Below are positions 1-64,000 of a stretch of DNA of 64,000 nt, one piece after another. Within the stretch, counting starts at the first letter, position 1. Every line of letters starts with the position of its first letter. The notes beneath the pieces are model-generated. The model was given only the letters and a program-made list of their open reading frames with translations, ran no database searches and had not been told where the DNA came from. Origin of the DNA: Octopus vulgaris. Its lineage: Eukaryota. Made by a program: the position numbers and the translations under genes. The stretch covers positions 80,104,001-80,168,000 of the forward strand of contig OX597818.1 of assembly GCA_951406725.2 (NCBI GenBank). The letters are read 5' to 3'.

Positions 1-190
1 AAGATGGTGGATAATCTTGTGGGTCTCAACCAAATTAGTTGCCAAACACTGGAGCTTTGATGTGAAGCGCGCTGTTCAGAGTATGGTAGATGCCTGACAG
101 TGGGTATTCGTCTGGCTGCATGTTTCTGAACAGTTTCCAAGAGATTGATATCCTGAGTATATGTTAAGTTCATTGAAGCGACATGGCTTA
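1..190 (-). mobile_element. Decayed CR1-like LINE fragment
   Basis: rc reads QDINLLETVQKHAARRIPTVRHLPYSEQ, homologous to the 39950-40415 segment. Confidence 0.75.
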
Positions 191-1645
191 CTGAAGGTAC
201 CCATTCTACTTTTTGGTAGATATTTCATGTCATTACTAGAATAACCACGAAATTTGATTTCCCAGTTAAACAGTTAGATAAGAAAAAGAAAAGAAAATAT
301 ATACATCAATGTAGATCAGTACTGGAGAAAGTTTTTATGTCTGAAGACCTCATTAGATTAAGAGAGAAGGAAATTTTATTAAATACATATAAAAATATAA
401 TTTATATTTATGACGAAAATAAAATTATAAATAAAAATGTATATTGACCTTTTGATGACATAATGCACATGCACACCTACACACACATACATACATTACA
501 TTTCCTGGCTAATGCATGTACAAAAATTTTAGGTGAAATCATGGCTGTGCCATTAAAAATCTTACTTTGCAATCATGCAGTTTTGGGTGCTGTCCTCCTG
601 CACAGCACCTGAGCAAGTATCTTCTATTATAGCCTCAATCCACCCAACACCTTGCATGTGCGTGTGTGAGTGTGTGTGTGTGTGTGTGTGTGATATTTGT
701 ACATGAGTGTCACTACCATACAAGCTGTGTCATTAATTTTCAATGTTCTGTGAAAACGTGGTTATAGTGAATTATTACTTTTCTTGGAAAAGGTAAAGGT
801 GGGTGTTGGAAAAGCATCTGGCTGTGGTAAAATCTGTCTCAATAAACTCCATCAGACCCTTCCAAGCATGAAAAAGTGAATGTTAAAATGATGACGATGA
901 TGATGATGATTGGAGTATTAAATAGAATGCCCTGTTGTCTCAACACCCTGAGTTCAAATCCTATTGAGGTCAGTCTTTTTATCCTTTTAAGGTTGATAAA
1001 ATTGTACCAATCCAGGGTAATGGATTGATGGGACTATTAGAGAGTCAGATCAAGATACCTTGTGGTATCTCCTTCAGTTCTTTGCATTCTGATAGCAATG
1101 TAACTAGTAATATTGGTGTAAACTTGCATCAAATTGGCTCAGTGGCTTTTCCCTTAAACATCAGTGGTATAGAGAAAGGAGATTTGCATTCATAGGTAAG
1201 GCTGATGCTAGGAAGTTCGGGGTTCAATCAGAGAATTGTCAGTGGAACCCTCTACACTACAAAAGTTGAAGAATGATATTTTATGTATCATGTAGTATGG
1301 CAGTCCCAGCCAAAAAGCACTGAGGGCTTGAAGCTCCACCATTAGCCACAATGATGTACTAAAAATTTGTCATGTTGACCTCCACTTGAGCATGTGCGTG
1401 GAGCCCTCTCTTGGCATGGGGTCCAGTCTGAACAACCTTGTTCATAGGACAACTGCCAGTCTTCTTCAAAAGATCATTCCCAGGCCTCAGCATTCATGTG
1501 CAGAAATAGGATCAACCATAGCTGATTGAGGCCCTAGGTAAAAGTGAACTTGATTTTATAACAATGGTAATGTTAATGATAATGGTAATGTCAATACATA
1601 CACAACTAACAGAAATACTTTAAAAAATTGGACAATGTGTCTTAC

Positions 1646-1763
1646 CTCTTATTGTAAAGGCATTCATAAACAAGGGAGTGCATTGAGAAATCTTCAACTT
1701 TTTGGGAGGTGGCGGCTCCTCAGTTATCTCCCCATCAATATTCACAATAAACAGATCTTCAGA
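1646..1763 (-). CDS. APIP: APIP exon 4: [39 protein letters not shown](G); gene continues left of the window
   Basis: 118-nt exon, ttttgtag|TCT...AGA G|gtaag; [10 protein letters not shown] motif of APIP; phase consistent with exon 3. Confidence 0.97.
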
Positions 1764-3062
1764 CTACAAAATATAAAGTTATACAGGTTTGTTAGTCTTT
1801 TATTTTTTTCATTCAAGGAATCAGATTTGTAGGAACACAAAATAGGAATTTAGAACATTCATACTTTTCCCAGAAGAGTAACTTAAGTAAGTAATTGCAT
1901 ATAAGGGAAATGAAAATGGCTTATTCCAGAATTTGAACTAGGGTTACTGATTTATCTAGCCAGCAGTTTACTTCAACTTCATAATAGTAACTGAGATACT
2001 TTATAAACTAAAGGCACCAAGTAGTTAACTGGTATTTCATTAGTTATAACGACGAGGGTTCCAGTTGATCCAATCAACAGAATAACCTGTTCGTGAAATT
2101 AACATAAAAGTGGTTGAACATTCCACAGACACATGTACCCTTAACCTAGTTCTTAGGGAGATTCAGCATGACACAGAATGTGACAAAGTTGGCCCCTTTG
2201 AAATACAAGTGCTACTCATTTTTGCCAGCTGAATGGGCTGGAACAACATGAAATAAAGTGTCTTGCTCAAGAACACAACATGCTGGTGGGAATTGAACTC
2301 ATGACCTTATGATTGTGAGCCAAATGCCCTAACCATTAGGCCACATGCATCCACCATATAATTAAACTTTCTAAAATGAAATTTTATTGTCTATATTTTT
2401 CCACAGAAAACACTCTTGAAAGATTTTCTGATATCACAATTTTAAATTGCCAAATCAGTGATTTTCATAAAAAATCTAAACCCCAAAAATTCATTCAATG
2501 AGCTAAGAAATACATGTTAAACTATACTTGGCCAAGGAGGTCTAATAAGACTGAAACATGTCCAGAATTATCACCATTTTTACCAATGATCAGACTCACT
2601 CTCCATTGCATGTCTCCATTGAATGTTCAATCAATTTATAGATTGGAGTTCTCTCCCCTCACCTTCTATGAAAAACTTGTCATAGATATTAACACTACAC
2701 TTGAAATTTCAATTAATTAAAAATTCTTTTTAGTTCATTAAACTATGTTAACTCACACTCAACTATGTCTATGTTTGTTTCTGGACTATTTTACATTTTT
2801 TCAGATGTATTACTGGTGCAGCATTTCAATTGCTTTCTTTTCAGCTTGTACTTTCACACATTACATATCACACACACACACTCACACACACATCCCATGA
2901 ATACCGACCCACCCATACCACTTCTCTAAAGTCACCATCCTGTACTTTGAGGGTACATCCTGACACATCTTCACCACCATCCTCTTTCTTTTCCAGTTGG
3001 GGTAGTCATGTGTCCCCTCTACAGCAAGGAACTTGTTACAGTTCTCTTATCATACTTTAGCC

Positions 3063-3347
3063 CAGTGATTCTCAAAATAGGCAGTACTGCCTCCCTGGGG
3101 GCAGTGGAAAGATCCAGGGTGAGTGGTGATCCATTGAAAAGTGGGTGATAATGAGTTGGCCGAAAGAGGGTGATGGATGTAAAAACAACAAAATAATGGA
3201 TTAATTAGGTTAAGTTTCCTTTGTGAAATACAGTTGTTTCGAATTTTCAGCAGAAAGTGGTCTATCTCTGCAGTGGTGGGGGGAGGACGCTAGGAATGTG
3301 GCCTAGGTACCAAGGGGGTGGCAACCCAAAAAATCTAAGAATCACTG
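3063..3347. mobile_element. hAT (Charlie-type) MITE with perfect 8-bp TSD
   Basis: TIR CAGTGATTCT...AGAATCACTG; TSD CTTTAGCC at 3055-3062 and 3348-3355. Confidence 0.9.
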
Positions 3348-4449
3348 CTTTAGCCTCACAGCATCTGGCAAAAAGCTATCTTTCTCAATTCTACACACTT
3401 ACATAAGAAAGGATCTTATCTCTTTTACTATTTTATTCTTTTACTTCTTTCAGTCATTTGACTGTGGCCATGCTGGAGCACCACCTTTAGTCAAAGAAAT
3501 TAACCCCGGGACTTATTCTTTGTAAGCCTAGTACTAACTCTATCGGTCTTTTTTGCCGAACCTCCAAGTTACAGGGACGTAAACACACAAGCATCGGTTG
3601 TCAAGCAATGTTGGGGGGACAAACACAGACACACAAACATATACACACATACATACATATATATATACACATATTTATACAACAGGCTTCTTCTAGTTTC
3701 CCTCTACTAAATCCACTCACAAGGCTTTGGTCGACCTGAGGCGATAGTAGAAAACACATGCCCAAGGTGCCACACAGTGTGACTGAACCCGGAACCATGT
3801 GGTTGGTAAGCAAGCTACTTACCACACAGCCACACCCGCACCTTTTCAATTTACTTGATGACTACACTAGTGTCATTGCTATACAAAAAGCACCACATAC
3901 ACTCTGTAATGTAGTTGCTGTTAGAAATGGCATTGAGTCATAGAAACTACTTATATACAGCGTGGAGTCTTTAGGACTTTGTGCAGTCCTCTGACAAGCC
4001 AGATCCTGTCTAACTCATGACAGCATGGAAAACTAATGCTATATGATAATGATGATGGTGATGATCATCCAAAACTCACAGCTCCAGTCCCTCAATTCAT
4101 TCACAAGTGCAAGGCAACAGTGCAGACAAAGAGCACTTATTACAACACTTCAAGAAATTCATTCACCCTTATAATCTAGATGGCTTCTACTTGGCATACA
4201 ACTTCTGCAGCACCATTATCCAAAAATAAATGATGCATCAGACAAGCTGCAAGCTCTCCTGCTTTACAAACTGCAGCTAATCCTTTCAGTCCGTTGCCAA
4301 AAGGATCTCTACTAACAACCTACTTTGCAGAACCCTCCTATCTACTTCTCAACCATGAAGTCCTACAAACCAATGTGATCATTGAAAAATGGCCACTAAA
4401 ACAATCATTATGATGATGATGATACACACACACACACACACACACACAC

Positions 4450-5215
4450 CCATATATAGTTTACAATTCCATTATAAGTTGGATCAACAAAAAAGTACTC
4501 CATCCAGTGAGAGATAGATATCATTTAATATACACAATTTACAAAAGAGCTACTAATAGCTTTATGCTTTAGAGATACAATAAACTGGTACATTTATATA
4601 ACATGCCATGTATCTCCAAGTTATCTTTCAGGCACAGTGCATATCATTAGATGTATTTAAAACCTAAGGCACTGGTCTATGAGAAAACATGAGCAAAACC
4701 AAGAAGAAAAAAATGCAAAGAAGGGTGATGCAAAAAGTGGAACAAGAAGAAAGAAAAGAAAAGTAAGAAAACCAAGATCTTCATCCTGTTTGTCTGTAGA
4801 AAACATAATTAATCTAGCTGGAGTAGAGTAATAAAACAGAAAGAAGGCTGAATTCTGTGAGATAGCTACTCAATCCAGAGCAGGTGGCATCCTTCAGCTG
4901 AACAAAAGAAACTTGTCTATGTGCTTGCATTTGCTAAAAATTTCAGATCTAGAATTAAATAGTGTGGTGGAATTCTTGGACCAAAACAGAATGTGTGATC
5001 TTTCAGCTATGTATAACTTGCTTCTCTTTGATCAATTTATATATGGCATAGATTTCTCCATAATTCTCCACTTGATTGTATGTGGTATGTAGTTGGTCCT
5101 CAGATCCCATGCCTAGATAGCCAAATTAGTGGCTTTATTTTTATCAACATGTTGAAAAGAAAACTGGTGGCTTGCATAATGGCTTTTAAAATTGCCTTTG
5201 TATAAACTGATTAAG
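4450..5215 (-). mobile_element. Decayed 3' end of a Penelope-like element (GIY-YIG C-terminus of KCRH type, Naiad-like) with a degenerate hammerhead at 4547-4635
   Basis: rc 4900-5200 translates FKSHYASHQFSF..TNLAI*AWDLR..IKWRIMEK..SKRSKLYIAERSHI..FNSRSEIFSKCKHIDKFLL. Downstream: gtgc CTGAAAGA..ttggagatac/gtatctctaa..AAAGctattaGTA gctc. Confidence 0.7.
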
Positions 5216-5283
5216 TATATATATACTTATATATATATGATCATCATCATTTAGCATCTGCCTTCCATGGTAACATGGATGGG

Positions 5284-5336
<53 letters not shown>

Positions 5337-5379
5337 AATACACACAAAATTCATTATATTATATAATCTGTTTTATATA

Positions 5380-5913
5380 TACAGGGTTACTCAAAAAGAA
5401 TGAACCGATTTCATTACACAATATTTTAATAAGGAAAAGCAATAGAAAACTCCAGCTAAGTCACAAGTATTTACTCACAATCAACTTTTATTTCCTGTCT
5501 TACAAGTATTCAATGTGACCACTACCTGCAGCACAGGCAACATCAATGCAATAAGAGAATTCCTCCCAGACACATATCAACATATCAAAAGCAAGTTCAT
5601 TATTGAACTAGAGAATAAATTCACTTTGCCTGAGGCAATTCCAGAAGATATTGACATGGAAGGGAAATGGTAAAACTTCAATAAAGCATTCAACCAGACA
5701 GTCAAAGAAGTACTCAGTGGATCGTGATATACTGATGCGCATCAGGAAGGAATTCTCTTATTGCATTGAAGCTGCCTGTGCTGCAGGTGGTGTAAGACAG
5801 GAAATAAAAGCTGATTGTGAGTAAATACTTCTGACTTAGCTGGAGTTTTCTAATGCTTTTCCTTATTAGAATATTGCATAATGAAATCAGTTCATTCATT
5901 TTGAATAACCTTA
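5380..5913. mobile_element. Tc1/mariner-type foldback MITE (~200-bp arms) enclosing a LINE-like fragment
   Basis: TA-CAGGGT end; ~5380-5588 is inverted at ~5724-5913. Centre translates KFIIELENKFTLPEAIPEDIDMEGKW*NFNKAFNQTVKEVL. Confidence 0.75.
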
Positions 5914-6292
5914 TGTGTGTGTGTTTATATGTATATATATATATAATAAAAATCAAATGGAAATTGTAGTTGTGATACGTGCTGGTGGCACGTAAAAAAC
6001 ACCATCTGAACGTAGCCAATGCCAGCACCGCCTTGACTGGCGTTCGTGCCAGTGGCACGTAAAAAGCACCAACCGATCATGGATGTTGCCAGCCTCCTCT
6101 GGCCCCTGTGCCAGTGGCATGTAAAAAGCACCCACTACACTCACGGAATGGTTGGCATTAGGAAGGGATTCTAGCTGTAGAAACACCATCAGATCAGACT
6201 GGAGCCTGGTGCAGCCTCCTGGCTTCTCAAACCCCAGTCGAACCGTCCAACTCATGCTAGCATGGAAAACGGATGTTAAACGATGATGATGA

Positions 6293-6337
<45 letters not shown>

Positions 6338-7969
6338 TATATGTAATCTTGCAGACCAAGCCTCCATACTTGTAACTCAATTTGCATCCCAGCTTCTATC
6401 CTCTTTAGTCACTCAGAATAGAATATAACCCAAACTTTTCCATCATTCAAGATATGTCACAATTTTTGGAAACCTACTAGTGTCCCACTTTTGACTGCTG
6501 CTACAATTACACAAATAACAATAGCATTCAAACTCCCTTGACGTTTTGTCATTTGTAGTAACAACAACCTTTGCATTTTGTTTACAGAACCAATAAAATT
6601 TTGTTTGCCAAAAACCTCAACAGATTTCATTGTCTTCTTCATACATGTCCCGGGGACTGCATCTTGCTCCAATGTCTGCAATGGCAAGGTTTTTACAGCT
6701 GGATGAGTTTCCTAATGCCAACCATTTTACAATGTGTACAGGGTGGGCTTTTTTTTCATGCCACCAGCACTATTCAGATCACCATGTAGCTCACAAGTTA
6801 ACAAAATCCAATGTGTGAGGTGGGGTTGGGGTGTCTTTATGCTTGACAGGGGGTTAAGGTATGAGAGAAGAAGGTATGGTGAAGCAGGCTCTTGTCATAA
6901 AGGAGCTATATTTCTACTCACATACAGGGAAGACAGTGAGACTGAATCAACAGTATCTCCAAAGAGATAATTAGTAGTGACAAGGTGTCCAGGTGGTACC
7001 TCAAGGTATGACGTGTGTAGTAGTGAATGGGGACAGAGAAGCTAAGTATGTGTGGTTGGGTGGGGATTGGCAAAAGTGTAGGTGGGGTGCAAAAGATTGG
7101 AGAAAAGGGATCCTAATCTTTGGAAACATACCACAGTATCCCATTTGAAAGAAAGGTAACCCCTCTGACTCAGACAACTATCTTACAATATATTCATACA
7201 ACTATCTTACAATATATTGCAGCAATTGACAGTGTCAGCATTGGTCACTTTCCAAATGTTAACTACTCAAATGTGATGTAGAAGCAGGTGGCACAGGCAT
7301 GGCTGTATAGTTAAGAATTTTACTTCAGGAACATGGGGTTCCAGGATCAAACCCACCAAGTATTACATAAGACAAGTTTTTTTTTTTGTACTACAGCCTT
7401 TGCTTGGCCAATACTTTGTTGCAGAATACAGTTGAAAGGAAGCTAGGTCTGAGCATGTAAAGGGGTTGACATGAAGATGGTTAGCCATCCACAGAAGTCA
7501 TGCAAGCATGGAACATAGATGTTGAATGATGACGATATAAATATATATATATATATATTGATAAAACGGTAAGATAACAAAAGAAAGAAAGAGACCTCAA
7601 TATTATGTAAATAGAGGAAATTTATCTATACAATATGTTACATTACTCGGTAGTCAAGATAAAACTCTGAGTTTCAGATGCCGAAGTGGAAATCCACAAC
7701 ACCATCTCTTCCGAGTAATGTAACATATTGTATAGATATATGTATATATATATATATATATATGTTGTTTGTTCTTATGTTGAGTTATAATAAAAACAAT
7801 TTTACATTAATCTGATGGGTTACACTATACTTTTGTAGAGTACAAATTTATAATTCTTAAATGAGAATATTATTGACAGTGACTTCGAAGTTACAGCCAG
7901 TTGTCCAACAATAGCTTAGCTGACCGAAACTTTGAAGTCACTACCGATAAGATTCTTGTTAAAGAATTA

Positions 7970-8330
7970 TCTATTATATAAAATCCGTTTTATCTGCCTG
8001 TGTGTGTGTCTTCTAGGATCTCAGGAATCCTCCATCCGATTGCACTCAAATTTGATATGTAGATACTGACAGTATCAGGGCATGTATAAGTCTTGAAAAA
8101 ATTACAAAAATCGATTCCAGGTGAGAATGCGATCAATAAAGCCGTGGGAACGTGCAAGTACATCAGTCAAAATCCGTCTTTTGCTGGTGTCTCAAATTTA
8201 GGTTAAATCAGTGTTTCTCAAAGGGGAGGCTTATGGGATGGTCAGACAAGTTGCTTTGAGAAAATTTGGTTTAAATGTTTGACAACTCAGCACCGTCCAT
8301 TGGATGGGGGGGAGACGTCTTGCTCGTATA
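7970..8330 (+). mobile_element. Helitron-like 5' fragment
   Basis: TCTATTATATAAAA start followed by tctgcctgtgtgtgtgtc..ccgattgcactcaaatttg, typical of invertebrate non-autonomous Helitrons; no 3' end seen. Confidence 0.5.
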
Positions 8331-8336
8331 TATATA

Positions 8337-9180
8337 CTAGCAGAATTGCCCGGCGTTGCTCGGGGCTGAATTGCTTGAAAGTACTGTTAATGATTGCACT
8401 GAATTATGATGATTATTCAGGCAAATATTGATATAAGCTTACGGTGGGAGATAAGGACTTAACGATCAAACGTGTGCCATTGCATTGTTTTGGGGGAACC
8501 AAATTTCTGATGAGCATTATAGGGGCACCAACTTTAAGTTTGAGAAAGTGTGGTGGTAGTCCGGGGTGCTCAAAGGAATTGAGTACCTCTATTGGATAGT
8601 TGATGACGTCCTCTGGGTCAAGAGTTGTATCGATAGACTGATATACATAGACTTCCCCAGGAATGAGTTTTAGCATTTCATCATTAATATGGTGAACAGT
8701 TTTATTCCTCGGGGCCAGTATAGCCTTTTTGCCAATCCAATCCATATTCTGATAATTAGCTTGTAGATCTGGGAACACTGCATCTCTGAGATCAGAAGGC
8801 GTCTTAACAATGGTACAAATGGAATCGATGGCAATATTACCATTTTCATCCCCTGGTATTTTGCCTTCGCCAAGTGCAAGGAGGGTGTGAGGAAATGCTG
8901 CTGATGTGATATTACGTCGCATATGAGCATGCATATTGGTGTGAAGTTTGAGAGTTACTTCCGTTTATTTTTAAAAATATGCATTAAAATGGAAAAAAAT
9001 GATGGTAAATTATTTGTAAAATCATAGACTCATCGTAGACGCGCGCTAATACCCAGAAGGGCTCGATATGAATCACGACTATAAGATACCCGGTTTTGGT
9101 TAAACTGCATCGCAAAATGTGGGAGTAGTTAGGAATCTAAATCGGAGTAGACAGACACACAACCTTTCTTTTATATATAA
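8337..9180 (-). mobile_element. Non-autonomous Helitron carrying a PIF1-like helicase fragment (8413-8934)
   Basis: ORF has AILAPRN..INDEML..YQSID..YPIEVLNS..PGLPPHFLKLKVGAPIMLIRNL..CNGTRLIV. 3' hairpin cccgagcaacgccggg followed by CTAG (8337-8340); TATATATAAAA-type 5' end near 9180. Confidence 0.9.
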
Positions 9181-9181
9181 A

Positions 9182-9640
9182 TATTTTCGTTCTAAAAAAC
9201 TTTGTATGGATTGAATGGTTACCTCTATGGAAATATATACACACATATTATACATACATGTGTGTATAGATGAATATATAAATACATTTAAATATCTATA
9301 TACACTTTTGGGCGATCTTTCTGTTTCTTAGAGATAACTTTAGATCTTATTTTCGTGCTAAAAAACTTTGTATGGAGTGAATGGTTACCTCTATGGAAAT
9401 ATATACACACACGTTATACATACATGTGTGCATAGATGAATATATAAATACATTTATATATCTATATACACTTTTGGGTGATCTCTGTGCTACTTAGAGA
9501 TAACTTTAGATCTTATTTTCGTCCTAAAAAACTTTGTGCGGAGTGAATGATTACGTGTATGGAAATATATACACACACATTATACATACATCTGTGTATA
9601 GATGAATATATAAATACATTTAAATATCTATATACACTTT
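9182..9640 (+). repeat. ~165-167-bp tandem repeat, ~2.8 copies
   Basis: Units start TATTTTCG at 9182, 9347 and 9514. Confidence 0.9.
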
Positions 9641-11597
9641 TGTTTCGCTTGTCGTAGCACACGTTTCCGTCGATTTCCGTAAAAAATGTAAACACTGAAT
9701 CGGCCATACATACATACATACATACACACACACATACATACACACACACACACACATACATGCATACATACATATACACATACACCGAGTAAAAAATTTC
9801 AGTTATCTCTTTCTTTCACACATTACTCTGTCTCTTCACACACACTAACAGAAGCACTTCACTTACACAACATACTGTCTGTCTCCCACACTCCATCAAA
9901 CACACACACACACACACATGTACATCAATGCGTCCCATGCACGGTAACTTCAAAAGAACTTCCCTCGTCATACAATCGCTTTCTCTTAGTCACTTTCGCT
10001 CTCATTACTTATGTAAAAAAATAAGTTTTTTACGGAAATCGACGGAAACCTGTGCTACGACAAGCGAAACATCGCCGATATAGGTCTTATATTCGTCCTA
10101 AAATACTTTCCTGTCACACACTCACGCACACGCACGCACACACACACACACGCGCACCCTCACACACACACACACACACTCACACACACGCACGTTAGCT
10201 TAGAATTTTATTTATATATTTGCGTGTCTATGTGTGTAAAGAGGAAGTGGCAGACTGAAAGAGTCACTCACTACAAAAGGTGAATTACTTTCATTTTATT
10301 CCTTGCACACTGTGTGTGTGCGTGAGTGTGTGGTGTAAAACACATTAAGAAAAGCATTTGACATACACACCAGAATGTGAGTTTTCTGTAAATTTTGCCT
10401 AATTGGAGTTTAAATTTTAAAAAGTGGACCTGGCAAAACCCGATGCATTCTACTCTTAAAAATGCTAAGTAAATTGTAATTGAAGAAATCCTATATTGTA
10501 GATTTCTATAACTGACAAAGGGAGGCAGATAAAATCTGCCTTTTATAATAAGAGATATATATATATATGGGTGGGGGTGCATACATACAAAATTTGCCTC
10601 AACAAATTCTGTCCAATACATGCAATCATGGAAAAATAACTGTTACAAGAATGATGATGATATATGTTTTATATTATATATTTTGTTATGTGTGCATGCA
10701 CATGTGCACGTGCATCTCTTTCACCAATGTCTATCATTGAAGTATGTAAATATCAGTAAGAAACAAAAAGAACTGCTTTACAAAGAAGGTCCCTTAAGAT
10801 ATTCATTCAACACTGAGCAACAGGCACTTCCTTTTCACTCTCATCTTTAGAAATGTAGTTAACCAGCAATTAGCTGCTGGAAACTTGTAACCAACAATTT
10901 AATAGTTTACAAATTGCAATTAATAAAAAACCATCATCATCATCATTTAACACTTTAGTATTCAGACTATATTGCCAAATATAATACTTATTTATTCACA
11001 TTTTATAAAATTAATCTTATATTATCTTGTAGCTTTGAGATTTCAAAGATGTGATTGCTTATTCTTAGAATGACATTGCATGGTTGGTGTGAGAGGCTGG
11101 ATCTGGCCAGTTTGAAAATAAAACAAGTAGAATATTTGGGCCACATATGCTAGTTTAAGTGCTAAAGAGTTAACATCCATCTTCCATGCTGGTATAAGTT
11201 GGACAGTTCAACAAGATCTGACGAACCAGAAAACTATGTCTAGCTCCAATACTAGCTTTGGCATGGTTTCTATGGCCAAATGCCCTTCCTAATGTGAACA
11301 ACCACAGAGAGCGTAATGAGTGCTTTTTTGCTGTTTTTCATGGCACTAGCCATGACACTAGCACAAGTAACTTGCAAGACAAGGCCCCTCACTGAGTAGG
11401 GTTGAAATACTGAGGGAGGTGGCTTTGGATCTGAAAGGGTTGAAGAGACATCATATATATAAACCAATACAAAAAATAAAGAAAGAAATGTATGCATGGC
11501 TGTGTGGTAAGAAGATTGCTTCCCAACCACATGGTTCCAGGTTCAGTCCCACTGAATGGCACCTTGGGCAAATAAAAGAATAAAAGAATAAACCAAC

Positions 11598-11646
11598 CTT
11601 GATTCTTTCTTTCTGAACACCTGATGGAGCAATATATATTTCATCC
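11598..11646 (-). CDS. APIP: APIP exon 3: (K)DEIYIAPSGVQKERIK
   Basis: 49-nt exon, tttttttcag|G GAT...AAG|gttggt. Phase 2 in matches exon 2; motif IYIAPSGVQKERI is diagnostic. Confidence 0.97.
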
Positions 11647-12046
11647 CTGAAAAAAAGTAAAAATGGAAATATATCAATTATCATCATCATAATCATCATC
11701 ATCATTTACCATACTACTTCCATATGTATGCATGTGTGTGTACATATATGTGTGAATGTGTTCCCTTGTCTTACCATCGCATGATAGTTGTAAAATGATT
11801 GCCATTGTCTTAAAAGCATTGTCATCTATTTCCAATATTTTGTGAAAACATGTCTGGCCATGATGTAACAGGTTAACGGTATGTGGTTGGCAACAGGAAG
11901 GGTATGCAATTGTAGAAAATTTAACTTGAAAATATTCTGTCCAACCTATGCAAGCATGGAAAATTAACATTATGGTGGCGGTGGCGATGATGATGACGAT
12001 GATGATGAGGAGGAGGAGAAGGAGACTCATTCAGAGTAATACTTAC

Positions 12047-12141
12047 TTGTGTTTTATGCTGATTCCTCCACCAGTTCCTGTGCACCAACCCAAATGATAG
12101 AATTGGCGGCACAATTCTGGAATCAAGGTGCGTGGGTGTTC
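12047..12141 (-). CDS. APIP: APIP exon 2: [31 protein letters not shown](K)
   Basis: 95-nt exon bounded by T-tract+gtgaag and GTAAGT. Peptide matches the APIP N-terminus (human [31 protein letters not shown]). Confidence 0.97.
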
Positions 12142-13458
12142 CTTCACAAAAAAAAAAAACAATAAGCAGAAATATCAACAACAGTAAATTGATAAGAAAA
12201 CAATAAATCAAATAATATATATTACATAACATGGCATTTATTTTACTAACAATTAAAAAAAAAAAATATGATATATCTTATATCAAGAAACATCAAAGAG
12301 GTGAGAAATTTTACACAAATCAAATGTGTAGTTCTGTTTCAATACCAAGTTGGAACTATTTTATGCTGCCCACTGTATTTGATAGCAGATAAGATCTTTT
12401 TTATTTGTTTCAGCCATTTGAATGTGGCTATGCTAGGGTACCATCTTGAAGGGTTTTACAGTTGAACAAATCAACCCCAGGACTTATCTTTTTTAAGCCT
12501 GGTACTTATTCTATCAGTCTCTTTTGCAGAATCCCCAAGTTATGGGGACATAAACACACCAACACCAGTTGTCAAGCAATCATGGAGGACAAACACAGAC
12601 ACACAGACACACTCATAAATATATACAGAGGCAATGATTAGAAACCAAAACCTTTGGAGATATGCTGTGATTGAGAAGACCCAGCAAGCAAAGTGAGATC
12701 ATAACTGTAGCCTATACCAGTATCGCATAACCAGCCCATTTTAAAAGTACCCTTGAATCACCGGGCGATACGATGCACTTGAGAAGACCTACTGAGTAAA
12801 GTAAAATCAAAAAGATAAAAAATCAAAAGCAAATCAAGATCGAAATCAAAATGGAAATTGTAGTTGGAGCTGATGCCAGTGCTGCCTGACTGGCACCCGT
12901 GCCGGTGGCACGTAATAAGCACCATTCAAGAGTGGGTTGATACCAGTGTCACCTGACTGGCTCCCCGTGCTGGTGGCATGTAAAAAGCACCATCTGAACG
13001 TGGTCAATGCTAATCCTCCACCCTACACCCCCTGACTGGCTCCTGTGCCAGTGGCACATGAAAAGCACCATCCAATTGTGGTTGATGCCAGTACCGCCTG
13101 ACTGACTCCCATGCCAGTGGCATGTAAAAAGGACTCACTACACTCTTGGAGTGGTTGGCTTTAGGAAAGGCATCCAACTGTAGAAACCTTGCCAGATCAG
13201 ATTGGAGCCTGGCACAGCCTACTGGCTTGCCAGTCCCCCAGTTAAACCGTTCAACCCATGCCAGCATGGAAAACGGACATTAAACAATGATGATGATGAT
13301 CTATGCAATAGTTAAGGAATTGAGTAGATTAGATCCAAGCTACATATGTTTCATAGCAAGCAGAACTTCAGAAGTGGTAAATATCCAAGCGAGATGTTAA
13401 CATGTTAACATGTACTTCCTTGCGATAATGTAAACTTTCATTTAATCAAGATATCCTT

Positions 13459-13540
13459 GGCCTGAAGAGTAGCCTGTGGTATACACCTCACTTAGATATT
13501 TACCACTTCTGAGGTTCTGCTCGCTATGAAATATGTAGCC
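13459..13540 (+). ncRNA. Hammerhead motif with extended stem II inside an inverted repeat (arms ~13305-13395 / ~13481-13575)
   Basis: ggc CTGAAGA gtagc...gctat GAAA tat GTA gcc. The opposite arm retains the full GAAACATATGTA (rc of 13341-13352). Confidence 0.6.
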
Positions 13541-13783
13541 CTGATCTTATCTACTCTATTCCTTAACTCTTGTATTCTTACTCACATAGCCAGCAACCCT
13601 GGTTGACTGCCGTGAAGTATAAAAAGAACTTTTCAATTTATCATACTTTGATAAGAGAAAAATTCACAACCTTCCATCTGAATAAACCAATATTGTCCCT
13701 CAAAGTTATTTTTTATATTTACTACAGATAACTCGAAGCTAACTTTCACTTTCTCCCTGCACTTCGGTCCCTCGGATCTTATA

Positions 13784-13823
<40 letters not shown>

Positions 13824-13824
<1 letters not shown>

Positions 13825-13980
13825 TTTATTTTAAGCAGCAGAAAATTCAACAAAATCTGTTACTCTGAGTTTCTCGTTGCCGTTCATCAGACAGTTTTTC
13901 TAGCAAAAACTGTCTGATGAACGGCAACGAGAAACTCAGAGTAACAGATTTTGTTGAATTTTCTGCTGCTTAAAATAAAG
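13824..13980. repeat. Perfect 76-bp inverted repeat (5-nt spacer), each arm containing a minimal hammerhead motif
   Basis: 13824-13899 is the exact reverse complement of 13905-13980. (TA)n abuts the left arm and lies ~75 bp beyond the right arm. Confidence 0.95.
13910..13947 (+). ncRNA. Minimal hammerhead ribozyme motif (mirror copy on - at 13857-13894)
   Basis: ctgt CTGATGA a CG-GCAA-CG a GAAAC tcaga GTA acag. Stem I ctgt/acag, GNRA-capped short stem II, quasi-palindromic stem III ACTC-A-GAGT, GUA site. Confidence 0.7.
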
Positions 13981-14050
13981 CATATTACTCTACCACTGGT
14001 ATTTGAGTACTCTTTTTTCCACCTTGTTTCACATTTATGTGTTTACTCCG

Positions 14051-14102
<52 letters not shown>

Positions 14103-14974
14103 GACAGGCTTTTTTCAGTTTCCATCTCCTAAATCCACTCACAAGGCTTTGATCAGTACAAGGCAATAGTTGAAGATATTCGCTCAAGGTGTCATGCAGT
14201 GGGACTAAACACAGAACCATGTGGTTGGGAAGCAAGCTTCTAACCACACAGCCATGCCTGCACCTACAGATGTACATTTTTGCAAACGAAAAAAGTCTCA
14301 AAATTTCACCTTGAGTCTTATATACAAAGTTGGGCTTATATTACCCGCTTCAATTCACTAAAAACGATTTTCATGAATATGTGCTGCTAAAATTAAGGAG
14401 CATTGTATGTCTTTTATGTCATCAGATATAGGCTATCAAAACTGGAAAAAACTTTGACATCACAACTCTAAGAAGTCAGAGGACTAACTCTCACCCCATC
14501 CTTCACTGATGGAGGCCTCTGATTCCATTAACTAACAAAAAAATTAAACATTTCATATTTAAGCCATTTGATACCAACTGCTTTGAGATGGACCTCTGCT
14601 CCTGCTTCTTGTGATACAAATTTTTTGTTTTAAAGTAATCTAAATTAACATTTTCCATCAAAATTTCATGTTAAATTATGTTCCAAATATCAGCTTAATA
14701 TTTTATCTTTTATGAAATATCAAAAAGAAATATCAAAAAATTCCTAGTTATGTTTAAAGAAAAATGGGAGTCAAGACTATTGAAAAGGTTGCAAGACGCA
14801 ACGAAAATTTTAGGAAATTAAAAATAAGAAATAAGTGGAAATTTTACCAGTGAGTGTATTAAACTATAAGGCACAAAAAGAAAATTACTCTCCCCAGACA
14901 CAACAGAATATGCTTCAACACATGAACTCACATAACGAATCTTGCAAACCAAATCCAAAAACGAAAAAAAAAAA

Positions 14975-15852
14975 GACTTATTTACCTAAGTTTTAACATC
15001 ATCTCCTTCGAAATAGTCACTCTGTTCAACAAAACACCAGTCCCAGTATTCCTGTCAGTTTTGGAATCTGGCCTGGAAGTCGTTTTCCATACGTGAGTCA
15101 AGGACCTTCTGCGATATGCTCTGGATCTTGACAACAGTGCTAAAACAGCAATCTTTAAGCTGCCTTTTCATCTTAGGGGAGAGATGGAAGCCTGCAGGTG
15201 CTAAATCTGGGGAATAGAGTGGGTGCGAAAGTGATACCATGTTGTTCTTGGTGAGAAATTCACAAGAGAGGAGAGCCCAGTGACAGGGTGCATTGTCGTT
15301 ATGAAGAATCCAATTCTTCACACTCTACAGATTCAGTCACTTTCACCAAATGTACCCCCACAAACACTTCAAAACATCACAGGACTCTCAATAGACAGTC
15401 TGGCCCAGGGAGGTGAATTCTCAATGCACAATACCACATTTCCAGAAATGATGCTCATGGCAGGTCTTCAAAAATGCTCATCATCTTCCAGGGACATCCT
15501 TCTGCTTTTGAAGCACCCATTCCACTTAAAACATTGCATACGATCCACTATTTCATTGCTGTAAGCTTGCCAAAGCATGCTCAATGTCTCTGTAGTAGAC
15601 TTCTCAAGTTTAACGCAAAATTTCACGTTGGCACTTTGTTCCAACTTCCTGTCCAAGGCAAAATTACAGTCTACAGCATACATGTGACCGCAAAAACACG
15701 AATTACACAACTTATGAAGTAAACAGAGTGGTGTCACTCAGCATACTGCCTCATGAAGTTCACTGCTAGCTTTCACTGTGCATGCAATCATGTGCTGCCA
15801 TCTGTTGGTGCATTACAGAACTAGTCCAGGAACTTTTTGATACCACCTCATA
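14975..15852 (-). mobile_element. Decayed internally deleted mariner element
   Basis: EQSANVKFCVKLEKSTTETLSML (N-terminal HTH) and WILHNDNAPCH..HPLYSPDLAP; TIR ctagtccaggaactttttgataccacctcata at 15821-15852. Confidence 0.88.
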
Positions 15853-16784
15853 CTTGTTTCAGTCATTAGATTGTGGCCTTGCTGGGGCACTGTCTTGAAG
15901 AATTTTTAGTCAAATGAATTGCAGAATATTTATAGTATAGTAGCAAAGTTTTAAAAGGAAATAAATCTAAGTCAAAATACTGCAGTCAAAAACCACTAGG
16001 AAAGGAAGTGTCTCCTCATTGGAGACAATAAATGGAAATGCATTACAAAAATAATAAGTGATAAAAATAATAAGTGATAAAATTGACCAGATATAAAGAT
16101 TTTGAAATGAAGATAACCATAACATGGTTATTGAAAACAGAAACAATACCAATAATAACATTCTTGAGAATGAATTTAAAAAGATGCAGACAAATATACA
16201 CTCAAACCCCAAGACTTATAAATATACACAACATGTAGCAAGACCCATCCTTGGAAGACCCATCCTCCACAGGATAAGTGTTACAGTCACACTCCCTGGT
16301 GAAGAAGACTGACCTGCAAGAGTCCTTTGTCAGGACCACATAAAAAGTACTCAATGCCAGTGTCATGTAATTAGGGCTTGTATTGGTTCTATGTAAAAAA
16401 AAACCTCATGCCAGTGGTACATTAAAAGCACTCAGCACACATTGTAAAGTAGTTGACATTAGGAAGGGCATCAAACCATAGAAACCAAGCCAAATCAGGC
16501 TGGAACTTGGTGCAGCTCTTTGGCTTGCTAGCTCTGGTCAAACTGTCCAACCCAAGACAGCATGGAAAACGGATGTTAAAGGATTATGATGATGTAGTAA
16601 ATATTATTACTAGATATTGCACATATAGTATGTACAGTTGTTTAAATACAATAGAACATTACAGCAAATTGTTAACTCATACAGCAGGTGCATAGAACAT
16701 GTAATAAAAATGTAACTATTGAAAAACAACAATGAAAGCAGTGATAGTGGCAAAAATGGTGACAACACCAGCAGTAATAACAAT

Positions 16785-16922
16785 GGATTCAAAGTAACAG
16801 AAAAGTGGTATAAACCAGAACCAGAGGTTGTTATAGAGCATAAGATTTACAGGATTTTATGGGTCTTCCCTATAAAGACTGACCTTAATTTTAAAGCAAG
16901 AAGACCAAACATGACTATAAAG
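16785..16922 (+). mobile_element. R4/Dong-clade LINE restriction-like endonuclease fragment (part 1)
   Basis: KWYKPEPEVVIEHKIYRILWVFPIKTDLNFKARRPNMTIKD; interrupted by a SINE. Confidence 0.75.
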
Positions 16923-17611
16923 GACGAGCTGGCAGAAATGTTAGCACGCCGGACGAAATGCTTAGCGATATTTCGTTCTGAGTTCAAATTCCGCCGAGGT
17001 CAACTTTGCCTTTCGTCCTTTCGGGGTCGATAAATTAAGTACCAGTTACGCACTGGGGTCGATGTATTCGACTTAATCCCTTTGTCTGTCTTTGTTTGTC
17101 CCCTCTATGTTTAGCCCCTTGTGGGCAATAAAGAAATATGTTCTGAGTTCAAATTCCGCCGAGATCTACTTTGCCTTTCATCCTTTCAGGATTGATTAAA
17201 TAAGTACCAGTTACGCACTGGGGTCAATATAATCGACTTAATCCATTTGTCTATCCTTGTTTGTCCCCTCTGTGTGTAGCCCCTTGTGGGCAGTAAAGAA
17301 ATAAGAATCATTAGCACGCCGAAAAGCTTAGCAGTATTTTGTCTGCCATTACGTTCTGAGTTCAAATTCCGCCGAGGTCGACTTTGCCTTTCATTCTTTC
17401 TAGGCCCCCACCGGCAAGGTCATACACTGTTAATCTTGATATGAGGTCACCATGTCATGCACATATGGTTGTGATGCATGTGCCTGGTGTACCAGAAGAT
17501 AGTCATGATGGGTATACTGGGTTTCTTATATTTTACCCCAGTGTCATTTTGACAGCATGCACTGCTCTCTCAATAATAATAATAATATTCAATTTTGGGG
17601 GATTAATCAAT

Positions 17612-19074
17612 AAGCAGGTATTCTATTTCAGATAATACAAAAATAACCTAATGAGTATATCTGACAGTAAACTCATGGTATCAATTTGCACATCACGAAA
17701 TAAAATGTACTTCATAAAAATTATAACATACTTTAGTTAATACTTATATTTATAAAATATGAAGGAACTACACATGTTTCAGTATTGAAAGATTACAATA
17801 TATATATACATATACACAACTGTATACTATTATATATGTATTTATATATGTATATATATATGTATATATATATATATATATATATCATCATCATCATCAT
17901 CATCGTTTAACGTCCGTTTTCCGCGCTAGCACGGGTTGGACGGTTTCGACCGGGGTCTGGGGAGCCAGGGGCTGCCCCAGGCTCCAGTCTGGTCTGGCAG
18001 TGTTTCTACAGTTGGATGCCCTTCCTAACGCCAACCACTCCGCGAGTGTAGTGGGTGCTTTTTACGTGCCACCTGCACAGGTGCCAGAGGGGTCTGGCAT
18101 CGGCCACGGTCAGTTGGTGCTTTTTATGTGCCACCTGCACAGAAGCCAGTCGGGGCGGTGCTGGCATCGGCCACGTTCGGATGGTGCTTTTTATGTGGGG
18201 GGTGGGTGCAGAAATATAGGGGAGCACCAGTGGGGAGGGGTGTTCGGAGAAACGATGACAGGTTCTAGACAAGTAGAACGTAGGATATCACGAGAGGGGT
18301 AATGCATGGTGAAATAGCGTATTGAAGAGGGGGTTCGAAGAGTAGACACCTATAATGGTGGTGGGAGAAGCGACATCCGGTATAGATGGAGCAAAAATAT
18401 AGAGATATCCGGTATTGGTGGTGGGGGTGGGCAAGGGCCGGTATTGGTGGTGGGGGTGGGCAAGGGCGGGTGCACCGGGAATATGCGAAGGTTGAACTTA
18501 ACGGGCTGGCTTAAAAATGCTCTTAGCAATGGAAGGGGGGAAAGGAAGAGGGGGGGAGTGCAGACAACGTAAAAGAGGGAGAGAGGGAGAGAGGGAGAGA
18601 GAGAGAGAAGGGAATAGTGGAACCCCGCGAAAATCGGCCGCCACTGAAAAAACCCCTGTATGGAGAAACTTAAATATAAATATCTAACACGAAGCCAGAA
18701 ACCGATGGTCAACAATAACTAATAAATTATACAGAATATGCAATACGAGGTGAAACTGAAAATAATAATAATAATAATACTAATAAACAAATTGTCGACT
18801 GGGGGTCAAAGGGATAATACTAATACTAATAATAATAATAATAAACAGCTTAACCACTAGAGATCAGACAAATTTGCATATATATATATAGGTATACAGT
18901 TGTATATATGTATATATATTGTAATCTTCCAATACTGAAACACGTGTAGTTCCTTCATATCTAATAAAATATATTTATAAAATATGAAGGAACTACACAT
19001 GTTTCAGTATTGAAAGATTACAATATATATATACATATACACAACTGTATACTATTATATATGTATTTATATAC

Positions 19075-19137
<63 letters not shown>

Positions 19138-19385
19138 TATACAGTTGTATATATGTATATATATTGTAATCTTCCAATACTGAAACACGTGTAGTTCCTT
19201 CATATCTAATAAATATAAGTATTAACTAAAGTATGTTATAATTAATGAAGTACATTGTATAGCTGGCAATTTAGGTTATATTCTTGAAGCGTTATTTCGT
19301 GATATGCAAACTGATACTATGAGTTTACTGTCAGATATACTCATTAGGTTATTTTTGTATTATCTGAAATAGAATACCCGCTTGT
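17612..19385. repeat. Alternating direct/inverted copies of one segment around (TA)n tracts
   Basis: + ~17612-17860, - ~18890-18970, + ~18972-19075, - ~19135-19385; contains GAAACACGTGTA. Confidence 0.85.
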
Positions 19386-19588
19386 CAATTAATCCCAAAA
19401 TATTGAATATTGACTTTTATCAGATACTTTATATATTTATAGATAAATATATAAATATATAATAAATAAGACTCCAAAGTACGATATGTAGATGCATATA
19501 ACGCTGTAGGGTTACACCTGATTGATTTGGAAATTTGTTTTCCCAAATTATTTATAATAATAATAATAGTAGCAATAATAATGATAAT

Positions 19589-19925
19589 GCTGTGCCAGGA
19601 GATCAACATATTGTCATGAAACAAAGAGGAAACGTTGACAAATAGAGATACGAGAATTGAGATTGTCAAGACATAGCAGCTACGTCAATCAAACATAAAG
19701 GTTGTTCCTGCTGTCATCAGAGCATTGTGTTCAATACCACCCAACCCAAAGAAACATCTGAACACTTTAGAAATACTCTACAAGTTTGATGTATTGCAAA
19801 AACTGACTTTACTTGGAACTGCATAAGGTACTGTCTGAAGACCTTGTGACTTGACAGGCACTACAAATCCCTGGTACACACAATATCTTCAATCTACATT
19901 ACAATGTTGGATATTTCAATGATAA
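19589..19925 (+). mobile_element. R4/Dong-clade LINE endonuclease C-terminus and 3' UTR (part 2)
   Basis: AVPGDQHIVMKQ..DK*..RIEI..KVVPAVIRALCSIP..LQKLTLLGTA. Confidence 0.75.
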
Positions 19926-20445
19926 TATTCTTCTTTTGTTTGGCACATGGCCAGCAATTTTTGAGGGGAAGAAGACAATTACACTGACCCTGGTACTTAT
20001 AACTGCAAAAGAATGAAAGGTCAAGATGACCTCAACAGGATTTGAGCTAAGCACATAGAGTTGGAAGTAACACCACTAAGCATTCTGTTCAACATGTTAA
20101 CAATTCTACCAGCTAGCCACCTTTATAATAATAATGATGATGATGATGATGATGATAATAATAATAATAGTGGTTTCAAATTTTGCCACAAGGGCAGCCA
20201 TTTTCAGGGAGGGGATGAGTCAATTACATCAACACCAATGTTAAACTGGTACTTATTTTATCAAACTCAAAAGGATGAAAGGCAAAGTCGACCTCAGCAG
20301 AATTTGAATTCAGATTGGAGCGATGGGTGAAATACCACCAAGCATTGCATGCTAACCATTCTGCCTGCTCACTGCCACCGCTGCCGTCGGCGTCAGCGTC
20401 ATCATTATCATCATCATCATCATCATAGTGGTGGTGGTGGTGATG

Positions 20446-20487
<42 letters not shown>

Positions 20488-20864
20488 GTTTCAAACTTTG
20501 ACACAGGGACAGCAATTTCAGGGGAGAAGTAAGTTGATTACATTGACCCCAATATTCAACTGGTACTTATTTTATGCTTCACTGGTACCTATTTTATCAA
20601 CCCCAAAAGGATGAAAGACAAAGTCGACCTTGGCGGAATTTGAACTCAGAATATAAAGACGGACAAATGCCTGGCATACTAACATTTCTGCCAGCTCACC
20701 ATCCTAAATAATAACAATAATAATAATGTGCCTTGCTGGTGATTTCATATTTTGGAGCCGACATTAGGTAATGTTGTAAACAGACCATAATAAAATATTG
20801 ATTTCAGGTGAATTGATTTGACTAGAAGAAATCTATGTTTCAGATGTGTTTGTATTTTTACATA

Positions 20865-21081
20865 CAGGGGTTGAACAAAATCCCAAGATCATCACTACAA
20901 GAACTGGAGACTGTTTTAGCAGAAGAATGGACAAAAATTCCTTTGGAAACAATTCAAACTTTGTACGAGTCCATACCTCATAGAATTCAAGCTGTAGTTA
21001 CTGCCAAAGGCGGTCCTACCCCATATTAAAATAAATTTGTTTGAAATTTTAAGGTGTTTCCATTATTTTGTCCAACCCCTA
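20865..21081 (+). mobile_element. Tc1-type mini element retaining the transposase C-terminus
   Basis: ta-CAGGGGTTGAACAAAAT / ATTTTGTCCAACCCCT TIRs; LQELETVLAEEWTKIPLETIQTLYESIPHRIQAVVTAKGGPTPY*. Confidence 0.85.
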
Positions 21082-21213
21082 TATATAGGGTAAACATTGT
21101 GAAACTTTAAATAATTACTTTTTGAATCTGTGTCACATGATTCAATGTGCACACATGTGTGCATGCATGTGTGTGTGTATACACACAGAAACAGAGAACA
21201 CACACATACATAT

Positions 21214-21730
21214 ACAGGGTGTTTCAGCTATTTGAGAACAAAATTTTAATTTAAGGGAAACAAAAACATTTATTACAAAATTCAATGTATCTTCAATGTA
21301 TTGAATTTGGCAAACAGAGTTTACATACAGCAAAAGAGTATTCAATAAAACTACCACCAGCCTAGATTACTGCATTGATACATCTTCTGAAATGACTAAA
21401 TGCATTGATCAGGTGGTCTTTATTCGTGTTGGCCATAATGTCCTCAATAGCAGACATCAGTGAGTCCTTGGTATTGAAGGCATGTTTGTTGGTCTCCTTC
21501 TCAACAATGGCCTAAACATTGTAGTCCAGGTAGTTTAAATCAAGAGCTATAAGAGCAAATAGTACGGGTTCCATGAAAATTTTTGGCCATCCACTCATGG
21601 GTCGTGGAGGGTCTGTGTGAAGGAGCAGAGTCTTGCTTGAGTATGTTTGGCCTTCCCCAAACAACTCTAGATCCAGTGGGTGACAACCATTCCCATTATC
21701 TTGATGTAGGCTGCTGTGTTGAACCTATGT
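21214..21730 (-). mobile_element. Decayed maT/DD37D-like transposon 3' half
   Basis: rc frames QDSAPSH..THEWMAKNFH and DLNYLDYNV*AIVEKETNKHAFNTKDSL..FRRCINAVI*AGGSFIE; end ta-CAGGGTG. Confidence 0.75.
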
Positions 21731-21957
21731 ACTGGGGTCACTTTGTTTGACTAAAACTCTTCAAGGCGGTGCTCCAGCATGAACACAGTCCAGAAGTTTG
21801 TTTCTCAACCACATGGTTCTGAGTTCACTCCCACTGTGTGGCACCTTGGGCAAGAGTTTTCTATTATAACCTCAGGCTAACCAGCATCTTGTGAGTGGAT
21901 TTTGTAGACCACAATTGAAAGAAGCCCAACATGTGTGTGTGTGAGTATGTGAGGTAA

Positions 21958-21989
<32 letters not shown>

Positions 21990-22264
21990 GTGCATGTGTA
22001 TGTGCACGCATGCGCGCGTGTGTGTGTGTGTGCTCGCATGTGTGCATGTGTTTTTCTTTGTTTTGACATCGCATCACTGTTGTAAATGAATATCACTGTC
22101 ACACAAGCAGTGTCATTCACTTCCAATATTCTGCAAGGATATGTTTGGCTATTGGGGAAACAGGTGAGGGTTGGCACAACAGAAACAGCCAGAGAAAATC
22201 TGCTTTAAACTCTGTCCACCCCTCTTCTAAAAAAATCTCAAACCTTCTGGAATGCACCTCATAA

Positions 22265-22296
<32 letters not shown>

Positions 22297-22964
22297 ATAT
22301 GATGATTTACATACACACACACACTCACAAACATGTATATATAATAGAAGTAAATGAATATTTGTGAAGGCGCATGGCTCAGTGGTTAGAGTGTCAGACT
22401 CACCATCATGAGGTAGTGAGTTTGATTCCCAGACTACGCTGTGTGTCGTGTTCTTGAGCAAGACACTTTATTGTGCCTCAATGGGGAACTTTTTATGTGC
22501 AATCCCATGGTCATTCATGACTGAAGGCAGTCTTTACCGTTTCTTTAAATGAATATTTAAAGAACAAAATATAGACTCCATAAGCCCAGTACAGTCAACC
22601 TATCCAGGAATAACTCTGAGTAAAAGCAGTGACATTCTTTTGTTCCAATGCAGGTATTCTCTTAAGTGCCAGTTAAAATGATAAAATGTATCTAGACTAC
22701 ATGCTAAAGAGGTTGGTGGTGATGAGAGAGGCATTCAACTATAAAAATCATACCAAAAAACATCTTCACATACACTGCAAAGACAGCCAGTGTTTTCTCT
22801 TGCTGACATTGTTGTAAGAATGCAATGAATTATGAGATGTTGAGACCTGTCCAACTTATGGGCAAATATATAGATATAGAATGGTTGTGATCTATATGTT
22901 CTGTAGCATTTTGTGTAGAATAGTGACGAAAACCAACCCATGCCAGCATGGAAAATCGAATGAA

Positions 22965-23215
22965 AAATGGTGACGATACTGATGATGGTGGTGGTGGTGG
23001 TGGTGGTGGTGGCAGCAGTAGTGGTGGTGGCAGCAGTGGTGGTGGTGGCAGTGGTGGTAGTGGCAGTGGCGGTGGCAGCAGTGGTGGGGGCAGCAATGGT
23101 GGTGGTAGTGACAATAGTTATGATGGTAGTGGTGACAATGATTATCATGGTGATGGTGAAGATGATGGTGGTAGTGGTGGTGGTGATGATGATGATGATG
23201 ATGACGAGGATGATT
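22965..23215. repeat. (GGT/GGC/GAT)n trinucleotide low-complexity tract
   Basis: Directly visible; follows a family-C retroposon tail. Confidence 0.9.
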
Positions 23216-24590
23216 GAAGTACACCACATCAACACAGAAAAAGAAAGTATAGATATTTAGAACACAATTGTGAAAAAAAAAATAAGATGTATCTACTATG
23301 GAATAGATAATACACTTTACTGTGATCTATGGAATGTGATCAGGTTCTCTTTCTCTCTGATATTTGACAACATGACATTAGCCATGAGTTTAAATCAGAG
23401 GGACAGTTCCATAACATTTAACCTCAGACCTACTTCATGTTTATGCACCATGGTTATTAACCCTTTAGCATTTAAAATGGCCACATCCTGTCCAAAATAT
23501 TCTATGTTTTATGTTTAGAGTAGCCAGATCAAGTCTCTCACACCTGTCCCACAATATCATTAAAAAAATACACCATTACAGCATTGAAATATTGAAGCTA
23601 TGAGATAATGCATTATTAATTCAAAACAATAAATTGCTGTCTTCCATGCATACAGGCTTGTCCCTTCAAGTGCGAGTACCACATAAAATGCACCCATACT
23701 GATGTTCTGTAAATGCACCCATGCCAGTACTACATAAACGCACCATGCCAGTGGAACATAAAAGCACCTAGTACACTTTATTCAGTGGCTGGTGATAGGA
23801 AGGATATCCAGCCATAGAAACCATGTCACAACAGGTGGCGAGCTGGCAGAAACGTTAGCACGCCGGGTGAAATGCTTAGCGGTATTTTGTTTGCCGTTAT
23901 GTTCTGAGTTCAAATTCTGCCAAGGTCGACTTTGCCTTTCATCCTTTTGGGATCGATAAATTAAGTACCAGTTACACACTGGGGTCGATGTAATTGACTT
24001 AATCCCTTTCTCTGTCCTCGTTTGTCCCCTCTATGTTTAGCCCCTTCATCATCATCATCATCATCATCGTTTAACGTCCGCTTTCCATGCTAGCATGGGT
24101 TGGACGGTTCAACTGGGGTCTGGCAAGCCCGAAGGCTGCACCAGGCCAGTCAGATCTGGCAGTGTTTCTACAGCTGGATGCCCTTCCTAACGCCAACCAC
24201 TCCGAGAGTGTAGTGGGTGATTTTATGTGCCACCGACACAGGTGCCAGACGAGGCTGGCAGACGGCCACGCTCGGATGGTGTTTTTTATGTGCCACCGAC
24301 ACAGGTGCCAGACGAGGCTGGCAGACGGCCACGCTCGGATGGTGTTTTCTTATGTGTCACCGACACAGGTGCCAGACGAGGCTGGCGAACGGCCACGCTC
24401 GGATGGTGTTTGTTACGTACCCTCAGCACGGAGGCCAGTCGTTGCGGTACTGGCTACGGTCTGGTACTGGGGTAGTAAAGAAATAAGAAACCATGTCACA
24501 ACAGACAATTCGAGTCTGGACAGCTCCTAGCTGGCCAGCTCCAACTCAAACTGTCCAACCTATGCCAGCATGGAAAACAGCCATTAAACA

Positions 24591-24622
<32 letters not shown>

Positions 24623-25629
24623 GAATGTTGATAAATAGACATATTTAACACAGCAATCTGAATGCTAAGGGATTAAACCAGCCATTCCAGCCCAAATATT
24701 CCACCTGTTTTATGTGCAAACAAGCCAAATCTGGCCTTTCACACCTATCCTAAAAAGTCAATCTAAAACTAAAAAAAATCACATCATCAAAATATCGAAG
24801 CTATGAGATAATGCATGATTAATTCGAAACTATGTTAATATATGAACATTACATTTGACAGAGCAATCAGAATGCTATGGGATGATTAAACCAGCCATAT
24901 CCAGCCCAAATATTCTACTTGTTTTAGTCAGATATGGACCCTCAATGTTATTTTAAAAATAAACAATCACATTATTGAAATCTTGAAACTGAGACAATGC
25001 ATGATTAATTCAAAACATGCTAATAAATAAGCATTACATTTGACAGCATTCTGAATGCTAAAGGGTTACGCTTTCTTTCTGGGTATTTCAGATTTTGCCA
25101 TATATCAAAGATCCATTGAAATGTCATTGGTGTGGTTTCATAGGCTTTTTTTTTTTTACATACAGTATTAAGATAATTAGAGAGAGTTTGCGGGGACTTC
25201 ATATTCCATTGTAAAGACCTTTGAAATTCTTCTATATCCGTTGCAAGGAAGTGTTGAGTTTCAATAACCATTTTTTTAAATTCAAATTTTTACATCAGAT
25301 TCATATCAGTTATGTTATGTATCTACACTTGAATGTGTGTGTGTGTGTGTGTGTGTGTGTTGTATAGATACATCAGAATCATCATCATTTTAATATTTTA
25401 TCGTATTTTTTCCTTCCTTTTTCTTGTTTCAGTCATTAGACTGCGGTCATGCTGGGGCACTTCCTTGAAGAATTCTTAGCCACATGAATCAACCTCAGTA
25501 CTTGCTTTTTTAGTTTTCTTTAAGCCTAGTACTTATTGTGTCAGACACTTTTGCCAGGCCATTAAGTTATGGGGACATAAACACACCAACAACAGTTGTC
25601 AAGCAATGGTGGGGGCAAAAATGCACACA

Positions 25630-25689
<60 letters not shown>

Positions 25690-26199
25690 ACAGGCTTCTT
25701 TCAGTTTCATGTACCAAATCCACTCACAAGGTTTCGGTTGGCCCAAGGCTGTAGCAGAAGACACTTGCCCAAGGAGCCATGCAGTGGAACTGAACCCAGA
25801 ACCATGTGATCAGGAAGCAAGCTTCTTATCACACAGCTACACTCAGCACCTACAGTAATATAGAACGCCTCATGAATTTGTGAGTCATGATACAAGGGTC
25901 ATTAAAAGTTCATTAAAGCAGATTTCTACAACTAGAAGCCCTTCTTGTTACCAACTTTCACCTATTTCCTAGCAAGGTGATATTTCGCTATGGTTAGACA
26001 TGTTTTTGCTGAATATTGGAAATGAATGTATTCTGTTTCCATGACAGTGATGCTGTGAATCACAAGATAGCTGTGAATTATCTTGTGATTCACAGATAAT
26101 ACTGTCAGGACAAGAGAGACACAAACATATACATACTCACAAACATACAAATGTATGTATGTATGTTACAATCAATGAGGTGAATCACAATGACCTTTT

Positions 26200-26552
26200 T
26201 GTGTGCACAGTTTGTAACAGACTATGCCTTTCTTTTGCTGGGCTCAAATCTCACTTGTGAACCCATGGAAAATGAAACCCCACCAACTATAGTGCCTATA
26301 TGTTTGTGCACACCTTTCAATGCAATGTATGCCAGGTGGGCAAATCTAACGGAGGCCTCAAAAGACATTTTAAGATCCACAAAGATCAGAACTTAACTGC
26401 AGCTCTTGGTGGCCCAAATCGGATATGCAATCTATGTTGGTGTCTTTTCAAAACATTGTTTGCTTTAAAAAGCCACATCAGATGCCATGATGGTTCTAAG
26501 GTGTAGGTACAGGAGGTGGTCAAACTCTGCATAAGGTGTAGACAACCACAAT
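26200..26552 (+). mobile_element. Decayed RTE-like LINE 3' end with C2H2 fingers
   Basis: FQCNVCQVGKSNGGLKRHFKIH and ICNLCWCLFKTLFALKSHIRCH, short UTR, then (TG)n. Confidence 0.65.
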
Positions 26553-26573
26553 GCATGCATGTGTGTGTGTGTG

Positions 26574-26660
<87 letters not shown>

Positions 26661-26816
26661 GCTGTGTGGTTGAGAGGCTCACTTTGCAATCATGTGGTTT
26701 TGGGTTCAATCCCACTGCATGACACCATGGGCAAATGTCTTTCACTATACCCCACAGGCAGACAATGCCTTGTGAATGAATTTGGTGGACAGAAACTGTA
26801 TGGAAGATTGTGCGTG

Positions 26817-26849
<33 letters not shown>

Positions 26850-27263
26850 ATTTGTCCCTCACCACCAGTGATAACCAGTGTTGGTTTGTTTACATCCTCA
26901 TAACAAAGTGGTTTGGCAAAAAGAGACCAACAGAATAACTGTCAGACTTTAAAATATATACTAGGGTCAATTTTTTTTACTAAACTTTTCAAGGCAGTGC
27001 CCTAACATGGCCATAACCCAATGACTGAAACAAAGAAAAGATATATGCATAAACATGCACACACACACACACATGAATAACAGGCTTCTTCCAGTTTCTG
27101 ACTATCAAATCCACTAACAAAGCTTTGGTCAGCTATAACATGAGGCCCTTGCCCAAAGTGTTATGTAGTGGGACCAAACCTGAAACTAAATGGCTGGGAA
27201 GCAAACTGTTTTACCTCACAGTCATGACTATATTTCCACAGAACCAAGCGTATGAGAGTGTGT

Positions 27264-27310
<47 letters not shown>

Positions 27311-30220
27311 CAATGAAAAAAAGTCTCAGTGGCTATGGGGATTCATCCATATGCCAGTGAGACAGCGAAAACACAGCTGGACTATATGTTGTACTACATA
27401 TTCAGAATTTCACAATGTCTGAACAGGTCGTTATTGAGAGAACCATCTCTGTTAAGGGCTGGATGTACTTTACGCAGAAGTGACAAGACCTATTTTGCAC
27501 TGAGTTAACATTACATATTGATTTTAAAAAATTGGGATTTACCTTCAAGTTTCCAACATCCATGATTGCTGTCAATATTCTTTCTTCTTAGTGAAAGTAT
27601 TTTAGTTTGGTTTCAATTCCTTGACTCAAAGTTTGAGGCTGGAATGATGAAGTTCTTCTTTGTCTATTGGTCACGATTCTTCATTCTTTTGAAGAGTTTA
27701 TTTCTTTTCTACAAATACTGGATTATCATCATCATCGTTTGATGTCTGTTTTTCAATACTGACATGAGTTGGACGGTTTGACAAGCTGCATGGCTGTGTT
27801 GAGCTCCAATGTCAGCTTTGGCATGGATTCTACAGATGGATGCCCTCCTTAATGCCAACCACTTTACAGCATGTGCTGCATGATTTTATTTCCATGCCAC
27901 TGGTACTAGTGAGTTTACCAAGTAGCTTGCAAGACAAGAAAGGACATGAAAAAGGGAAAAGTCCCTTCAACTAAGAAGGGATGGGGTAGATATTGAAAGG
28001 TGGGAGGTGGTTGTATGCCAGGTGTTGAGAGGCTGAGGTATGACAGAGTGTTATGGTTAAGGTAATGATTATGATGTATAATGCTACTGTCTAATGAGAC
28101 TGAGGAGTTTAACTAATCATCATATCTATGGAACAAAATATATGAGAATCGCCAAAAGTTCTAACATCCTGTATATTCCAGTGAAACACCAATAGTTCTA
28201 AAACTCCATATCTTTCCTGGAATAACAATTTTTAAATGGACCTTCTTTTCTTGTATTCTTTACTTACCAATGAATCACAGTGAGTTCTGATACTGGTTAC
28301 AAATTTTGACACAAGGCCTGACATTTCAGGAGAGAGGGCAAGCTGATTACATTGACCCCAGTGTTCAACTGGTACTTATTTTATTGACCCCAAAAGTTTG
28401 AAAGGCCAAAGTCAACCATAATGAAATTCGAACATCAGAACATAAAGACAGATGAAATCCCACTAAACATTTTGCCTAGCATGCTAATGATTCTGCCAGC
28501 ATATTGCTTTAATGCTATTTAAATAGTGCATTCCAACATTAAACCTTTTTCAATGATTTAACTTTTCTAGAATTCTATATTATTTAACGGTCATCAGAAT
28601 CATTAGAGCATCAGAACAAATTTGTTCTCTCCATCTCAGTTCTGAATTAAAATCCTGTTGAAGTCAACTTGGTTGAACAAGTCTTTTACTTGAACCAATA
28701 AACATCTCCCATAACAGTTGCTTTGTTTAAACAACTAAATTGAGGGATGCACAAGGTTGATACAATAAATGCAATTTATTATGAAATTCTTTTTCTTCTT
28801 AGAAAAATTTTTTTTTCACTACTCATTTAACCAGCAGAAATACATGATTTCATACATTTACAACAAAACCAAATTTCCCTTCATACAGTAGGTTATCCAT
28901 TTTTTCTCATATATTTATTTTCTCCACTAAACTGCTTGCAACAGATTGTTCCTCACAAAAGCACCAACATACCAAAAGGTGATTATATGAGTGATGCATT
29001 AAATTTACTACCCATGAACAGTAATCCCCCTAACAGGCTCCCACAGTTTTCATTCATCAAATTTGATCAAACTGGGGCTGTGGTAGAAAGCAGTTGCCCT
29101 TAGTACTGGATGCAGCTAAAAAAAGTTACATCCTAGGACCATATACTACAGAAGTTTCACAAACCACAATGGCCTCATGATAAATAACCTTTTTATAGGA
29201 ACCCATCTCAGATAAGCCCTGGTTTTATAATGTACTCTTACTCTTCACTCTTTTACTTGTTTCAGTCATTTGACTGTGGCCATGCTGGAGCACCACCTTT
29301 TAGTCGAGCAAATCAACCCCAGGACTTATTCTTTGTAAGCCTAGTACTTATTTTATCAGTCTTTTATGCCAAATCACTAAGTTACTAGGACATAAACACA
29401 CCAGCATCAGTTGTCAAGTGATGTTGGCGGAGACAAACACAGGCACACAAACATATACACACACACATATATATATATACATATATACGACAGGCTTCTT
29501 TCAGTTTCCGTCTACCAAATCCACTCACAAGGCTTTGGTCAGCCCAAGGCTATAGTAGGAGACAATTGCCCAAGGTGCCACGCAGTGGGACTGAACCCGG
29601 AACCATGTGGTTTGTAAGCAAGCTACTTACTACACAGCCACTTCTACAGTGATCCAAGTCAAAACTTTCCTTCAAAATTTCATGTTAATTTATGTTCCAT
29701 ACCACTGGAAATATCAGCTTCACAATGACGAAGTTATTTCACTAAATCCTTCAATAATTTCAAAATTAATTGAAACAAAGTCAGAGTAATTCAACAGAAA
29801 TACAGTAAAAAAGGAGCGAGGTAAAATCCTTGAAGCTACAAGATAATGCATGATTAATTGCAAAACAATTTGAATAAATAAACATTACACTTGACAGAGT
29901 AATCTAAATGCTAAAGGGTTAATAATGATATATTTTACTAAATAATGATATATATATATATATAAAAATAAATGCGCCCTTTTAAAGCCTAACCAGGCTC
30001 ATGGGCCTGGTTTCCCGGTTTCTATGGCGTATGTGTTCCCCAGCTGGGTGGGGTGCCAGTCCATCGCAGCATTACTCATTTTTTGCCAGCTGAGTGGACT
30101 GAAGCAACATGAAATGAAGCGTTTTACTCAAGAACACAACACGTCGCCCAGTCCAGGAATCGAAACCACAATCTTACGATCATGGTGCTGACAACCTAAC
30201 TCCTAAGCCACGCGCCTCCA

Positions 30221-30302
30221 CATATATAAATATATGTATATATATCTATAAATATATATATATGTATATATATTTATATATATATATAAATATACATATA
30301 TT

Positions 30303-30370
<68 letters not shown>

Positions 30371-30386
30371 ATATATATATACATAC

Positions 30387-30417
<31 letters not shown>

Positions 30418-30657
30418 AATATATATATACATACATACATATATATATACATACATACATATATATATAAATACATATATATATATATAAATAAATATAT
30501 ACATACATACATATATATATATATAAATAAATATATACATACATACATATATATATATATAAATAAATATATACATACATACATATATATATATATAAAT
30601 ATATATATACATACATACATATATATATATATATAAATATATATATACATACATACA
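30221..30657. repeat. Long compound (TA)n/(TACA)n microsatellite (similar arrays at 32475-32750, 42740-43026, 60535-60830)
   Basis: Directly visible; source of the YIYI ORFs. Confidence 0.95.
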
Positions 30658-30660
30658 AGA

Positions 30661-30887
30661 AGGCGGCGAGCTGGTAGAAACGTTAGCACGCCGGGCGAAA
30701 TTCGTAGCCGTATTTCGTCTGTCGTTACGTTCCGAGTTCAAATTCCGCCGAGGTCGACTTTGCCTTTCATCCTTTCGGGGTCGATAAATTAAGTACCAGT
30801 TACGCACTGGGGTCGATGTAGTCGACTTAATCCCTTTGTCTGTCCTTGTTTGTCCCCTCTGTGTTTAGCCCCTTGTGGGTAGTAAAG

Positions 30888-30892
<5 letters not shown>
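30661..30892 (+). mobile_element. tRNA-derived SINE family A (Nin/Deu-like core); copies at ~16921-17400, 20170-20700, 23835-24485, 28290-28510, 51640-51905, 59955-60340
   Basis: GGCGAGCTGG..GAGTTCAAATTCC head, core GCCTTTCATCCTTTCGGGGTCGATAAA..AGTACCAG; many dispersed copies. Confidence 0.85.
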
Positions 30893-30938
<46 letters not shown>

Positions 30939-31690
30939 TATATATATATATAAAAGTAAATAAATGGTACAATGAAGTACCTATATTTATATATTTCAAA
31001 TTTCAATGGAAATATGGTGACAAAAGAATTAAGAGTTCTATATACTTTTAAATTTTGCGAGACCTTCAGTTGTAATTTTCAACACGATCCTCTCAGCTTC
31101 ATATAGCTAAGAGCCTCATCAAGGTGCTACACAATAGGATTGAACCACAAACCACCCAATTACAAAGTAAACTTCTTACCCATTCAGCCAAGCTTAATGT
31201 TATTAACAAATAAGAGACTGTACATTTACATGATGTTCATTCTAGGTTTGAGAAAACTAACAATAGTGAACTCCTGTGGCTAAGTATTGTGAATTCACAT
31301 CAGCAGTCACAAAATGAGATATGCCAATTGTTAAATAGTTTAAGAAAACTCTACAAACAAAAATAAGTGGAACAAAGTAAAAGTGAACAAGATATGTGTT
31401 TGCACATATAAATATATTCATGCAAACACACGAGTGAGAGAGAGAAAGCGCAAGAGAGAGAAAGAGATGAATAAACACTTAGAGCAGACATGTGATATCC
31501 TTAAAAATAAACCTATATATTACATGTTATTTTATAATTTATCTGAAAGTTAGTGAAGCATTGTGAAACATGAAATAGTTGTGCAAATATTACATATAAT
31601 TGCCTAATGCAAAAAAGAAAAATAATAATAATAATAAGTCAATAAGTAGTCATGGAGATATCAAATCAGCAACTGCCCAGAATAGAATTA

Positions 31691-31757
<67 letters not shown>

Positions 31758-31782
31758 ATATATATATTTATATATAAATATT

Positions 31783-32295
31783 ATTATGGCTGCCCCCTCG
31801 TTATCGAGTATGGCCATTGCACGAAGCTTAACTGTTACTGGTGCTGTGATCGAATGTGACTTTTTAGCCCAGCCAAAGATCTACAATGCCTTGTACAGAA
31901 TTGACAACTAAAACCTTTACCAGTAATAGCTGGCTGTAGTTGTAACTGGGCTTCATGTACCTTTGCATGTTGTTTAAGTCCTCCTGCTGAATTACACTCT
32001 CTTCCACATGCCTGACAGATATGATTAGTATGGTGTGTAACACCACCACCAGTGGCCAAGTTGTCACTCATCTGTCTCAGTTTATGACTATGAAGATGAC
32101 TCTTGAGTCCAGCTTTACTGAGGCAGGGTCTTGCACAGACACAGCATGTCAGCATCATAGGAAGACCCTTCACATCTGGAAGTGTAACAGCGATGCCCTT
32201 CCTGACATCCCTCCTTACTTTCTCATGTGCAACTCGAGATTTCTCAAAAGTGGCTGTCCCCTCGTGCACAATCCTTCTCCACCTGCTACGATCAT
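31783..32295 (-). mobile_element. RTE-clade LINE 3' end with three C2H2 zinc fingers
   Basis: DRSRWRRIVHEGTATFEKSR followed by CCVCARPCLSKAGLKSHLHSH, CQACGRECNSAGGLKQHAKVH, CQFCTRHCRSLAGLKSHIRSQH; short 3' UTR ending ggcagccataataat. Confidence 0.8.
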
Positions 32296-32526
32296 ATATA
32301 TACAATAAGAGTAGAAATTAATATTATTAAATAATATCAATTTCAACCAGTGGTCAGCATACTTAAAAAATGTCCGAGGTTCGTGAATTATATTTAAATA
32401 TAAATAAGAGAAGAAACCACTATGTAGATCCCTTGTATGCTAAAAATAGACGTCAAACCATACTACCACATACATACAATATATATATATATATATATAT
32501 ATACATAAATATATACATATATATAC

Positions 32527-32559
<33 letters not shown>

Positions 32560-32588
32560 CATATATATACATATATATATATACATAC

Positions 32589-32691
<103 letters not shown>

Positions 32692-32716
32692 CATATATAT
32701 ACATATATATACATAC

Positions 32717-32749
<33 letters not shown>

Positions 32750-32750
32750 C

Positions 32751-33218
32751 AATAAGTGTGTGAGGCTGAGAAGGGACCATGTTGAATAAAACATGTACCT
32801 AAAAACAGGAACTTTTCAACACCCACTCGTATAAAAATACTAACTTGTGGTTAAGCCTACAATTCAATTCTTAGACTTGAATTGTATATATATATATATA
32901 TATACATACATATATATACATATATGTATATATATATATATGTATATATATGTATGTATATATATATATATATACAATTCAAGTCTAAGAATTGAATTGT
33001 AGGCTTAACCACAAGTTAGTATTTTTATACGAGTGGGTGTTGAAAAGTTCCTGTTTTTAGGTACATGTTTTATTCAACATGGTCCCTTCTCAGCCTCACA
33101 CACTTATTATATATATATATTACATATATATTATATATTATATATATATTATACATATATATATATAGAGAGAGAGAGAAAGATAAATATACATATGTAT
33201 ATACATATAAATATATAC

Positions 33219-33257
<39 letters not shown>

Positions 33258-33572
33258 TGTGTGTGAATATAGATTTATTTTTCCAAATGAGTATAGCTGT
33301 TTCATAACCTTCATTATGCAGTAGTGTTAATTTTGATCAACAAAGTTATACAAACATGTTTACATCAATATATATGCTCGGTATTATGCAATATAATTGT
33401 AAATTTACAAATTAATGCAAATAAAGCTAGTTCATTTACAATTCAAGTCTAAGAATTGAATTGTAGGCTTAACCACAAGTTAGTATTTTTATACGAGTGG
33501 GTGTTGAAAAGTTCCTGTTTTTAGGTACATGTTTTATTCAACATGGTCCCTTCTCAGCCTCACACACTTATT
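32751..33572. repeat. 136-bp segment present three times (inverted 32751-32886, direct 32973-33108, source 33437-33572)
   Basis: Copies appear identical; the first two are embedded in (TA)n. Confidence 0.9.
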
Positions 33573-33682
33573 GCAGCAGTACTTCACTTTTTCTAAGCCC
33601 TGTAAAAGAACTCCGAAGGTTGAGCCTCCAACCAGGCTTTTCATGGAGTCCTTAAAGCCAGGAACTCTTCAGCACCCCCTCA
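33494..33682. mobile_element. Mariner-type MITE
   Basis: ta-CGAGTGGGTGTTGAAAAGTTCCT ... AGGAACTCTTCAGCACCCCCTCA-ta. Confidence 0.75.
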
Positions 33683-34246
33683 TAACATTGTATAATGCTG
33701 AGCTTGGATACTGACATAAATATATGTGCATAATCTTGCATACTGAAAACAATAATGCTTATGAAGGTTATGAAACAGCTGTAGGCATATAGAAGTCATA
33801 TGGAAAAATAAACCTATATTCACCTCTCACACTTCCTGACGTTATGCTTTATTCACTCTTGACAAAAAATGTATTGCTTGAATTACCTGGATTTTTGGTT
33901 ACATAGACACATTACACTACATAGTAATTGAATGCTACATAAACTGATAGCCAGTTCTGAATGAGGAGCTTACTGTGAATACCAATTGATTCTCTGCATT
34001 TCTAATCATTTTCTGTTGTATCTGGGGAGAGTCATTTTCTTTTTGTGCCTTATAATTTAACACACTCACTGGTAAAATTTACACTTCTTTCTTTTATCTT
34101 TTTTTATTTTCCTAAAATTTTCTTTGCGTCTTGCAACCTTTTCAATAGTCTTGACTCTGTCCATTATTTACACTGCGCTCTTTTTTTGTTTGTTTGTGCG
34201 CATGTGTGTGGGTCAGTGTGTGTGTGTGTGCCTATGCATGCATGCA

Positions 34247-34630
34247 TCTCTCTCTATATAAACGGCAGTTTGTCTGTGCGTTTTCTGTGTGTCTGTTTTC
34301 TCGTACCCTCACTCTGACCACGGCTTTCAACCGATTCTGATGAAACTTGACCCACACATAGCCCAATGTCATAATTCAAAACTAACGCAGCGAAAATTTT
34401 GAAAAGTTCCCCCAGTTCTGAAAAAAATCGATAAATTCGACATGGGGTCGAGAATGAGAAACCCAAACCACAGACCGTCTAGGGGACGCAACTCCACCTG
34501 TTTTAACTCTCAAAAAAAATTTACCATCATTTTTTTTCCATTTTTTTGCTATTTTTTGGCTATAACTCTCTAAAAATGCTTTATAGTTATTTCCCTTACA
34601 AACCTGAGCAACGCCGGGCGATACTGCTAG
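34247..34630 (+). mobile_element. Short non-autonomous Helitron related to the 8337-9180 element
   Basis: A|TCTC..TATATATAAA start; 3' cctgagcaacgccgggc hairpin then CTAG|T; shares internal tttaccatcattttttt..ccatttt. Confidence 0.85.
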
Positions 34631-35398
34631 TGTATGTATATATGTGTGTATGCATATGTATACATGTATGTGTGTGCATCTGTATGTATGTATCCTGCAT
34701 ATTCATGTGCTTGCATGTCCGTGTTTGTATGTATCGATGTGCATTTCCATATGTGTGGACACTTGTCTCCTTATGTGTCCTTGTGTGAAGTAAAGTGTGT
34801 GTGGCTATATGGTCATGTGCTTCAGTCTCCATTTGCATATGTGTGCTTGTCTGTTCATATAACCTATGTATCTATCCCTCTGTATGTTGATCTGTTTGAT
34901 CAATTTGTTTTATGTTTTAGTTATCAAGACATTGTATTAAATTTACTGCCTCAGATCTAAATTAGCTCAGTTTGTTAATGTTAACTTTGAAACATGAATA
35001 AACAGGTAATCTTTAGCAAAGATGGATTGTAGACTTAATCTGCTTAACACCTCACCACCACCACCAACATTACCTGGTTTTGGGAGTACCTTTAACAGAG
35101 ACCCTTTGTTGCAAATGTTCAAGCAAAGTCTCTGGTTTGAGGATAACTTTCTTCTGCCTCCCACCCACCTGTTTCAAAAATCCTTAGCATTAAAAGATAT
35201 TTTTTTTTAGTTTTTAATTCAATAATTATTGAAAGATATTACCTTTATTTGAGATAGGGTTATTGTTTAACTAATTCTGAATAAATAATATTTTACTTTT
35301 TAATAGGGGTTTGCATTTTGTTTTTTTAGAGAGAAAGAATGTGTGAGTGAACGACAGGACATATGTGTCTATGTATCATGTGTATGAATATGCATGCA

Positions 35399-35434
<36 letters not shown>

Positions 35435-36085
35435 ATGTGTGTGTGTGTGTGTGTATGTGTGTGCATGTGTGTGTGTATGTGTGTGTGTGTGCATGTGTGT
35501 GTGAATGTATGTCTGTGCCTGTGTCTATCTGCTTGTGTGAATGTACCTGGGTTTCAAAATTAATTGAAACAAAGATACTGTATTTCATTAGAAATATAGT
35601 ACTGAAAGGGTTAAATGGCTAATGAAGTAATGAATTATATATTGGTATTCACAGTAAGCTCTTCATTCAGAACTGGCTATCGGTTTATGTAACAATCAAT
35701 TACCATGTAGTGTAATGTGTCCATGTAACCAAATATCCAGGTAATTCAAACAATATGCATGATTAATTTAAAGCAATGTGAATAAGCATTACATTTAACA
35801 AAGAAATCTCAGATTAAGTCACTCACTGGACGAGTACAACTCCAAGGTTTGAAACCATTTAGCATTCATTCTACAGTGACATGTTACTACCAAAGTCTGT
35901 TAAATTGGTACTTACTAAAGAGGTTCCAGAGTAAATGCCAATTCTAAATAGACTTCACAAAGATCAAAATGACCGTGGTGTATATTTCCTATGGCATCAA
36001 ACAGGAAAATGTTATATCATCTTGAAACCCAAAACAGAAACAATTTTTAAAATTAACAATCAAGATGGCACAATTTCCAATTACG

Positions 36086-36620
36086 AATTTACTCAAATAC
36101 AAAGAATCTTGCCTCTCACAATATAGAAACATTTCTCATGGCACCAGCAGACAAGAACGACCACTCTGACTCATGGGACTTGCACTTGCAGACAGCAATC
36201 TCTGTTCCAATAGTTGTGAGCAGGGATATGGTCCAGGGACCAAGGATGCTGGAGGTCTCAACTGCCACAGGTTCAACCATAAACCTGTCAGAGAGTGGAC
36301 CATATTGCTGCTCACTGCTATAAAGGTAGAGATTGCTTTCCACAGGTGTGAGCCCCACAAGTCAAAGTGGTTGTTCCCAATAATGGTGAGCAAGGATATG
36401 GTCCAGGGACCAAGGCAGTGGAGGTCTTAACTACCACAGGCTCAACCATAAACCTGTCAGATAGTAGACCATATTACTGCTCGCCACTATTGGAGAAAAG
36501 ATTGTTATCCACAAGTGTCTGCTATCCTCCAGGGCAACACCTTTTCTATTTTGTCTGCTGGTGCCATGAGAACTGTTTCTATATTGTGAGAGGCAAGATT
36601 CCTCGTATTTGAATAAAAAT
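36086..36620. mobile_element. Foldback element: ~75-bp terminal inverted repeats around two 170-bp self-complementary tandem units
   Basis: 36086-36160 inverted at 36545-36620; units aligned at GTGAGCA 36216 and 36386. Confidence 0.8.
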
Positions 36621-37926
36621 TTATTCAACCTGCTAAAAATAACAATCAAATCTTCCCCCAAACCATGCCCTACTGTCATAACAGAGGATACATAAGATGA
36701 TGTAGTCTGGGATACATTACATCCAAGGAAAGCAAAGACAGATCATAGATAACATACCTTTGCTTATAAACCAGCTAAATCTGAGCCGCTTTGGGCCAAA
36801 CACCAACAAACAGGATCATGTTCACGATGACTAACATTTAGTTCAAGATATATTGAGAAAAAGAAGAGGAAGCCTATTGTGTATCTATAAGAAACCAAAT
36901 GTTTAATCTTTAATCTTTAGTCTGCCATAACACTTTAGCATTTAAACCAACCACATCAAACCTAAATATTCTACCCATTTTATGTTAAAACTGACTAGAT
37001 CTGGACTTTCACACCTACCATACAATGTCATTCTAAGAATATAGTCATATCATCAAAATCTTGAAGCTACAAGATAATGCACGATTAATTTAAAACAATG
37101 TGAATAAATAAGCATTACATTTAACAAAGGAATCTGAATGCTAAAGGTCAAGCCTACAGGATCATAAGACTAGGGCTTATCCAGATTTTCAAAGTGCTTA
37201 TGAGACTGAGAGTGTAAAACTACTCCCAAAACAAGAAACCAGATCATAACAGGATTAAGTGTCCCTTATACTCATTTTCAGCCGAGTGGACTGGAATAAT
37301 GTAAAATCAAATACTGTGCTTAAAAACGTTATGCACCACTAGTTTACTACTAAGTCTATAATGAAATAGATACCTTGTGGGTGTAACCAGTTGTTTAGTA
37401 TTTTCTAACCTAAATTGTTAATTTGCAGAGGTACTGTAACAGCTGCATATTACTAGCCTAAGTAGCTAACATGTAAAGGTCACCAGCATTGTTGTGCATT
37501 TCTAATATAGCTCACTTGCAGAAGTCACCAGTGTTGTTGTGTGGTGGATTATTGTGGCTACATGCCTTAACTAAATCAATGTCGTTGTTGTCGTCAGCAT
37601 TTTAATGTCTAGTTTCTGTATACATGTATGGATCAGAGCAATTTGCCATGGCAAATATTCTATTGGTGGATACCCTTCCTGTTGCCAAACTTCACCTGTT
37701 TCCAAACAATGTAATATTTTCCCATGGCCAGACATACTTTTCACGGAAGACTTGAAATTAACAGCACTGTGGTGGTGTTTATTTACAACCAACAGGTGAT
37801 ATCAAGACAAGGGTGCACAGGAACACACGCAAACATATATATAGCTGAAATTTACATATATATAGATGAAGACAGGTGTATGAACAACAAGCAGGTGGAA
37901 ATATGAATAAGTCTTTTACATTTCAA

Positions 37927-37962
<36 letters not shown>

Positions 37963-38214
37963 GCCATGATAGATCGTTAGCTACTACACACATTCTTTTT
38001 CTCTCCTTTTTTCTTTCCTTTTTTTCTCTCTTTGTTTTTTTTGTGTACCTTTCTGTAAAAGAGCGTAGGCTCGAAACGTAAAAGACTTTTTCTATTCCTG
38101 AGCGCTATAGTAATACATCTGTTTGTTTGTACACCACCTGCCTTCGTCTTTTGTTTATTTTCGTAAACTTTCCCTATATATATATATATGTATGTATGTA
38201 TGTATGTATGCATG

Positions 38215-38267
<53 letters not shown>

Positions 38268-38593
38268 ATATAAATAATATATATATATGCATATATACAT
38301 ACATACATGTACATACCTACATATATATGTATATACACATGCATACATGGGTACAGGGCATCAAAAAAACCTGAACAAAATGAGAAACGAGAACATAAAA
38401 AACAAAAACATGGAAAACTAACTTTTTTTTGAACAACGAAAGAAACAAATAGAGAAACGATACAGGCAACATAAAGAACATTTCCTTCTGTTCGAAATAA
38501 AAGTTCGTTTTCCATGATTTTGTTTTTTAATGTTCTCGTTTCTCATTTTGCTCATGTTTTTTTGACGTCCTGTACCCATATATGCATGTGTGT

Positions 38594-38647
<54 letters not shown>

Positions 38648-38689
38648 ATGTGTGTGTGTAGGTATGTATATATATGTATGTAAATATGC

Positions 38690-38739
<50 letters not shown>

Positions 38740-39106
38740 TATATCATTATATGACCGAATACCACATATCCATTTCCAAGTAAATATTTCGTGCTGGTGG
38801 CACGTAAAATACACCAATCCGACCGTGGCCATTGCCAGCCTCGCCTGGCACCTGTGCAGGTGGCACGTAAAAAGCACCCACTACACTCACGGAGTGGTTG
38901 GCGTTAGGAAGGGCATCCAGCTGTAGAAACATTGCCAGATAAGACTGGAGCCTGGTGCAGCCTTCTGGCTTCCCAGGTCCCCGGTCGAACCGTCCAACCC
39001 ATGCTAGCATGGAGAACGGACGTTAAACGATGATGATGATGATATTTATATATATTCAGTTGTCAAATAAACTGGATTTTTCCATTTATCTTAATCCTTT
39101 CCAATG

Positions 39107-39700
39107 TTAATTGCATGTCATTCTTGAGATTATGTCACCTTCTGCCCAGCAGATGTTGGGGAAGTTGAAGTCACCAATGCATTGATCTAGTTTCGTTAGG
39201 ACTTCTTTCATCAATGTTAGTCTTTCCTGAAATATACCGTCTTGATTTGTGACGACAGGTGGGTGAAATAATGTGCATATTACCACATCAAGTTGCTTTA
39301 AATGCACTATGATTGTATCACAGATTGAGTTTGAATAAGGCAACAGGGTTAGCGGTGTGATATCTTCACAGATGTACAGAAAAACTCCACCGTAACTTCT
39401 TTCTCTTCTGCCTGTATAAAACACAGCGGACATTGGTATGTGTATCTCCGCATCATTTATATCTGCAGACAGATGTGTCTCCATAAGTGCAATGCATGTT
39501 GCTTGACTGTAGGCAGAAAGATCACTCAGGTTCATAAGTTTGCATCTACTGTTATTTAATAGGAGACCACTGATATTTATCAAAAGAATTGGTGTCATAG
39601 TCAGCTTGGTGGCAAAGGTGCTCACACTAAGTCTATTATTCAAGGTGGTCTTGCGTTGCAACCATCCCAGCTGCTGCATTATATTTTTGTGCCAAACTTC
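39107..39700 (-). mobile_element. LINE apurinic-like endonuclease (APE) fragment
   Basis: LINISGL..IALMETHL..GGVFLYI..ICTLFHPP..GDFNFPNICW. Confidence 0.85.
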
Positions 39701-39717
39701 AAAAATTCTGCCGCATT

Positions 39718-39782
<65 letters not shown>

Positions 39783-39784
39783 TA

Positions 39785-40415
39785 TATTTGGTATAAAATA
39801 ATAATAATGAAATTATTGTATACAGTGCTCAGGTGCACCACAACTTGTCAGAAAGTGCATATAAAGTACATGCAGTAATGTAGAAATGTCTGGAAAGCGA
39901 ACAATGTATTAGTCAGATACATGCTTGTGTGTGTATGGAGGGGAGAAAATCAAGTGTAGTGTTGGCGAATCTCAGGAAGCATGGAAGTTTTGAAGGATGC
40001 AGTGCTCCGACAACTAACAACCGATGCCGGCAGTTTGTTCCAGGCTTCAGCAACTCTTAGCGTGAAAAAATGTTTCCTGAAGTCATGGGAGCTGTGCTGT
40101 TTTCTTACTTTGTAAATATGTCCATGGGTGTTAGATGGGTGGAGTTTGAAGAGGTGCTCAGAGTTATTGTTTGTGCGATGGTTGATAATTTTATGGGTGT
40201 CTGCCAAGTCAGCTGCCAGACGTCGGAGTTTCAATGTGTCCATGCCCAGGGAAGTAAGGCATTCAGGATATGGTAAATGCCTGATGGAGGGTATTCTTTT
40301 GGTTGCACGTCGCTGAACAGCTTCCAGACGATTGATGTCCTGGGCAAGATAGGGGTTCCAGACCGGTGATGCAAATTCCAGGTGAGGTCTTACCATAGCT
40401 ATATAAAGGCTAGCA
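39785..40415 (-). mobile_element. CR1/L2-group LINE RT C-terminus and 3' UTR
   Basis: LYIAMVRPHLEFASPVWNPYLAQDINRLEAVQRRATKRIP..LRRLAADL..HFFTLRVAEAWNKLP; tail (AAT)n before (TA)n. Confidence 0.9.
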
Positions 40416-40444
40416 CAGAAGGTGGACGTTAAACAATTATGATG

Positions 40445-40475
<31 letters not shown>

Positions 40476-40503
40476 TTATACATATATATATACATATATA
40501 TAT

Positions 40504-40536
<33 letters not shown>

Positions 40537-41359
40537 GAAGTTAATCCAAACAAGAAAGCACAAAAAAACACAACGCGAGGACGTGGAACAAATATAGTAT
40601 TATTGGACGCTCAGGAAAGAAGGAGGGTTTAACGTTTCAAGCGGAGCTCTTCGACGGAAACATAGGAGAAGGGAAGACAGAGGAAAAAAATCGCCAAAAG
40701 TATATAAATATATATATATAGGTGAAAATCAGATATTCTCCATATAGAATACATAGTGCTCTAGAGATTTAAACTTCAGTGGGTACAGAAATAAATGTAG
40801 TATAGAAGTAAATCTGCCTAACTTGCTTATCCCTACATTTACATTGTATATGTGTTTGTGTGTGTACACACACACCACATATATATACAGTGCATATGAT
40901 TTTGATTTTTGATTTTTTCCAGTTTCAGCTCATGAGCTGTGGCCATGCTGGGGCACCGCCATTTAAAGCAGACCAGCCACCGGATGCCGAAACCCGGCAT
41001 ACTCATATTATATATATAAATATATATAAAATTAGAAAAAAACCACCTTTTATCAATTCAAAATGAACAATTAAATTACACCATCTAGAAAATTACATAT
41101 AATAGAAATATTAAAATTATTATTCTTTTACAATTTACTTAATCATTGACATTTTATTGTTATTTTAATTTTAATATTTCTATTATATGTAATTTTCTAG
41201 ATGTTGTAATTTAATTGTTCATTTTGAATTGATAAAAGGTGTTTTTTTTTCTAATTTTTTATATATATATATAATATTGTGTGAAATTTGATTTAGTATT
41301 TCTAAATTGAATTTTTTTCCTTGTAAGTTTATTCCCTCAAATAATAATTATTATATATA

Positions 41360-41402
<43 letters not shown>

Positions 41403-41410
41403 ATACAAAA

Positions 41411-41460
<50 letters not shown>

Positions 41461-41462
<2 letters not shown>

Positions 41463-42230
41463 TCATCATCATCATCATCATCATTTAACGTCCGCTTTCC
41501 ATGCTAGCATGGGTTGGACGGTTCAACTGGGGTCTGGGGAGCCCGAAAGCTGCACCAGTCCAGTCAGATCTGGCAGTGTTTCTACAGCTGGATGCCCTTC
41601 CTAACGCCAACCACTCCGAGAGTGTAGTGGGTGATTTTATGTGCCACCGACACAGGTGTCAGACGAGGCTGGCAAACGGCCACGCTCGGATGGTGTTTTT
41701 TATGTGCCACCGACACAGGTGCCAGACGAGGCTGGCAAACGGCCACGCTCGGATGGTGTTTTTTATGTGCCACCGACACAGGTGCCAGACGAGGCAGGCA
41801 GACGGCCACGCTCAGATGGTGTTTTTATGTGCCACCGACACAGGTGCCAGATGAGGCTGGCAAACGGCCACGATCGGATGGTGTTTGTTACATGCCCACA
41901 GCACGGAGGCCAGTCGATGCGGTACTGGCTACGGCCACGTTCGGATGGTTTTCTTGTGTGCCACGTGCCACCGGCACTGGTACCACAAAGATACAAATTC
42001 CATTGATGTTCATCTATTTTGATTTGTTTTGATTTTCACTTGCCTCAACAGGTCTTCACAAGTGTCACAAGAAGGAAGGTATGCACAGGTGGACTGACTA
42101 GTCTTGCCGGGTCTTCGGATGGTGTTTTTATGTGCCACCGACACAGGTGCCAGATGAGGCTGGCGAACGGCCACGATCAGATGGTGTTTGTTACGTGCCC
42201 ACAGCACGGAGGCCAGTCGGTGCGGTACTT
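41461..42230 (-). mobile_element. Retroposon family C with internal ~61-bp minisatellite and (GAT)n tail; copies at ~5950-6295, 12850-13300, 17886-18195, 24047-24465, 38785-39042, 48560-48900, 56765-57085
   Basis: Conserved GGTTGGCGTTAGGAAGGGCATCCAGCTGTAGAAAC..GGACGTTAAACGATGATG; variable copy number of the gtgccaccgacacaggtgccagacgaggctggc unit. Confidence 0.85.
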
Positions 42231-42464
42231 TGCAGCCTTCGAAACATATGTAGAAAATAATAAAAAGGAATTTTGTTAAATCTTCGTTCAGCTCCATTTC
42301 TTCCTACACTTAATATATAAAACTTCAAATTTCCGCACTAAGGCACGGATTTTATGCCCCATGGTTGTAACTTCAACCGTGCTTTTTCTGTTGTGATTTT
42401 TGCTACCCAGGTATCGGTTATCATTTGAATTATCCGTAATAAGATAATTCATTTATCTACTTCA

Positions 42465-42497
<33 letters not shown>

Positions 42498-42748
42498 TAC
42501 AACAGGCTTCTTTGAGCTTCCGTCTACCAAATCCATTCACAAGGCTTTGGTCGGCCTGAGGCTATAGTAGAAGATACTTGCCCAAGGTGCCACGCAGTGG
42601 GACTGAACCCAGAACCATGTGGTTAGTAAGCAAGCTACTTACCACATAGCTACCCCTGCACCTAAAATTTTTCAAGGTGGCTCCCCAGCATGCCCTCAGT
42701 CTAATGCAATAAAGAATAGACGAATATCTATGCACACATATATGTATG

Positions 42749-42835
<87 letters not shown>

Positions 42836-42837
42836 AC

Positions 42838-42959
<122 letters not shown>

Positions 42960-42993
42960 CATATATATATATATATATATATAATACATACAC

Positions 42994-43027
<34 letters not shown>

Positions 43028-45420
43028 CATAGATTACTATTCAAATATTAGTTGTATTACAACATTTACAAACACTTAACAAAGAGAAATAATTAACGTC
43101 TGTCAGTTTCAAACCTCAAAGTCATTATTAAATATATTAAGCTCGTGTGTCAACAAAAGATGCAAGTCTGTAAACAAAGAATTGTTAAAAACAAATACAA
43201 CACCATCATCACCACAACCAGCTGTTTTGACCACAAAGTTAAAACTAAGATATATATTTTGTGTGTATATGTACGTGTGTGTGTATGTGTGTGTTCATAT
43301 CATAATTTATTTCATGTGTAGATATAGGCTACTGTTAAACATAATCAATTATTTTCTTTGCAACACCATTGACGATACTATCAATAAATTGGTGATTAAC
43401 CTTATTAACTTACAGTAGAATATAAGCTATCTCTTTTTAAGTAGCACAGGTGAGAATTTGGGGCCAGAACAGCAAGCTAACAGGTAACTTGTTGTGCTAT
43501 GTATTATAGAAGGAGTTTCTTTTTTGTTTTATTTCTTTCTAGGCTTCAGTAAAGAAGTTTCCCTCTGAAAGCTATCTATTTAGGAGTCACTATGCAGTCA
43601 CTTGACTTGCTCTAAAATGACACCTTACTGTCTTAGAAATTAAAGACTTGTCAGATAATGCAGCTATGGGTGAAATATTCCAAGGGATGGTAACAGTTGG
43701 AATGTCTTTGATAACATGTCTTCTTAATCAGAATTAACTAGGGCTAAACAATAACAAAAACTAATTTCAGTAATGAAATGCAGAAGAGAATGTGTGGCCA
43801 CCACAAAAAGCTATTTGGTATTGAAGATGATGACAATGAACTTATATACATCACTCAGGTGCATTGCAACTTGGGGCAGGAAAGGTTTAAAAAAAAGGGA
43901 CAGAAAGATACATAAGTCAAGTAAAGAAAAACAGCAATGGAAGTTAGAAGTACATGCCCAATACACAGAATAAGGCACAAAAAGACAGAAAAGGGAACAG
44001 TAAAGAAGTACAAAGAGGAAAGGGTACTTAGACACATCTAGAGTAATCATCATCATCATCATCGTTTAATGTCCGCCTTCCATGCAGGTATGGGTTGGAC
44101 AGTTTGACAGGAGCCAGCTAGGTAGAAAACTACTGCAGGCTAGTGTGTCTGTTTTGGCATGGTTTTTACAGCTGGATGCCCTTCCTAACACCAACCACCC
44201 TGCAGAGTGGCAAATTTTAGCACAAACTAAAGAATTGCTCACAGTATGTCAGTAGTTATGTGAACAGGTCATATATGTATATGTGTGTGTGTATGATTGC
44301 ATGTATCCTTGTTTTGACATCACATAGTGGTTCTAAACAAGCAATGAGTTTCACTGTCATACAAACAATGTTATACATTTAGAATTTTCCATGTAAAACA
44401 TGCCTGGTTACGGGGAAATATTACCTTACTTCAAAACAAGTGAGAGTTGGCAACAGGGAGGGCATCTGGCCGTAGAATATATATATATGTAACTTACTTG
44501 GAAAAAGGATGCGCGGCATTCAGTCATATAAGTAATATATAAATATATGCATATATACATACATACGTGTACATACCTACATATATATGTATTTACACAT
44601 GCATGTACGGGTATAGGATATAAAAAAAAACGTTGAACACAATAAGAAACAAAAACATAGAAACAAACTTTTTTTTGAACAACGAAAAAAAACAGAGAAA
44701 CGAGACATACAACATAAAGAATATTCCTCTTCTTCAGTTGTCTCTGTTTCAACTACTCCACATTTCGAAGGCAAGGACAAGATGCGACTTTGTTGGAACA
44801 GTCCTTCCCACAAAACAAAATAAATAAAATTTGAGATTTTTTGCAGAGGGTGAAAGTGGTAACAAGAACAGGACAGTGAGAACAAAACAGTAAAAACAAT
44901 AAAAAAGTAAAAACAGTAACAGACAGGACAATGAGAACAAAACAGTTAAAACAAACGTTGACGGTTGTTAAGCCAAGATGATGGAAAAGTTATTCTGAAC
45001 GCTTAGGGAGACGAGCTTATGAAGAGACAGTGTAAGCACGTTTAGTCTTTGCAAAGGTAGTAGTCAGAAAGATAGATTCCTTCTCATCACATGTTAGCAA
45101 TGAGAGAGTCGAGGAGGAGTGAGAGAGGGAACAGTGAAGGGGAGAGAAGAATAGGGAAGGCTGGGAGAGAAAACCAGAAAGGATGAAGAACAAGAGGGGG
45201 AGAGAGATAGACAGAGAAGAGATAGTAAAGATAGAAGAGTGCGCATCGTAATTATTAAGATAAAACTTACTTGGAAAAAGGATGCGTGGCGTTCGATCAT
45301 ATAATATAAATAATAAATATATGCATATATACATACATATATGTACATACCTACATATATATGTATATACACATGCATATATTGGTACATCAAAAAACGT
45401 TGAACAGAATGAGAAACGAA

Positions 45421-45456
<36 letters not shown>

Positions 45457-45890
45457 AATGAGATAGGGGTTGAAAATTCAACCCACCATGGGATAATATA
45501 TATCCAATATACTGCTAGATAGGTACCCAACAAAATTGATACATAGATGTTAGAAATTGCCAAGCAATCAGTTCATCTATTGTATTAAATGGGTAAGGGT
45601 AATAATATTACCGTAAATTCTGCCTTTATGGCTTATAGGTTAAATGAGGTATGACTGTCCTCACTGCCGAAACAGCTGTCAGTTTTGATTTATTTGCATA
45701 TTGTATTTGTAATTTTTTACTTATATCTCTTTATCTTTTTACTTTTACTATTACTGTATATCTCATTTCATTTCATTTTATATATTGCCTTTACTCCTAT
45801 GTAATGGTGTATTAAAGTATGGATTGAGTATCATCGGATAGTTGATGTTTTATTGATTTAAATATGTTTCTCCTTTCTCTAATTTTGTAG

Positions 45891-45956
<66 letters not shown>

Positions 45957-46197
45957 GTATGTATATATACATGTGTGTATGTATATATAATTTAATGCCC
46001 TTAGCCTACCAATTTTGAACAGTCTCAAGTGTAACAGGCCGAAACTGTAATGATGATTGGAAGATTGACTGATGAATAGAAAGCCACAAATGTTCTGTAC
46101 TGGTTTTTCTGTCCATCTGTCTGTATGTTTTCATTGTTGTCCATTACATACTTGTTCCGTTTGGGATTTTTATATATATATATATATATATATAAAA

Positions 46198-46229
<32 letters not shown>

Positions 46230-47015
46230 ACATACGTATGGCACTTAGTTATGATGATGAGGGTTCCAGAACAGCCAGCTCATGAAATTAACATGCAAGA
46301 GCACTCCATAAACATGTGTCCCCTTAACATTGCTCTCAGGGAGATTCAGCATGACACGGTGTGTGACAAGGTTTAAAATCCAGGTACTACTCCTTTTTGC
46401 CAGTTGATTTGACGGGTGCAACGTGAAATAAAGTGTCTTGCTCAAGGACACAATGTGCCAACAGGAATCAAACTCATGACCTTGCGATCACAAGCTGATT
46501 ACCCTAACCACTAAGCCACATGCCTTCACGGCTCTCGACAATACACCACAATAAATTTTGTTCGACCAATGCAAGCTCAGAAAAGTAAACGTTACAATGA
46601 CGATGATGAACAATGTAACACAGCCATACATTGCATAAAACCAGATGGCACTGCAATCTCTTACACAAATGACTACTGTGCAAATACAAACGATTTACAG
46701 ACACCACTGATGATGAATATTTGAAATAAGTACTAGTCAAATACTAAGCTAAATAAAATCAATTGTTATCATCATCAGTTTAACACCCACTTTTCCATGC
46801 TCACATGCATTGGACCAAATTTGTTAATGTGGATTTTCTATGGCCAACAGCCCTTCCTATTGTTCACCAACCTTAACTTATTTCCATTTGGGATAATATT
46901 TCCCTTTGACTAAACACATATACTGCCTGAATGGCTGTGACACACATTTACAACTATTCCACAATTTCAAGGCAAGGAGACATCAACATATAAACATTTA
47001 TTACATATATATATT

Positions 47016-47065
<50 letters not shown>

Positions 47066-47257
47066 CATATACATATATATATGTATGTATGTATGTATGT
47101 ATACATATATATGTCTGTATGAATCATCATCATCAATTTGGTTTTAATTTTTGTCTTGAAAAGTTTGGTTAAGCAAACAAAAGCACTGATAAAAACTTAT
47201 CCCAAATTTTCACTGCCAGCTTTTTCTCAATATACAATATCTATATCAATCTGTCTG

Positions 47258-47299
<42 letters not shown>

Positions 47300-48194
47300 A
47301 TGAGTTTCTTTCAGTTTCCATTTAGTAAATCCACTAACAAGGTTTTGGTCAACCTGGGGCTATAAAACACTCTAGCCCAAGGTGCATGCAGTGGGACTGA
47401 ACTCAGAACCATGTAGCTGAGAAGCAAAATTCTTACCTCACAGGCATGCTTATTTATCTCCCCTAAAAAGAGCAGCCTTATATCTAAATTTTAAAAAATC
47501 AATAATCTACTAGTAGTCAGAGAAATAAAGCAGGCAGCAAAAAAAAAAAGAAGTATACTTCAAATATTAAAATGTTACATGTATCTGCAACATGATGGTA
47601 ATAACATATATGTTATGTGCAATAAAAATAAACTAAACTAAAAATGTAATAAAACACACACACACAGCTAAATAACACATCAATGTTCAAATGTAAAGGC
47701 TAATAAAATATCAAGTTATCCCATATTTGTTATTGTTATAATTATTATCATTATTTTTCTGTCCAGAAATAAAGTAAGGCAATATTATAACCCAAAGTGG
47801 AACATGAAACATGAACAGTAGGACTGGTTATATGGTGAGGAAGACAGCTTTGCAGCTGTGCAACTACACAGTTCTGGGTTCAATTCCACTATATTACATT
47901 TTCAGCATGTGTATGCAAGCATAGTATGGGGGTTAACCAAAAATTTGAAAATGAGACAGAGTAAACAGAAGTTATGCAAACGTCAGTATGGGGAATTATT
48001 ACCCCATATTATCATCACCACTCAATGTTCATTTTCCATGCTGGTAAATGTTGAACAGTTTGACAGGAGCTGGTGAGGCCGAAGACTGTGCCAAGCACCA
48101 ATGTCTGCTTTGGCATGGTCTCTACAGTTGGATGCCCTCCCAATGTCAACCCCTTTAGTGTACTGGGTGCCTTTTATATGGCATCAGCAAAGGT

Positions 48195-48550
48195 GCAGGA
48201 GTGGCTGTGTGGTAAGAAGCTTGCTTCCCAACCACATGGTTCCGGGTTCAGTCCCACTGTGTGGCACCTTGGGCAAGTGTTTTCTACTACAGCCTTGGGC
48301 TGACCAAAGACTTGTGAGTGGATTTGGTAGACAAAAACTGAAAGAAGCCCGTCATGTGTGTGTGTGTGTGTATTTGTGTTTGACCCCCACCATTACTTAA
48401 CAACTGATGCTGGTGTGTTTATGTCCCCATAACTTAGCAGTTCAGCAAAAGACTGATAAAATAAGTACTAGGCTTACAAAGAATAAATCCTGGGGTCGAT
48501 TTGTTTGACTGAAGGCATGGCCACAGTCAAATAACTGAAACCAGTAAAAG
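48195..48550 (+). mobile_element. tRNA-derived SINE family B; copies at ~3440-3840, 14100-14270, 21800-21935, 25420-25850, 26660-27040, 29250-29645, 42500-42665, 49225-49520, 52620-52770
   Basis: TGGCTGTGTGGTAAG..GGTTCAGTCCC..CACCTTGGGCAAG head/core; internal (TG)n; A-rich tail. Confidence 0.85.
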
Positions 48551-49704
48551 AATATATATATCATCATCATCATCATCATCGTTTAACGTCCATTTTCCAT
48601 GCTAGCATGGGTTGAACGGTTCGACCGGGGTCTGGGAAGCCAGGAGGCTGTACCAGGCTCCAGTCTGATCTGGCAGTGTTTCTACAGCTGGATGCCCTTC
48701 CTAACGCCAACCACTCTGAGTGTAGTGGGTATTTTTTACATGCCATCGACACAGGAGCCAGGGGACACTGGCAAACGGCCATGATCATTTAGTGCTTTTA
48801 CGTGTTACTGACACGGACGCCAGTCAGGCGGCACTGGCATCTGCCATGTTCGGACAGCGCTTTTTACGTGTCACTGGCACAGGTATCTTACTTAACTACA
48901 ATTTCCATATGATTTTTATTTTGATGTTGGTGTTGACATACTTGACTCAATAGGTCTTCTCAAGAACAGTGGGTCACTCTACAATCCAAGGTTAGCACAG
49001 CAGGCCATCCTGCAAGCCATGAACTCACTTCATTTGTCAGGTCTTCACAGTCACAGCATATCTCTGAGGTCTCGGTCTTTGTCATTTCCTGTGAAGCCGT
49101 GCCACCAGCACGAGTATCGTCACTAAATGTGATTAGGGTGTTAGTAAACACCTACGCTGCTGTTTATACAACACATACACATGTGTATATGCATGTGTAT
49201 GTGCATATATATGTATGTGTATAAGCACAGGAGTTGCTGTATGGTAAGAAGCTTGCTTCCCACCCACATGGTTCCAGGTTCAACCCCACTGCATGGCATC
49301 TTGGGCAGGCTATAGTGTGTGTGTGTGTGTGTGTGTGTTTGTCTCACGTGTTGACATGTTTACGTTCCCATAACTTACCGGTTTAGCAAAAGATAACAAC
49401 AGAATAAGCACCAGGCTTATAAGATAAAAAAAAAGTACTGGGGTCAATTCATTTGACTATCATTCTCCATGGCAGTGCTCCAGCATGGCCACAGTCTAAT
49501 GACTGAAATAAGTAAAAGTATAAAAGAAAGCAAAAGAATATATATACAAGCGTGTATGTAACAATCTCTACCCTCAGCGATAAGTGTGACAGAGTATAGA
49601 CACATTATACTTTAACCCTTAAGCATTCAGATTACGGGTCAAATGAATATTTATTCACTTTGTTTTTGAATTAATCATGCATTATCTCATAACATTATCA
49701 TGTA

Positions 49705-50270
49705 TTGGGTTGTCCGGAAAGTTTGTGCCGATTTATAGCAGCTTACCTTTTGACTTATTTTAGAACATGGTTGAGCCCACAAAATAGGATTTGATTACAC
49801 CTCCATTTAGAGCACAGTTTGAGCTATCTTTTCGTGGAAGAAGGTTTATGTTCCTATAACCTGTGTTAATTCTGTAACACTTTAAAATGGAAGAGAAGAA
49901 AGTTCATTTTCGGCACTTGATGCTTTGGGAACCAGACAAAAATTGCTGCAGCTCAGCTGGGATGTGTTACTCTACCCTCCATATTCACCAGATATTGCTC
50001 CTTCGGATTTCCACTTATTCTGGTCTCTGCAGAATAGCCTTGATGGTAAAAATTTCAATTCCTTGGATGATGTAAAAAGATACCTTGATGAATTCTTTGC
50101 CATGAAACCACCTCAATTCTGGGAAGAGGATATTTTCAAGTTAAAGGAAGGATGGAGACGCATTGTGCAACAAGATGGTTCATATTTGGTTGATTAAAAA
50201 TGCAATGGCAAGTATTTATTGACCTTTTTTTTTCCTTTAAAAATCGGCACAAACTTTCCGGACAACCCAA
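49705..50270 (+). mobile_element. Internally deleted mariner (different subfamily) with TIRs and TA TSD
   Basis: TIR TTGGGTTGTCCGGAAAGTTTGTGCCGATTT at both ends; MEEKKVHFRHLML joined to WDVLLYPPYSPDIAPSDFHLFWSLQN. Confidence 0.92.
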
Positions 50271-50475
50271 TATTATCTCAAGATTTTGATGATGTGGTTG
50301 TTTATCTTTAGAATGACATCGTAAGATATGTGTAAGAGGCTGAATCTAGTCAGTTTAGACATAAAATAAATAAAAGACTTGGACCAAATATGACCAGATT
50401 AAATGCTAAAGCTGGGGTCCTCAACCATTTTTTGCCCATGGACCACCCTTGCTTCCTATTTTACTCTACTGCATA

Positions 50476-51140
50476 CAACATGGTATCAAAAGGTTCCTGG
50501 ACTAGTTATGTTTAATTAAAAAAGTAACTTATTTACCTAAGTTTTAACATCATCTCCTTCGAAAGAGTCACCTTGCGTAGCAATACATCAGTCCCAATGT
50601 TCCTGACACTTTAGGAATCTGGCCTGGAAGTCGTTTTCCGTGAGTTGAGGACCAACTGTGATTCACTGTGGAGCTTGACAACAGTGTTAAAACAGCAACC
50701 TTCCAACTACATTTTCATCTTGGAAAAGAGATGGAAGTCCACAGGTGCTAAATCTGGTGAATAGGGCAGGTAGGGAAGCAATACCATGATTTTTGCAAGA
50801 AACTCACAAGTGAGGAGAGCTCGATGAAGGATCCAATTCTTCACACTCTACAGATTCACCAAATGTACACCATCAAACACTTCAAAACATCCCAGTAGAA
50901 CTTTCAATTGACGATCTGGCCCTGGGGTACAAATTCCCAATGCAGAATACCACATTTCTGGAGGTAATGCTCATGGCAGGTCTTCCAGGGACATTCTTCC
51001 ACTTTTGAAGAGCCCATACCACTTGAAACATTGTATACGATCCATTGCCACATCGCCATAAGTTTGCCAAAGCATGCTTAATATCTCTGTAGCAGACTTC
51101 CCAAGTTTAACGCAGAATTTCACATTAGCTCTTTGTTCCT
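50476..51140 (-). mobile_element. Truncated third copy of the same mariner family
   Basis: Left TIR tggtatcaaaaggttcctggactagttatg; colinear with the 55583 copy. Confidence 0.8.
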
Positions 51141-53165
51141 AATAAATATTACTAAGAATTGTACAAAAAAATATTTTGTGCATTGTAGAAGTATAACTAA
51201 CTTATTACACATACATTTTAACAAAATTTTATATGGACCTTCACAGGGCCATATGGGTTCTGGTTGAAAATCCTTACACTAAAGGATTAACATGCACACA
51301 ATTAAAAAATTAGTTACCTCTACAAACTACATGTTATCATACTCTTCAAACCCTACCAGTATCATTTATTGTTCTCTCTCTCTCTTTCGAATGCTAAGTC
51401 TCATCAGGCTGGTTAGTCAGTTTCTATGATGTGTGACCACAACATTCCTTCTGAGCAGGATGCTGGCATTGAACCCTACAACACAACCATTGTAGAGTTC
51501 AATACTAGCAATTTTGAGGTGGGGAAAGTTGATTATATTGATCACAACACTTGACTAGTCTCTTATTTTATCAACCCCAAAGGAACAAAAAGCAAAGTTT
51601 GTCTCAATGGGATTTGAACTCAGTATAGAGTCAGAAGAAATGCTACTGAGTATTTCGCCTAATGCGCAAACAATTCTTATTACTTTACTACCCACAAGGG
51701 GCAAAACATAGAGGGGACAAACAAGTTTAGACAAACGGATTAAGTTGATTGTATCGACCTCAGTGCGTAACTGGTACTTATTTAATCGACTCCAAAAGGA
51801 TGAAAGGCAAAGTCGACCTTGGCAGAATTTGAACTCAGAAAGTAGCGGCAGATGAAATACCGCTAAGCATTTCGCCTGGCGTGCAAACAATTCTGCCATC
51901 TCTGCACCTTGTCAATATCATGGCATTAACAAAATCAAAAGAACAATGGATAGAACAGTATACAGTATTTAGTAATGGACCATTACATTCTAAATTCAAA
52001 TCCACAACTGTGATGGATGTTGTCTTTTATCTTTGTAACGATGGTATGGTCAATAAAATAAATATCAGTTAAGTAAGGTATGGTTGTGCTGCTAAGAAAT
52101 ATATTTTGTAACCTATAGTTTTGGGTTCAATCCCACTATACAGCAGCTTGGTTGAGATTGAATTGTCTTCTTTAATAGATCAGGTAGACTATTAATGGGT
52201 AGAATTTGATAAACAGAAACTATAAAGAAGCCTATCATATATACAGAGTTTATTGAGACACATTTTCTATGGCCCTTCCTGTCACCAGTTTCCAAGCAAG
52301 GTAATATTTCCCCATGGCCAGACAAGTTTTTGCAGAATGGCACATAAAAAGCACCCACTACACTCTTGGAGTGGTTGGCATTAGGAAGGGCATCCAGCCA
52401 TAGAAACCATGCCAAATCAGATTGGAACCTGGTGTAGCCCTACAGCTAACCAATTTCAGTCAAACTGTCCACTTCATGCCAACATGGAAAGCAGATGCTA
52501 ATTGATGATAATGATGATGACAACAACGACGATGATTATTATGAATGACACAACTTGTATGACAGTCTACCAGGCAATGTCAGGTCAAGGAGACACAAAC
52601 ATGCACTCACTCACACACACAACAGGCTTCTATCAAGTTTCTCTCTACCAAATCCACTCACAAGTTGGCCCAGGGCTATAGTAAAAGACACTTGCTCAAG
52701 ATGCTACACAGTGGAACTGAACTTCGAACCATGTGGTTAGGAAGCAAACTTCTTCACCACACAGCTATGCCTTTCAATAATATAAATCAACTTTAGAAAT
52801 AAACATTGGCAGGGAAACAACGAAAACTAGTGCCTTATGAACGAAATTCCTTGAGATATTGGTTCTGCTTTGAATTAGACAATCTCGCGTCACTATTGTC
52901 ATTAATAAATGAAGTGACTATAGTTTGAAGATACAATTTAACCCTTTTGGTGCCAACCCACCAGAGATCACCTCTGGTTCTATGATGCAAACTTCCTGTT
53001 TTAAAGTGAGCTCAACTAAAACCGACCATCAAATTTTCATCTTAATTTATCTTCAAAAACCAGCTTAGTAATGACAAAGCTATTTTACAGTTCTATATTT
53101 AAGAGATTGGAATTATGTACATTATTTACAATTGACGGATATTCATCCTCATCTTGTTTGTTGTT

Positions 53166-53211
53166 AACACAACATTTCGGCTGGTATACCCTCCAGCCTT
53201 CATCAGGTGTC
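53166..53211 (-). ncRNA. Minimal type I hammerhead ribozyme motif in PLE pLTR (more decayed direct copy at 54179-54224 +)
   Basis: gacac CTGATGA a GGCTGG-agggtata-CCAGCC GAAA tGTT gtgtt. Stem I gacac/gtgtt, 6-bp stem II, GAAA(C>T)GTT stem III. Confidence 0.75.
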
Positions 53212-54030
53212 TTGGGGAGAAAAAAAAAGACAATGAGCTAGCATTCCTGGACATATTAGTAACACGTATGAAGTATGGATTCAAGATATCCATATACCAC
53301 AAGCCAACCTTCACTGGATAATACCTGAACTTCAACTCCCACCATCCATACAGTGTAAAGAGAGGGATTGCTCAGTGCCTAAAACATCGAGCAATGAATA
53401 TAAGTAACGATCGTGATACCCACCACGAAGAAATGATCAAGCTCAGTAACAATCTATTAAACAACAACTACCCAAAAGCATACTCTCCACTCCAATTAGG
53501 AAGAAAAGAGAGGATGAAACTGATAAACTGTCCACAGTCTGTCTACCTTATGTGAAAGGCCTCTCTGAAAGATACAAAAGATATGAGGCCCATATGACAT
53601 CAGGACAGTATTCAAAAGTAATACAACACTTCACAAATATCTCCTTCGAGTAAAACTACCAATAGAAGAGAATATGACTAAGAACTGCGTGTACTCCATC
53701 CCATGCAGCTGTCATAGGTTATACAAAGGCGAAACATGCCGCCCTCTCAAAATGAATGTAGAGGAACATCGCAAAGCTGTGACACGAGGAGATATTGATA
53801 AATCGGGTATACCTGATCAGGTATGGAAAAATGGAGACCACCTCCCCCTGTGGAATGAAGTTAAAATAATAGAACACCACTGGAAAATACAACAAAAGAA
53901 GCAGCACATATGCTAGGACACAACAAGCAGACCGAGGACAGATATGAACAGTATATAGGAACCGGTATTAAGGAAGGATAGGAGAATATTAGATTTATAA
54001 GCCCTAAAATTCACTCCATAATTGCCCTCA

Positions 54031-54102
54031 GGCATATGGCATAGTGGTTAACAGTGCGGGCTACTAACCCCAAGATTCCGAGTTTGATTCCAGGCAGTGA
54101 CC
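54031..54102 (+). other. tRNA-like (Arg-like) Pol III head between the GIY-YIG ORF and the hammerhead pLTR
   Basis: A-box-like TGGCATAGTGG, then ctact..aagattcc, B-box-like GTTTGATTCC and aggc. Resembles tRNA-Arg CTACGGATCAGAAGATTCCAGGTTCGACTCCTGGC. Not a complete tRNA. Confidence 0.6.
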
Positions 54103-54660
54103 TGAATATAATAACAGCAACAACAACAACATCGAAAAATACCTTAGGAATGAGAACCCAGGTTCAAAATTTCCCCAAGACACCTGATGAAGGCTGGCGG
54201 GTATATCAGCCATAACATTGTGTTAACAACAAACAAGATGAGGACAAATATCCATCAATTGTAAATAATGTAAATAAAGCTATTTTATTAAATTCATCAT
54301 TACTTTTAAAATTAATTAAAACAAAGGGAGTGTATTTCAATGGAAATATGGTAACAAAGGGTTTAAAGTGATCTAAATTAAAACTTTCTATTAAAATTTG
54401 GTTCCAAACCCCAGCTTAATGAAATTATTATTAAATTCATCTTCAAAATTATTTGAAACAAAGTCAATGAAAATATGGTAAGAAAATGATCGTATTCATC
54501 CAAAATGCAAATTTTGACAATCAGCACTGCCTTTCACCTCTTCTGAGATTAATGAATTAAATATCAATACTTTAATGAAATCAATCCAGTTTAAAAGACA
54601 ATTCTACTACAAATTAGTCATGTGCCAAAAAATTGGGTTTCATAACTTCATGTTTGTCAA

Positions 54661-54975
54661 GGCACGTGGCTTAGTGGTTAGAGTATTTAGCTCACAATCA
54701 TAAGGTTGTGAGTTCAATATCCAGCAGCACATTGTGTCTTTGAGAAAGATACTTTAATTCACCCTGCTTCAGTCCACTCAGCTGGTAAAAGCTAGTACTT
54801 GTATTTCAAAAGGGTCAGTCTTGTCACATTTTATGTCACACTGAATCTCCCTGGGAACAAAGTTAAGGGCACGCATGTCTATAGAGAGCTCAACCACTTG
54901 TACATTAATTTCATGAGTAAACCGATCCATTGATTGGATCAATTGGCACCCTCATCCTAACTGACAAAGCGCCAT
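54661..54975 (+). mobile_element. tRNA-derived SINE family D; copies at ~2050-2350, 22367-22480, 29965-30220, 46245-46530
   Basis: GGCRCGTGGCTTAGTGGTTAG head, GTTCAAT B-box-like, TTGTGTCYTTGAG..CAGTCCACTCAGCTGG core. Confidence 0.8.
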
Positions 54976-55582
54976 CTCATGTTTATGAGATCAAATCTAG
55001 ATTAATTATATTTTAAATCCTTCCAGGATCAATAACTATAAGTAATATATGACAACAGTTAAAACCAATATTTCCTTTAATCTTTTTGATACCATCTAAC
55101 CTTGAGACTGCTCCAGATCTTATGATATTAACCATCTCGTTTTAAAGTGATCTAAATTAACCCTTTTCTATCAAACTCATTTTGAGACTAAGATACCCTG
55201 GTTCTATGATTCAAATTTTATCTTTTAAAGTTATCGAAATCAAAACCTTCTTTCATCAAAATTCTTTATCAATTTGTTCTGAACACCAGATTAATAAGAG
55301 AATTATTTTACAAAATTCTTCATTAATTTCAAAATTAATTGCAACAAAGGCTATGTACTATAACAGAAATATTGTAACAAACAAGTTAATACCACTACCT
55401 GGCCCTTAGGAGCCTTTAGACTTAGGTTGACTCAGCACTATAGAAGACGTTCAAGATGCTATACATTTACACCAGGTCTTTTGCATGAGAATCACTCAAA
55501 CCTTTCTTCATGAAAAGAGTAACAGTATATAAAGTATATACATGGCTACCTCAGCAGGAAAAGGAAGACGTATCAGGGCATA

Positions 55583-56426
55583 CGAGGTGGTATCAAAAAA
55601 TTTCCAGACCAGTTATGTTTAATGGAAAGATAACTTTTTTACCTAAGTTTTAACATTAGTCACCTTTTGCAGTCACTTTCGAAATAGTCACCTTTTGCAG
55701 CAATACATCTGTCCCAGCATTCTTGCCACTTTTGGAATCCGGACCCAGGAGTCATTTTCCATAAGTGAGTCCAGGACCTTCTGCAATTCACTTTGGATCT
55801 CGACAAGTGTTAAAACGGCAACCTTTCAGCCACATTTTCATCTTGTAGAAGAGATGGAAGTCCACAGGTGCTAATCTGGCAAATAAAGTGGGTGCAGGAG
55901 TGATACTATGTTGTTTTGAGCAAGAAACTCATGACTGAGGCGCTCCATAGATCTGGTCACTTACACTGAATATCCTCCCTCAAATGCTTCAAAACGTCGC
56001 AATAGAACTCTTGATTGACAGTCTAACCGGGGGTGGGGGGTGAATTCTCAATGCACAATACTACATTTCCGGGGATGACGTTCACAGCAGGTCTTCCAGG
56101 AAAGTTCTTTTCTGCTTTTGAAGCACCTGTGCCACTCAAAACATTGCATATGACCCATTGCCTCGTCGCCGTAAGTTTGCCAAAACATGCTCAATGTCTC
56201 TGTAGCAGACTTCTCAAGTTTAATGCAAAATTTCATGTTCACTCTTTGTTCCTGTCCATGACAAAACTGCAGACTGCAGCATACGTGATCACAAAAGCAC
56301 AAATTTCACAACCTGTAAAGTAAACACAGTGATATCACTTGGCACTCTGCCTCATGAAGAGCACTGTGTGTTGCCATCTGTTGGCGTGCTACAGAACTAG
56401 TCCAGGAACTTTTTGATACCACCTCG
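55583..56426 (-). mobile_element. Non-autonomous mariner element, both TIRs and TA TSD (same family as 14975-15852 and 50476-51140)
   Basis: ta-CGAGGTGGTATCAAAAA ... TTTTTGATACCACCTCG-ta; EQRVNMKFCIKLEKSATETLSMF fragment. Confidence 0.9.
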
Positions 56427-58007
56427 TATTTCACCATTTAAACCAGCCATATCAAGCCCAAATATTCAACCTACTTTATGTTCAAACTGGCCAGATCCAG
56501 CCTCACACACCTATCCAACAGCATTATTCCAAAAATAAACAATCACATCATCAAAATCTTGAAGCTACAATACAACGCATGAGCAATTCAAGAGGGTGAA
56601 TAAATAAGCATTAAATTTTATAAAATAACCTGAATGCTTAAAGATTAAGGTACAAAAAGGTGGATAGGGAGAGAAGAGTGTGTGGTTGGTGGGATGGGTA
56701 GGTTCACAAGAGTATGAAAGGAGACTGACAGTTGTAGAGATGAGAATAGAAATGAATTATATATATCAACATCAAAATAAATATCAAATGGAAATTGTAG
56801 TTGTGATACCTGTGCCGGTGGCACGTAAAAAGCACCATTCGAACGTGGCCAATGCCAGCGCCGCTTTGACTGGCTTCTGTGCTGGTGGCACATAAAAAGC
56901 ACCAACTGATCATGGCCGTTGCCAGCCTCCCCTGGCACCTCTGCCAGTTGCATGTATAAAGCACCCACTACACTCATGGAGTGGTTGGCATTAGGAAGGG
57001 CATCCAGCTGTAGAAACACTGCCAGATCAGACTGGAGCCTGGTGCAGCCCCCTGGCTTCCCAAACAGGAAACGGACGTATGGTGATATTCTTTTTTCTGA
57101 AACTGGATACTGAAGCACATATCACATATAAAGCTATAAATGTGTAAATATTGGGTTGAAAAACCCTTTTGAGCCGAAAAAGTTGACAGCTGTCCATGGT
57201 ACTCGAAACCACTTATACTACAAACATGACAGGCATTCAACTTAATATTTACATATTATTTATAGCTTTATATGTGCTTTGAGATGCACCATTCCAAAAA
57301 GGAAGAATTAATTCACGTTCTCTTGAAAGTTCATAAAATTCTTGATATCAATAATACATGTATATGTGTGCACAGAATGCAATACAAGCACGGCACATCA
57401 CTAGCAGTTATGGAACAAACACAATACCTATAATTACAGTCAGTAACAAATATATGGCAACATATTCAAATATCATCAACAAACACTTAGCAAAATATCG
57501 TCTTTTTTTTTTATATATTTCACATTTCTTTTTTTCCTATCAAATCCACTCCCACAGAAATTGTTATGGCAACACTTCCTGCTTCATTCCTCTTATTGCT
57601 ACTCCTAATGGCAACACTTCCTGTCCCGTTCCTCCTATCGCTTCTCCTACATAGCAATAAAGACTGCTGAATCCTAAAATAATATCAAATATACTAATGC
57701 AAGAAGGCATGCAACCTAGTAGTTAAGGTGTTGCATTCATGATCATAAGATCATAGTTTCAATTCCTAGATTGGGTAGTGTTGTATTCTTGAGCAAAACA
57801 CTTGCTGTAAATGAATTCAGCAATAGCTAAGAAGTTAACTCTGTAACATACAAGCTTTTATTCAAGGAGAAAGTTTTGTAATCTCAGTCACATCATATAC
57901 GTCAAGGGAATCCCATTAAGCTCCAGACTTGCGTGGCTCATGACAGACCTCAAGTAGACTAATCATTGGGGGAGAGGTCACTCAGCATGTTTATTGTCTT
58001 TTTTTAA

Positions 58008-58229
58008 CCCTTTAGCATTCAGATTATTCTATTAAATGTAACAATAATTTATTCACATTGTTGTGAATTTATCCAGTATTATCTTGTAGTCTTGAGATTT
58101 CAATTATGTGACTGTAAATTTTTTTAGACTAACATTGTAAGGTAGGTGTCAGAGGCAGGATCTGGCTAATCTGAACTTTAAACAGGAAGAATACTTTGAC
58201 CAGGTATAGCCGCTTTAAAAGCTAAAGGG
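58008..58229. mobile_element. piggyBac-like TTAA MITE (related copies ~10950-11173, 23457-23635, 24660-25068, 36925-37150, 49613-50410, 56436-56648)
   Basis: TTAA-CCCTTTAGC ... GCTAAAGGG-TTAA. Confidence 0.75.
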
Positions 58230-60534
58230 TTAAATAGCTGAGTCAGAGGTGGTAGGGGAGGGAGAGAACCCCAACACACATTACCTCTTTCCAAAATCTT
58301 CAAGATTGGTGAGAATAAAGGAGGAAGCTATCGGCAGACCAAAAACCAGGACGAAATTCTTACAAAGAGTAGATTATGCAAAAGGCACTAGTGGGGCCAG
58401 GTGGTGGTTAACCTCAGAGTAATGGTTCTCAACTAGGGTCCATATAAGATTCTGTTGTTAAAATTTATCTGCAATAAATTGCTTATACTTTTACAATACA
58501 CAAAATGTTTTAACAATTTTTAATAATATTTAATTATAAAAATACAATAGGATTTTTAAAACACGAGAGTCCATTCGAGTAAGATAGGAATTAAAGGGAT
58601 CCATAAACAAAAAAATCGTTGAGAACCACCAGTCTAGATCAAACAAATTTATGATAAAAAGTATTCTAACACTAACTTGTCATCTTTCAAACACTCCATG
58701 TACAACTACTTATCTTAATATGTCCTACTTTTTTTTAACAAAGTAGGGCATGATGAAGGAGATTTAGCTACTATTTCAGCAACCAAATAGAAGTTGGTTC
58801 ATATTCTTTTGTGATTAAGCAGACCTATGATCACAGATAATCCCATGAGACACATTATCCAAATCATCCTTCTTTTTAAGGGAGATTTAGCTCTTCTCAC
58901 AGACCAAGTGACCATGTCAAGGCACCCTCGTTGATTCATGCAACAAACATTTTGTTGTTAAACCCAAGGTCAGCCCTAACAAACAGAAATTCAATGAAAA
59001 AGAATTCCAGGTGCAAGTCATGTTTCTTAAGCAGTGCACATTTAGGACTACATTATCAAATATGTCCCTAATTTTTTTTTAAACAATAGGAATATAGGAA
59101 CATTATATATATATATATAAATATATATATGGGAGATTTAACTGCTACTTCTAGCATGTAAAGTGATTCTGTAGGGACTCCTTTGGTGGTTCAAAATGCT
59201 TTGAGTATATGTATATTAATGTCTTCTTCTAACATGTCAAGTAATCCTGTAGAGGCACCTTCAGTTGTTCAAAATGCTTCATGTATATAAGGCTCTTTCT
59301 CAATACTTTCAACTGTTGAAAGCAAGACCTTCCTTCATCAACTGATACAGATTATAAAGGAAAGACTATTTGTCAGTTGTAGCAAAAAGTTTCCATAATT
59401 TGGCAGCAGATATATGAAAGGTCAGTCTAATGAGGATGCCCATATTACATATCAACTTCATCTTCAACCTTGTCATACTCATTATCATCAATTATCATAA
59501 TACTTTATATAATACACCATTAATATCATCACATTATCCAGAAACTGTGAACTATATTAGGTGAATTTGACAACTGTTTTATTGATTTTTTTTCGTTCTT
59601 TCTTTCTTATTGGAGCAATTAAAACAGTCCAGTGGCAGTAGAAATATCAAACCCTGAGTGAAACAGTGTTATGACTACCTGGTGGTAATCAGAAACACAC
59701 CTAAGTAACCAACCATCAAGTGTAAAACATCTAGCTGGAGGGAAGAAGTTTTAATGGGCCTAACAATACCGTAACACAGACAACAGCTAGATTACTCAAC
59801 ATATTCAAAGAACAGGATGTTCAAATACAGTAACATTTCCTTTGTAAAATACATTTCAGAAATTCAATAAGTAATAATTAAAAAAATAACAATACAAATA
59901 ATAACAACCAGAAGTAATAATAATAATAATAATAAAAATGATGATGATGATTATTTTGAATTTTGGTACAATGTCAGCAATTTTGGGGGAGAGGGTAAGA
60001 CGATTACATCAACCCCAGTGCTCAATCTGTACTTATTATATCAACCCTGAAAGGACGAAAGGCAAACTCAACCACAGCAGAAGTTGAACTCAGAATGCAA
60101 AGATGGACAAAATGCCGCTAAGCATTCTACCCAGCATGCTAACAATTCTGCCAACTCACTGCCATAATAATATTAAAACTTATAATAATGGTTTCAAAAT
60201 TTCGGTACAAGGCCAGTAATTTTTCAGGCAGCAACAGGATCAATCGATTAATTTTCGACCCCGGTATTCAACCAGTACTTTATTTTATCAACCCTGGAAA
60301 GGATGAAAGGCAAAGTTGACCTCAAAGGAACTTAAACATTAATAAAAATAATAAGTTGTCATAATCAAAATAGAATCAGCAGCAATAATAATAATAATAA
60401 TAATTACAAATAGATGTTTCCTTTTATTCTTCATATATTTGTTCGATTTTTTTTTCTTAATCCAGAGAGGAGTGAGGTTCAAAAAAGAGGATATGTATGC
60501 AATTATGTATGTTTGTATATATAAAGATACACAC

Positions 60535-60580
<46 letters not shown>

Positions 60581-60769
60581 TGTGTGTGTGTATGTATATA
60601 TTCATTCATATATATGTGTACATATATATATATATATACATGCATATATAGATATATACGTATTCATATACATATATATGTACACATATACATACATAGA
60701 TACAGATACACACACATGTATATATACCCATACAATCTTGTATACACCAACAGAGAACAAGAGGTTGAG

Positions 60770-60820
<51 letters not shown>

Positions 60821-61080
60821 TATATAAAATGAAAGAGAGAGTACGGTTTGGAGTGGAACAGAAGTCAGACACACACACACATAAATTAAAGTCAGAGATT
60901 TTCAAAAAAATATACATGCACACACAGACACACACATACATACACAATTCACATTATCAATTGTGAAATTATACATCTGTAAACAAAAGTAGGAAAATAT
61001 CTGGCAGTAGAGCAAAGTGGATATTTTTTTTTTTTGAACAAGTCAACATTTTTTGATTTCAGTTTTACACGTGGGAAGTT

Positions 61081-62802
61081 TCAGGAACAAAGTTTGCAGG
61101 GGTTGTCACTGCCATCCACACAAGACACGTGGAACCATCTGGGGCAATTGTCACAACCAACCCAATTGATATCTTCCTGGTCAGTTTCAGGGTCTTCTTC
61201 CAGGCAGATATAACAAATACTATCATCAATTTTTTCTTCTTCCTTGTTGTTATTATTAGTTTTATTTGCTGGTGACTTCTTTTTAGATTTATTTTTATTC
61301 TTCCGCTTCATTTTAGGCTGTAATTTGAGAATTGCTTCTTTAATTAGTGTAGATTCATTATTTTCTTGTACATTTTTCTTTTGTTCTTTGTTTGGTGGTG
61401 GCTTGTCATCACTTTGTAAGCTTCTTTTCTGACGTTTTGAAGGTTTCTTCACAGTCTTTGCTTTCTCTTCCGAGGAAACAGAAGACCGAGAAGACTTTTT
61501 GGCTTTTGTTTTAGAATTTGATGCAGCCCCTGTTACTGCTTCAGTATCTTCTTTTGATTGGAGACCAGACGGACCAGCATCTCTCTCCGATCTATCTAAG
61601 TTTTTAGAAGAAAGTAGCTTACCCTTATGTGCATCCAAAGGACAAAAACCAGACTTACGAAATCCATGGATGAGATTATCTTTACGAGCGAGGAATGCTT
61701 CGTCAAAGAAGCGTTTCAAAAGAGAAGGAAAAACAAGCTTTTGGACCGATTTCAGACTAGACTCCTTATAGTATGTCTGCAGAATCCTATGCCACACTTT
61801 TTTGGCAGGTCCATACACAGAAATCTCAAGAGGTTGCAGAGCACCTGAGGAATGTGGAGGTAAGCAAACAAGATGTACCCCAGCATTCCTGGCTTTTGAA
61901 GCTGTTTGATAGGTAATATGTGAGCCATTGCCATCAAAGAACACAATTATTGGTTTCTCCCTATTTTTTACAAAAGGCAAAAATGTCTGTGTCACCCAGT
62001 TTTCAAAAACATAATCATCCATCCAACCAGTTTCTGTAATGTTGTATGTTGTCCCAGCAGGGCCACCCATCATCCACGTATCGTACAGGTATTTACCTTT
62101 GTAAATAACGTAGGGAGGCAGATACTCTCCCTCAGCATTGCCACAAAATAAAACTGTGTAAAGTGTCTTACCCACCGATGGCATCACATACTGACCGTTC
62201 TTAATGCCACGGTGATGAAAAGCTTTTTTCTTTTTGGGGTCGAGATTAAGTCCCGTTTCATTTAAATTGTAAAATCGTTCTGGTAAATCTGTTATTCCCA
62301 GTTGATTAACCAACTGAGTCAACATTTGAAAAAAGCCATCGATAACTGCATCGGTGAGTTCTCTAACTTTTGCATTATTTACATAATCTGGATTCCTCAA
62401 AGTTAATCTGTCTTTCCAGCGATTCATGAAATGGTGAAGCCAGTCGTCTCCAGGTATATTATTTTTGAAAACCGTTTGCAGATCCATGGAATCGAGATAA
62501 CTTTTCACGATAAGTTTCAGTTGTTCATTATCCAACGTCCAGCCGAGGTCACTCAGATATAAGAGTGCCTCTATTAAATATTCTTCGATTTCCGTTGACA
62601 GGACTGTATCACGGCCCGATCGAAAATGAGCACTTTCGCGTTTGTTAACCCATCTTTCTAACGTGGATCTTGGTACACCAAACTTCCGAGCAACTGATCG
62701 AAAAGTCACACCTTTACCTCCGTTTTTATAACAATTTATAGCATCCCTCAGATCATCTTCAGAAAAAGTTTTCAAAGTTTTTCTTTTGTATAACCGGGGC
62801 AT
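61081..62802 (-). CDS. Intact pogo/Fot1-like (Tigger/CENP-B/jerky family) transposase-derived protein: psq-HTH + CENP-B HTH + DDE_1 + Lys-rich linker + PHD finger, 573 aa
   Basis: First ATG at 62802 (gtcATG; the track start at 62826 is TTG). Motifs: RSVARKFGVPRSTL (psq HTH), PGDDWLHHFMNRW (CENP-B HTH), YNLNETG / FFDGNGSH / LPPHSSGALQPLE (DDE_1), CYIC..CDNC..HVSC..CKLC (C4HC3 PHD). No stops or frameshifts. Confidence 0.93.
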   Translation of the reverse strand: MPRLYKRKTLKTFSEDDLRDAINCYKNGGKGVTFRSVARKFGVPRSTLERWVNKRESAHFRSGRDTVLSTEIEEYLIEALLYLSDLGWTLDNEQLKLIVKSYLDSMDLQTVFKNNIPGDDWLHHFMNRWKDRLTLRNPDYVNNAKVRELTDAVIDGFFQMLTQLVNQLGITDLPERFYNLNETGLNLDPKKKKAFHHRGIKNGQYVMPSVGKTLYTVLFCGNAEGEYLPPYVIYKGKYLYDTWMMGGPAGTTYNITETGWMDDYVFENWVTQTFLPFVKNREKPIIVFFDGNGSHITYQTASKARNAGVHLVCLPPHSSGALQPLEISVYGPAKKVWHRILQTYYKESSLKSVQKLVFPSLLKRFFDEAFLARKDNLIHGFRKSGFCPLDAHKGKLLSSKNLDRSERDAGPSGLQSKEDTEAVTGAASNSKTKAKKSSRSSVSSEEKAKTVKKPSKRQKRSLQSDDKPPPNKEQKKNVQENNESTLIKEAILKLQPKMKRKNKNKSKKKSPANKTNNNNKEEEKIDDSICYICLEEDPETDQEDINWVGCDNCPRWFHVSCVDGSDNPCKLCS

Positions 62803-63975
62803 GACGATGCGTTTCACTTCCCACAAGTTTGCTTTGTCTGTTTGTTATTCTTAAATAGTATCTACACTTCTCCCTCTATTTCTCTTTCTGGTTTATCTTA
62901 ATTGTGTCGTCTTATAAAAGAAAATATCACAAAATATCAACTAAAAAGTGGCCCCACCCATAACACAGCTTGTTCTTGAAACACAAACATAGTAGAGCCC
63001 TCCCGCATCTCATGCAAGACAACGTTCCTTAGCTAGTTTTATATATATTCAGCTAACATTTAGGCACATTGTTTTAGTTTCGTTACAATATTCTACTTTA
63101 GAAACACACGATGGTTCTTAATATTTCCGCCTTCTTTTCTTTTTTTATCAGTCTTTCTTTCCAACACGTTAGTGGATCCTGGATTTCAACGATTTCAGCG
63201 GATATTAAGTCCTTTCACAACAATACTCTTGATCAAACAAGGCAAAACTGGCAGAATTTCACAGAGAAAATGTTAACAGTTTATTATATTTATATAAAAA
63301 GCTTTGGGGAAAGAGCAAAAAGGAATTCAACACGATTTCGCTTTAAAACTTCCAAGACATTTAAAGTAAAAAGCTTGAAGTCATTATTGCTGGTGTAAAG
63401 CTAAGGTCAAACGACCTAAAATGATATTCCACACAGTATTACATTGTAGGAAGGATTTTCACAACCTTCAATACGGGAGGAGCCTTACTACTTTCATTTG
63501 ATCTGACTGATCGCGTTATTGCTTTTCAACAATGTTTTATATATCTCCCCCATCATTTCCCTAGATGCATTTTCCCCTTATTTCGTCGTTAGCACCAACT
63601 AAAACTTTCTCTTCCCCGTCTATCAACACTAAAAAGGAATACGATTTAATTAGCACGGAAATACTGCTAAAGAACGTCATTGGTTGCAGAGAGAGAGAGG
63701 GATAGCGAGACAAGATTTAAGTTTTTCTTCTTATATTTAAAAGTGGAAAGAATGCAACATTGCATGACAAGGATCTAGTTATGGAACTGTGATTAATATT
63801 ATTATTACACATGGATCTGAGATAATTGATAAAATGCGTGCGTATGTGTCTCTTTACAATGATGAGTGTGCGCGTGTCATTTGTTATTCTGTTGGTAATT
63901 CTCGCCGGGAAATCAGCACGATTGCCAGCGGAAAGAGAGGAGAAATAAGATCATAGGCATGAAAAGCAATCTTAC

Positions 63976-63984
63976 TTCGTCCAT
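63976..63984 (-). CDS. APIP: Probable first coding exon of APIP (ATG GAC GAA = M-D-E; frame is also open upstream to the window edge, ...QTFSP-MDE)
   Basis: Minus strand reads ccaATGGACGAA|GTAAGA. This phase-0 donor matches the phase-0 acceptor of the [11 protein letters not shown] exon, giving [14 protein letters not shown], like the acidic residues preceding EHP in animal APIP. Only 9 nt, so the join is inferred. Confidence 0.6.
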
Positions 63985-64000
63985 TGGTGAGAAGGTTTGC

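What the first reader, a model, noticed from the sequence alone, without database searches (positions are those of the whole stretch)
61081..62802. Candidate domesticated pogo transposase-PHD gene with an altered catalytic triad (N..D35E)
Seen: every other TE in the window is truncated, internally deleted or decayed, yet this 1.7-kb ORF is intact. The expected first Asp of N-x-D-E-T-G is Asn (AAT, 62260-62262). The second Asp is kept (61933-61935). The third Asp of QPLD is Glu (61825-61827), 35 residues later. Both HTH domains and all eight PHD ligands are retained, and I see no flanking TIR/TA structure. Established: DD35D is the Fot1-like pogo signature, and CENP-B, JRK and TIGD genes are pogo domestications that often lose catalytic residues. 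Inference: a host chromatin protein combining sequence-specific DNA binding with a PHD reader. Caveat: some active invertebrate pogo transposases also carry a PHD, so the PHD alone is not proof.
Basis: partly seen in the sequence, partly recalled or inferred. Interest (0 to 1): 0.85.

Follow-up and report, generated by a model that had tools for sequence, protein, structure and literature searches.

The report
Octopod domesticated pogo transposase-PHD gene
This single-copy transposase-derived gene, kept intact in Octopus and the argonaut with two of its three catalytic aspartates changed, likely no longer jumps and likely serves as a host DNA- and chromatin-binding protein, probably read from its host gene's promoter; it is an unstudied case of a well-known kind of domestication.

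Summary
Observation confirmed. 61081-62802 (-) is an intact 573-aa pogo-type ORF (HTH_psq, second helical bundle, DDE_1, PHD) with triad N181-D290-(35 aa)-E326, 1.2 kb into the 52-kb intron 1 of APIP, same strand. It is single-copy, with no TIRs. Near-identical proteins exist in O. sinensis, O. bimaculoides, Argonauta hians and unnamed Logan contigs. All 8 of 8 carry N..D35E, against DDD in 171 of 180 complete outside homologues. The altered DDE domain is 212/215 identical to Argonauta, the linker 92/134: purifying selection on the protein. Domestication is very likely (about 0.9). The PHD came with the parent transposon and is not a later capture. The O. bimaculoides orthologue is already listed as 'HTH-PSQ PHD' in a 2023 supplementary catalogue, without study. 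Two oddities: no synonymous change in the first 120 codons versus O. bimaculoides (about 9 expected), and N181 is one A-to-I edit from Asp (untested, unlikely). New member of a known kind; interest 0.4.

The parts
61081..62802 (-). Intronless ORF, 573 aa, pogo-transposase-derived protein
   Evidence: single copy
62632..62763 (-). HTH_psq DNA-binding domain (aa 14-57)
   Evidence: Pfam PF05225 above cut-off; model helices 15-27, 34-41, 45-52
62419..62595 (-). Second three-helix bundle (aa 70-128), at the place of the second HTH
   Evidence: model; conserved columns; no Pfam HTH_Tnp_Tc5 hit
61633..62277 (-). DDE/RNase H-fold domain (aa 176-390)
   Evidence: PF03184; whole model matches Mos1 transposase E 2e-9; 212/215 identical to Argonauta
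62260..62262 (-). N181 (AAT) in place of the first catalytic Asp
   Evidence: N in 8 of 8 octopod rows, D in 181 of 192 others
61933..61935 (-). D290, second catalytic Asp, kept
61927..61929 (-). N292 in place of the usual His or Leu after D-G
   Evidence: N in 8 of 8 octopod rows; H 114 and L 60 of 192 others
61825..61827 (-). E326 (GAG) in place of the third catalytic Asp
   Evidence: E in 8 of 8 octopod rows, in 0 of 185 others with a residue there
61231..61632 (-). Lys/Arg-rich, predicted disordered linker (aa 391-524); variable between species, in-frame indels only
61087..61215 (-). PHD finger C4HC3 (aa 530-572) with W547 and W556
62803..63975 (-). Intron-1 sequence between the APIP exon-1 donor and the ORF start; unique in the genome; 20 ATGs, none running into the ORF; candidate leader
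   Evidence: partly covered by unspliced contigs in run X12
63976..64000 (-). APIP exon 1 (ATG GAC GAA at 63984-63976); the exon runs about 80 nt beyond the window end (L022:4082)
12142..63975 (-). APIP intron 1 (about 52 kb), which hosts the gene
12047..12141 (-). APIP exon 2
60423..60428 (-). First AATAAA downstream of the stop; candidate intronic poly(A) signal (untested)

Best explanation
A pogo transposon carrying a PHD finger likely landed in APIP intron 1 before Octopus and Argonauta split; today it is a single copy without terminal repeats whose first and third catalytic Asp read Asn and Glu, so it likely cannot cut DNA and likely acts as a host nuclear protein, predicted to bind DNA through its two helical domains and histone H3 tails through its PHD. 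Shown: intact ORF, one copy, no TIR, fixed N..D35E, strong conservation of the folded domains. Inferred: orthology and a shared insertion site in the other species; loss of catalysis; retention of the DDE fold as a dimer or protein-binding scaffold; nuclear import by the basic linker; H3K4me3-type reading; transcription from the APIP promoter by read-through of the exon-1 donor, ending at an intronic poly(A) site, so that it would compete with APIP splicing. Odds by step: domesticated protein-coding gene 0.9; no strand-transfer activity 0.85; chromatin or transcription role at host loci 0.65; shared APIP promoter 0.65.
For: One DNA match in G000; the next pogo hits are 31-34% identical in protein. 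Proteins 88-99% identical in O. sinensis, O. bimaculoides, Argonauta hians and Logan contigs form one clade (SH-aLRT 100) nested among DDD-intact relatives (quick tree). N..D35E in 8 of 8 octopod rows versus DDD in 171 of 180 complete outside triads. Versus Argonauta: DDE 212/215, PHD 45/49, linker 92/134 (Fisher p 2e-16 and 1e-3); indels keep the frame. Nine substitutions versus O. bimaculoides give dN about 0.007, against a genome mean dS of 0.123 (PMC10925132). The model folds like Mos1. The PHD's nearest solved sequences are KDM7, Spp1, KDM5B, AL3 and BPTF fingers (weak, E 1e-4 to 0.01). Promoter: CpG o/e is mostly 0.7-1.2 from 62001 to 66800, against a window median of 0.34. In 3 runs the exon-1 contig breaks exactly at the donor, implying a second continuation; in X12 a contig that starts at the same 5' place reads through the donor unspliced (a weak hint). 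Three runs that show the APIP splice hold 0.94-1.00 of the ORF region's sampled words by index.
Against: No true dN/dS: only 360 nt of an orthologous CDS were visible, and they show 0 synonymous and 1 non-synonymous change (read by eye), so local dS may be far below the genome mean and the ratio of 0.05 is not a measured value. Synteny in other species was not tested. An unspliced leader from the APIP start would carry 22 upstream ATGs, which argues against efficient translation of that form; a spliced form or a separate start is possible. The PHD is below Pfam's cut-off, low-confidence in the full model, and its fold search gave no E<=0.001 match. D-to-E at the third site is not by itself inactivating (pogoR DD29-59D/E, PMC7386202). 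No binding site, partner or phenotype is shown.
Confidence: 0.65

Rival explanations
1. It is a domesticated transposon-control factor: a cutting-dead transposase that would bind the terminal repeats of related pogo elements, or poison their transposase dimers, to keep them quiet.
For: The DDE fold is held almost invariant although its acids are changed, as expected if dimer contacts matter. G000 holds many pogo relics (99 matches), one with 29-bp TIRs and TA ends (L004).
Against: The nearest pogo in G000 is only 31-34% identical, so no close active family is left to control, yet the DNA-binding half is nearly invariant among Octopus species.
Confidence: 0.15
2. The protein keeps a nuclease function, either weak activity with N-D-E or full activity only when A-to-I editing recodes codon 181 from Asn to Asp, giving DD35E.
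For: Codon 181 is AAT, one A-to-I edit from Asp. 1,618 first-position AAT edits against 29,733 AAT codons are tabulated for O. vulgaris (PMC8382921 ST6/ST7; about 5%). The third site became Glu, still an acid. Active-site surroundings are invariant. Synonymous sites in codons 1-120 are unusually fixed.
Against: All four Logan-contig proteins read Asn. The codon is unpaired in the predicted fold of 301 nt around it (z -1.8), and nt 1-360 fold no better than shuffles (z -0.4). N292 is also changed. The fixed synonymous stretch seen lies 60 codons upstream of the site.
Confidence: 0.07
3. It is a dead transposon fossil that looks conserved only because it lies in a slowly mutating or regulatory stretch next to the APIP promoter.
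For: The 5' part lies in a CpG-retaining zone and shows no synonymous change versus O. bimaculoides in 120 codons.
Against: Conservation follows domains, not position: the PHD at the far end is conserved and the linker before it is not. Most of the DDE domain lies where CpG o/e is 0.37. Indels keep the frame in all species. Rough chance of no nonsense change at d=0.123 is 2e-5.
Confidence: 0.04

Closest known systems
O. bimaculoides LOC106877420 / XP_014781803 ('HTH-PSQ PHD', Mukherjee and Moroz catalogue, PMC10027918 Table1.XLSX)
   Same: The same protein in another Octopus: 9 substitutions and one indel; listed as a potentially TE-derived transcription factor.
   Different: In the passages and rows I saw, the paper does not discuss this gene, its triad, PHD, orthologues or APIP location ('PHD' and 'catalytic' occur 0 times in the main text); the selection-test row I saw compares it with other family members, not orthologues.
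Vertebrate pogo domestications CENPB, JRK, JRKL, TIGD1-7, POGK, POGZ (PMC7386202, PMC7325037)
   Same: Whole transposase kept, DDE domain retained with altered triad, no TIRs, stationary.
   Different: Those have CENP-B_N, BrkDBD or HTH_Tnp_Tc5 DNA-binding domains; this one has HTH_psq and a PHD already present in the parent element. Independent origin is inferred.
ZBED6 in ZC3H11A intron 1 (PMC2780926)
   Same: Intronless, single-copy transposase-derived gene in intron 1 of a host gene; ZBED6 uses the host promoter through a retained intron, the arrangement hinted at here.
   Different: ZBED6 is hAT-derived with BED fingers and has proven targets; here the transcript form and targets are not shown.
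Fot/Fot-like pogo transposases (DD35D, HTH_psq)
   Same: HTH_psq, DDE_1 and 35-residue spacing.
   Different: Triad is N..D35E; no TIR or TSD; one copy.

Membership tests
pogo superfamily transposase (origin) | DDE_1 domain with N-terminal HTH DNA-binding region | tested here: met
Active pogo transposon | Intact acidic triad | tested here: not met
   N181-D290-E326
Active pogo transposon | TIRs and TSD | tested here: not met
Active pogo transposon | Dispersed similar copies | tested here: not met
   1 DNA match; next protein match 31-34% (107 of 268 candidates scored, a lower bound)
Fot/Fot-like family | 35-residue spacing and HTH_psq | tested here: met
   definition from PMC7386202 passages
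Fot/Fot-like family | Groups with reference Fot/Fot-like transposases on a tree | not tested
   No named reference sequences were in hand; the tree holds unnamed relatives only
Domesticated transposase gene | Single copy, no TIR/TSD | tested here: met
Domesticated transposase gene | Intact ORF in related species | tested here: met
   8 of 8 octopod rows, (protein databases hold only intact forms, so broken orthologues would not show)
Domesticated transposase gene | Purifying selection (Ka/Ks < 1) | tested here: inconclusive
   Domain-versus-linker contrast is strong, but no full orthologous CDS was available for Ka/Ks
Domesticated transposase gene | Same locus in related species | not testable with these tools
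   No other cephalopod genome can be searched here
Domesticated transposase gene | Expression | tested here: inconclusive
H3K4me3-reading PHD finger | C4HC3 ligands | tested here: met
H3K4me3-reading PHD finger | Aromatic cage and binding to methylated H3K4 | tested here: inconclusive
   W547 and W556 invariant or aligned to known readers; cage roles are recalled, not from a call; fold hits weak; binding untestable here

The most novel reading that the evidence does not exclude
An octopod-specific transposase with a genomically silenced active site that RNA editing switches on: A-to-I recoding of codon 181 (Asn to Asp) would give a DD35E enzyme in edited cells, probably neurons, aimed at H3K4me3 chromatin by its PHD and dosed by APIP intron-1 retention. 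Nothing here shows the edit; nothing excludes a partial or tissue-restricted one.
Probability: 0.03. Interest if true: 0.9.

Novelty: new member of a known kind. Interest (0 to 1): 0.4.

Why it matters
Transposase domestication is well studied in vertebrates and barely tested in molluscs. This gene is a clean, testable octopod case: fixed catalytic changes, near-invariant folded domains across Octopus and Argonauta, and a DNA-binding plus histone-reader layout that came ready-made with the transposon. If it is read from the APIP promoter, it repeats the ZBED6 arrangement independently and ties a lineage-specific regulator to a methionine-salvage gene. The kind of event is known and the orthologue is catalogued, so interest is moderate unless editing or a phenotype is shown.

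Tried and rejected
Expression: no RNA holder listed (no run is on record as RNA). Laying four runs gave no cover over the ORF (0 of 4); the tool leaves some records out, so the hole says nothing, and editing at 62262, the splice form and orthologous DNA could not be read. TIR searches were negative. Orthologues outside octopods: none named; only 8000 candidates were scored, the 50% library hides close relatives behind P0002, and cephalopod coverage is unknown, so this does not show absence from squid, vampire squid or Nautilus. Longer fused forms were not searched; no upstream ATG runs in frame into the ORF, which argues against an APIP exon-1 fusion by read-through. The shorter-protein search (10 hits) returned no octopod fragment. 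PDB sequence search of the whole protein gave 1 weak HTH hit. The Pfam Aldolase_II genome search missed the short APIP exons; APIP was confirmed. RNA folds gave no clear structure. PHD capture after domestication was rejected. The careful tree did not finish; the quick tree was used. Literature: 0 main-text hits for the four accessions, 0 for 'octopus' + 'domesticated transposase', nothing relevant by title and abstract start, and nothing on transposase editing or the passages. Published editing-site tables were not seen (the PMC8382921 supplement holds only summary tables; bioRxiv supplements are closed) and may bear on the editing idea. Earlier findings of the scan: none.

Full report
Observation. 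The minus-strand ORF 61081-62802 encodes 573 aa and is the only frame over 250 aa in the window. Pfam finds HTH_psq (aa 14-57) and DDE_1 (aa 215-348) above their cut-offs and a PHD (aa 530-566) below its cut-off. The His of DGHxSH is also replaced (N292). An AlphaFold model on 148 rows is confident over roughly aa 10-395 (two helical bundles, then an RNase H-type core) and matches Mos1 transposase best (E 2e-9). The linker and PHD are low-confidence in that model; a separate PHD model reached pLDDT 71, and its fold hits were almost all PHD fingers, none with E<=0.001.

Setting. The ORF lies in APIP intron 1 (12142-63975) on the same strand. Exon 2 matches methylthioribulose-1-phosphate dehydratase 4m6r (E 2e-15). 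In 3 of 4 laid runs a contig joins exon 1 (ending 63976) to exon 2. The ORF starts 1.17 kb after the donor. CpG o/e is mostly 0.7-1.2 from 62001 to 66800, against a window median of 0.34, consistent with an unmethylated promoter zone (inference).

Not an active element. DNA search gives one match in the 2.8-Gb genome, as do the upstream 1.17 kb and the PHD end. A protein search gives 99 matches, the best other at 31-34% (107 of 268 candidates scored). No TIR was found: best flank pair scored 15 versus 24-38 in ten control pairings. A related decayed element elsewhere (L004) does have 29-bp TIRs with TA ends, so the method finds them when present; that TIR has no remnant here.

Conservation. 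Near-identical proteins are on record for O. sinensis (XP_029636049.1), O. bimaculoides (XP_014781803.1), Argonauta hians (GAB1602359.1) and four Logan contigs. The window's genome is thus an Octopus close to O. sinensis (inferred). Of 202 proteins in hand, 2 under 180 aa were dropped. The 8 octopod rows all read N..D35E. Of the other 192, 171 are DDD, 9 have a substitution and 12 have a gap; none has E at the third site. Versus Argonauta, identity is 57/60 and 69/75 in the helical domains, 212/215 in the DDE domain, 45/49 in the PHD and 92/134 in the linker (Fisher p 2e-16 and 1e-3); indels keep the frame. The Argonauta-Octopus split has a 29-Ma fossil minimum (PMC12682272, passages). On a quick tree of 83 rows (4 octopod rows plus P0005-P0044 and P0058-P0099 with at least 200 aa in the region; the careful search did not finish) the octopod rows form one clade inside a 99-supported group of DDD-type relatives. 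One of these, P0005, has a closely similar PHD, and 10 of 171 DDD rows match a strict PHD pattern. The PHD was therefore inherited from the transposon. Synteny and a full dN/dS could not be tested.

A result that cuts both ways. The first 360 nt of the O. bimaculoides CDS are visible in a supplement. Read by eye against the window, they differ at one base (E93D) and at none of 80 synonymous sites. About 9 are expected at the genome mean dS of 0.123 (PMC10925132, passages; P 7e-5; P 0.02 at dS 0.05). One control gene from the same table showed 6 synonymous and 3 non-synonymous differences in 42 codons (by eye). This weakens any dN/dS that uses the genome mean and suggests DNA- or RNA-level constraint or a low local mutation rate at the 5' end. 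It does not explain the domain-specific pattern further downstream. It rests on one species pair and one control.

Transcript. In X2, X4 and X14 the exon-1 contig stops exactly at the donor, overlapping the spliced APIP contig by 30 nt, which implies a second continuation that was not shown. In X12 a contig begins at the same 5' place and reads through the donor, and two more cover 63140-63574. These are weak hints of read-through from the APIP promoter; pre-mRNA would look the same. The index lists 19 of 20 runs, from 8 studies, as holding 0.93-1.00 of the words of 60900-63400. An unspliced leader would carry 22 upstream ATGs, so a spliced form or a separate start is quite possible. ZBED6 is the precedent: intronless, in intron 1 of ZC3H11A, common promoter, retained intron (PMC2780926, passages).

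Mechanism. Best reading (0.65): a domesticated, cutting-dead nuclear protein that binds DNA through its N-terminal domains, uses the DDE fold as a scaffold, and reads H3 tails through the PHD. D-to-N at the first metal ligand is expected to block catalysis (own knowledge); D-to-E alone need not. The PHD core WVGCDNCPRWFH aligns weakly with KDM7, Spp1, KDM5B, AL3 and BPTF fingers; the cage roles of W547 and W556 are recalled. Rivals: transposon repressor (0.15), residual or editing-gated nuclease (0.07), fossil in a slow region (0.04). For editing, the base rate is about 5% of AAT codons (PMC8382921, supplement parts 1 and 6), all Logan-derived proteins read Asn, and no local RNA structure stands out.

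Known status. The O. bimaculoides orthologue is row 77420, 'HTH-PSQ PHD', in Table1.XLSX of PMC10027918 (passages and supplement rows seen). Pogo domestication is recurrent (PMC7386202 and PMC7325037, passages). PMC13282606 (passages) has no 'pogo' or 'domesticat'. My searches found no study of this gene; the library lacks most subscription papers. Verdict: real, very likely domesticated, a new member of a known kind; interest 0.4.

Noticed in passing
window 62443-62802 (-): No synonymous difference from O. bimaculoides in the first 120 codons (about 9 expected); possible DNA/RNA-level constraint or low local mutation rate. By eye.
   Followed up: partly
L009:1502-3140 and L026:8175-8325 (G000 C11): A second, intron-containing pogo-derived gene with an altered third site (QPLT) and an open frame, matching O. 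bimaculoides LOC106874873; likely another domestication.
   Followed up: partly
L012:1396-2730 (G000 C27): 445-aa open frame with pogo N-terminal helical domains but no DDE, followed by a long 7-residue Lys/Glu repeat; possible DNA-binding-only derivative.
   Followed up: no
L004:1094-2798 (G000 C9): Decayed pogo element with 29-bp TIRs, TA ends and subterminal repeats; L003 is a related copy.
   Followed up: partly
L006, L010, L014 (G000 C14, C13, C1): Several similar, broken copies of another pogo family.
   Followed up: no
P0002, P0003, P0046, P0048, residue 224: All four Logan-contig proteins have Gly where the four genome-derived ones have Glu; compatible with an A-to-G change, but a species difference is as likely.
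   Followed up: no
P0045, residue 325: O. bimaculoides has QPFE rather than QPLE next to the third triad site.
   Followed up: no
window 8416-8964 (-): Pif1 helicase 2B-domain fragment, probably a Helitron-type relic (label inferred).
   Followed up: no
window 31838-32317 (-): Frame with three C2H2-like fingers, resembling the C-terminus of a LINE ORF2 (label recalled).
   Followed up: no

Follow-up and report, generated by a model that had tools for sequence, protein, structure and literature searches.

A pogo-type transposase-derived gene in the first intron of octopus APIP shares its first exon with APIP and is likely expressed by read-through

How does a transposase-derived gene that lies inside the intron of a housekeeping gene obtain its RNA? 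This question is raised by a stretch of 64,000 nucleotides of Octopus vulgaris DNA (hereafter the window) whose minus strand carries APIP, the gene for methylthioribulose-1-phosphate dehydratase. The original prediction placed APIP exon 1 at the end of the window, spliced across 52 kb, and a transposase-derived open reading frame (ORF) about 1.17 kb past the donor at 63975. It proposed that one exon feeds either APIP or a transposase RNA, the latter through a proximal acceptor at 62910, in the manner of the CSB-PGBD3 exon trap. Four RNA runs of four studies (X1, X3, X9 and X11) were compared as assembled contigs. No run is on record as RNA, and the evidence that they are RNA comes from the spliced junctions seen in X1 and X3. 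The contigs give no start, end, strand or level; a path through contigs does not represent one molecule, and rare forms are lost.

The placement of APIP exon 1 and the splice across 52 kb were borne out. In X1 and X3, which come from two studies, the exon 2 contig carries an upstream loose end of 29 nt whose 25 in-window letters equal 64000-63976, and intron 1 is therefore bounded as in Table 1. The downstream loose end of the same contig maps to exon 3. Because these contigs carry the spliced 63976 to 12141 and exon 2 to exon 3 joints, X1 and X3 contain RNA. The annotated APIP proteins of O. vulgaris, O. sinensis and O. bimaculoides (RefSeq/GenBank) begin with MDEEHPR (isoform X2), in agreement with this first exon. 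At least 114-199 nt of the exon lie outside the window, as the X11 and X9 contigs reach 114 and 199 nt beyond 64000, respectively. X9 and X11 have no contig on exon 2; this absence is possibly false and was not used as a tissue-ratio signal. At exon 4, all 39 residues are identical with the O. vulgaris protein and 38 with the O. sinensis protein. The alternative start exon listed in Table 1 represents a third product of the locus, made either from its own promoter or as a cassette that follows exon 1, and does not displace exon 1.

Table 1. Features of the APIP locus in the window and of the transposase-derived ORF within its first intron.
Feature	Position	Strand	Remarks
APIP exon 1, 3' end	63976..64000	-	ATG 63984, codons M-D-E; junction contigs X1, X3
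APIP intron 1 donor GTAAGA	63970..63975	-	context GAA/GTAAGA, G at 63975; fork between spliced APIP RNA and read-through RNA
APIP intron 1	63975-12142	-	51,834 nt
Retained 5' part of intron 1 (leader of read-through RNA)	62803..63975	-	1173 nt
Candidate proximal acceptors	62910..62942	-	AG 62942-62941, AG 62912-62911; present, use not observed
Pogo-type transposase-derived ORF, intronless, 573 aa	61081..62802	-	HTH_psq (14-57), second helical domain, DDE_1, low-complexity basic linker, PHD-like finger
PHD-like C4HC3 finger	61087..61215	-	C530, C533, C550, C553, H558, C561, C569, C572
3' UTR as far as contigs go	60840..61080	-	contigs end in a (TA)n array at about 60830
Alternative APIP start exon, coding part MDVGNLK	27543..27563	-	isoform X1 in two RefSeq annotations (O. 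sinensis, O. bimaculoides); donor GT at 27542
APIP exon 2	12047..12141	-	
APIP exon 3	11598..11646	-	
APIP exon 4	1647..1763	-	approximate bounds, tblastn

The ORF is the only long non-repetitive one in the window and is the orthologue of LOC106877420 / LOC115211605. Its ATG lies inside APIP intron 1 on the same strand as APIP, and the distance counted from the donor, 1173 nt, is the one predicted. Other minus-strand ORFs of the window look like repeat remnants: a 173-aa ORF at 8413-8934 resembles a Helitron/PIF1 helicase fragment, and pieces at 39107-40513 and 31835-32158 resemble remnants of LINE endonuclease/reverse-transcriptase and C-terminal zinc-finger parts. In the transposase-derived protein, both DDE_1 (79.9 bits) and HTH_psq (25.7 bits) score above the Pfam cut-off. 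The catalytic triad reads N181, D290 and E326 with a D-to-E spacing of 35 (N,D35E). The predicted model has a mean pLDDT of 73, with a linker (398-522) that shows no resolved fold, and its predicted fold is Tc1/mariner-like, closest to the Mos1 and SETMAR transposases (E 7e-9). The combination of an HTH_psq domain and a spacing of 35 residues agrees with the Fot/Fot-like pogo families (HTH_psq, DD35D) as described in the available text of PMC7386202. We consider the protein a domesticated pogo-type transposase that is predicted to be catalytically dead; the altered triad points to the loss of transposase activity.

At the C terminus, the PHD-like finger holds all eight zinc ligands, and W547 and W556 occupy both cage positions of a KDM5-type PHD3, as the cage is defined in the accessible part of PMC9814790. 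In alignments, the two residues fall on the tryptophan pair of KDM5B PHD3 (E 0.011) and on that of the top match, 3n9l (E 6.8e-5). The Pfam PHD score is 19.8 bits, below the cut-off of 24, and just 7 residues precede the last Cys pair. The finger pattern was matched by 11 other relatives out of 192, including a near relative with an intact triad (P0004). Because these 11 carry a similar C-terminal finger, it came with the transposase and did not arise as a host adaptation. As judged from sequence, the finger of the octopod protein may read methylated H3K4 via its two tryptophans.

The N-D-E triad was found in 7 of the 192 relatives, all of the octopod group (Argonauta hians, O. bimaculoides, O. 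sinensis and four other proteins of their clusters), and 164 of the 192 have D-D-D. Compared to Argonauta, 247 of 255 residues are kept in the DDE region, 44 of 48 in the finger, 127 of 140 in the N-terminal 140 residues and 89 of 130 in the linker. The O. bimaculoides protein XP_014781803 differs by 9 substitutions and one extra residue. In a FastTree analysis of 58 of 59 rows (one short row was dropped), the six rows of the octopod group fall on a single branch (SH 100, stem 0.53, tips <0.05). The orthologue and APIP have consecutive RefSeq accessions in O. sinensis (XP_029636049/50/51) and in O. bimaculoides (XP_014781803/04/05) and in each lie on contigs of equal length, which is indirect evidence for the same APIP neighbourhood in two other Octopus species. 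No orthologue from squid or cuttlefish and no other close one was found among full-length proteins (7998 candidates scored), shorter proteins or 50%-cluster proteins (next match 41%), in searches that covered proteins of up to 1003 aa, and a metagenome scan returned distant elements only, at 36% or less. As far as these searches reach, the domestication is independent and octopod-restricted.

A terminal inverted repeat around the ORF was not recognisable, in a test that is not clean; the window holds 1198 nt upstream, and the inverted-repeat listing is dominated by microsatellites. The best inverted-repeat pair in the window is a 19-nt (TAA)n simple repeat, which passes the 18-nt threshold; 18 of 24 relative loci pass it too, mostly with complex arms. 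In 17 of these 18 loci with a hit of at least 18 nt, the inverted repeat lies about 0.1-0.7 kb above the ORF match of an intact relative. A similar inverted repeat occurs some 0.4-0.5 kb above the ORF in five intact-looking pogo relatives of one public assembly (L010, L011, L013, L016 and L049).

Is the ORF represented in RNA, and does that RNA begin in APIP exon 1? An unspliced contig path runs from exon 1 over 62910 and the entire ORF in all four runs. In X1 and X3 one contig covers 60950-64000, in X11 one covers 61036-64000, and in X9 two contigs abut at a length polymorphism near 61270. At 61269, X11 has a 3-letter insertion that corresponds to the additional Thr bringing the O. sinensis and O. 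bimaculoides proteins to 574 aa, and the X9 contig breaks there. The contigs of the four runs show no base differences from the window, and a single contig path crosses the ORF, with no competing copies. Furthermore, 14 runs guessed to be RNA, from 4 studies, contain 94-100% of 306 sampled words of 61000-64000, a stretch of which two fifths is leader. The bins 58603-59607 have almost no cover in any of the four runs. This gap fits an RNA that ends above it and argues against DNA carry-over, although the gap alone proves nothing. Thus, at the level of contigs, APIP RNA and transposase RNA share their first exon. This part of the original idea of one exon serving both RNAs stands; the proximal-acceptor route to the second RNA finds no support.

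The evidence on that acceptor comes from the joints and from the fork at the donor. Both AG dinucleotides named in the original prediction are in the sequence, the one at 62912-62911 lying 108 nt above the ATG. Among the 15 joints listed for the four runs in 58000-64000 (17 in total), none falls in 61000-64000 and none connects 63976 to 62910 or 62940. The contigs of all four runs cross 62910-63975 without a break. Of the two junctions suggested for comparison, the one from 63976 to 12141 was thus found in two of the four runs and the one from 63976 to 62910 was not among the joints listed. In X1 and X3, the read-through contig and the APIP contig both begin at 64004, 4 letters past the window. 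In a graph of 31-letter words, paths that diverge into the intron (GT...) and into exon 2 (GA...) should fork at 64004, whereas the acceptors at 62910 and 62940 would place the fork at 64005. The fork at 64004 agrees with a partner exon that begins with G, as APIP exon 2 does, and not with one that begins with A or T, as the exons from 62910 and 62940 would. The X9 and X11 contigs cross the donor unbroken, to 64199 and 64114, respectively; because they do so with no visible branch, a minor 62910 splice could stay hidden. The depth of the contigs (read-through 59.9 and 60.2, APIP 12.7 and 26.1 in X1 and X3, respectively) is not usable as an expression ratio, since it cannot rank genes. Both RNAs thus leave one exon, the transposase RNA with its leader unspliced. 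We conclude that it likely arises by read-through of the APIP first donor, with an end inside the intron.

The leader of such an RNA is long and rich in upstream ATGs. It contains 20 intronic ATGs, 21 with that of APIP itself, which opens a 23-codon upstream ORF (uORF) in the read-through RNA. The 20 observed compare with 23.2 +/- 4.6 in shuffled sequences, so the ATGs are not depleted, unlike those of an efficiently translated 5' UTR, and another, shorter mRNA could be the one that is translated. Of all the results, this one weighs most against our preferred explanation. The last upstream ATG is at 62961, with none between 62960 and the ORF start. Rfam gave no match in the leader; its only matches were microsatellite-driven miRNA matches below the gathering score at 60.5-60.8 kb. 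A METTL16 target motif was not found in the leader either. On the 3' side, the nearest AATAAA downstream lies at 60428, with none within 650 nt of the stop. The contigs end at the (TA)n array, and intronic polyadenylation is likely. Just below this AATAAA, a high-copy SINE-like repeat (60000-60330) draws very many RNA contigs.

The undepleted ATGs keep two other candidates for the translated form in play: an RNA that starts inside the intron and a rare splice to 62910. The former would have its own start site in the first 1.2 kb of the intron (e.g. below 62961), and the contig link to exon 1 would come from overlapping read-through or nascent APIP RNA. The lack of ATGs between 62960 and the ORF would suit such a start; a single depth figure per contig could mask a step there, and since intact relatives keep an inverted repeat shortly above the ORF, an element-borne promoter is possible. 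We consider this start unlikely, because the leader is continuous in all four runs, including the smallest, nearly all leader words occur in the 14 runs guessed to be RNA, and the fork at 64004 shows reads spanning the boundary between exon 1 and the intron. For the splice, the translated mRNA would join exon 1 to 62910 or 62940, carry an 8- or 18-codon uORF and depend on re-initiation, with the unspliced form as a detained precursor. Translation of exon 1 joined to 62910 gives MDETTQLR and a stop, in frame with the ORF and ended before it, as originally stated; splicing to 62940 instead yields a uORF of 18 aa that ends at this stop too. The site at 62912-62911 comes with a pyrimidine tract, its use would drop 20 of the 21 upstream ATGs, and contig sets drop minor branches. 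Set against this are the missing joint, the unbroken contigs at 62910 and a fork base that fits exon 2 only, and we regard a spliced leader as quite unlikely. An exon trap of the CSB-PGBD3 kind finds no support here, as use of an acceptor was not seen in these contigs and the in-frame stop precludes a fusion.

Two further readings concern the 3' end and the nature of the element. As in ZBED6, which is made in this way according to the available text of PMC2780926, the read-through RNA could use a later donor to join APIP exon 2 and form a long composite without intronic polyadenylation, for which contigs that end at the (TA)n array leave room. The APIP contig, however, is unbroken from exon 1 to exon 2 in X1 and X3, with a single loose end at 12141, which leaves no abundant second path, and such a composite appears highly improbable. 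The intact single ORF and its Tc1/mariner-like predicted fold might also suggest a recent selfish copy that has no host function and is carried along by read-through. Against it, N,D35E is fixed across Octopus and Argonauta, conservation follows a domain-wise gradient, the neighbour is the same in two other species, inverted repeats were not recognised and there is one contig path; we hold this reading to be extremely improbable.

With moderate confidence, we therefore favor the explanation that read-through at the first donor gives the transposase RNA and splicing gives APIP. A single promoter upstream of the window would drive both RNAs. Splicing of the first donor would yield APIP mRNA, and unspliced read-through would yield RNA with the transposase ORF, cleaved about 3-3.6 kb into the intron at an intronic polyadenylation site. 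This cleavage would compete with the splice to the acceptor 52 kb away; because it would precede transcription of that acceptor, the two products should be mutually exclusive for each transcript. One promoter thus likely makes either protein, depending on intron 1 splicing. Translation of the ORF would be inefficient and would rely on leaky scanning or re-initiation to get past the 21 upstream ATGs, and the APIP start would serve as the first uORF of the read-through RNA. The protein would bind DNA with its helix-turn-helix domains, and its two-tryptophan finger may recognize methylated H3K4. Borrowing a housekeeping promoter is likely what let the element survive, and no functional tie to methionine salvage is needed. 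It is very unlikely that the choice between splicing and read-through is a regulated switch between a methionine-salvage enzyme and an H3K4-methyl-reading DNA-binding protein that couples methyl-donor metabolism to chromatin in octopods.

The closest known arrangement is that of ZBED6 in placental mammals, a transposon-derived gene without introns that lies within intron 1 of ZC3H11A and relies on the promoter of its host and on intron retention for expression (PMC2780926 and PMC5910864, in their available text). According to the same sources, ZBED6 is hAT-derived, its RNA of about 13 kb retains introns 1-3 and continues into host exons 5-18, and the shared promoter is supported by CAGE and Pol II data. 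Similar to ZBED6, the octopus ORF is intronless and lies in intron 1 on the host strand, its RNA is continuous from host exon 1 at contig level, no fusion protein is formed, and the locus is kept across a clade (indirectly, from Octopus accession neighbours). Unlike ZBED6, the octopus element is of the pogo type, its intron is 52 kb long and its RNA likely ends inside the intron. APIP exon 1 is coding, hence the host ATG becomes a uORF, and the shared promoter, backed by CAGE and Pol II for ZBED6, is one that we infer here. Nothing on ZBED6 translation was found in the literature searched.

In CSB-PGBD3 of primates, as the available text of PMC2268245 describes it, an acceptor 7 nt above the PGBD3 ATG is in frame with the host exons and gives a fusion protein. 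The octopus locus resembles it in having a transposase gene within a host intron, on the same strand, as an alternative outcome of the primary transcript. It differs in that no acceptor use was seen in the contigs of the four runs and that both candidate splices stop before the ATG. The first AATAAA is 650 nt below the stop. Domesticated pogo genes listed in the accessible part of PMC7386202 include TIGD2-7, JRK, JRKL, CENPB, POGK and POGZ. Like them, the octopus protein keeps a whole transposase (DNA-binding domains and DDE_1), has partly lost the triad and is strongly conserved; unlike them, it has a C-terminal PHD-like finger that was inherited from the element and not gained by fusion.

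The O. bimaculoides protein (LOC106877420 / XP_014781803) is listed as 'HTH-PSQ PHD' in the portion of the PMC10027918 supplement available, as a transposon-derived transcription factor candidate, in a row that gives no triad, gene context or APIP link. A link between an octopus transposase gene and APIP was not found in the literature searched, which covers few subscription journals or preprint supplements. The shared-exon arrangement is real and conserved, and the protein itself is already catalogued. The arrangement shows the source of expression for an octopod-restricted candidate regulator, and it predicts a trade-off with APIP output. If our explanation is true, the locus repeats, independently and in an invertebrate, the ZBED6 way of making a new gene, in which a DNA transposon survives just behind a housekeeping first exon and is expressed when the donor is unused.
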